Shown: positions 1 through 45,029, counted from the stretch's first letter. The stretch: DNA of 45,029 nucleotides from Acutalibacteraceae bacterium (GCA_963597485.1 CAVBQH010000031.1:1-45029); one strand, 5' to 3'. Notes: a model not told the origin generated them from the sequence alone. Numbers and translations: made by a program.

Positions 1-26
1 GCAATATCCACTGCCTTTGTTTTCAT
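1..26 (-). CDS. 5' end of a gene running off the window, possibly a LacI-family regulator
   Basis: GGAGG SD at 36-40, then ATG: MKTKAVDIA..., resembling the LacI helix-1 'xDIA'; only 8-9 codons visible. Confidence 0.35.
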
Positions 27-112
27 TTACTTTTGCCTCCCGTTTCTCTTGCTCCTTTGCAAATCCGTGCGATCCGCCGGATGTTGCTATGGAAATGCTG
101 ATGTAATCGTAA

Positions 113-1609
113 CTATTCGGCATCCATCTCGATTTTCCGTAGTAAAACCCGGCCAACCGCCTGCTGCCATCCTTCGTATTTACGTTCCCGGCAATCCGGA
201 TCCATCTGCGGCGCATACATCGTTCGCTGCAGATGTTCAAAAATCCGTTCCTCATCATAAATTCCGGCTGTAATTCCCGCCATGTAGGCTGCCCCCATTC
301 CGGACAGTTCCTGAACGGCAGAAACCGCAACCACCGCATCCGCCATGTCACTTTGAAACTGCATCAGATAGGCATTTCCCGTCGGGCCGCCATCTACCCG
401 CAGCTCCTCCACCGGTCTTTGCGTTTCCCCTCGCATCATTCGCACCAGATCAGTAATCTGATACCCAATGCACTCCACACACGCTTTGACAATTTCCTTT
501 TTCCCGGTCGTTCTTGTAATCCCTGTCAGCATACCGGTTGCCTCGCTGTCCCAATACGGTGCACCAAGCCCGGTAAACGCCGGCACAAAATACGCCCAGT
601 CCGCAGGATTTGCTTCTCCGGCAAGTATTTCCGTCTCCTTTGCAGAGCCGATCAGCTCCGCACCATCCTTCAGCCACGAAATCACTGCGCCGGTGTAGTT
701 CAGATTTCCTTCCAGAACATATTCTATTTTACCGTGTCTTCCCCATGCAAGTGACGTAGACAGTCCTTCCTTCGACAGTACCATACAGTCGCCGGTATTC
801 ATCATTACCGAGGATCCGGTCCCATAGGTGGCCTTCATCTGTCCCGGTTTCCGGCAGTTCTGTCCGAACAGCGCACCATGGCTGTCTCCAACAACGGCGC
901 AAATCGGAATTGCCTCCGGAAGAAAGCCGTCAAGATCCGTAAATCCAAAGACCGAATCCGACATGCACACCTCTGCCATGGCGTCCTTTGGAATACCAAA
1001 AGACGATAGCAGCTCCCTATCCCATTGCAGCGTTTCTATATTAAACAGCTGCGTCCTGGATGCATTGGAATAATCCGTTTTGAATGCATGCTCCTTTGTA
1101 AGGGAGTAGACCAGCCAGGTGTCCATCGTTCCGACTGCCAGTGCTCCCTCTTCCTTGAGACTGGCCGTCTGCGGAATATTTTCCATCATCCACTGCAGCT
1201 TGGCCGCCGGAAAATACGGTGACAACGGCAATCCGGTTTTTCTTCGAATCGTCTCTGCTTCCTTTTGATGCCGTGCACATACATCCGCGGCTCTTGCGCA
1301 CTGCCATACGATTGCATTTCCAAGCGGCTCCCCCGTTCTCCGGTCCCACATCAGTGTCGTTTCTCTCTGATTGGATATGCCCATGGCACAGATCTGTTCC
1401 GGAAGAATTCGCGCTTCTGTCGCGACTTCCCGGCATACCGCCAGTGTATTTTGCAGGATTTCGACCGGATCATGCTCAACCCAGCCTTTATCATTTACAA
1501 TCTGTCGATGACCTTTGTCCTTTCTTGCCGCAAGGTTTCCCCTGTCATCGAACAAAAGAGCCTTGGTTCCCTGTGTGCTCTGATCAACAGCCAACACGTA
1601 TTTTATCAT
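113..1609 (-). CDS. FGGY-family carbohydrate kinase (glycerol kinase-like)
   Basis: DQSTQGTK, SNQRET, TDYSNASRTQL, ATYGTG, VDGG motifs; true substrate probably not glycerol given context. Confidence 0.9.
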   Translation of the reverse strand: MIKYVLAVDQSTQGTKALLFDDRGNLAARKDKGHRQIVNDKGWVEHDPVEILQNTLAVCREVATEARILPEQICAMGISNQRETTLMWDRRTGEPLGNAIVWQCARAADVCARHQKEAETIRRKTGLPLSPYFPAAKLQWMMENIPQTASLKEEGALAVGTMDTWLVYSLTKEHAFKTDYSNASRTQLFNIETLQWDRELLSSFGIPKDAMAEVCMSDSVFGFTDLDGFLPEAIPICAVVGDSHGALFGQNCRKPGQMKATYGTGSSVMMNTGDCMVLSKEGLSTSLAWGRHGKIEYVLEGNLNYTGAVISWLKDGAELIGSAKETEILAGEANPADWAYFVPAFTGLGAPYWDSEATGMLTGITRTTGKKEIVKACVECIGYQITDLVRMMRGETQRPVEELRVDGGPTGNAYLMQFQSDMADAVVAVSAVQELSGMGAAYMAGITAGIYDEERIFEHLQRTMYAPQMDPDCRERKYEGWQQAVGRVLLRKIEMDAE

Positions 1610-1705
1610 ATGTTTTACCGGATGATTTCCAAACCGACTTCATCCATTCCTCTCTTTCTTAAAATCGTCGGATTCAAAGGTGTTTTCCCCTGTACCCTTG
1701 CTTTC

Positions 1706-1746
1706 AAAAAGCCCAGGCTGCAAGGAAAATCCGCACAGTCTGGGCT
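1706..1746 (-). terminator. Probable intrinsic terminator after the transketolase genes
   Basis: Minus strand AGCCCAGACTG...CAGCCTGGGCT followed by TTTT. Confidence 0.6.
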
Positions 1747-1770
1747 CTATCGTTTCGTCTTTTTATCCGC

Positions 1771-2709
1771 TTACTGTCTGCCAAGCTCCTTTTTTATACG
1801 CTCTGCAATCCCATCCCCTGTCATGCCATAGTATGCAAAGACTTCTTTTGAGGTTCCTGTAATAACCGGTTCATCCGGGAGTGAAACGCCGATCACCTTT
1901 CTCGGGCAATGCTCTCCGACAACCTTCGCTACCATAGAGCCGAGTCCTCCGTACGGCGAATGCTCCTCCACAGCGACAACAAGCCCTGTGCCTTTGGCCG
2001 CCTTAATAATCGTCTCCTGATCCAGCGGCTTTACACAGTACATATCCACAACTCCGGCAGAGATTCCCTCCTTTTCGAGGATTTCCGCCGCCGCCTTTGC
2101 CGGGTGCACCATCTCTCCGCAGGCAATGATAACGACATCACTTCCTTCCCGAAGCACCGTCGCCTTGTCCATTTCGAACGGACAATTCTCCTCCGTGTAC
2201 ACATCCTCCACCGGATTTCTCCCAACACGGATGTAAGCACATTTTTCATCCTGCAGAAGCGCCTCCATCAGATGTCTTGTCTGATGGCGATCACTCGGAA
2301 GATACACTCGCATGTTAGGGATCGCGGACATCGCCGCAATGTCCTGTGCCGAGTGGTGGCTCATGCCCAGTGCGCCGTAGCTGATACCTCCGGAAATTCC
2401 GATCAGCTTCACATTGGTGTCCGAATACGCGCAGTCTACCTTCGCCTGTTCATAGCTTCTGGTGGATACAAAGCTGGCCGGAGATGCTGCGTATGCTTTT
2501 TTGCCGCATTTGGCAAGTCCAGCCGCCACACCGACCAGATCCTGCTCCGCAATGCCGATTTCCACGGACTGCTCCGGATATGCTTCAAAAAACGGTGTCA
2601 GTGACGCGGATCCTCTGGAATCACTGCACAAAACCATGATGTCTTTATCGTTTTCCGCGTGCTCCATCAGAACATCACAGATTACTTTTCGGTTGGGAAT
2701 CTTATTCAC
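1771..2709 (-). CDS. Transketolase, C-terminal (pyrimidine-binding) subunit
   Basis: GIAEQ, RSYEQ, HHSAQD, VEEH..GGLGS motifs; start overlaps the upstream stop. Confidence 0.92.
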   Translation of the reverse strand: MNKIPNRKVICDVLMEHAENDKDIMVLCSDSRGSASLTPFFEAYPEQSVEIGIAEQDLVGVAAGLAKCGKKAYAASPASFVSTRSYEQAKVDCAYSDTNVKLIGISGGISYGALGMSHHSAQDIAAMSAIPNMRVYLPSDRHQTRHLMEALLQDEKCAYIRVGRNPVEDVYTEENCPFEMDKATVLREGSDVVIIACGEMVHPAKAAAEILEKEGISAGVVDMYCVKPLDQETIIKAAKGTGLVVAVEEHSPYGGLGSMVAKVVGEHCPRKVIGVSLPDEPVITGTSKEVFAYYGMTGDGIAERIKKELGRQ

Positions 2710-3533
2710 AGCAGGGCCTCCTTTTGTTGTTCCAGATCCTTGTAAATCTGCTCCAGCTCCTCTTGGGACGGCAGCTTATGGTGCCAGGCCGCCTTGTTTT
2801 CCATGACGGGCGATCCCTTTCCCTTGACGGTATCGGAGATGATGCAGGTTGGCTTTCCTTTGCACCGCCGGGCCGCTTCAAAGGCTGCATCGACCTCGTC
2901 CAGGTCATTGCCGTCCTTCACTACAATGACGTTCCAGTTAAAGGCCGCCACCTTATCTGCCAGCGTATCCAACGCCATAACATCCTCTGTATTTCCCGAG
3001 ATCTGCAGGTGGTTCCGGTCAATCACGCAGCACAGATTGTCCAGCTTGTACATAGCTCCGGACATGAAGCCTTCCCAGTTAGAGCCCTCTGCCATTTCTC
3101 CGTCCCCTGTCACGACGTACACCCGATTGGCTTTTCCATTTTTCTTGCAGGCCAGTGCCATTCCAACCGCAACGGGAAGACCATGTCCCAGGGAGCCGGA
3201 GTTCATTTCAATCCCCGGAAGTGTGTTGTGCGGATGCCCGATATACGGAGAACCGAATTTCGAAAACCCCGCCTTTACTTCCTCCAGGTTCAGAAAGCCC
3301 TTTGCGCACAGAACCGCGTAGTAGGCTTCCATAGAGTGGCCCTTGCTCAGGATAAAGTAATCCCGATCCGGATCCTCTGCTTTATCCGGCGATACATTCA
3401 TCTGGCGAAAATACAAATCCGTCAGCACCTCCATCACGGACATGTCGCCGCCGATGTGTCCGCCGCCGCCTGCCATGATAATATCAATTGCATCCTTTCG
3501 AAGGTCATAGGCCTTTGCTTTCAGATTCTCCAT
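2706..3533 (-). CDS. Transketolase, N-terminal (ThDP-binding) subunit
   Basis: GHIGG, FILSKGH, GSLGHG, GDGEMAEG..N ThDP motif, KGKG, WHH. Confidence 0.92.
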   Translation of the reverse strand: MENLKAKAYDLRKDAIDIIMAGGGGHIGGDMSVMEVLTDLYFRQMNVSPDKAEDPDRDYFILSKGHSMEAYYAVLCAKGFLNLEEVKAGFSKFGSPYIGHPHNTLPGIEMNSGSLGHGLPVAVGMALACKKNGKANRVYVVTGDGEMAEGSNWEGFMSGAMYKLDNLCCVIDRNHLQISGNTEDVMALDTLADKVAAFNWNVIVVKDGNDLDEVDAAFEAARRCKGKPTCIISDTVKGKGSPVMENKAAWHHKLPSQEELEQIYKDLEQQKEALL

Positions 3534-3534
3534 T

Positions 3535-4935
3535 TCATTCTCCTCTCAGGTACGCCTTTACATCCTCTTCTACAGGGTCGTAGAGATCCGGCTTAATGCC
3601 GAGGTACTTGCATGCCTCATACAGAACCGGTACGACGTCTTTATGGATTCCTACGCAGTGATGGATATAAGGGCCTTCCACGATCTTGGCCTCCAGACGT
3701 TTGATGTTATCCACTTCTACCCACAGGTAGGTTCCCATTCCCTTCGGTCCGTCCACCCCCCGGGCATTTCCCAGGAGCAGGCTGTATTCTCCGTTGTCGC
3801 CGTCAAAGCGGGCCAGTGTCACATCTCCGTGCCTGGCCTCTGCCGTAATTGCCCCGGGGTAATCAAAGGCCAGCGGATACGTAATGCACGGCCTTTGCGC
3901 CGCCACTGAGATCGGCCACGGCCCGCAGTGCTGCAGCAGCTCTCCGTTTGCGATGTCCGGATGCCGTACCGTCCAATCTGCAAAAAAGCCTCTGGTTCCG
4001 TCTGCTGCAGCTGCTTCCACCAGCAGCGCTGTAATCGCTCCGTGGATATCGGTTTCACAGACCATAGGAATCCCTTTTTCGTTTAAAAGCGCATTTGCCG
4101 CACACGGCATAATGCCAAGCTCTCTCTGCAATGCATTCCAGCACTGAATGGCTCCGGCGGTGCAATGGTATTTGTGAATGAGGTGCTCCATCGCAACAGC
4201 AAGTCCTGCGATATTCTGCAGCTGCTGATCATTCACCTTAATCTCCATGTGCTCCCGGCAATAGTCCATTGTTTGGACGACTTCTTTCTCTTCCTCAATA
4301 CAGCGCTTTACCTCTTCCGTAAGCTCCGGCAGCGGAACCGGTGAAAGCTCTATGCCGAATTTCTCCAGCAGCTCTCCCTCGTTGCACATGGTCGACCAGA
4401 AATCAAAGGGTCTTGGTCCAATCTGCAGTATTCGAATGCTGCGGAAGGTCTTCACCACATTGCAGACGGCGAGGAAATCCCGAATCCCCCGTTCGAATAC
4501 AGGATCAGACAACCGGCAGTTGGTGAGATACGTAAACGGCACCTGAAACCTGCGAAGCACCTTACCGGTTGCAAACAATCCGCACTGTGTGTCGCGAAGA
4601 CGCCTTCCCTGCTCATCCGGCCGCTCATCCAGCGGTCCCCACAAAAGAACCGGGACTCCAAGGTCCTTTGCCAGGCGGGCACATTCGTACTCTGTGCCGA
4701 AATTGCAATGCGCCAGCAGCAGACCATCTACCTTTTCTTTTTTAAACTTTTCAACAATTTTTAATCGATCATTCTCGTCGTACAGCAATCCCTCTGCATT
4801 GATATCATCGATATCAACAAAATCAACGCCCATTTTTCTCAGCTTATCTGCAGTAAGTCCGCGATACTTTACGGCGTCCGGTGCACTGAATATACTGCGC
4901 CTTGTCGGGGCATAACCCAGCCTTATATTCGCCAT
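3535..4935 (-). CDS. L-fucose/L-arabinose isomerase family protein
   Basis: NFGTE, QCW, CETD, HH motifs typical of FucI/AraA-like proteins; start moved to ATG 4935 after a GGAGGA SD. Confidence 0.8.
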   Translation of the reverse strand: MANIRLGYAPTRRSIFSAPDAVKYRGLTADKLRKMGVDFVDIDDINAEGLLYDENDRLKIVEKFKKEKVDGLLLAHCNFGTEYECARLAKDLGVPVLLWGPLDERPDEQGRRLRDTQCGLFATGKVLRRFQVPFTYLTNCRLSDPVFERGIRDFLAVCNVVKTFRSIRILQIGPRPFDFWSTMCNEGELLEKFGIELSPVPLPELTEEVKRCIEEEKEVVQTMDYCREHMEIKVNDQQLQNIAGLAVAMEHLIHKYHCTAGAIQCWNALQRELGIMPCAANALLNEKGIPMVCETDIHGAITALLVEAAAADGTRGFFADWTVRHPDIANGELLQHCGPWPISVAAQRPCITYPLAFDYPGAITAEARHGDVTLARFDGDNGEYSLLLGNARGVDGPKGMGTYLWVEVDNIKRLEAKIVEGPYIHHCVGIHKDVVPVLYEACKYLGIKPDLYDPVEEDVKAYLRGE

Positions 4936-5010
4936 AGTCCTCCCTCCCGTTCCTGGTTTTATTAAACATTCTCGTTCATTGTTTGTTTTATTTTGTTTAT
5001 GCATATAAAC

Positions 5011-5039
5011 TTTATAAACCGTTTTCAAATCTTTTTCAA
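5011..5039 (-). promoter_or_regulatory. Sigma-A promoter of the sugar operon with overlapping cre/LacI-type operator
   Basis: TTGAAA-17-TATAAA; TGAAAACGGTTTAT (5014-5027) matches the cre consensus TGWAANCGNTNWCA at 12/14. Confidence 0.6.
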
Positions 5040-5084
5040 CTGTCGTAATTACTAATTTGTACGGCCGGGATTTAGTACATATTA

Positions 5085-5113
5085 TTGTTTTCGAACATAT
5101 GTTCTGCTATTAT
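5085..5113 (+). promoter_or_regulatory. SOS promoter with LexA (Cheo) box in the spacer
   Basis: TTGTTT-17-TATTAT with TGn extension; CGAACATATGTTCT at 5092-5105 (GAAC-N4-GTTC). Confidence 0.85.
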
Positions 5114-5120
5114 ATTCTCT

Positions 5121-6656
5121 ATGAACACTACCTCTGCAGATAAAACCTATATCGCCATCGATCTGAAGTCCTTCTACGCCTCTGCGGAATGCGTCGATCG
5201 CGGACTGGATCCTCTGAATACACATCTTGTGGTTGCCGATGCCAGTCGCACTGAGAAGACGATCTGTCTTGCCGTTTCCCCTTCTCTGAAGGCGTACGGC
5301 ATCCCGGGACGTCCCAGGCTCTTTGAGGTTGTGCAGCGGGTTCGAGCCATCAATGAGGAGCGAGAGCGCCTTGCTCGTGGCCGGAAGCTGACCGGGAGCT
5401 CCTCCGATGCTGCGGTGCTGAAGACAGATTCCTCCCTTGCGCTGGAGTACATCATTGCCCCGCCTCGCATGGCCAGGTACATGCAGATCAGCACACAGAT
5501 CTATCAGATTTACCTGCGCTACATCGCACCGGAGGACATTCACGTATATTCAATCGATGAGGTCTTTATCGATGCCACTGCTTACCTTCGGACCTATCAG
5601 CTGACACCGCGGGAGCTGGCGATGCGAATGATCCTGGATGTGCTGCAGGAAACGGGCATTACCGCCACCGCCGGCATCGGCACAAACCTGTATCTGTGCA
5701 AGGTTGCCATGGACATTGAGGCCAAACACATTGAGCCGGATGCCAACGGCGTTCGTATTGCCGCACTGGATGAGATGAGCTACCGGCGCCGTCTCTGGAC
5801 ACATCAGCCTCTAACCGATTTCTGGCGCGTCGGCCGCGGACTTACAAGGAAGCTCCATGACGTTGGTCTATACACCATGGGCGATATTGCGCGCTGCTCA
5901 CTGGGTGCATCCGGTGATTTCTACAATGAGGATCTTCTATATCGCATGTTCGGCATTTCCGCCGAGCTTCTCATCGACCACGCCTGGGGATACGAATCCT
6001 GCACCATGGCAGATATCAAGTCCTACCGACCGGCAGCTCACAGCACCAGCTCTGGCCAGGTGCTATCCTGTCCGTACCCCTTTGATAAGGCAAGGCTTGT
6101 GCTGCGGGAAATGGCAGACCAGCTTGCACTGGACCTGGCTTCCAGGCGCCAGGTAACCAATCAGCTGGTTCTGGATGTCGGTTATGATACCTCCAGCCTG
6201 AGTAAGGACAACGCGTCTCACATCTACCGTGGTCCCATTGTTTCTGACCGCTATGGGAAGCCGGTTCCAAAGCCGGCGCATGGTTCTTCCCATCTGGGAC
6301 TTTGGACCAGCTCCCCGCGTCTTATTCCGGAGGCCGCCGCTTCCTTGTTTGATAAAATTGTGAATCCGGCGCTTTTGATTCGGCGCATCAATGTTGCTGC
6401 AGGCAATGTCATTGCCGAAGAGGATGCCGTGCAGGAAGAGGAATACCAGCAGCTGGATCTTTTTACCGATTACGAGGCCAAGGCCCGGGAGTATGAGGAG
6501 CAAAAGGCCAGGCAGAAACGGGAAAGACAGCTCCAGGATGCGGTATTACAAATCAAAGAACGATATGGAAAAAATGCGGTGCTGCGCGGAATGAATCTGG
6601 AGGAGGGCGCCACCGCCCGGCAAAGAAACGATCAGATCGGAGGTCACCATGCCTGA
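5121..6656 (+). CDS. Y-family DNA polymerase (UmuC/ImpB/MucB/SamB-like)
   Basis: IDLKSFYASAE, YSIDE catalytic motifs, QLDLF clamp-binding motif; ATG at 5121. Confidence 0.92.
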   Translation: MNTTSADKTYIAIDLKSFYASAECVDRGLDPLNTHLVVADASRTEKTICLAVSPSLKAYGIPGRPRLFEVVQRVRAINEERERLARGRKLTGSSSDAAVLKTDSSLALEYIIAPPRMARYMQISTQIYQIYLRYIAPEDIHVYSIDEVFIDATAYLRTYQLTPRELAMRMILDVLQETGITATAGIGTNLYLCKVAMDIEAKHIEPDANGVRIAALDEMSYRRRLWTHQPLTDFWRVGRGLTRKLHDVGLYTMGDIARCSLGASGDFYNEDLLYRMFGISAELLIDHAWGYESCTMADIKSYRPAAHSTSSGQVLSCPYPFDKARLVLREMADQLALDLASRRQVTNQLVLDVGYDTSSLSKDNASHIYRGPIVSDRYGKPVPKPAHGSSHLGLWTSSPRLIPEAAASLFDKIVNPALLIRRINVAAGNVIAEEDAVQEEEYQQLDLFTDYEAKAREYEEQKARQKRERQLQDAVLQIKERYGKNAVLRGMNLEEGATARQRNDQIGGHHA

Positions 6657-7146
6657 GACAGGTTCTCCTTATGAACAGAAAATCAACGATCAACACAGCA
6701 CTGCCAGGCAGACGAAGCGGTCCGATTTCTCTTATGCGGATATCCTCCCCCTTCCGCATCATGTATCGAAAACGCACCCCCGCATGCCGCAGTCAGAACG
6801 TGCCGCACAGTTTGCACCGTTTGCTGCACTGACCGGCTACGGCGACGCCGTACAGGAATCAGCGCGGCTTACGTCACAGCGCATTGAGCTGGATGAAGAT
6901 GCCAGGGAGGAGCTAAACCAAACGCTCCAGCTCCTCTCCGCTCAGCTTCAGGGCCAGGGCTTTTCCCAGCAAATCCGTGTTACCTTTTTCATTCCGGACA
7001 AAAAAAAAGCCGGCGGATCATACGTCTCTGAGGACGGTACGATCCGCAAGCTTCCTTCTGATATTCGTGCTGTTGTGTTGGAGACCGCCTCCGGCATACG
7101 CAGGACCATTCCTCTGGAGGATATCCTGCGTATAGAGCTTCTGTAG
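6649..7146 (+). CDS. YolD-like accessory protein of the SOS mutagenesis cassette
   Basis: HPRM..ERAAQFAPFAALTGY signature; overlaps the polymerase stop. Confidence 0.8.
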   Translation: MPETGSPYEQKINDQHSTARQTKRSDFSYADILPLPHHVSKTHPRMPQSERAAQFAPFAALTGYGDAVQESARLTSQRIELDEDAREELNQTLQLLSAQLQGQGFSQQIRVTFFIPDKKKAGGSYVSEDGTIRKLPSDIRAVVLETASGIRRTIPLEDILRIELL

Positions 7147-7187
7147 CTCTGATGGATAATGGTGCCTTATTGAATAAGTTGTTGTTC

Positions 7188-8333
7188 TTATCTGTAAATC
7201 CTGGGGATTCGTTTGCCAAGATCGCAGGCAAACTCGTAATTAAACCGGCCGGACAGATCACCCAGCATCTCCAGTGTAATGGACTCCTCACCGTCGCGTC
7301 CAACCAGCGTTACCAGATCGCCGCCCGTTACTCCCGGAATATTGCTGACATCTACCATGAACTGATCCATGCAGACGCGGCCGCAAATCGGTGCCTTCTG
7401 TCCGCGAATCAGAACATATCCCTTATTGGAAAGTCCTCTCGCATAGCCGTCACCATAGCCCACCGGAATCGTAGCCAGAACCGTTTCCTTCTCCGTTACA
7501 TATGTTCCGCCGTAGCTGACCGGTGTCCCTGCCGGCACCGTCTTTACATACGCAACATGCGAATAGAGGGACAGCACCGGCCGAAGCGGCACTATATTCT
7601 GCGGCACCTCCGACGACGGCCAGAGTCCGTAAAGAGTAATGCCTGCGCGCACCAGATCAAGATTTGCCTCCGGGAAGCGAACGATGCCGGCGCTATTGGA
7701 GCAATGCTGCACAGGTATGCGATACCCCAGCTCCGTTTCAATTCGCTTGCAAAAAGCCGTAAACTCTGCGATCTGCCGTCTTGTGTTGGCAGGATCCGTT
7801 TCGTCCGCCTTTGAGAAATGGGTGAAAATACCCTCCACCTCCACATACGGAGTTTCCAGTGCCTTTTTTACAAACGCAAGTCCTTCGTCATCCGGACGAA
7901 CGCCGATGCGTGACATTGCCGTATCCACTGCAACATGGATATGAACAGCCTTCCCGGCTTTTTTTGCAGCCGCTGAAAGCGCCTCCAGCATATCCTCCCG
8001 GAAGCACGCCGGCCGAATTTCCTCCTCTGCCAACTCTTCATAACAGTACGGGAAGGTATATCCCAGAATGAGAATCGGCTTCGTTCTTCCGGCTGTGCGA
8101 AGCTCCTTTGCCTCCTCATAGGTGGCAACTGCATAGCCCCAGACATAATCCAACGCTTCCAGCTTCTCCGCCAGTCGAACTGCGCCGTGACCGTAACCAT
8201 CCGTCTTAATAACGGCAATCATTTTGGTTCCCGGCCGGAGATTCTGATGCATATTTTCCATATTTTCGACAGCTGCCTGCAGATCAATTTCCGCCCAGAC
8301 TCTGTCGTGATGCTCCCACTCTTCGTAACTCAT
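7188..8333 (-). CDS. alr: Alanine racemase
   Basis: AVIKTDGYGHG PLP-lysine motif, VSYGG, GYGDG, GRVCMD. Confidence 0.92.
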   Translation of the reverse strand: MSYEEWEHHDRVWAEIDLQAAVENMENMHQNLRPGTKMIAVIKTDGYGHGAVRLAEKLEALDYVWGYAVATYEEAKELRTAGRTKPILILGYTFPYCYEELAEEEIRPACFREDMLEALSAAAKKAGKAVHIHVAVDTAMSRIGVRPDDEGLAFVKKALETPYVEVEGIFTHFSKADETDPANTRRQIAEFTAFCKRIETELGYRIPVQHCSNSAGIVRFPEANLDLVRAGITLYGLWPSSEVPQNIVPLRPVLSLYSHVAYVKTVPAGTPVSYGGTYVTEKETVLATIPVGYGDGYARGLSNKGYVLIRGQKAPICGRVCMDQFMVDVSNIPGVTGGDLVTLVGRDGEESITLEMLGDLSGRFNYEFACDLGKRIPRIYR

Positions 8334-8437
8334 CGTAACATACTCCCTGTCGCCGAACGCCCGCTGGATCCGGCATCCGATCTTCTATGCAAGACTTCTG
8401 TAGCGTGGCTTTTATGCAAGTATCCCACACAATTCCA

Positions 8438-9601
8438 CTATGCAAGAATTCCGCTGTCTGCAATCGCCTTCACTGCCATTTGAATCCGGTCTGAAGGAAG
8501 TGTCAGTGCAAAACGGACATACCCTTCTCCAAGAGGTCCGAAGCTTTCCCCCGGCGTGCAGATCACGCCGGTTTTATCCATCAGCTCCAGGCAAAAGTCC
8601 ATGCTGGAGCCATGGCCTTCCGGAATCTTCGCCCAGACGAACATGCTTCCGTGACTGTCCGGAACCTCCCAGCCGATGCTCCGCAAACCGCCGCACAGTG
8701 CGTCTCTGCGCTCCTGATAGACACCGCATTGATCCTTTACCATCTGCGTCGGTCCGGTCAGTGCCGCAATGGCCGCCTTCTGAATCGGAAGGAACATTCC
8801 AAAATCAATCTGACCCCTGAGCTTCCGGAATGCCGCAATCACATCCGGACGGCCCACACAGAAGCTGATTCTGGCGCCGGTCAGATTAAAGCTCTTGGAC
8901 AGGCTGAAAAATTCGATTCCAACCTCCGCAGCACCCTCGTGCTGGAAGAAGCTCCCGCCAACGGCTCCGTCAAAAATGATATCGCTGTAAGCGTTATCGT
9001 GTATAAGCAGAATGTCGTATTTTCCGGCAAACGCAATGAGCTCCTCGTAGATGGTAGGGCTCGCAATGCTGCCCGTTGGGTTCGACGGCAGCGAGACGAT
9101 CATATATTTAGCCTTCCGGGCGACCTCCTCCGGAATATCCGAAAGCCTCGGAAGAAAACCTGTCTCCTCCGTCATCGGGTAGTAAAACGGCTCCGCACCG
9201 GCCAGCTGCGCACCGGCAATGAACACCGGATAACAAGGGGTCGGCAGAATCACGGTGTCGCCCTCGTCACACAGGACCAGTCCGATGTGCCCCATGCCTT
9301 CCTCACTCCCGTAGCAGCTGCAGACCATATCGGTTGTGATCTGCACGCCAAAGCGTTTTTCATAGTAGTCGCATACCGCCTGCAGAAGCTCCGGCGTATC
9401 CCGCAGCGCATATTTCCAGTTATCCTGGTCCTTTGCAGCTTCGATCAGTGCTTCCTTGATATGCGGGGCGGTTTCAAAGTCCGGTGTTCCGACACTCAGA
9501 TTGTAGATCGTCCTTCCCTGCTGCTCCATCGCAAGCTTCCGCTCATTCAGCGCAGCAAAAATCTCATCGCCAAACCGGTCCATTCTCTTACTAAACTGCA
9601 T
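8438..9601 (-). CDS. Class I/II PLP aminotransferase (AlaC/MtnE/DapL-like)
   Basis: PSNPTG, DNAY, SLSKSFNLTGARI, GYVRFAL; start at ATG 9601 after GGAGG. Confidence 0.88.
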   Translation of the reverse strand: MQFSKRMDRFGDEIFAALNERKLAMEQQGRTIYNLSVGTPDFETAPHIKEALIEAAKDQDNWKYALRDTPELLQAVCDYYEKRFGVQITTDMVCSCYGSEEGMGHIGLVLCDEGDTVILPTPCYPVFIAGAQLAGAEPFYYPMTEETGFLPRLSDIPEEVARKAKYMIVSLPSNPTGSIASPTIYEELIAFAGKYDILLIHDNAYSDIIFDGAVGGSFFQHEGAAEVGIEFFSLSKSFNLTGARISFCVGRPDVIAAFRKLRGQIDFGMFLPIQKAAIAALTGPTQMVKDQCGVYQERRDALCGGLRSIGWEVPDSHGSMFVWAKIPEGHGSSMDFCLELMDKTGVICTPGESFGPLGEGYVRFALTLPSDRIQMAVKAIADSGILA

Positions 9602-9617
9602 CTCTTCCTCCCCACAT

Positions 9618-9682
9618 CTGCTGATTTTCATTCGTGGTGGTCCCAGCGTACGAATGCAAATTCACGACTGAAATCAGCAGGT
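9618..9682. repeat. Intergenic repeat module Y (imperfect hairpin)
   Basis: CTGCTGATTTTCATTCGTG / CACGACTGAAATCAGCAG arms; 3' part matches 15731-15755. Confidence 0.65.
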
Positions 9683-9710
9683 ACCAACCAACTGCATTTA
9701 CTTCTACGCA

Positions 9711-9740
9711 GAGACAGAGCCACATAAATGGCTCTGTCTC
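9711..9740. terminator. 12-bp perfect hairpin downstream of the liv/CMK-like genes
   Basis: GAGACAGAGCCA-cataaa-TGGCTCTGTCTC; no U tract, so may be a stability stem rather than a terminator. Confidence 0.45.
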
Positions 9741-9747
9741 CAATCTG

Positions 9748-10398
9748 TTATTTGCCCTTATCTTCTACTTCAATTCCAAGGAACAACGGAATTGCTGCGA
9801 TGATTCTGTCCACACAGCCATCAATGCCGTACCGGTACGAATCGAGCGAGATGTCCTCATGCGTGACATCCTTCCAGTCATCTCCCGTATAGTAATGATA
9901 ATACTCACTGCGACGTTTGTCACAATCCCGAATCCGTTTGTTTATTTCACGGTCCGACATGCCCAGATTATCGTGCTTAACCCGCTCTCTTCGGTATTCC
10001 ACAGGTGCATGAATGAATACCCGCAGCACATTGTCCTTGTCCGAGAGCAGATAGTCAGCACATCTTCCGATGATGATGCAGCTTTCGGTCTGTGCCATTT
10101 CCTTGATCACCTTCGCCTGAAAGCTGAAGAGATTTCTCGTGGAAACGTAATCATTGGAGTCCGGCGGAAGGATTTCACCGTTGTAAACCTTCTCTGCAGC
10201 ACTCATCATTTCCCGAAATCCAATCCGCTCGTCCGCTGCACCGAAAAGCTCCTCGTTGATTCCTGATACATCCGAGGCTCTGCGCAGCAAATCTCTGTCA
10301 TAATAGGGAATCCCCAGCCGTTCCGACAGAATCTTCGCAATCCTGGTACCGCCGCTTCCTTTTTCTCTTGCAATCGCAATCACATAGTTTTTCTTCAT
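9748..10398 (-). CDS. Cytidylate kinase-like family protein
   Basis: IAIAREKGSGG P-loop variant, IIGRCADY, VFIHAP, D..R..YY..YTG..W; ATG 10398 with GAGGA SD. Confidence 0.85.
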   Translation of the reverse strand: MKKNYVIAIAREKGSGGTRIAKILSERLGIPYYDRDLLRRASDVSGINEELFGAADERIGFREMMSAAEKVYNGEILPPDSNDYVSTRNLFSFQAKVIKEMAQTESCIIIGRCADYLLSDKDNVLRVFIHAPVEYRRERVKHDNLGMSDREINKRIRDCDKRRSEYYHYYTGDDWKDVTHEDISLDSYRYGIDGCVDRIIAAIPLFLGIEVEDKGK

Positions 10399-10427
10399 CT
10401 CAAAGTCCTCGTCCAAAGCACCTGAAT

Positions 10428-11132
10428 TTATGCTCCAAGGTAAGCCTTCCGCACCCGGTCATCCTCTGCAAGCTCCTTTGCCGTTCCCTCCATGGCGATC
10501 TTGCCGGTCTCAAGAACATACGCACGATCCGAAATGGACAGTGCCATCTTTGCATTCTGCTCCACCAGAAGAATCGTAATTCCGCTCTTATGAAGCTCTT
10601 CAATAATAGCAAAAATTTCCTTAACCAGGAGCGGTGAAAGGCCCATGGACGGCTCGTCCATCAGCACCATCTTCGGTCCCGTCATCAAAGCTCTTCCTGT
10701 TGCGAGCATCTGCTGTTCACCGCCGGAAAGCGTACCGGCCAGCTGACGGCGTCGCTCCTTCAGACGGGGGAAGTGGGCATACACCATCTCCAGATTGTCC
10801 GCAATCTTCTTGCGGTCATTCTCGATATAGGCACCCATATGCAGGTTTTCCTCTACCGTCATTCTGGCGAAAACATGACGCCCCTCCGGTACATGCGAGA
10901 GACCCATGCGAATGATGTTGCTGGCAGGAGTCTTCTGCAGGTTCTTCCCATCCAGCAGAATCTCGCCGGATGCCGCCGGAATAAGACCCGTAATGGTATG
11001 AAGCGTCGTTGTTTTGCCGGCTCCGTTGGCGCCGATCAAAGATACCAGCTCTCCGTCCTTTACCTGCAGGGAAATCCCCTTGATGGCGTGCACTGCACCG
11101 TAGTATACATTTAAATCTTTGATTTCCAGCAT
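10428..11132 (-). CDS. livF: Branched-chain amino acid-type ABC transporter ATPase
   Basis: GANGAGKTT, LSGGEQQML, DEPSMGLSP, VRKAYLG. Confidence 0.92.
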   Translation of the reverse strand: MLEIKDLNVYYGAVHAIKGISLQVKDGELVSLIGANGAGKTTTLHTITGLIPAASGEILLDGKNLQKTPASNIIRMGLSHVPEGRHVFARMTVEENLHMGAYIENDRKKIADNLEMVYAHFPRLKERRRQLAGTLSGGEQQMLATGRALMTGPKMVLMDEPSMGLSPLLVKEIFAIIEELHKSGITILLVEQNAKMALSISDRAYVLETGKIAMEGTAKELAEDDRVRKAYLGA

Positions 11133-11147
11133 ACGATGTCTCCTCCC

Positions 11148-11939
11148 TTACGCACCAAGATATGCCGCGATTACCTGCGGATTGCTTGCAATCTCCTCCG
11201 GCAGTCCCTCTGCAATGGTCTTGCCGTAGTCGATAACCTTTATGCGCTCACATACATTCATAACCAGAGACATATCATGCTCAATCAGGAGAATGGCGAT
11301 GCCGAAACGGTCACGGATGGTGTTAATGCAGTTCATCAGATCCTCCGTCTCTGTCGGATTCATGCCGGCTGCCGGCTCATCCAGCAGGAGAAGCTTCATA
11401 TTCGTTGCCAATGCTCTTGCAATCTCGAGCTTTCTTTGCTGGCCGTATGGCAGGTTGGATGCAAGCCAGTCCTTTTTATCATCCAGGTGGAAAATCTTCA
11501 AAAGATCAATGGCCTTCTGCGTGATCTCATTTTCCGTCTTCCAGAATGCCTTGGTCCGGAAGGTTGCCGCCACAAGGCCATAGGAAATATCCTTCGTAAA
11601 GGCTGCCTTTACATTGTCGAGCACCGTCATATCGTGGAACAGACGAATATTCTGGAAGGTTCTGGCAATACCGGCCTCCACGAACTGGTAGGTCTTCTTG
11701 CCGTTCAAGAGCTGCCCGTTTAGAAGCACCGAACCATCTGTGGGCTCATACACACCCGTCAGCATATTGAAAACGGTGGTCTTTCCGGCTCCGTTGGGTC
11801 CGATCAGACCAACCAGCTCTCCTTCATAGATCTTAATATTAAAGTCCGTTACTGCCTTCAGTCCGCCAAAGGTAATCCCCAGTCCGCGGGTTTCCAGGAC
11901 GGGAGTCTGACCTTCACGGTTTGCTATCTCTTTACTCAT
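11148..11939 (-). CDS. livG: Branched-chain amino acid-type ABC transporter ATPase
   Basis: GPNGAGKTT, LPYGQQRKLEIARAL, DEPAAG, VIAAYLG. Confidence 0.92.
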   Translation of the reverse strand: MSKEIANREGQTPVLETRGLGITFGGLKAVTDFNIKIYEGELVGLIGPNGAGKTTVFNMLTGVYEPTDGSVLLNGQLLNGKKTYQFVEAGIARTFQNIRLFHDMTVLDNVKAAFTKDISYGLVAATFRTKAFWKTENEITQKAIDLLKIFHLDDKKDWLASNLPYGQQRKLEIARALATNMKLLLLDEPAAGMNPTETEDLMNCINTIRDRFGIAILLIEHDMSLVMNVCERIKVIDYGKTIAEGLPEEIASNPQVIAAYLGA

Positions 11940-11958
11940 CTCATTTCCCTCCTGCCGC

Positions 11959-13113
11959 TTATTCCTTGGCGTCTCCGGCCTTCTCTGCCTTTTCCTGCGC
12001 CTTCTTCTCCTTCCAGCTGCGGATATCGCTGCGAAGATTTACCAGCGAGAATTCATAGGTTCCGAAAATTCCTCTCGGCCGGAAGATGATAATGACAACC
12101 AGAACAACCGCATATACCAGCATCGGATAGGTAAACACTCCCTGCAGACCGGTCGGCAGTGCCTTTACCCACGCGCCGTTCTTGATTTCATAGTTCACGA
12201 AAAACATGATGATTGCCGCAACAACCGAACCGGTCAGGGATCCCATGCCGCCCAAAACAACCATGACGACAACGAAGGTGGAATTCAGAATGCCGCCGTT
12301 TGTAAATGCAAAGGAGGACGTCGATAGTGTCTGGTTGGTGCATGCATAGAGTGCACCGGCAACACCGGCAAAAAATGCCGAGTAGGTAAATGTCAGCACC
12401 TTGTAATGAGAGGTGTTGATGCCGGATGCCGACGCTGCAATTTCATCATCACGAATGGCCTTAATGGCACGGCCGTATTTGGAACGAACGAACATGAACA
12501 TCATCGTAACGCCCACGATGGTAACCAGTACGCCAGCCCACAAATATTCAACCTTAGTCTTCGTACCAAAGCCCAGGCCGTTGGCATACAAAGAAGCAGC
12601 CGCACTTCCCTGATCCAGACCGTTCTGCCCGGCAAAGGGAAGGTTGTTGATGATATTGACGATGATCATTCCAAAACCAAGCGTGATAATTGCCAGGTAG
12701 TCGCCCTTCAGACGCAGTGCAGGAATACCGACCACAAAGCCGATCACTGCGGCCAAAAGTCCGGCAGCCAGAATGCACAGAAACAGGATCAGCGTAAATC
12801 CGATGCCGGATTTTTCCTCATATACGCCTGCCCGCTGCAGTGCCAGCGAAATCAGTGCCGCTGTATAAGCACCCACGGCCATGAATCCGCAGTGACCAAG
12901 AGAAAGCTGACCCAGGAATCCAAGTACAAGGTTTAAGGACGCTGCCAGAAGAACCAGGTAGCAGCACTGCCACAGATTCGGCGTCAGTATCAGCTTGAAA
13001 AAGTCGCCTTGTCCTGCAGGAGACGAGCTGATTATGCTGAGCAGAAGGAACAAAACCGCGGTAACAATGGTATTGATCAGATAGCCTTTGGCTGTTTGTG
13101 ATTTAAATTTCAT
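11959..13113 (-). CDS. livM: LIV-type ABC permease
   Basis: GQLSLGH, LRLKGDYLAIITLGF, VLGGMGSLTG, RPRGIFG. Confidence 0.9.
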   Translation of the reverse strand: MKFKSQTAKGYLINTIVTAVLFLLLSIISSSPAGQGDFFKLILTPNLWQCCYLVLLAASLNLVLGFLGQLSLGHCGFMAVGAYTAALISLALQRAGVYEEKSGIGFTLILFLCILAAGLLAAVIGFVVGIPALRLKGDYLAIITLGFGMIIVNIINNLPFAGQNGLDQGSAAASLYANGLGFGTKTKVEYLWAGVLVTIVGVTMMFMFVRSKYGRAIKAIRDDEIAASASGINTSHYKVLTFTYSAFFAGVAGALYACTNQTLSTSSFAFTNGGILNSTFVVVMVVLGGMGSLTGSVVAAIIMFFVNYEIKNGAWVKALPTGLQGVFTYPMLVYAVVLVVIIIFRPRGIFGTYEFSLVNLRSDIRSWKEKKAQEKAEKAGDAKE

Positions 13114-13134
13114 AACATACTCTCCCTGCGCCCT

Positions 13135-14031
13135 TTATACCTTTTCTCCTACGTTTTTGCCAAGCAGTCCGGCCGGCTTCAGAATAAGAACGACAATGAG
13201 AATCAGGAACACGAAAGCATCGGCAAGGCTGGAGCTCACATAGGTCGTTGTAAACGACTCCACCAGCCCGATTACAATTCCTCCGATCATTGCACCGGGA
13301 AGAATACCGATACCGCCGAGAACTGCTGCAACAAATGCCTTCAGACCCAAAAGAGATCCCATCGTAGTATAGATTTTCGGATACTGTGACATATACATCA
13401 GCGCTGCTACTGCGGAAAGTCCGGAGCCAATCGCGAATGTCAGGATGATGGTACGGTTTACGTTGATACCCATCAGGGTTGCCGCTTCCTTATCCTCTGA
13501 TACGCAGCGCATAGCGCGTCCGAGCTTCGTCTTCTGCGTGAACATGTACAATGCCAGCATGACAAGTGCGCCGATCACAATCGTAAGGATGGTTGCCCAT
13601 TCCATGGTAACCGAGCCGATGGTAATGCCGCTTGCCGGGAAGATCTGGCTGGCCACCTTCGGATTCGGTCCGATAGCAGGAATGGCCTGCGCGAGGTTCT
13701 CCAGCATGAGAGACACCGCAATGGCAGTAATCAGTGCTGTCATTGCGGTCCCTTTCTTGCGTACAGGACGATAAGCGATGATCTCTGTTCCCATGCCTAC
13801 CAGCGCACAGATTACAATGGCAGGTATGACAGAGAGCCAGATTGGAAGTCCCAGTGCTGTCATGATCGGGGTAGTAAAAATAATGGCGTAGCCGCCCACC
13901 ATGATGAAATCGCCGTGAGCGAAATTGATCAGACGGATGATACCGTAGACCATCGTGTAGCCAAGTGCGATCAGTGCATAGATGCTGCCGAGTCGGAGCC
14001 CGACGATCAGTGTCTGAATAAATGTGCTCAT
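13135..14031 (-). CDS. livH: LIV-type ABC permease
   Basis: ALGYTMVYG..INFAHG, AAVLGGIG, KPAGLLG. Confidence 0.92.
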   Translation of the reverse strand: MSTFIQTLIVGLRLGSIYALIALGYTMVYGIIRLINFAHGDFIMVGGYAIIFTTPIMTALGLPIWLSVIPAIVICALVGMGTEIIAYRPVRKKGTAMTALITAIAVSLMLENLAQAIPAIGPNPKVASQIFPASGITIGSVTMEWATILTIVIGALVMLALYMFTQKTKLGRAMRCVSEDKEAATLMGINVNRTIILTFAIGSGLSAVAALMYMSQYPKIYTTMGSLLGLKAFVAAVLGGIGILPGAMIGGIVIGLVESFTTTYVSSSLADAFVFLILIVVLILKPAGLLGKNVGEKV

Positions 14032-14091
14032 GCCTTCACTCTTTCTTCGTAGAATTCTTTTAGTTTCCCAGGATCCGATGATGCGATAAAT

Positions 14092-14132
14092 CCGGTTCCG
14101 GGCATTGGAGGCTTTCCTTTGTCCGGAACCGG
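14092..14132 (-). other. Stem-loop between binding-protein and permease genes (partial terminator / mRNA stabiliser)
   Basis: CCGGTTCCGGACA...TGCCCGGAACCGG on the minus strand. Confidence 0.55.
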
Positions 14133-14166
14133 TGTCCTATCAGAGCTTTACTTTCTCTTCCTTGCT

Positions 14167-15408
14167 TTATTCCTCAGGCAGGCTGGTTACAACGTCCAGG
14201 AGCTCGGAGGAAACGGTGGTGCCGTCCGATACGAAGGAAATGATGGATGCACCCTTGGAAGGTGTTCCTGTCTCATCCAGCGAGAAGGTGCCTGTTACAC
14301 AGGTATATACCGCAGAGGTATCTGCCAGTGCATCGCGGACAGCGGAAGCATCACTGCTGCCTGCTCTTTCGATGGCATCCTTATACATGTACACGCAGTC
14401 ATAAGCCAGAGCTGCGAAGCAGATCGGTGTCTCGTTGTACTCTGCCTCATAAGCTTTAACGAAGTTCTGAACAACCTCCGAAGTATCCGAAGAATCGAAG
14501 TGGTTTGTCCAGTAAACCTTGTTGAAGGCGGTGAGATCTGCGCCGTCAACCGTGTAGTCCAGGGACCCGTCGTAGCCGTCAGCACCCATGATGATTCCGT
14601 CATAGCCTGCTGCACGGGCCTGTGTTACAAGGTAAGGTCCGATTACATCGTAGTAGTACGGGCAGTAAACCAGCTCAACACCAGCCTTCACCATAGAAGC
14701 AAACTGGTTTGTATAATCCTGTACATCCATGGATGCGGTGGATTCTACTGCATCTACGCTGACGCCGTACTTCTCGCATGCTGCAGAGAAGGAATCGTAC
14801 AGACCTTTGGAATACGTATCTGCTGCGCAGTATACAACGCCGACACTGGTGTATCCGGACTGCTTTGCATAGGCCGCTGCGATGGCTCCCTGGAAGGAGT
14901 CTGCGTAGCATGCGCGGAACACATAATCATCATCCGTCGTAATGGAATCTGCCGTTGCAGAAGGTGTGATCATTACAACGCCTTCCTCATTTGCAGCGCC
15001 GGTAATTGCGCTCGTGCAGCCGGAGGTTACTGAACCAACAACCAGTCCTACACCCTCTGATACCAGGGAGTTAAACGCATTCAGGCACTCCGTAGGATCT
15101 GACTGATCATCGGTAGTGATGAGCTCGATCTGCTTGCCGTCAATGCCGCCGGCCTCATTGATTTCCTTTACCGCAAGGGTTGCGCCGTTGGTTGCGGCAC
15201 TACCAAAGGAAGCGTATGATCCAGTTTTCGGAGCGATGGTTCCGATTTTAATCGTATCGCCGGAGGAAGTGCTCTCCGCAGCTTCTGCTGTCTCTTCCGA
15301 TGCTTCCGAGGATGCAGAGGAAGAAGAGGATGTGGTGGTGGAGCCGCAGGCAGCCATTGATAATGCGGTAACTCCAGCCAGTAACGCGCTTAAAATTCTC
15401 TTTTTCAT
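14167..15408 (-). CDS. livK: LIV-type ABC substrate-binding lipoprotein (LivJ/K family)
   Basis: MKKR signal peptide, lipobox MAAC, Ser-rich linker, EINEAGGIDGK, YVFRAC; ATG 15408 after GGAGG. Confidence 0.88.
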   Translation of the reverse strand: MKKRILSALLAGVTALSMAACGSTTTSSSSSASSEASEETAEAAESTSSGDTIKIGTIAPKTGSYASFGSAATNGATLAVKEINEAGGIDGKQIELITTDDQSDPTECLNAFNSLVSEGVGLVVGSVTSGCTSAITGAANEEGVVMITPSATADSITTDDDYVFRACYADSFQGAIAAAYAKQSGYTSVGVVYCAADTYSKGLYDSFSAACEKYGVSVDAVESTASMDVQDYTNQFASMVKAGVELVYCPYYYDVIGPYLVTQARAAGYDGIIMGADGYDGSLDYTVDGADLTAFNKVYWTNHFDSSDTSEVVQNFVKAYEAEYNETPICFAALAYDCVYMYKDAIERAGSSDASAVRDALADTSAVYTCVTGTFSLDETGTPSKGASIISFVSDGTTVSSELLDVVTSLPEE

Positions 15409-15464
15409 AATAGTGTCCTCCATATGACTTGTTTCCGGTGATTTACTGCTATCGCCGTGTTTTC

Positions 15465-15582
15465 TTCCTCCGGATACAGAAAAAGCGCCCGACACCCAGT
15501 ATCTGAATGCCCGACGCCTTTGCCGTATTCGGAGGAAACACAAAGAGGTGATCGACAGGTTCCCCTGCCATCACCTCTTTGT
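15465..15582 (-). ncRNA. Structured 5' leader of livK (two long tandem hairpins), no recognised family
   Basis: 19-bp stem with GGAA tetraloop (15540-15582) and a 35-position rod (15465-15537) whose G-U pairs only work on the minus strand. Confidence 0.55.
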
Positions 15583-15594
15583 AATGTAAACTCT

Positions 15595-15622
15595 ATTATA
15601 TTCAGCTTTCTTTAAGCCGCAA
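15595..15622 (-). promoter_or_regulatory. Sigma-A promoter of the liv operon
   Basis: TTGCGG-16-TATAAT. Confidence 0.6.
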
Positions 15623-15625
15623 TGG

Positions 15626-15641
15626 TAATTGTATACAATTA
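15626..15641. promoter_or_regulatory. Palindromic operator, GntR/FadR-like
   Basis: Perfect 16-bp palindrome TAATTGTATACAATTA next to the -35. Confidence 0.6.
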
Positions 15642-15680
15642 TACACTACTTATTTCGCATATTTTGTATGCATGAATACA

Positions 15681-15757
15681 GGTGTCTATTCAGCGCCTTC
15701 CATATTTCAGCGTATCCCGCTGCTTGCAGACAAATTCACGCTTGAAATCGGCAGGCG
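15681..15757. repeat. Intergenic repeat module Y with terminal motif
   Basis: Roughly 80% identical by eye to the reverse complement of 18550-18627. Confidence 0.8.
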
Positions 15758-15775
15758 ATCAAGGAGCGACGCGCT

Positions 15776-16657
15776 TTATTTCGTCACTGCAGCTGCCAGC
15801 GCCTTCAGAATTTCCTGCTCGATCTGAGCCTCATATCCGTCAACATGTGCCACTCTCTCATGTGTAACGCCGTCCACGCTTCCGATTTCCACGGTTGCCT
15901 GGATGTAGCTTTCTACCTTTTGATCCACCGGTACGCCGTCAATAACAGAATACACGGTCTTTCCGGTTGCTCTTTCCAGCGCTGCGGCAATGCCGTAGGC
16001 GCCCCAGTTCGACACGCTGGCCGTCAGCAGAAGGTCTGTGCGAACCCGGCAGGGAACCAGTAACAGATCCTTCGTAATAATATCTGCAAGATTTCCCATG
16101 CCGATTTCATTGCCGCCGTCGCCAACTCCGATGGTTCGAACCCGCTTTTCTCCCTCTGCGGCATCCGGGCCGACAAGCTCAAAAATACGATCCACAGGTG
16201 CCGTGTTTTCCAGAATACTGATCCCCCGCATATTGGCGTAATCGTCTTCTATATTTTTTCCGCAGCGCTCAATGGATATCATGCCGACCGGCTTATACTT
16301 ATCTACCACAGCAAGGCAGGCTGCATCGTCTGCATCCATGGGAAGGTACTCGACATCGATTCCTTCCATTTCAAAGAATCCTCTGCAGAAGGAATCTGTT
16401 ACTACAACCGGGTGATATCCCAGTGCCTGCAAAGCCTTCGCTTCCACCATTGTTCCTGCGGGGCCGTCTGTTTCTGCATATCCAGCTACATAAAAGCCGG
16501 TTGCCAAAAGAACATTTCCCTTTTCCCAGGATAGAATTTCCTCAGCAGCCCTTTCGCACAGATTCTCTTCCTGGTGCTCTCTTAAAACGTGCATTCCTCT
16601 CTGTGTATAGCGAAGAACGATTTCATCCAGGTCTTTGCTGATAAATGTCTCGCTCAT
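15776..16657 (-). CDS. DUF4392 protein (D-glutamate cyclase C-terminal-like domain)
   Basis: TGF..AETDGPAG, ISIERCG...YANMRG, GVGDGGNEIGMG, SVSNWGAYG. Confidence 0.82.
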   Translation of the reverse strand: MSETFISKDLDEIVLRYTQRGMHVLREHQEENLCERAAEEILSWEKGNVLLATGFYVAGYAETDGPAGTMVEAKALQALGYHPVVVTDSFCRGFFEMEGIDVEYLPMDADDAACLAVVDKYKPVGMISIERCGKNIEDDYANMRGISILENTAPVDRIFELVGPDAAEGEKRVRTIGVGDGGNEIGMGNLADIITKDLLLVPCRVRTDLLLTASVSNWGAYGIAAALERATGKTVYSVIDGVPVDQKVESYIQATVEIGSVDGVTHERVAHVDGYEAQIEQEILKALAAAVTK

Positions 16658-17427
16658 TCTGCAATTACCTCCTTAATAGGTACCACATCCACACCCTCTG
16701 CTTCCAATGTCTTTCTTATTCTCTCAGAAAACTGTACCGCCTTCGGGTTGTCTCCGTGCAGGCAGATGGAATCCGGAATAACCTCTATCTCTTTTCCGGT
16801 GATGGCGGTTACCTTGTGCTCCTTCACCATCGACACAACGCGGCGAATAGCCTCCTCTTCATCCGTGATCACAGCACCTTCCTTGGAACGAGCCACCAAC
16901 GATCCGTCCTCTTCATAGGCGCGGTCTGCAAACACCTCTCTTGCGAAGGGAAGTCCGGCCCTCTTTGCTCCCTCGATCAGCTCCGATCCGGAAAGTCCCA
17001 GAAGAATCAGGGACGGATCTACAGCTTTGATGCCCTCACAAATGGCGTCCGCCATTTCCGGATCCTTTCCTGCCATATTGTACATTGCTCCATGGGGCTT
17101 GACGTGCTGCAGCGGAACACCCGCGGCATCGCAGAAGGCCTTCAATGCGCCAATCTGATAGATGATCATTGCCTTTAGCTCCGGTGCGGAAACCTTCAGA
17201 TTCCGTCTGCCGAAGCCAACAAGATCCGGAAAGCCGGGATGTGCACCGACTGCAACCTTCGCCGCCTTGCAGGCCGCTACGGTTTTCTCCATTACAAGAG
17301 GATCCGATGCATGAAAGCCGCAGGCTACATTGGCAGATGAAATGTGTGCCACAACGTCCTGATCCATGCCGATCTTATAATTGCCGAAGCTTTCTCCCAT
17401 ATCACAGTTTAAATCAATCTTCATCAT
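16654..17427 (-). CDS. pxpA: 5-oxoprolinase subunit A (LamB/YcsF)
   Basis: DLNCDMGES, ANVACGFHASD, HVKPHGAMYN, EVFADRAY, ICLHGD. Confidence 0.93.
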   Translation of the reverse strand: MMKIDLNCDMGESFGNYKIGMDQDVVAHISSANVACGFHASDPLVMEKTVAACKAAKVAVGAHPGFPDLVGFGRRNLKVSAPELKAMIIYQIGALKAFCDAAGVPLQHVKPHGAMYNMAGKDPEMADAICEGIKAVDPSLILLGLSGSELIEGAKRAGLPFAREVFADRAYEEDGSLVARSKEGAVITDEEEAIRRVVSMVKEHKVTAITGKEIEVIPDSICLHGDNPKAVQFSERIRKTLEAEGVDVVPIKEVIAE

Positions 17428-17475
17428 GTCCTTCTTTCTGTGAAAAACCTCGATTTAGCCAGTGCATCGATTTTT

Positions 17476-17567
17476 ATCACTGTTCATACTCCATCTCGAT
17501 TTTGATACTCGAAAATACCCGATGGCATTTTCTCCTCGCATTCAGAAAACCAAGGTACAGCTGGCCA
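17476..17567. repeat. Degenerate intergenic repeat (module X)
   Basis: ACTGTTCA..CCATCTCGATTTT and TTCAGAAAACC..GCTGGCCA shared with 18473-18529. Confidence 0.6.
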
Positions 17568-18353
17568 TCAATATTTCAAATTTATATTCTTCACATCGGT
17601 TACAAACATGTGACCCGGTGCGTGTGTGATTACATATTCCGGTTTGGACTGCATAATCACGTTCTGGGGTGTTACGCCGCAGGGCCAGAATACAGGGACC
17701 TCTCCTTCACGGATGGTTACCATATCCCCGTAATCCGGATGCTCCAGATCGGTAATTCCGATCACGGACGGATCTCCGATATGAATCGGCGCACCGTGCA
17801 CTTTCGGCATTGCTCCGGTGATCAGTACAGCCTTCGGCACCAGTGCGTAAGGAATCGGCCGCATGGATACAACCATGTTTCCGTGGAAGATTCCTGCGGA
17901 CTGGCAGGGGATGTTGGTATTGTACATCGGCACATTGCATCCTTCCTCGATCTGTCGTACCGGTACATCCGCCTCCAGCAGATCTCCCTCGAAGGAAAAG
18001 CTGCAACCGATCAGGAAGCTGACCAGATCATCTCTCCAGAACGGTCTTGCATCTGTCACCTCATGAGTCATTACGCCATGCTCATAAACCCGGTACTTGG
18101 GAATATCCGTTGCAATATCCGTGCCCGCTGCGATGCTGTGGAGCTCTCTGCTGCCGACATCACTCACCTCCAGAAGGGGGCAGGCTCTTGGATTTCTCTG
18201 CGCGAACAACAGAAAGTCATACGCTATTTCCTTTGGCAGCGAAACCAGATTCGCCTGTGCATATCCGCGGCACATTCCTGATGTTTCTGTAGTAATAACT
18301 TCCTCCCGGATCAGCTTTCTAAGCTCCGACGGCATAATTGATGTATAATCCAT
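17568..18353 (-). CDS. DUF1445 / YcsI putative hydro-lyase (D-glutamate cyclase N-terminal-like)
   Basis: GYAQANL, RNPRACP, GCSFSFE, VVSMRP, HGAP, FWPCGVTPQ, THAPGHM. Confidence 0.9.
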   Translation of the reverse strand: MDYTSIMPSELRKLIREEVITTETSGMCRGYAQANLVSLPKEIAYDFLLFAQRNPRACPLLEVSDVGSRELHSIAAGTDIATDIPKYRVYEHGVMTHEVTDARPFWRDDLVSFLIGCSFSFEGDLLEADVPVRQIEEGCNVPMYNTNIPCQSAGIFHGNMVVSMRPIPYALVPKAVLITGAMPKVHGAPIHIGDPSVIGITDLEHPDYGDMVTIREGEVPVFWPCGVTPQNVIMQSKPEYVITHAPGHMFVTDVKNINLKY

Positions 18354-18472
18354 ATTCCCTCCTGTCTCATATACCCGCTGTTACAGCAAAAGATTCTCTC
18401 AGCCATAACCAAGAGAATCTTTTCCGCAATGCATCCTCCGCACAGATGCGGCTGACTAAATCAGCATTTAAT

Positions 18473-18626
18473 GTAACTATTCAGCGCCCATCTCGATTTT
18501 CCTTCAGAAAACCTCGATGTGGCTGGCCAAAGGCGCTTCGCGCCTTGGCCGCCTGCCAATTTCAATCGTGAATATGCCTGCAAGCAGAGGGTTCACGTTG
18601 AAATGTGGCAGGTGCTGAACAGATAC
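18473..18626. repeat. Complete composite intergenic repeat with 16-bp imperfect terminal inverted repeats
   Basis: GTAACTATTCAGCGCC ... GGTGCTGAACAGATAC (13/16); three internal hairpins whose modules recur elsewhere in the window. Confidence 0.75.
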
Positions 18627-18633
18627 CATTTCA

Positions 18634-19482
18634 TCAATTCGTAGCTTCCTCAAACTCAGCATACAGATGGCTGCGAATATCCTCCAGCATTTCCGGAGCT
18701 TTTCCACCAACCGGCTGACCGTCCAATGTGTTGCAGTGCAGGCACAGCTTGCTGGAGCTGGTTACCAGAATTTCATCTGCATTCCGAAGAGTATCCAGAT
18801 CATACGGCGTCTCACTTACCGCATAGCCCAGCTGCTTGCACATCCGAATCAGATGCGCGCGGGCGATACCGGGAAGGATCAGCTCATCGGTAGGTGCCGT
18901 AAAGAGCTTGCCGTCCTTAATGATGTGGACGTTGCTGTGTGCACACTCTGTAACACGATTGTCCATATTCTTACGATAGAGAATGGTCTCAACGCAATCT
19001 GCTTCCTTTGCCTTCTCTGCTGCAACGCAGGAGGGAATCAGGTTCAATGTCTTGATATTGCAATGATAGAATCTCGTATCCGGTGCTGTGATACAGGAAA
19101 TCGGTGCAATGCCGTCGCCGATTTCTGCCGGTGTCAGCATAACCCACAGATTGCCGGCTCCCTCCGGGAAGATATGATTGCGCAGCACCTGACTTCCCCT
19201 GGTTACCTGATAATAAACAAACAGATTTCCCGTGTCCATTTTCTTTACCAGGTCATTCAAAAGATCCTTCATCTCCTGCTTGGTTACCGGCATTTTAATA
19301 TCCAGCAGAGCTGCACTGTTGAAGAAGCGATCCACATGCTCATCGATTGCAAAAATATGATAATTGCGGCAAGGGCCTGCATCATACACGCCATCACCAA
19401 ACCAGTGCACGCGATCACTCATCGGGATCGACATGTTCTCGATCTCATCATACTTGCCGTTGTAGTAACCTAATGTTTTCAT
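18634..19482 (-). CDS. dat: D-amino acid aminotransferase (class IV PLP)
   Basis: DR..WFGDGVY, QVTRG, RNH (D-AAT R-x-H), IKTLNL, ILPGIAR; ATG 19482 after GAGGAG. Confidence 0.8.
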   Translation of the reverse strand: MKTLGYYNGKYDEIENMSIPMSDRVHWFGDGVYDAGPCRNYHIFAIDEHVDRFFNSAALLDIKMPVTKQEMKDLLNDLVKKMDTGNLFVYYQVTRGSQVLRNHIFPEGAGNLWVMLTPAEIGDGIAPISCITAPDTRFYHCNIKTLNLIPSCVAAEKAKEADCVETILYRKNMDNRVTECAHSNVHIIKDGKLFTAPTDELILPGIARAHLIRMCKQLGYAVSETPYDLDTLRNADEILVTSSSKLCLHCNTLDGQPVGGKAPEMLEDIRSHLYAEFEEATN

Positions 19483-19592
19483 ATTCTCTCTCCTCTGCGA
19501 CAGTCTGACTTGTTGTTCTACAGAACCATTCCGTAGATATCCACATTCAACCAGCCATTTTTGCATCTGTGCGCTGCCCGCGCCCTGATATC

Positions 19593-19626
19593 AAAAAATG
19601 CCGGATGGGGGCCACCCATCCGGCAT
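19593..19626 (-). terminator. Intrinsic terminator between pxpC and dat
   Basis: 12-bp stem ATGCCGGATGGG/CCCATCCGGCAT followed by a T run. Confidence 0.8.
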
Positions 19627-19649
19627 CCTTGCCGCTCACAATCACTCTC

Positions 19650-19677
19650 ATTATAGTTCCGGCTTTTTCCTTGTCAA
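19650..19677 (-). promoter_or_regulatory. Consensus sigma-A promoter overlapping the pxpC stop
   Basis: TTGACA-16-TATAAT. Confidence 0.7.
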
Positions 19678-20708
19678 CACCCATGCCGATAATAATAATT
19701 GTATTTCTGGAAGCGGTGCCGTCTTCCTTCCTTTCCGCCTTCTGCTCTTGAACGGAATACGAGCTCCGCGCTGCGCTCCTGCTCTTGCGGATTCTGCAGC
19801 AGGAATTGTGCCTTCTCTACACTTATTTTTTCAAAATGAACGCTGTCACCCGGCTTCAGCTGGGCCAGCTTGGGCAGATCAAACGAGCAAACCGTTCCAA
19901 GCTTTGCATATCCCCCGATTGTCTGATGGTCAGCCATCATTACGATCGGCTTTCCGTTCTTGGGAATCTGAATGGATCCAAAGGCAATTCCATCCGACAC
20001 AATGTCCACGCCATGGAGACTTTCTACGCTTTCTCCCTCCAGCCGCATTCCCATGCGGTCGCTTTCTCCGGACACCTTATATTCACTCGCATAGAAACGG
20101 CTCTTTGCCTCTTCCGAAAACCAATCTGCCTGCGGTCCTTCTACAACGCGCACGGTCGGTGCAGTATCAAATTTAACCAGTCGTGGCAGCGCGCTGATCT
20201 TTTTTTGCAAGACTGCAAACTCTGCATCGTCGGCATAATCCGCACCGGAATTCAGCTCATCTCCGGCCTTTAACGGACGACCGTCCAAGCCTCCAAGACT
20301 GCACTTCACATCGGTTGACCGGCTTCCCATTACCAGCGGAACATCAATTCCTCCCGATACAGCAAGGTAGCCTCTGCAGCCGGTTTTGGCCATTCCCATA
20401 GTGAGGCGCTTTTTGCCTTTGACAGAAACTGCCTGATACCGCTCCACCGGGATTCCATCCACGCATGCTCCCATCTCCGCACCGGTAAAAGCAACCGTCC
20501 CTTCGCCCTCCAGGACAGCAGTTATTCCCATCAACGTCATTTCCAGTACAGCTGCGGATTCCTTATTGCCGACCAGCGCATTTGCCAGTCTGCAGCTTTG
20601 TTTATCCATGACTCCGCCTGTCCGAACGCCATATTCCATGTATCCGGCTCTTCCCTGGTCCTGCACCGTAGTCAGTATCCCCGGCATTTCTATTTGTATT
20701 CTCAGCAT
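19674..20708 (-). CDS. pxpC: 5-oxoprolinase subunit C (KipA/AHS2 family)
   Basis: TTVQDQGR, ANALVGN, GSRSTD, DRMGMRL, GSIQIP, DHQTIGGY. Confidence 0.9.
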   Translation of the reverse strand: MLRIQIEMPGILTTVQDQGRAGYMEYGVRTGGVMDKQSCRLANALVGNKESAAVLEMTLMGITAVLEGEGTVAFTGAEMGACVDGIPVERYQAVSVKGKKRLTMGMAKTGCRGYLAVSGGIDVPLVMGSRSTDVKCSLGGLDGRPLKAGDELNSGADYADDAEFAVLQKKISALPRLVKFDTAPTVRVVEGPQADWFSEEAKSRFYASEYKVSGESDRMGMRLEGESVESLHGVDIVSDGIAFGSIQIPKNGKPIVMMADHQTIGGYAKLGTVCSFDLPKLAQLKPGDSVHFEKISVEKAQFLLQNPQEQERSAELVFRSRAEGGKEGRRHRFQKYNYYYRHGC

Positions 20709-20721
20709 ATCTCACCTCATC

Positions 20722-21447
20722 TTATTTCGTTTTCTTCTCGATTTCCGGTTCCCAGTTTCCTGCCTTGATCTTATTCTCAATGGACTGGTATTCCTCCTTT
20801 GAAATCGGTTGGAAGCGAATATACTCTCCGGCATTGCAGAGGATCGGCTTTGCCGCCTTCGGATCATAGAATTTAACCGGCGTTGTTCCTATCAGTCTCC
20901 AGCCTCCCGGTGAAGCAATCGGATAAACCCCCGTCTGTTTGCCCCCGATTCCAACGCTGCCCGCAGGGATAGCCACGCGAGGCGATTCCAGACGCGGTGC
21001 TGCAATTCTCTCATCCATGCCGCCCAGATATACAAATCCAGGCAAAAATCCCAGCATATAAATCTTATAGTCTGTACCTGCGTGAATATTGATGATTTCC
21101 TTCTGGGAAAGACCGGTCAGTTCTTCCAGTCCCTTCAGATCTTCTCCATACTCCCCTCCATAGCAGCAGGGAATAATGCGAACAATCCTGGTTCCGCCGC
21201 TGCTTGCCTTTTTTTCACTTAGGGCCTGTATTTCCTTCACCTTTTCCGAAAGCTCTGAATAGGAAATCCGATTCGGATCATAGCAAACCATCAAAGCCCG
21301 ATAGGACGGCAGCATCTCCTCAACACCTGGAATAGCACTTCCCTCCAGCATTGCCTTCAGCCGCATCACCTGATCATTCACTGCTTCCTCAATGACATTT
21401 CCAAAATCCACCGATATTGCCATGTCACCAACTGGATATATTTTCAT
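20722..21447 (-). CDS. pxpB: 5-oxoprolinase subunit B (KipI/AHS1 family)
   Basis: GFLPGFVYL, PAGSVGIGG.QTGVYP..SPGGW. Confidence 0.92.
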   Translation of the reverse strand: MKIYPVGDMAISVDFGNVIEEAVNDQVMRLKAMLEGSAIPGVEEMLPSYRALMVCYDPNRISYSELSEKVKEIQALSEKKASSGGTRIVRIIPCCYGGEYGEDLKGLEELTGLSQKEIINIHAGTDYKIYMLGFLPGFVYLGGMDERIAAPRLESPRVAIPAGSVGIGGKQTGVYPIASPGGWRLIGTTPVKFYDPKAAKPILCNAGEYIRFQPISKEEYQSIENKIKAGNWEPEIEKKTK

Positions 21448-21479
21448 GGTATCCTCCTGCTTTACGAGTGCATATTTCC

Positions 21480-22385
21480 TTACTGTTCCTGTTTGTTCAT
21501 GCTTCCAAAGCAGATTTTACCCTGCAGCCATATGCATCCGCGAAACCTTCTTCCAATCTCCGGCTGTCCGAAAAGATCATCCTGATGTATCAAAACATCA
21601 AGCTCCAGTCCATTACAGTCAACCCGAAGCAAGGTCATTTCTTCCATAGTCAGACAGTTGACCCGTTTTTCTGTCTTTTTTATTTCACCAAGGATGGAAT
21701 ATAGTTCACACTCCGCTCCATACGGCATAAGGTAAGAGTCCACTATGCTGTAAATGTCATCCTGCCGTATATGCTCCATTAGCCCGGCATATTGATCCAT
21801 TTCCAGCGCTGTCAGCTCACGGCTTGCATCCTCATCTCCGCGCTTAGCCCTCCGAAGCCGAACCATCCGTTCTTCATTTTCTTCCTGCAGCAGCTGTATC
21901 TGTTCGTCCGTTTTATATACCGGCATAAGAACGGTTCCTTCTGCAGCCAATGCTGTCAGAATAACACTGGTATTTTCCATTGGAGCAAAGCTTGTATGCC
22001 TGCACTTTAGATACTCCACCGTGTTGCGGAGCCGAAAGATCAAGGTTACTCCTACTCGCAAATCCTCGCAGATTCCCGCGTAAGAATCATTATCAATCCG
22101 AGGCTCTACTGAAATCTCCTCTGTACTGCTTACCTGATTTGTGTTCAGAAACGGATAGTAATAATCCGGATAAAACTGATCATCCTCATCAAACTGTCCA
22201 CAGACGCAAATTCCAAAATCGTCGCCGAAGTTTATTTCAAATTGTGCGAGAACGGTATTCTCATCTTCATCATCCGTTGTATATGCTCTGTATTTGCAAT
22301 CCTTGATACCGGCTTCAATCAACGCCTGGAATTCTTTTCGTTTCAGCGGCTTGGAAAAGCCTATGGCACGCATAAATTTATTCAA
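21480..22385 (-). CDS. DUF3881 family protein
   Basis: MRAIGFS start, PYGAECELYSILGEI, GRRFRG.IWLQG; usual position downstream of serS in Lachnospiraceae. Confidence 0.75.
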   Translation of the reverse strand: MNKFMRAIGFSKPLKRKEFQALIEAGIKDCKYRAYTTDDEDENTVLAQFEINFGDDFGICVCGQFDEDDQFYPDYYYPFLNTNQVSSTEEISVEPRIDNDSYAGICEDLRVGVTLIFRLRNTVEYLKCRHTSFAPMENTSVILTALAAEGTVLMPVYKTDEQIQLLQEENEERMVRLRRAKRGDEDASRELTALEMDQYAGLMEHIRQDDIYSIVDSYLMPYGAECELYSILGEIKKTEKRVNCLTMEEMTLLRVDCNGLELDVLIHQDDLFGQPEIGRRFRGCIWLQGKICFGSMNKQEQ

Positions 22386-22402
22386 TTCATTACCCCATGT
22401 AT

Positions 22403-22440
22403 AAAAAACCTCACCAAAGACTTGTTTCTTCGGTGAGGTT
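22403..22440 (-). terminator. serS terminator
   Basis: AACCTCACCGAAGA...TCTTTGGTGAGGTT then a T run. Confidence 0.75.
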
Positions 22441-22441
22441 C

Positions 22442-22470
22442 ATTCTATACGCTCGTACTTTCCCTGTCAA
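22442..22470 (-). promoter_or_regulatory. Sigma-A promoter for DUF3881 (and possibly pxpBC)
   Basis: TTGACA-17-TAGAAT. Confidence 0.65.
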
Positions 22471-22497
22471 AATGGATTCTATACGATTTACTTTTGC

Positions 22498-23787
22498 TTA
22501 ATCATGCAAAGGTGTTAATACTGTCTTGCCACCCATATACATCTGAAGCGGCTTCGGAATTGAAATCGATCCATCCGCATGCAGATTGTTTTCAAGAAGA
22601 GCAATCAGCATACGAGGAGTTGCTACGCACGTATTGTTCAATGTATGTGCCAGATACAGCTTTCCATCGGCTCCCTTTACGCGAATCCGAAGTCTTCTTG
22701 CCTGTGCATCTCCAAGATTTGAACAGGATCCTACTTCAAAATATTTTTTCTGCCGAGGGGACCATGCTTCCACATCACAGGATTTAACCTTCAAATCTGC
22801 CAGATCACCCGAGCAGCACTCCAGCTGACGCACCGGAACATCAAGGCTTCTGAAGAAATCTACGGTGTTCTTCCAGAGCTTTTCATACCACATCATAGAT
22901 TCTTCCGGCTTGCATACTACAATCATCTCCTGCTTCTCAAACTGATGAATGCGGTAAACACCTCTTTCCTCGATGCCGTGTGCGCCTTTTTCCTTCCGGA
23001 AGCAAGGCGAATAGGATGTCAGTGTCTTCGGAAGCGTCTCTTCCGGAAGAATCTGATCGATAAAGGATCCGATCATGGAGTGCTCTGATGTTCCGATCAG
23101 ATACAGATCCTCTCCCTCGATTTTGTACATCATTGCATCCATCTCGGCGAAGCTCATAACTCCGTCCACCACTGCAGAGCGAATCATGAAAGGTGGCACA
23201 TAATAGGTAAATCCGCGATCAATCATGAAATCTCGCGCATAAGACAATACTGCGGAATGAAGTCTCGCAATATCTCCCTTCAGATAGTAGAATCCATTTC
23301 CGGCAACGCGGCCTGCTGCTTCAAAATCAACGCCATCAAAGCGTGCCATGATATCCGTATGATAAGGAATCTCGAATTCCGGAACAACAGGCTCACCAAA
23401 GCGCTGCAACTCTACATTTTCCGAATCATCCTTACCGATCGGAACCGACGGATCAATGATATTCGGTATAATCATCATATCCTTGCGTACAATGTCGGAT
23501 GCGTTCTTCTGGATCTCATCCAGCTCTTTCAGTCGCGTATCATCCGTCATCTCTTCCTTGAGCTTCATTGCCTCTTCTTTTTTGCCCTGAGCCATGAGCG
23601 CACCGATCTGTTTAGATGCTTTTTTGCGGTTTGCACGGATTTCATCAGCTTCCTGCTGTGCTTTTCTGGCCTTTGCATCATTTTCAATAACTTCATCCAC
23701 CAAAGGAAGCTTTTCATCCTGAAATTTTTTACGGATATTTTCTTTTACTACTTCCGGATTCTCTCTTAAAAACTTGATATCAATCAT
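22498..23787 (-). CDS. serS: Seryl-tRNA synthetase
   Basis: LIGTSE, FRKE.G...RGVYRIHQFEKQE, EVGSCSN, HTLN. Confidence 0.96.
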   Translation of the reverse strand: MIDIKFLRENPEVVKENIRKKFQDEKLPLVDEVIENDAKARKAQQEADEIRANRKKASKQIGALMAQGKKEEAMKLKEEMTDDTRLKELDEIQKNASDIVRKDMMIIPNIIDPSVPIGKDDSENVELQRFGEPVVPEFEIPYHTDIMARFDGVDFEAAGRVAGNGFYYLKGDIARLHSAVLSYARDFMIDRGFTYYVPPFMIRSAVVDGVMSFAEMDAMMYKIEGEDLYLIGTSEHSMIGSFIDQILPEETLPKTLTSYSPCFRKEKGAHGIEERGVYRIHQFEKQEMIVVCKPEESMMWYEKLWKNTVDFFRSLDVPVRQLECCSGDLADLKVKSCDVEAWSPRQKKYFEVGSCSNLGDAQARRLRIRVKGADGKLYLAHTLNNTCVATPRMLIALLENNLHADGSISIPKPLQMYMGGKTVLTPLHD

Positions 23788-23854
23788 TTTTTCTCCTTTT
23801 CCGCTCTTGCGGTTTCATCTATTGCAGCTGCTTCGAAGTGCAGCCACTCTCAAA

Positions 23855-23870
23855 TGTTTCACGTGGAACA
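23855..23870. other. parS site
   Basis: TGTTTCACGTGGAACA. Confidence 0.9.
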
Positions 23871-23898
23871 CTTCTGCGATTCATGATCACACTATGTG

Positions 23899-24417
23899 TT
23901 ATTTTTGACGTTTTCTCGGCCCCGCACTTCTTTGATCCAGTGCCATATCCACGGCCTGCTGTTCCTCCTCGGTATACGCAACATCACTCTTTCCGTTGTG
24001 AACAGCCTTCACATAAGAATAGCAGCCATCTACATTTTGCACGGTATTTAACATAATTCCATTGTTATCCTGATCCAGCAAGACGATGACAGAGCTCAGA
24101 TTTCCACCCATCTGACTGAAAGCATCGTATTTTACAACTCCTGTTTTCTGTATAACGCCATGAAGTCTGCGGTATATATCACGTATATCGCCCGTATTGC
24201 TTTCAAGCTGCTTATTGATTCCTTCGTAATTATCCAGAATCTTTACCAGCATTTCTTCCAGACTCTCGCCATCAGACCCTGCAGATAAATTGTAAAGCCG
24301 ATCGTCAAGCTTTCTTAGCTTCATTCCCTGCAAAATAACAAATACCATCAGTACAATAACAGCAAGGATTAAAACAATAACAATAATATCAATTGCTGAT
24401 CCAAATATTATACTCAT
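23899..24417 (-). CDS. DUF4446 family membrane-anchored protein
   Basis: N-terminal TM helix, VKYDAF..MGGNLS, YSYVK, EEE; conserved position after parB. Confidence 0.75.
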   Translation of the reverse strand: MSIIFGSAIDIIVIVLILAVIVLMVFVILQGMKLRKLDDRLYNLSAGSDGESLEEMLVKILDNYEGINKQLESNTGDIRDIYRRLHGVIQKTGVVKYDAFSQMGGNLSSVIVLLDQDNNGIMLNTVQNVDGCYSYVKAVHNGKSDVAYTEEEQQAVDMALDQRSAGPRKRQK

Positions 24418-24427
24418 ATCCGCCTTT

Positions 24428-25417
24428 CTACATTATTTTATCCATTATTTTTTCAAGATCCTCCTGATTTTCAAAGGAAATTTCTATACTCCCCCGCTTT
24501 TTCCCTTTATCCTTGATTGAAACCTTCATTCCAAGTGCAGCGTTCATTTTTGATGCAAGATCTTTATATATCAACTGAAGAGACGGATCTTTTTCTTCCT
24601 TCTTCTCCGCTTTTTTTCTGCCAAGAAGCTGTATGGCTCGTTCTGTTTCACGGACACTCAGCTTCTTTTCAACAATTTCCTGTGCAAGAGCAACCTGTAT
24701 TTCTTCATCCTCAACAGCAAGCAATGCCCGCGCATGACCCATGGAGAGCAGTCCCTCAATGACCATCTCCTGTACTTTGGATGGAAGCTTTAAAAGCCGC
24801 ATGGAGTTTGCAATGGATGAACGATTCTTCGAAACACGCTCTGCAAGCTCGTCCTGTTTCAGGTGAAATTCATCAATCAGTCTTCTGTATGCATTTGCCT
24901 CTTCAATTGGATTCAGATTTTCTCTCTGTATATTTTCAATCAGAGATATTTCAACCCGTTCTCCATCATCATAATCCTTAATAATTACCGGAATTTCCTT
25001 CAGACCAGCCAGCTTACATGCTCTCCATCTTCTTTCTCCGGCAATAATTTCATAGTGATCCACAAAATCCTGCACAATAATCGGTTCAAGAAGACCTTTA
25101 TTCTTGATTGAATCCGAAAGCTCCTGGAGTTTTTCCGGATCAAAGGATTTTCTTGGCTGATTGCGATTTGGTTCTACCTTCGTTAAGCGAGCCATTGTAA
25201 CCAGATTCTCTTCCTGTTTATCTTCTTTGGTTACAGATGAATCATTTGAATTATTACCGGAACTTACAGAAGCTTTCTTTTTATTGTCATTTGACATTTT
25301 CTGTTCGTTTGTTAGTCCGTCACCGGATGATTCATCATTTTGATTGTCCTGTTCCGGCTCCTCGCTTACAGGGATCAATACATCCAACCCTCTCCCCAAA
25401 CCTCTGTGTTTCTTCAT
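24428..25417 (-). CDS. parB: Chromosome partitioning protein ParB/Spo0J
   Basis: GLGRGL, QPRK, IAGERRWRA, ENIQRENLNPIEEA, GHARAL. Confidence 0.95.
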   Translation of the reverse strand: MKKHRGLGRGLDVLIPVSEEPEQDNQNDESSGDGLTNEQKMSNDNKKKASVSSGNNSNDSSVTKEDKQEENLVTMARLTKVEPNRNQPRKSFDPEKLQELSDSIKNKGLLEPIIVQDFVDHYEIIAGERRWRACKLAGLKEIPVIIKDYDDGERVEISLIENIQRENLNPIEEANAYRRLIDEFHLKQDELAERVSKNRSSIANSMRLLKLPSKVQEMVIEGLLSMGHARALLAVEDEEIQVALAQEIVEKKLSVRETERAIQLLGRKKAEKKEEKDPSLQLIYKDLASKMNAALGMKVSIKDKGKKRGSIEISFENQEDLEKIMDKIM

Positions 25418-25447
25418 ATTGTATTAACCTTTCTTTATAGGCAACGA

Positions 25448-26209
25448 TCAATGTCCTTCCAGAACTTCTTCTGCAAGAGCGCGATATGCCTCAGCTCCAA
25501 CTGACCTCGGATCATATATGGTTATAGGCTCTCCATAGCTCGGAGCCTCTGCCAGACGCACATTGCGCGGAATCATTGTTTTATAGATATGCTGCGTTAC
25601 GTGTTCTTTGACGTTTTCAACCACCTGCTGTGATAGATTTGTTCTGGAATCGTACATTGTAAATACAATGCCCTCTATATCGAGTTTTTTGTTTAAACGT
25701 TCTCGAACCAGATTTACTGTATGAATAAGCTGACTTAATCCCTCTAACGCATAGAATTCACATTGAATGGGAACGAGAACGGTATCAGAGGCAACCATTG
25801 CATTTACTGTCAGTATGTTTAGAGAAGGCGGACAATCAATCAGGATAAAATCGTAATCATCCCTCACAAAATCCAATTCTTTTTTCAGAATTCCTTCTTT
25901 ATGAATTTTATCAATCAGTTCAATTTCTGCACCGGCAAGATTAACGTTAGATGGAATTAGATCAATATTAGGAATTACATCACGTATGATTGCCTCATTG
26001 ATTGTTGAATAGCCGAGAATCAATTCATATACAGTGTCTTCCTTTTGATTTTTATCCACACCAAAACCGCTGGACGTATTCCCCTGCGGATCAATGTCAA
26101 TAATAAGAACCTTTTTCCCTTTTTCTGCGATTGCAGCTGACAGATTAATGGTTGTTGTAGTCTTTCCTACCCCACCCTTCTGATTTGCTACGGAAATAAT
26201 TTTCCCCAT
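25448..26209 (-). CDS. parA: ParA/Soj ATPase
   Basis: NQKGGVGKTT, DIDPQGN, DCPPS, IPRNVRLAEAPSYG. Confidence 0.95.
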   Translation of the reverse strand: MGKIISVANQKGGVGKTTTTINLSAAIAEKGKKVLIIDIDPQGNTSSGFGVDKNQKEDTVYELILGYSTINEAIIRDVIPNIDLIPSNVNLAGAEIELIDKIHKEGILKKELDFVRDDYDFILIDCPPSLNILTVNAMVASDTVLVPIQCEFYALEGLSQLIHTVNLVRERLNKKLDIEGIVFTMYDSRTNLSQQVVENVKEHVTQHIYKTMIPRNVRLAEAPSYGEPITIYDPRSVGAEAYRALAEEVLEGH

Positions 26210-26280
26210 TCCATTCAATCCTTCCGTATAAATAATTCGCCTGTGGTGTCTACTATTTTTTCTCCACAGGCAGTAGACTC

Positions 26281-26309
26281 ATAGTAACATTTTAAGATAT
26301 CGGGGTCAA
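26281..26309 (-). promoter_or_regulatory. Promoter of parAB
   Basis: TTGACC-17-TACTAT with TGn extension. Confidence 0.55.
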
Positions 26310-26370
26310 AATATCTTTTGTTGTAATACAGGTTACCTTTTGCTCATGTGGTGTTCTCTCCAAATAAAAA

Positions 26371-26386
26371 TGTTCCACGTGGAACA
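26371..26386. other. parS site
   Basis: Perfect palindrome TGTTCCACGTGGAACA. Confidence 0.9.
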
Positions 26387-26434
26387 TCTACATGTAATCA
26401 CAATGTCAATTTCTTTATAAAGGGGATTAATTAT

Positions 26435-27781
26435 ATGAGACATTTTAATCAAAGTATAACCAGCGAAGTTTTGCAAATGGCCTGGCCTGCCGTATGTGAA
26501 TCTTTTTTTATTGCATTGGCTGGTATGGTGGATTCTTTAATGGTCAGTTCACTGGGAGCAAGTGCTGTTGCGGCAGTTGGCCTGACAACGCAGCCTAAAT
26601 TTATGGGCTTTGCCATCTTTTTTGCGATGAATGTATCGGTATCTGCATTGGTCGCGCGACGGAGAGGTGAGGATAGGAAAAACTCTGCAAATGAAATTCT
26701 TTTAACCTCTCTTCTATTTGTATTGGTCGCTGCAGCAATAATTTCTACTATTTGTGTGACCTGTGCCAATCAAATCATCTCTTTTTGCGGCTCTACAACT
26801 GAAACACATGCACAGGCTGTAATTTATTATCGAATCATCATGGGGTGTATGATCTTCAGTGCTCTATCCATGGTCATTAATGCCGCTCAACGAGGCTCCG
26901 GTAATACAATGATAGCAATGCGAACCAATATTGTATCTAACCTCGTGAATATAGCATGCAATTATTTGCTGATACAGGGGCACTTCGGATTTCCAGCTCT
27001 TGGAATTGCCGGAGCAGCGATTGCAACTGTTATAGGAACAATCATAGCCTGCATTATGAGCTTCTGCTCGTTGTTCAAGCATAACGGTTTTATAAGTGCA
27101 CATTACCTTATAAGAGAAAAGCTGCGTCCAACAGCTGGGTCCATCATTTCTATTGTTAAATTGGGACTATCTGTATTCATTGAGCAGGTCCTGATGCGTG
27201 TTGGATTTATGTCCACTGCAATGATGGCTGCAAAGATGGGCACGTATGCATTAGCTGCTCATCAGGTAGGCATGAATATTCTGGGTCTTACATTTTCCTT
27301 CGGTGACGGTATGCAGGTAGCTGCTGTTGCATTAATTGGCAGAAGCCTAGGTGAGAAAAGGCCGGATAAAGCCTTGAAATATGGAAGGACCTGTCAGCAT
27401 ATCGGATTATTCATTTCATGCTGTCTTGCACTCATCTATTTCTTTGGAGGTGAGACTCTCTATCGACTTTTCTTTGAAGAAAAAGAAATTGTCGCTATTG
27501 GCGTAGACATCATAAGAACCATTATCATCATTGTTCTTTTCCAGGTTTCTCAGGTTATTTACATGGGTTGTCTTCGTGGAGCAGGGGACACTGTTTATAC
27601 AGCAATTGCTTCTACGATCAGCGTCACCATCGTTCGCACCGCTGCTTCATACTTTTTTGGATTTGTTCTTGGTTTCGGAATGGTTGGAATCTGGATGGGT
27701 GTTCTGGCAGATCAGATGTGCCGCTTTGTATTTGCATCCGTTCGTTATCGTATCGGAAAATGGACGAGGATAAAGATATAG
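26435..27781 (+). CDS. MATE family efflux transporter
   Basis: VDSLMV..LG..AVAAVG, RGSGNT, LGIAGAAIAT, LRGAGDT; about 12 TM segments; ATG 26435 after AAGGGG. Confidence 0.9.
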   Translation: MRHFNQSITSEVLQMAWPAVCESFFIALAGMVDSLMVSSLGASAVAAVGLTTQPKFMGFAIFFAMNVSVSALVARRRGEDRKNSANEILLTSLLFVLVAAAIISTICVTCANQIISFCGSTTETHAQAVIYYRIIMGCMIFSALSMVINAAQRGSGNTMIAMRTNIVSNLVNIACNYLLIQGHFGFPALGIAGAAIATVIGTIIACIMSFCSLFKHNGFISAHYLIREKLRPTAGSIISIVKLGLSVFIEQVLMRVGFMSTAMMAAKMGTYALAAHQVGMNILGLTFSFGDGMQVAAVALIGRSLGEKRPDKALKYGRTCQHIGLFISCCLALIYFFGGETLYRLFFEEKEIVAIGVDIIRTIIIIVLFQVSQVIYMGCLRGAGDTVYTAIASTISVTIVRTAASYFFGFVLGFGMVGIWMGVLADQMCRFVFASVRYRIGKWTRIKI

Positions 27782-27813
27782 CAACTATTCAGGTATTTGT
27801 TACTGTAATAATC

Positions 27814-27938
27814 CTAGTACATCGTTTGCAAAATAACTGGCCTAATAACGCAGAACTTTTTTCTGAGGATTTTTGATACGTGCAATCGGGAAAAAGGGCA
27901 AGTTAGTTAGGCCAGTTATTTAAAAATCGATGTACTAG
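27814..27938. mobile_element. 125-bp MITE-like element
   Basis: 32-bp terminal inverted repeats (28/32), both ends CTAG, no ORF. Confidence 0.7.
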
Positions 27939-27984
27939 ACATTGTCTGTACTAGCAGGCATTGTGGTTTTAGCACCTGCCGTAA

Positions 27985-28734
27985 TTACACTCCCAAAGGT
28001 TCTTTTGCAGGTGTTCCCGCTTTTCTTGGGTATCTTTTCCCGGTACTCTCCTTCTTCGTATAGGTAAGAATTGTTCTCCGATAATCCGTCTCAGGAAGAT
28101 AGAAGGAAAACTCCCTTGTCAGCTTTGCTCCGAGAATAGCAGCTGCTTTATTTCCGGAAGGGACTTCCTCCGATACCTTATCGCCCTTATAAGCAATAAA
28201 TTTTCCGCCGATCTTTGCAAACGGAATACAATACTCTGATAGCGTACTGAGATTTGCAACTGCGCGAGACACGACTATATCGTACTGTTCTCGATATTTG
28301 ACGTTATGTGCTAACTCTTCCGCTCTTGAATGTATACAAGTGACATTGGTCAGTCCAAGCTTTTGTACCGTATCTTCCAGGAACTTTATACGCTTGTTCA
28401 AAGAATCCATCAATGTAACATGAATATTAGGGAATGCAATCGCAATTGGAATTCCCGGAAATCCCGCACCGGTTCCAACATCGATAAGCCGAATAGTATT
28501 ATCATCCCCACAAATTGTTTCACGTGGAACACTGGTAAGAAAAGAGTAGCTATCCAGGAAGTGTTTCGTGTAAACATCCTCTTCTTCTGTAATGGCCGTA
28601 AGATTCATCACCTTATTCCATTCCAGAAGATTATCATAGAAAATCCGCAGCTGATGAATCTGATTCTCTGTAAGTGTAAAATCAGCAATAAACTGTTCCA
28701 GTCTGTCTAAAAACTGCTCCTCTGCCTTTGTCAT
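27985..28734 (-). CDS. rsmG: 16S rRNA m7G527 methyltransferase
   Basis: [30 protein letters not shown]. Confidence 0.95.
28516..28531. other. parS site inside rsmG
   Basis: TGTTTCACGTGGAACA (reads VPRET in RsmG). Confidence 0.85.
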
Positions 28735-30668
28735 TGTACCGAAGACTCCTTTTTTAACTTCTCAATATAAATTAATAAGACAGCAATATCTGCCGGAGTA
28801 ACACCTGACATTCGAGATGCCTGTCCGATCGACGACGGCTGCAGCGCTTTCAGCTTCTGGCGGGCTTCCAGTCGAAGGCTGGTCACATCATCATAATCAA
28901 TACCTGAAGGAATCCGTTTATTTTCAAGTTTATTAAACTCTTCAACCTGTTTGCATTGCCTCTGAATATATCCTTCATATTTCAGATTGATCTCAACCTG
29001 TTCCGTTACCGCCTCAGGAAGGTCCGGACGCTCCGGATCCAATCCCTTTAATTTTGAATAGCTAAGCTCCGGTCTGCACAAAAGTTCCGCAAGAGAAACC
29101 GCAGTTTTTAACGGTGTAGAACCAATGCTGGCAAGATATTCCTGATTTTTGGCGGCAGCACCGACATACACAGATCGAAGACGTTCCATTTCCTCAGAAA
29201 TCAAAACTTCCTTTCGGCATACATATTCGTATTGCTCCCTGCTGATCAGGCCAACCTCATATCCGTATTTACGAAGCCGAAGATCCGCATTATCCTGCCG
29301 AAGAAGGAGCCGATATTCCGCACGACTGGTCATCATTCGATACGGCTCTCGATTGTCCTTGCTGACAAGATCATCAATTAAGACTCCGATGTAGCTCTCT
29401 GATCGTTTCAAAATAAGAGGATCCTTCCCCTTTAACTTCTGAGACGCATTAATACCGGCCAGAAGCCCCTGTGCAGCCGCTTCCTCATATCCACTGCTTC
29501 CATTGAACTGTCCTGCACAAAACAGTCCATCCACGGCTTTTAATTCCAGAGAAAGTTTTAAATCATTTGCATTAATACAATCATACTCAATTGCATAAGC
29601 ATTCTTTACAATTCGGCAGTTTTCAAGTCCCGGAACTGTTCGGTACATTCTCTGCTGCACATCATCCGGCATAGAGCTGGACATTCCATCCACATAAACC
29701 TCATTAGTTGAACGTCCCTCCGGCTCAATAAATACCTGATGTCTTGTTTTTTCAGAGAATTTAACAATTTTATCCTCAATAGACGGACAATATCTAGGGC
29801 CGGTTCCTTCTATAATTCCGGCATAAATCGGTGACCGATCCAGATTTTGACGAATTATTTCATGCGTATCCTCGTTCGTATAGGTAAGCCAGCAGGGAAC
29901 CTGCTCAATCTGTACATCCTTTGGATCCGTCGAATAAGAAAACGGTACTACCCTCTCGTCCCCCTTCTGAATGGTCATTTTCGAATAATCAAGGCTTCTT
30001 CCATCCATTCTTGCCGGAGTTCCTGTCTTAAACCGGCGAAGCGAAATTCCCATTTCGCGAAGAGTTTGTGATAGAAATGTCGACCGCTGCATACCCGACG
30101 GACCGGTTTCTGTTATGGCAGAACCGATGAGACACCGTGCATTCAGATATGTCCCGGTACATATAATAGCTGCTCTGCAGGTGTAAATAGTCCCCTGCTG
30201 CAGCTGCACTCCGGTAACTCTTCGATAATCAGCACCGTTGGCATCCTTCACAATCTCAGTGTAAATATTCGAAACCTCTCCCTGCCTGATTTCCAGGTTT
30301 TCCTGATTCTCCAGAACCCTTTGCATGCTTCTGGAATACTCCGCCTTGTCAGCCTGCGTGCGAAGCGAATGTACGGCAGGACCCTTCGACTTATTCAGCA
30401 TTTTGGACTGAATGAAGGTCTTATCTATATTTTTTCCCATTTCTCCGCCAAGAGCATCGATTTCACGCACGAGATGCCCCTTGGAGGAACCACCGATATG
30501 AGGATTGCACGGCATCATGGCAATGCTGTCAACATTCATCGTAAAAATAACGGTTCGCCAGCCATTTCTGGCAGCAGCAAGAGCTGCCTCGCATCCTGCA
30601 TGACCTGCCCCAATCACACATACATCAGTATCTATGCAATATGAATGCTCTCGATCAATTTCACACAA
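28731..30668 (-). CDS. mnmG: tRNA U34 modification enzyme MnmG (GidA)
   Basis: [45 protein letters not shown] start uncertain. Confidence 0.96.
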
Positions 30669-30762
30669 AGTAATATTCCTCTATCACAGTATTTTTCACG
30701 CGCTGCAGGCAATATGCAGCATTCACAGTGTTTTACTTTCAATCCAGGGTGGTCAAGACTTT

Positions 30763-32208
30763 TTATTTTCCAAGGCAAAACCTGCTGAAAATTTCTTCCA
30801 CAAGATCATCCTCAACCTCTTCACCGATGACTTTACCAAGTGATGAATAAGCGTTCCTCAGATCTATAGAGAAAAAGTCCTCACTCATCCCAATTTCTAT
30901 ACTCTCCTGCACAAGCTCCAGAGAGTGAATGGCCTCCCGAATGGAATTTTTCTGAAACGCAGCAGAAACAAATGGCTCATTTGAATTCAGAACCGTATTG
31001 AATTGGAACAATTCCTCGATTGTGAGCCTGAGTCTCTCCAACACCGAATCATAATCAGCGGAATTCGAATGAAGAAGAGAAGTCTCCATCACACGTACCC
31101 TCTCCCCTTGCAGAAGACTCTTCGTTTCTTCCTCACCAATACTCGAAGGCAGATCAGATTTGTTTTTTATTACAATACCACATTTTCCGGCATCGATTTC
31201 TTTCTGAACAAAGGATGCAATTTCCAGATCTTCTTTAGAAATGTCAGCCGACGAGTCCAGAACAAATAAAATCAGCTGAGAATCCTCCAATGCCTTTTTG
31301 GCTCTCTCGACACCGATTTTTTCCACCTCATCCTCAGTTTCACGAATACCGGCTGTATCCGTTACATGTAGCAAAATATCACCCAAACGAATTGTTTCGC
31401 AGAGTGTATCTCTCGTCGTTCCGGCAATGGATGTAACAATGGCACGTTCTTCACCTGCCATTGCATTCATGAGTGATGACTTTCCGGCATTAGGCTTTCC
31501 TATAATCACCGTACGAATTCCGTCCTTCAAGACACTTCCCTGCTCCGAACGACGAAGAAACCCGCAAAGCTCTCTATGAATATCCATGCAAATGTTCGAA
31601 AGTCTGGAAGGATACCCTTCCAGAGAATAGTTTTCCGGATCATCCAGTGCCGATTCAATAAAGGCTATTTCGTACAGGATCCTTCCGCGGAGCTCCTTTA
31701 TTTTTCCGGAAACGCTTCCCTGCAGCTGATGAAGGCTTACCTTTCTGGCAAATTCATTTTGCGCATGAATCAAATCCATAACTGCGCCGGCCTCGGATAA
31801 ATCCATCCGTCCACCTAAAAAGGCTCTTTTAGTAAATTCCCCCGGTTCAGCCAGTCTTGCTCCGCAGCACAGAACCGCATCCAGGACGCGGTTTAATATA
31901 AATCGTCCACCATGCGTGTTAATCTCTGCAGTATCTTCTGTTGTGTAGCTGTGGGGCGCCTTCATCCAGGAAACAAGCACCTCATCAATCACTTCCTCTT
32001 CCTGCAAAGGATCGATAATCACTCCGTAATGAATGGTATTCGGCTTCCATTCCTTTTTAGGCATCCCGGATCTTGTTCTGTACAGACAATGTAAAATTCG
32101 TTCTGCATCCGGACCACTTACTCTGATAATGCCAATTCCGGCTTCCGAAGTACCAGTTGCAATAGCGGCAATCGTGTCTTTTTGATCTCTATCAAAGGTA
32201 AGTGCCAT
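30763..32208 (-). CDS. mnmE: tRNA modification GTPase MnmE (TrmE)
   Basis: DTIAAIAT, GKPNAGKSS, GTTRD, DTAG, NKSD, FCLGK. Confidence 0.96.
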   Translation of the reverse strand: MALTFDRDQKDTIAAIATGTSEAGIGIIRVSGPDAERILHCLYRTRSGMPKKEWKPNTIHYGVIIDPLQEEEVIDEVLVSWMKAPHSYTTEDTAEINTHGGRFILNRVLDAVLCCGARLAEPGEFTKRAFLGGRMDLSEAGAVMDLIHAQNEFARKVSLHQLQGSVSGKIKELRGRILYEIAFIESALDDPENYSLEGYPSRLSNICMDIHRELCGFLRRSEQGSVLKDGIRTVIIGKPNAGKSSLMNAMAGEERAIVTSIAGTTRDTLCETIRLGDILLHVTDTAGIRETEDEVEKIGVERAKKALEDSQLILFVLDSSADISKEDLEIASFVQKEIDAGKCGIVIKNKSDLPSSIGEEETKSLLQGERVRVMETSLLHSNSADYDSVLERLRLTIEELFQFNTVLNSNEPFVSAAFQKNSIREAIHSLELVQESIEIGMSEDFFSIDLRNAYSSLGKVIGEEVEDDLVEEIFSRFCLGK

Positions 32209-32230
32209 TTTTTCTCCTATACTCAAAACG

Positions 32231-32296
32231 CACCGATGTTTTCCGAAGGAAAATCGCGATGGGTACTGCAACAACCATGCCTGCCCAAGCAGGCGC
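32231..32296. repeat. Intergenic repeat (module X plus GCCTGC hairpin)
   Basis: Reverse complement of 32231-32263 is 29/33 identical to 18487-18519. Confidence 0.7.
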
Positions 32297-32314
32297 ATAC
32301 ATTCGTCTCATCAT

Positions 32315-32359
32315 ATCGTAAAAAAGAGGCCTGCACAAACGCAGACCTCTTCTTACGAT
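32315..32359 (-). terminator. Terminator after jag
   Basis: AAGAGGTCTGC-gtttgt-GCAGGCCTCTT followed by a T run. Confidence 0.7.
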
Positions 32360-32382
32360 GAATTAAATCTTATTAAGCCCCA

Positions 32383-33267
32383 TCATCTTTTCGGAGCAAT
32401 TACAACGCGGCGGTACGGATCTTCTCCCTCACTGTATGTTGTGACATACCGATCTGACTGCAGCGCAGAATGAATCACGCGCCTCTCATAGGGATTCATC
32501 GGCTCCAACGCCTGCGCTCTGTGGGATCTCTTTACCTTAAACGCAATGTTCTTGGCAAGATTTTCCAGTGTCTTCTTGCGTCTTGCACGATAATCTTCGG
32601 TGTCCGCTTTGACGTGAACATACCCATCCACATTCTTGTTAACAACAAGAGAAACAAGATACTGTATGGAATCCAGCGTCTGTCCCCTTTTGCCAATGAG
32701 GACGCCCATGTCATCGCCGTCAAAACAAACGTTCAGGATATTCTCCTCCGGATCAAAGGAATAGGAAATCGTAACCTCCATTCCCATTGCTCCGAACATG
32801 GCCTGCAGGAAATTCTCGGCTTTTTCCTTGAAGGACTCAATTTGTTCTTCTGTAAATACTGTCTTCGGCTCTTCCGACTTTACCGGAGAACTCGGTTTTG
32901 CACTACGAGGCGCCTTTGAGCTGCTGTAGGAGGAAGATCTGGTGAAATCCTTCTTCTCATAGCTGCGGCTCTTCTCTTCATAGCGTCTGGAGGAACTTCT
33001 TCGATCTGCCTCGTACTCCTCCTGCGTCTTCTCCTCATGAACATTTCCAAGGACATCTCCGCCGACAGCAGAAGACCCATGCTCATTTTCCTTAACCTTA
33101 GCGCGAATCACTGCATTGCGTGCATTAAAGCCCATAAATCCAAGGCTTCCGGCATCAACAACCTCATACTCCAGATTATCACTGGTCACAGAAAACTTGC
33201 GGCAAGCTGCTGTAATGCAGTCGTCCAATGTTTTATCTGTAATTTCAATGTACTCGTTTTCCATCAT
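32383..33267 (-). CDS. jag: RNA-binding protein Jag/EloR/KhpB
   Basis: Jag_N domain, KH LIGKRGQTLDSIQ, R3H ERRVIH. Confidence 0.93.
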   Translation of the reverse strand: MMENEYIEITDKTLDDCITAACRKFSVTSDNLEYEVVDAGSLGFMGFNARNAVIRAKVKENEHGSSAVGGDVLGNVHEEKTQEEYEADRRSSSRRYEEKSRSYEKKDFTRSSSYSSSKAPRSAKPSSPVKSEEPKTVFTEEQIESFKEKAENFLQAMFGAMGMEVTISYSFDPEENILNVCFDGDDMGVLIGKRGQTLDSIQYLVSLVVNKNVDGYVHVKADTEDYRARRKKTLENLAKNIAFKVKRSHRAQALEPMNPYERRVIHSALQSDRYVTTYSEGEDPYRRVVIAPKR

Positions 33268-34631
33268 TTCCCCTCCTTATCTGCTTTCCTGGAAGTGGAA
33301 TTTCTGGATACAGAATTATATTCCGCTACCATATTGGCTTTCTCTGCAAGACTGCCCTTCTTATAATGGCGCTCTGAAACTGCTGCAGTGTCCGCCGATG
33401 TTCCCTTTGAACCGCGATTCTGATAGCCGGCTTTCTGCGAAAGAGTCTGTCTCTTCGAAACTGTTTCATCTCCGGAAAGAGACTGCTGGCCGCTCTTGGT
33501 ATTCATCTGAGAATATTCCATCATTCTCTCATATGCAGTAGGTTTATCCCCTCGCTTTTCAGCCTTTTTACGGTTCTTTTCCTCCTGCTTTTTCAGGAAT
33601 GCATCCATATCCATCTTGTCAACACTGCGGTTGATAAAGATCTGCTGCAGGGACCGGATAACGGAACCGGAAATCCAGTAGAGTCCCATACCTGCAGGAA
33701 GTGTAAAGCAAAACCATGCAGAAATGATCGGCATCGTATAGTTCATGGTCTTCATAGAAGAAGCCATCTGGTCCTGCTGCGGATCTCCCGTGGATGCACT
33801 CTGCGTCGGCATCAGAGCCACGTTAATCAGCTGCGTAACGGCTGCCAGAAGCGGAACAATAACAGCGGCAATGATTCCGAGAATGGAGCCCGCTGCAATT
33901 GCATTTTTCAAGGTAAACCAGGGAGAGTTTCCGATGTTAAGTCCAAGGAAATTATTGTACTGCTCCAGCTTGGTGACCGTAGTCTGAATATCGGAAGACA
34001 GATTGGTAAAGTGCTCGCCAAGTGCAGTCCAATCTCCGGTGGAAAACCGGTTTAACACATCAATGTATGTATTCTGAACAACCGTTGAAACACCATTAAT
34101 AAAGTCATCGGCCTTGAACTCGTTGGCATACTGCGCAGCTGCAGATGTACTCTGCAGATAATCCGTTGCACCGGATTCTGCCATTAAATTTGCGACCAGA
34201 GGGAAAAAAGCATCCTTTACAAGACCAACGTAAGCCGGAATTTTATAAATAACCCGGTACAGTGCGAACAAAATCGGCATTTGAATCAAAAGCTGAACAC
34301 AGCTTCCCATCGGAGAAACGCCGTATTTCTTATATACCGCCTGAACCTCTTCATTCATCCGCATCGCGGATTCCTGATCCTTGCGGTTCTTGTATTTAGC
34401 CTGAATCTTCGAGATCTCCGGCTGCATCTTCTGCTGAAGCTTGGAAAACTTCTGCTGACGAATGGTCAGCGGCATCAATGCCATATAGATAATGACAGTG
34501 AAAAAAATGATAGACAAACCAATGCTTGGTATCCCGATTTTATCAAGAACCCAGAAAATGCCATTCATAAGATAACCAAGAAGAGTGGCAATGGGTCCGA
34601 TAATAAAGGTAGTATCCTGCGTTAAGAGCAT
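33264..34631 (-). CDS. yidC: Membrane protein insertase YidC/Oxa1
   Basis: MQPEI.KIQ.KYK, LIQMPI, LPAGMGLYW. Confidence 0.93.
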   Translation of the reverse strand: MLLTQDTTFIIGPIATLLGYLMNGIFWVLDKIGIPSIGLSIIFFTVIIYMALMPLTIRQQKFSKLQQKMQPEISKIQAKYKNRKDQESAMRMNEEVQAVYKKYGVSPMGSCVQLLIQMPILFALYRVIYKIPAYVGLVKDAFFPLVANLMAESGATDYLQSTSAAAQYANEFKADDFINGVSTVVQNTYIDVLNRFSTGDWTALGEHFTNLSSDIQTTVTKLEQYNNFLGLNIGNSPWFTLKNAIAAGSILGIIAAVIVPLLAAVTQLINVALMPTQSASTGDPQQDQMASSMKTMNYTMPIISAWFCFTLPAGMGLYWISGSVIRSLQQIFINRSVDKMDMDAFLKKQEEKNRKKAEKRGDKPTAYERMMEYSQMNTKSGQQSLSGDETVSKRQTLSQKAGYQNRGSKGTSADTAAVSERHYKKGSLAEKANMVAEYNSVSRNSTSRKADKEGK

Positions 34632-34660
34632 GGAACAATTCTCCTTTTTGTGGCGTTCTC

Positions 34661-34746
34661 GCCAAATTAAATTTCAAAATCATCCTCAGAAATGCAATCC
34701 ATTCTCGTCTGATTTATGAAATTTTGCCTGGCACTGAATAGTTACA
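34661..34746. repeat. Intergenic hairpin ending in the repeat-family terminal motif
   Basis: GGCACTGAATAGTTACA (34730-34746) is 16/17 to the reverse complement of 18472-18488. Confidence 0.6.
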
Positions 34747-34752
34747 GATGTT

Positions 34753-34965
34753 TCAAGGTACCGGATCGTATCCTCCATGAGAAAAAGGATTGCATCGCAG
34801 TATTCTCCACAGGGTAAGCAATCCCCCCTTCCAGGCCCCATACTTTTCAATGGCCTGCAGCCCATATTCTGAGCAGGTCGGCGTATAAGGGCACCTTGTA
34901 GACTTAAGAGGAGACAGATATTTCCTGTAAAACCGAATTGCTGCCAGCATGACATTTTTCATCAT
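34753..34965 (-). CDS. yidD: Membrane protein insertion efficiency factor YidD
   Basis: [25 protein letters not shown]. Confidence 0.93.
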
Positions 34966-35308
34966 GATCAGATCCCCTATCACAACAACAGACTCCAGCT
35001 TTTTTCAGAAGAAAAAGGAGCGCTCTTTCGATCTCTTTATAACTGGCACCATCTGCCGATCTGCGCCCAACGACTGCAATATCCGAACCGCTATCGAATT
35101 CTCCTTCATGCAGTCTATAGCTTTCATGCACCAAACGTTTGATTCTATGCCGAACAACGCTGTTCCCAACCTTCTTACTCACAGAAATTCCGACTCTGTT
35201 TTTGTCCAGTCCATTTTCTCTGACATAGACAACTAGATACTTGTTGGCATAGGACTTTCCGTCCCGATAACATGTCCTGAAATCTTCGTTTTTCCTTAAT
35301 GATTCCAC
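34904..35308 (-). CDS. rnpA: Ribonuclease P protein component
   Basis: [31 protein letters not shown] 35308 after AAGGGG. Confidence 0.9.
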
Positions 35309-35345
35309 GATTCCCCTTGCTTTACATCTGTGTTTGTGATGAAAC

Positions 35346-35372
35346 AAAAGGGGCCGCATTGCTGCGGCCCCT
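35346..35372 (-). terminator. Terminator/attenuator after rpmH
   Basis: AGGGGCCGCA-gcaa-TGCGGCCCCT then TTTGTTT. Confidence 0.75.
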
Positions 35373-35385
35373 GAAAGTTGAAAGC

Positions 35386-35523
35386 TTAAACGGTTAACTG
35401 CTTTCTTCCTTTTGCTCTTCTTGCTGCTAAAACCTTACGTCCGCCAGCACTTGCCATTCTTGCACGGAAACCGTGAACTCTGGCGCGCTGCTTCTTCTTC
35501 GGCTGAAGTGTCATTTTTGCCAT
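35386..35523 (-). CDS. rpmH: 50S ribosomal protein L34 (not in the ORF track)
   Basis: Manual translation [55 protein letters not shown]. Confidence 0.97.
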
Positions 35524-35674
35524 TTCAGTTACACCTCCTTTATCAGAAATATCCTACCTCATCGAACGATGTTAACCCAATCGGCAGATCCGGATACGAA
35601 CCCCTTGCCAAGGTACCCAATCCATTCGATACACAGCTCTGTAATAACAGAATCGTCTTACGAACAGCTCCCAT

Positions 35675-35704
35675 ATTATATGGTAGGAAAACTTACAGTG
35701 TCAA
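35675..35704 (-). promoter_or_regulatory. rpmH promoter
   Basis: TTGACA-18-TATAAT. Confidence 0.7.
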
Positions 35705-35780
35705 CTCCCAAAACCTTTGATTTTCCTCTACAAAATATGGGTTTTTAAAATATTTTTCTCCAATATTTGGTGTGCACAAT

Positions 35781-36172
35781 TCATCCACAAAATGTGGATT
35801 TCAAAAACTTTATCCACATTTTGTGGATAAATTGTGGATAACCCTGTGTTTTTACGCGTATACATGAGAATAACCATTACAAGAAACCAATGAAATAAAG
35901 CATTTCAAGAGAAATTTCGATTTATCCACGAAGTTATCCACATTTCCACATTTTTGGGGATATCTTTTCTGTTTCCACCCGCTTTTGACGGTTATCCACA
36001 ATTTGAAAGATCCATAAAAGTAGTATAAGATAACATCTGCATCTCGAAAAAGTGTTGATTTTACAGTGTTTTTCAGCATTATCCACTCTGATATCCACAC
36101 ACATTCGACGAAACAACCTGAATTGGGATTTTCACATTTCCATCATTATACGCATCGATCATTTGTGAATAA
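35781..36172. other. oriC DnaA-box cluster (rpmH-dnaA intergenic)
   Basis: Perfect TTATCCACA at 35810, 35822(-), 35833(-), 35934, 35992, plus near-consensus boxes at 35781, 35922, 36079, 36091, 36164(-); gene strand flips here. Confidence 0.93.
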
Positions 36173-36253
36173 TCTCCGTCTTCTTATCAAAAAAAGCAGT
36201 AATCGCTTGCGTTACACGAACATCAACGGATGCTTTAGGTAGGGGTATAAGTT

Positions 36254-37618
36254 ATGAACATCGATGAATTGAAGCTTGGATGGAATGAGATCAAGGAGAA
36301 TATTCGGGATATCTACCGGATTTCGGATGTTTCCTATAACACGTGGATCCGCGATCTGGAACTTGGAAGTTTGAATGATGACGTTTTGAGTGTCTGCATT
36401 CCAAGCGATAATCCCCTTATGCTCTCTTACTATGAGAAAAAATACCTGGAACCCATCCAGGCCTCCATATCGGAGCATGTAAATCATCCGATTCAGATCA
36501 TGTTTGTTCTTAAAAATGATGAGAAAACGCAGGAGCAGACGGATCAGCTGCAGAAAAAGAATTCTCTTGCCGTTAAGGCAGAGGATGCAAATTTGAATCT
36601 GCGTTATCGTTTCGATACCTTCGTCGTAGGAGCTAATAACCGTTTTGCACAGTCCGCCTGCGTAGCTGTGGCGGAATCCCCGGGTGCTGTTTATAATCCT
36701 CTCTTTCTGTACGGAGGAGCAGGACTTGGCAAAACGCACCTTATGCATTCCATTGGACATTACATTCTTGAACAAAATCCGGATGTCAGAGTCCTTTATG
36801 TGACCAGTGAGCAGTTTACAAACGAAGTGATTGAATCCATTCGAAGCGGAAATGCACAGTCAATGACAAGACTTCGTGACAAATATCGAACGGTAGACGT
36901 TCTTCTGATCGATGATATCCAGTTCATCATAGGAAAAGAATCCACTCAGGAGGAGTTCTTCCATACCTTTAATGAGCTGCATGCAGCCGGCAAACAGATC
37001 GTTCTATCCTCCGACCGCCCTCCAAAGGAAATGGAAACACTCGATGAACGCTTCCGTTCTCGCTTTGAAATGGGATTAATTGCGGATATTCAGGCACCGG
37101 ATTATGAAACAAGAATGGCCATTCTCCGCAAAAACGCCGATGAACAGCACCTTGTGATCGAAGACCAGATTCTGGAATACATCGCTACAAACATTAAATC
37201 CAACATTCGTGAACTGGAAGGCGCATTTAATAAGATCATTGCATATTCCAAACTGAATAATGTAGAGATTAATCTCACAATGGCGCAGGATGTTCTAAAA
37301 GACATCATCTACCCGAATGCGGAGCACAGCATTACACCAAAAATGATCGCGAACATCGTATGTGAGCACTACGGCGTAAAACTCTCCATGGTTGCTTCCC
37401 GCAAAAAAAACTCAGAATGCGTCATTCCAAGACAGGTGATCATGTACATGTGCCGCGAATACACCGATGCCACGCTGGATTCCATTGCACATCTGCTCAA
37501 TAAAAAGGATCACTCTACCGTCATGCACGGTGTGGATAAAGTGAAGGAGGAAATGGAGAATAACGAGGAATTAAAGACCAATATCTCCATTATCAAGAAA
37601 AAACTAAACCTTCAATAG
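36254..37618 (+). CDS. dnaA: Chromosomal replication initiator DnaA
   Basis: YNPLFLYGGAGLGKTHL, LLIDDIQF, RELEG, DHSTV. Confidence 0.97.
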   Translation: MNIDELKLGWNEIKENIRDIYRISDVSYNTWIRDLELGSLNDDVLSVCIPSDNPLMLSYYEKKYLEPIQASISEHVNHPIQIMFVLKNDEKTQEQTDQLQKKNSLAVKAEDANLNLRYRFDTFVVGANNRFAQSACVAVAESPGAVYNPLFLYGGAGLGKTHLMHSIGHYILEQNPDVRVLYVTSEQFTNEVIESIRSGNAQSMTRLRDKYRTVDVLLIDDIQFIIGKESTQEEFFHTFNELHAAGKQIVLSSDRPPKEMETLDERFRSRFEMGLIADIQAPDYETRMAILRKNADEQHLVIEDQILEYIATNIKSNIRELEGAFNKIIAYSKLNNVEINLTMAQDVLKDIIYPNAEHSITPKMIANIVCEHYGVKLSMVASRKKNSECVIPRQVIMYMCREYTDATLDSIAHLLNKKDHSTVMHGVDKVKEEMENNEELKTNISIIKKKLNLQ

Positions 37619-37680
37619 CGGGTGCTGAGCATCATCTCTTACCGGTTCTTGTTTATAAAATACTTGATTTCCACACAAAA

Positions 37681-37713
37681 CGGGGCTGCCTATAACCAGT
37701 ACGGACAGCCCCG
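37681..37713 (+). terminator. Hairpin after dnaA
   Basis: CGGGGCTG...CAGCCCCG then CTTT. Confidence 0.45.
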
Positions 37714-37719
37714 CTTTCA

Positions 37720-37748
37720 TTGATAAAATGGGGCTTTTTTGTTACAAT
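37720..37748 (+). promoter_or_regulatory. dnaN promoter
   Basis: TTGATA-17-TACAAT with TGn extension. Confidence 0.65.
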
Positions 37749-37756
37749 CGAGAAGG

Positions 37757-37808
37757 TTGTTCACTATTGAACGGCCTTTATTATGTACTACGATTATTCT
37801 TTACTTAT
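37757..37808 (+). other. Probable origin unwinding site (degenerate DnaA box, GC patch, DnaA-trio-like run)
   Basis: TTGTTCACT...GGCC-TTTATTATGTACTACGATTATT directly upstream of dnaN, the layout of the B. subtilis basal unwinding system. Confidence 0.5.
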
Positions 37809-37846
37809 AGGCAGCCGGCACTTTGTCGGCAGGCAGGACAGAACAT

Positions 37847-38950
37847 ATGAAACTTCAAATTGAGAAAAACCAGTTGATATCCGCAGTCAATATCGTTTCA
37901 CGGGCCGTTGCCAGTAAAACGACGATGCCGATTCTGCAGTGCATTCTAATTGATGCATCCACTGAGAATATAAAACTGATTGCGAATGATAATGATCTGG
38001 GAATTGAAAATACTGTAGCCGGTGCTATTGAAGAGCATGGAATCATAGCCATTAACGCAGACATATTCTCGAATATTGTCAGGAAATTACCGGATGGAAC
38101 CGTTCTCCTTCAGACAGAAGGTGAAAAAGTTACCATTATATGCGGTAAAGCAAAGTTTACCATCCTGGGAAAAGACGGTGCAGAATTTACGTATCTGCCG
38201 GAGATTAATCGTGAATATGGAATAGAATTGTCTCAGTTCACTCTGCGTGACGTTATTGCCAAGACTATTTTTTCTATTTCAACAACAGACAGTAATAAAT
38301 TAATGACAGGCGAGCTGTTTGAAATTAAAGATAACAGACTCCGTGTTGTTGCATTGGACGGACATCGAATTTCTACAAGAACCGTTGAACTGAAGCAGTC
38401 TTATGATGATCGAAAGGTAGTGATTCCCGGAAAGACTCTTTCCGATGTCAGCAAAATCCTCTCCGGTGATATGGAAAAAAACGTCCATATCTACTTTACA
38501 GAGAGGCATATTCTTTTTGAATTCGATGAAACCATTGTCGTTTCAAGACTTCTGGAGGGAGAATATTTCAAAATTGATCAGATGCTCTCGGTTGATTACC
38601 GTACACACATCCGGATCAATCGACTGGAACTCCTCTCCTGTCTTGAAAGAGCAACGCTTCTTGTAAAGGAAGAAGACAAAAAACCGATTATCCTGATGAT
38701 TACGGATGATATGGTTCAAATGAAGATCCGAACCACACTCGGCAGTATGGATGAAAATATTACCATCGAGAAAGAAGGTGAGGACCTTAACATAGGATTT
38801 AATCCCAAATTTATGATCGATGCCATTCGCGCCGTAGATGATGAAGAAATTGACATTTACCTGATGACACAGCGGGCACCGGCATTTATTCGTGATGATA
38901 AATCCTATTGCTATATGGTTCTGCCGGTGAATTTCATAGATATCGATTAA
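37847..38950 (+). CDS. dnaN: DNA polymerase III beta clamp
   Basis: ALDGHRI, SRLLEGEY, IGFNPKF, MVLPV. Confidence 0.96.
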   Translation: MKLQIEKNQLISAVNIVSRAVASKTTMPILQCILIDASTENIKLIANDNDLGIENTVAGAIEEHGIIAINADIFSNIVRKLPDGTVLLQTEGEKVTIICGKAKFTILGKDGAEFTYLPEINREYGIELSQFTLRDVIAKTIFSISTTDSNKLMTGELFEIKDNRLRVVALDGHRISTRTVELKQSYDDRKVVIPGKTLSDVSKILSGDMEKNVHIYFTERHILFEFDETIVVSRLLEGEYFKIDQMLSVDYRTHIRINRLELLSCLERATLLVKEEDKKPIILMITDDMVQMKIRTTLGSMDENITIEKEGEDLNIGFNPKFMIDAIRAVDDEEIDIYLMTQRAPAFIRDDKSYCYMVLPVNFIDID

Positions 38951-38964
38951 ATAAAGAGGCATCA

Positions 38965-39176
38965 ATGACGGAAATAAAGATTCGAGATGAATTTATTAAG
39001 CTTGGGCAGGCACTAAAGCTGGCCGGTATTGTCCAGTCCGGTGTGGAAGCCAAGTACATGATTGAAGAAGGAAATGTTCTGGTGAACGGTGAGGTTGATA
39101 CACGACGCGGTAAAAAGCTTCGGGATGGTGATATCGTTGCGGTTGATGGGAAGGAATTTACCGTTAGATCCGCTGA

Positions 39177-39180
<4 letters not shown>
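38965..39180 (+). CDS. yaaA: S4-domain RNA-binding protein YaaA
   Basis: FIKLGQALK, VNGEVDTRRGKKL; canonical position. Confidence 0.9.
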
Positions 39181-42433
<3,253 letters not shown>

Positions 42434-42445
42434 AAAGGAATCTTC

Positions 42446-44914
42446 ATGGAAGACAACGTGTTTGACAGCAGAATACATGATGTGGATCTGAATAAGACCA
42501 TGCGCAGCTCGTACATTGATTACGCAATGAGTGTCATTGTGCAAAGAGCGCTTCCGGATGTGCGGGATGGTCTCAAGCCGGTTCAGAGAAGAATTCTCTG
42601 GGCCATGAGTGAGCTTGGAAATACGCCGGATAAGCCACATCGTAAGTGTGCACGTATTGTCGGTGATGCGATGGGTAAGTATCACCCGCACGGTGACAGC
42701 TCAATTTATGGTGCCCTTGTGTACATGGCACAGCCGTGGTCTATGCGGTATTGTCTGGTGGACGGACACGGTAATTTTGGCTCTGTGGATGGTGACGGCG
42801 CAGCAGCTATGCGATACACCGAGGCGCGTCTGACAAAGATCTCTACAGAGATGATGGCAGATATCAACAAGGATACGGTTGATTTTGCCGATAACTTTGA
42901 CGGTACCGAAAAAGAACCGTCCGTAATGCCGTCAAGATTTCCGAATCTTCTTGTAAACGGAACTACCGGTATTGCTGTAGGCATGGCAACCAATATTCCT
43001 CCGCACAATCTGCGTGAGGTAATTGCCGCATGCACCAAAATGATCGACAATCGGGTCCAGGAGAACAGAGAGACCGATGATGAGGAGCTGCTGGAAATCA
43101 TAAAAGCTCCCGATTTTCCTACAGGCGGAATTATTATGGGCCTGCAGGGGGCAAGAGACGCATATCTGACAGGCAGAGGCAAGATCATTACCAGGGCTGT
43201 GACTAATATTGAGCCGATGGCCAACGGCAAGAACCGCATCGTTGTTACGGAACTGCCCTATCTTGTCAATAAGGCAAACCTGATCAAAAACATTGCTGAT
43301 CTTGTTAAAAATAAAAAAATCGAAGGCATTACCGATCTTCGTGACGAGTCAGACCGTGAAGGAATGCGGGTTGTTATTGAGCTTCGTCATGACGTGAATG
43401 CAAATATCATCCTGAATCAGCTCTTCAAGCATACACAGATGCAGGACACCTTCGGCGTTACCATGCTGGCACTGGTAAACGGTGAACCGAAGGTGCTTGG
43501 CCTAAAGGCGGTGCTGACCAATTATTTAAAGCATCAGGAGGATGTTGTAACCCGCAGAACGCAATATGAGCTGAATAAGGCCAAGGAAAGAGATCATATT
43601 GTACAGGGATTGCTGATTGCCATCGATCATATCGACGAGGTTGTCCGGATCATACGCTCCTCTTCTTCCGTACAGGAGGCGAAGAGTCGCCTGATTGAGC
43701 GGTTCGGCCTGGACGATACACAGGCGCAGGCAATCGTTGACATGCGTCTTCGTGCGCTGACCGGCTTGGAGCATGACAAGCTGGAGGCTGAGCATGTAGA
43801 GCTTTTAAAGACCATTGCAAGGCTGGAGGCGATTTTGGGCGACCGGAATCTTCTGCTGGGTGTAATCCGGAGTGAGCTCAATGTCATCGCTGAGAAGTAC
43901 GGAGATGAAAGACGATCACAAATCAATATGCATGCGGATCTTTCGGAGCTTGAGCTGGAGGATCTGATCCAGAATGAGAATTGTGTAATCACCAGAACCA
44001 GTCTTGGATATATCAAGAGAACCTCTGCGGATGAGTTCCGTTCCCAGAACCGCGGCGGCAGAGGAATCAAGGGTGCTCACACCATCGATGACGATTATGT
44101 GGAAGATTTATTGATGACCGCCATCAAGGACATGCTGCTGATCTTTACCAATAAGGGACGTGTGTACAAGCTGAAGGCCTACAAGATCCCGGAGGCATCC
44201 AGAACCTCCCGCGGTACGGCGATTGTGAATCTTCTGCAGCTGGATGCAGATGAAAAAGTGTCCGCACTGATCCCGGTAAAGGGAATCAGCGAGGATAAGA
44301 ATCTGTTCATGGTCACCAGAAACGGTATCGTGAAAAAGACGAAATGCACGGAGTTTACGAATATCCGCAACGGCGGCATCAACGCCATCACCATTCAGGA
44401 GGGTGATGCACTGATTGAGGTTAAGGAAACGGGCAAGGATGATGATATTATCATTGTCACGGAGAAGGGAATGGCCGTTCGTTTCCATGAGGATCAGGTT
44501 CGCGCCACAGGGCGTACCAGTATGGGCGTTCGCGGCATAGCACTGGCAGATGGAGATCAGGTTGTAGGCATGCAGCTTAGCTCACAGGGAGATTCCATTC
44601 TGGTTGTGTCTGAGAAAGGCCTTGGAAAGCGCAGTGCCCTTGATGACTTCCGCATTCAGAACCGCGGCGGAAAGGGAATTAAGTGCTATAAGATTACAGA
44701 AAAGACGGGAAATGTTGTTGGTATCAAAGCAGTGAACGATGATCATGAGATTATGATGATCACCTCCGCAGGTATCATCATACAGATCCGCATGAATGAG
44801 GTACCGGTTCACAGCCGTATTACCTCCGGCGTGAAGCTGATGAACCTGGAGGAAGGCGTCAAGGTCGTGAAGATTGCCAAGGTTCGGGAGGAGATCGAGG
44901 AATCCGAAGAGTGA
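42446..44914 (+). CDS. gyrA: DNA gyrase subunit A
   Basis: HPHGD, AAMRYTE catalytic Tyr, GyrA-box QNRGGRG. Confidence 0.97.
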
Positions 44915-45029
44915 TTTTTATTTGTGGTGGTGCCTGCGCAAGCAGGCATGGTGGTTTTAAGAACAAAGGGAAGTGGCTTCGAAGGATTATAATAGATCAG
45001 GATAAAAAGTGGCAGCATGGAATATCGTC

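Follow-up and report, generated by a model that had tools for sequence, protein, structure and literature searches.

A conserved gene core uniting a D-amino acid transaminase, DUF4392, DUF1445 and PxpABC in an Acutalibacteraceae bacterium, and its possible role in converting D-glutamate to L-glutamate

The region considered here, positions 7188 to 21447 of the 45,029-nucleotide stretch of DNA that was analysed (the window), comes from a gut-type Acutalibacteraceae bacterium, and profile searches recovered every gene named in an initial annotation, in the order given there and all on the minus strand, as are the features described below. Six of the genes form a conserved core: pxpB (20722..21447; PF02682; TIGR00370 at 200.9, above its cut-off of 145.55) and pxpC (19674..20708; PF02626; TIGR00724 at 324.8, above 230.2, with NF045499 under its cut-off), encoding 5-oxoprolinase subunits B and C; dat (18634..19482), for a canonical D-amino acid transaminase; DUF1445, also called YcsI (17568..18353; PF07286, NF003969), a candidate two-cysteine 5-oxoproline racemase (C117 and C225); pxpA (16654..17427; PF03746; NF003814 at 381, above 226), for 5-oxoprolinase subunit A, so that all three PxpABC subunits are present and clustered; and DUF4392 (15776..16657; PF14336), a TON_0340 homologue and candidate metal-dependent D-glutamate cyclase, whose start overlaps the pxpA stop by 4 bases. 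Beyond the core lie a livK-H-M-G-F type ABC importer recognised by profile and structure matches (10428..15408), a cytidylate-kinase-like protein (9748..10398; PF13189), a class I aminotransferase that is possibly alanine-forming (8438..9601; no NCBIfam cut-off reached, nearest structure 2X5D) and the alanine racemase gene alr (7188..8333; TIGR00492 at 368.8, above 168). The PF13189 gene was absent from the initial annotation, as were a promoter with a hairpin in the pxpC-dat gap, a separate promoter and hairpin pair ahead of livK, and a dispersed genome-wide repeat with copies in three gaps of the region. Because internal promoters, hairpins and repeat copies stand between the genes, the region is not one simple operon and consists of three units. 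ESM Atlas gave no usable match.

Dat is a class IV aminotransferase whose best family is TIGR01121 (199.8 bits, under the cut-off of 277.45) and whose nearest matches of known structure are D-amino acid aminotransferases from Bacillus. It carries the canonical specificity motif and the Y/R/H carboxylate trap (F27, Y32, A34, P36, Y89-x-Q91, R100-x-H102 and K143), sharing with the canonical enzyme of Bacillus sp. YM-1 the F, Y, [VA], [KRPT], xYxQ and RxH positions and the catalytic lysine, but it has Pro at the position of Bacillus K35, the proposed holder of the 2-oxoglutarate gamma-carboxylate (PMC10003956). A lysine at Dat position 244 was considered as a gamma-carboxylate binder and rejected, the position not being conserved.

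The pxpC stop is overlapped by a sigma-70 promoter for dat (19650..19677; 12/12 consensus), both hexamers of which are invariant in 6/6 aligned genomes of the genus, and in the leader that follows (19593..19633) a hexaloop hairpin (19622-19633) overlaps the 5' arm of a terminator (z -3.3). The livK leader (15480..15639) contains a palindrome (15628-15639), a promoter (15595-15622) and two spaced hexaloop/terminator elements (15540-15583 and 15480-15524); across 6 aligned loci the palindrome core, the -10 box and the second element are kept in 6/6, and the first element is missing in one (L092). These leaders have in common with the targets of the ANTAR antiterminators EutV and NasR, from which the consensus was taken (PMC3369931), a 3-bp stem, a hexaloop with A1 and G4 and overlap with a terminator, as well as nitrogen-related targets and an ANTAR gene, the sole one found, after glnA. 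The upstream partner hairpin of the EutV/NasR dual motif is not clearly present in the dat leader. The motif with a terminator precedes dat in 7/39 loci, all seven in the source genus, and livK in 3/14, against a background of 9/3000; no Rfam family reached its gathering score anywhere in the window, and the dat leader had no meaningful Rfam match. The co-regulation foreseen in the initial annotation is likely for dat and liv, and the ANTAR-like attenuators suggest nitrogen control. The importer itself is a putative accessory that recurs with the core: livK is near DUF4392 in 7/80 loci and beside 4/12 clustered family loci, its binding protein has 4GNR as nearest structure (174 bits; NF011933 far under cut-off), and the PF13189 gene keeps company with liv across loci.

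A survey of 250 genomes of the family, one per genus, bore out the expected association of the core genes: DUF1445 was found in 19/19 carriers of DUF4392 and Dat in 18/19, the latter against 1/43 of the other genomes tested (0/4 with DUF1445 only and 1/39 of the rest). The six core genes are linked far above chance, and the way in which dat, DUF1445, DUF4392 and pxp keep together supports the theme of D-glutamate and 5-oxoproline first read from the locus; linkage with pxp is conserved for dat and recurrent for liv, while alr and the class I aminotransferase proved local. DUF1445 occurs without DUF4392 in 4 of its 23 carriers in the survey, and also in the B. subtilis and C. glutamicum controls, and in 16/17 regions apart from DUF4392 it lies beside pxp genes. 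A search for pxpA, as distinct from OplA, found none in 3/5 genomes with a DUF1445-DUF4392 pair, which speaks against the route proposed next.

Our preferred reading, to which we give slightly less than an even chance, is that two nested modules, Dat with DUF4392 and DUF1445 with PxpABC, would form one irreversible funnel carrying D-amino acid nitrogen to L-glutamate. From the chemistry of its family, Dat would pass the amino group of D-alanine or another D-amino acid to 2-oxoglutarate, giving D-Glu, and the bimetal site of DUF4392 would cyclise D-Glu to 5-oxo-D-proline, a downhill direction that would pull the transamination. DUF1445 would then convert 5-oxo-D-proline to the L-form with C117 and C225 as acid and base, the weakest step, and PxpABC would open 5-oxo-L-proline to L-Glu with ATP, a reaction established for its family. 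In the source genus dat and liv sit behind ANTAR-type attenuators, so a shortage of nitrogen is probably what switches the route on. Put more tentatively still, DUF1445 would use an NrpR-like fold to racemise 5-oxoproline, Dat-DUF4392-DUF1445-PxpABC would amount to an undescribed one-way, ATP-driven inversion of D-Glu to L-Glu by way of the lactam, and the animal 'D-glutamate cyclase' would be a cyclase and a racemase fused in one chain and supplying 5-oxoprolinase, at any rate in lineages that, like birds, keep both cysteines.

The initial annotation had combined the same proteins differently, with DUF1445 and DUF4392 as a heteromeric D-glutamate cyclase opening 5-oxo-D-proline, with Dat, Alr and the class I aminotransferase inverting D-Glu, and with PxpABC handling the L-lactam in parallel. 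The co-occurrence without exception is in keeping with such a heteromer, as are the 51/80 loci that hold both genes, the many DUF1445-DUF4392 fusions in either order, and the joint coverage of bird GLUCM by the two genes, DUF1445 with 46% identity to its N-terminal half and DUF4392 with 30% to its C-terminal half (in the search with bird GLUCM as query, the best 120 of 719 matches were all birds); the inverting loop could also draw on the aminotransferase in 7/11 other cluster genomes of the genus and on the lack of murI in 11/12. The heteromer is nevertheless weakened by DUF1445 following pxp upon separation and existing alone, by DUF4392 carrying the whole metal site by itself, as does the TON_0340 homodimer, and by five murL-linked DUF4392 genomes, possibly incomplete, in three of which DUF1445 was not found. 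In addition, the aminotransferase and alr are a separate unit, and opening of the 5-oxoproline ring without ATP is uphill. Complex prediction for DUF4392 with DUF1445 (scores 0.01 and 0.00) speaks neither for nor against a heteromer. Consecutive steps are favoured because DUF1445 stays with pxp and fuses with both 5-oxoprolinase types, and we regard the heteromeric cyclase as unlikely.

The case for DUF1445 as the racemase of the funnel begins with its two cysteines, C117 being kept in 139/148 and C225 in 122/129 diverse representatives (9/148 and 7/129 lack them), alongside invariant His, Asn and Gln residues. MurI, DapF and proline racemase are cofactor-free two-cysteine racemases, and in DUF1445 too each conserved cysteine precedes the start of a helix, at a strand-to-helix junction in a model built from the alignment (pLDDT 93.9). 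DUF1445 has no sequence match to the MurI, DapF or proline racemase families, and neither Foldseek nor VIA listed a MurI- or DapF-like fold for it (family structures and NrpR being at the top), a listing that leaves room for one. What speaks against a racemase is that, beyond the family's own structures, the nearest fold found belongs to the regulatory domain of NrpR (Z 10.0, rmsd 3.9, 166 aligned), a ligand-binding domain that is not known to be catalytic. That fold, together with the way DUF1445 remains beside and fuses with oxoprolinases, would also suit a ligand-sensing or specificity subunit (the ligand being 2-oxoglutarate or 5-oxoproline), devoid of racemase activity, by which PxpABC is regulated or enabled to accept the D-lactam. 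We consider such a subunit improbable: the cysteines and the invariant residues look catalytic, and the fusion partners (PxpA, PxpC, PxpBC, OplA-type oxoprolinase and DUF4392) include two unrelated oxoprolinase types, a diversity that a shared metabolite would fit better than a shared interface. DUF1445 probably racemises 5-oxo-D-proline, and could represent a racemase of a novel type. The same proposal may already have been made for ycsI, as a bare label, through a B. subtilis annotation of ycsI/pxpI as putative D-5-oxoproline epimerase; that label was not confirmed in B. subtilis re-annotation papers or in a literature search dominated by unrelated papers. DUF1445 is unneeded for 5-oxoproline use as such, since C. 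difficile uses 5-oxoproline without pxpI.

In DUF4392 the six acidic metal ligands (E62, D64, E130, D180, E184 and D262) are invariant in 83 sequences, and all six are common to TON_0340, a DUF4392 protein standing alone that was reported to have a RecJ-like site and to act weakly as a phosphatase with Mn (PMC5132392). This precedent, and the many DUF4392 copies that stand alone among unrelated neighbours, would allow the bacterial protein to act on another small substrate (as a phosphatase, or on another D-amino acid or an acyl-phosphate by-product) and not as a glutamate cyclase. Genomic context points to D-Glu: DUF4392 neighbours dat in four loci that have neither DUF1445 nor pxp (L052, L058, L061 and L067) and lies beside murL-like and murD genes in four others (L054, L063, L078 and L128), and it is fused to MurD-like, Asp/Glu racemase, NlpC/P60 and Alr domains. 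With these repeated linkages and fusions, and the homology to GLUCM, another substrate seems quite improbable. The L058 record is titled archaeon, and many of the gene pairs come from Dehalococcoidia. Neither such an archaeon nor Dehalococcoidia are known to have peptidoglycan, so building the wall is hardly what the genes are for.

The class I aminotransferase and alr are a separate unit, each being near DUF4392 in 1/80 loci and the pair occurring away from the cluster or in genomes without it. The aminotransferase scores 408, below the 507 required by NF006756 (LL-diaminopimelate aminotransferase), and a place in the lysine pathway was rejected, the true DapL lying separately on contig C50; no further copy of alr turned up in the genome (a single tblastn match). 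In keeping with the glutamate-racemase-independent loop of the initial annotation, murI was not found in the source genome, which is 93% complete. The loop of Dat, Alr and aminotransferase is weakened as part of the system, given this linkage and the murI kept by 17/19 family carriers, but it may matter locally, as the sole recognisable D-Glu supply in this genome. The retained murI would also short-cut the funnel and risk a futile cycle, which counts against our preferred route. Dat could, as a side effect, supply wall D-Glu in the murI-less clade; that the cluster mainly makes peptidoglycan D-Glu in place of MurI is very improbable, for although murI is present in 1/12 cluster genomes against 14/25 others in the genus and murL was not found in the source genome, G004, G008 or G018, the family counts (17/19 carriers against 51/56 non-carriers) reject murI loss as a general correlate of the cluster, the murI-less genomes of the genus group together as a single serS clade (93/95), three cluster-free genomes among them, and G011, G019, G159 and G251 have a murL-like gene.

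If the funnel exists, gut and marine microbes would have a new way to regain nitrogen from the D-amino acids of cell walls and from food- or host-derived 5-oxo-D-proline, with a new racemase scaffold. The proposal assigns functions open to testing to two widespread orphan families, which include B. subtilis ycsI and the two domains of DGLUCY, an enzyme of the human heart, and it states which half of DGLUCY should do what. Both domains of mammalian DGLUCY/GLUCM (EC 4.2.1.48) are found here with the metal ligands kept, as two ORFs with pxpA between them and not as one chain, and with Dat and PxpABC embedded; cyclase activity has been demonstrated for the mouse fusion at full length and for no other form (PMC5339696). 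The split form of the cyclase already appears in a published listing (PMC11580864). PxpA, B and C are common to B. subtilis pxpA-ycsG-ycsI-pxpB-pxpC, which also shares ycsI/DUF1445, to C. glutamicum pxpTABC (PMC13274462) and to C. difficile kipOTIA (bioRxiv 2024.05.01.592088); to these operons the locus adds Dat, DUF4392 and an ANTAR-like leader, with an ABC importer replacing the NRAMP-like carrier. Lactams other than 5-oxoproline are substrates for paralogues of PxpABC (bioRxiv 2021.12.09.472016).

Dat (the D-amino acid transaminase) pairs with DUF4392, and DUF1445 (YcsI) with the 5-oxoprolinase PxpABC, such that Dat and DUF4392 need DUF1445 and PxpABC while the converse fails. This pairing is drawn from co-occurrence and flanking counts, which come from related genomes and are not independent trials. 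Among 250 genomes of the family, each at least 90% complete, 19 encoded DUF4392 and 23 DUF1445, the latter present in all 19 DUF4392 carriers, and a search of 62 selected family genomes with the window's Dat as query found it in 18/19 carriers, 0/4 DUF1445-only genomes and 1/39 others. Away from DUF4392, DUF1445 was flanked by pxp genes in 16 of 17 regions, and the co-occurrence that the initial annotation had proposed for checking was borne out. In genomes with dat-DUF4392 and no adjoining DUF1445, the latter lay elsewhere in 4/5; of 14 control genomes, B. subtilis and C. glutamicum had DUF1445 and none had DUF4392. Many Dehalococcoidia/SAR202 loci (L076-L110) hold a DUF1445-DUF4392 pair amid housekeeping genes, with no pxp or dat nearby, and pxpA was found in neither of two genomes of this type tested.

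Every gene initially named was found on the minus strand of the window in the order described, a PF13189 gene at 9748-10398 having been overlooked. Gaps of 140-370 bases between genes carry promoters, a hairpin and repeats: a promoter (12/12 match) and strong hairpin ahead of dat, a separate promoter ahead of livK (all minus strand), and a dispersed intergenic repeat at 18354-18633, 17428-17567, 15680-15775 and 9602-9750, copies of which gave 192, 47 and 69 further blastn matches in the genome (93% complete), with up to 192 on 132 contigs. No Rfam family matched within the window. DUF4392 occurs in 12/37 genomes of the genus, and all 11 relatives fetched hold pxpC, DUF1445, pxpA and DUF4392 together (divided between two contigs in G031) and likewise pxpB, barring contig ends; dat lies within the stretch in nine, at several positions, and liv in four, and DUF4392 directly precedes alr in two. 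One relative, G029, has pxpB in two pieces (L025:14304-15027), a frameshift or assembly error. The serS-DUF3881 genes (21480-23787, minus) are adjacent in 22/22 genus loci and are followed by the pxp cluster only in the host's subclade; at the other end, an ImpB/MucB/SamB polymerase gene and a small downstream gene (5085-7146, plus) are convergent with alr. The 19 family loci comprised eight with all six core genes, four with the pxp genes, DUF1445 and DUF4392, six with DUF4392 alone and one with DUF4392-murL-murD. Among the best 80 of 586 public DUF4392 loci, ordered by query similarity and possibly overlapping our other sets, 51 had DUF1445, 24 dat, 20, 19 and 17 pxpC, pxpB and pxpA, seven livK and six a murD-like gene. 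Two DUF4392 subtypes (~25-31% versus 46-56% identity) share one operon type. A sodium:alanine symporter gene, an alternative to the LIV importer, adjoins dat or DUF4392 in L052, L067, L117 and L125.

The most likely reading of the cluster, which we hold tentatively, is a four-step route to L-Glu: Dat would form D-Glu from a D-amino acid and 2-oxoglutarate, DUF4392 would convert it to 5-oxo-D-proline, DUF1445 would turn this into 5-oxo-L-proline, and PxpABC, with ATP, would yield L-Glu. Closure to the lactam is favoured over its opening. Assays of the mouse enzyme followed the closing direction (PMC5339696). Dat matches every position of the canonical motif as quoted from PMC10003956, although it scores below the TIGR01121 cut-off, and DUF4392 retains the six metal ligands described for TON_0340 (PMC5132392). 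In DUF1445, C117 and C225 are conserved in 184/184 and 182/183 close homologues (139/148 and 122/129 of more diverse ones), and in the predicted model (pLDDT 93.9) each sits between strand and helix. Appreciably weaker is the initial proposal that DUF1445 and DUF4392 form a heteromeric cyclase. The two are fused, in both orders, among 97 longer DUF4392 proteins, whose partners also include a methyltransferase, PxpA, PxpC, Asp/Glu racemase, NlpC/P60 and Alr-N, while DUF1445 partners, in 120 listed of 433 longer proteins, are DUF4392, PxpC, PxpBC, PxpA, OplA-type oxoprolinase, MurD-like and DctP. That DUF1445 is instead a sensor or specificity factor is unlikely. Outside its own family, the closest fold match to DUF1445 is 3NEK, a domain of NrpR (Foldseek E 2e-6; Z 10.0, rmsd 3.9, 166 aligned). 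NrpR binds 2-oxoglutarate in this domain. It is quite improbable that DUF4392 acts on a different substrate, its largest fusion group being with MurD N/middle domains (three also with DUF1445). These MurD fusions are P0027, P0031, P0046, P0057 and about 50 alike, and the Mur ligase C domain was unmatched in the two scanned, P0027 and P0031. Least probable of all is cell-wall supply as the cluster's main purpose. The murL-like genes beside DUF4392, with murD, score 200-272 bits (cut-off 700), and such genes occur in 6/34 family genomes tested. Operons of DUF4392, murL-like and murD genes lie at L054:3237-8236 (with a nickel-pincer isomerase), L063:9998-13733, L078:5837-10798 and in L128. As to the four-step route, its component families are already known; Table 1 of PMC11580864 lists six split and no full-length gut homologues of human GLUCM and gives no function, and the open-access literature matches listed held no description of the pathway or of a 5-oxoproline racemase. 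What this analysis adds is the nested co-occurrence, a proposed division of function between DUF1445 and DUF4392, ANTAR-like leaders and the loss of murI in one clade only.

Neither murI nor murL was found in the host genome. Within the genus, murI was found in 1/12 cluster genomes versus 14/25 others (one partial), with serS itself missed in 8/30 assemblies; in the family, in 17/19 DUF4392 carriers versus 51/56 selected non-carriers. Built from 23 genomes, a serS tree groups the cluster genomes without murI in one clade of 12 (support 93/95), alongside three genomes lacking cluster, Dat and MurL; the loss is a single event, not many. The loop initially envisaged, in which Dat, Alr and an L-aminotransferase invert D-Glu, could, judging from gene content, supply D-Glu in this clade. 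It is not the conserved system, since the class I aminotransferase-alr pair also occurs off the cluster or in cluster-less genomes; the aminotransferase is present in 8/36 relatives, and alr and a distant class I aminotransferase occur once each among the 80 public loci. As a DapL candidate the aminotransferase was rejected, DapL being encoded elsewhere in the genome. Another possible D-Glu source is a two-cysteine Asp/Glu/hydantoin-racemase-like gene on contig C68 (L001:1047-1775, minus; 29 bits, below cut-off), which has an ANTAR-like leader upstream and is followed by a D-2-hydroxyacid dehydrogenase gene; its G008 homologue has an internal stop, and it is absent from G018. No murI, Dat or murL-like gene was found in G006, G007 and G033 (genus) or G087, G092 and G107 (family), nor any PF01177 or class IV match in the first three, despite murD in G006 and G033; assembly gaps, D-Glu uptake or an unrecognised source may explain these six.

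The dat leader is kept in 6/6 aligned genus genomes: a promoter comes first, then a hexaloop hairpin with a 3-bp stem that overlaps a terminator, and substitutions there compensate one another. The hairpin fits the ANTAR consensus of PMC3369931, the second hairpin of the dual motif being indistinct; ANTAR targets are described there as mostly nitrogen genes, and the sole ANTAR gene of the host follows glnA. The strict motif gave 112 matches in this genome, and a T run accompanies 29 of them. The five of highest stability lie, as judged by eye, ahead of genes for an ammonium transporter, a glycyl-radical-like enzyme and an amidohydrolase, and ahead of dat and the Asp/Glu-racemase-like gene (the last confirmed). 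Against a background of 9/3000 random windows, a relaxed motif with terminator preceded dat in 7/39 loci, all from this genus, livK in 3/14, the PF13189 gene in 3/14 and pxpB in 1/54; the window's dat and livK leaders both satisfy it. Ahead of the livK promoter lies a 12-base palindrome (15628-15639), its core kept in 6/6 loci, and the 10-base core occurs seven times in the genome.
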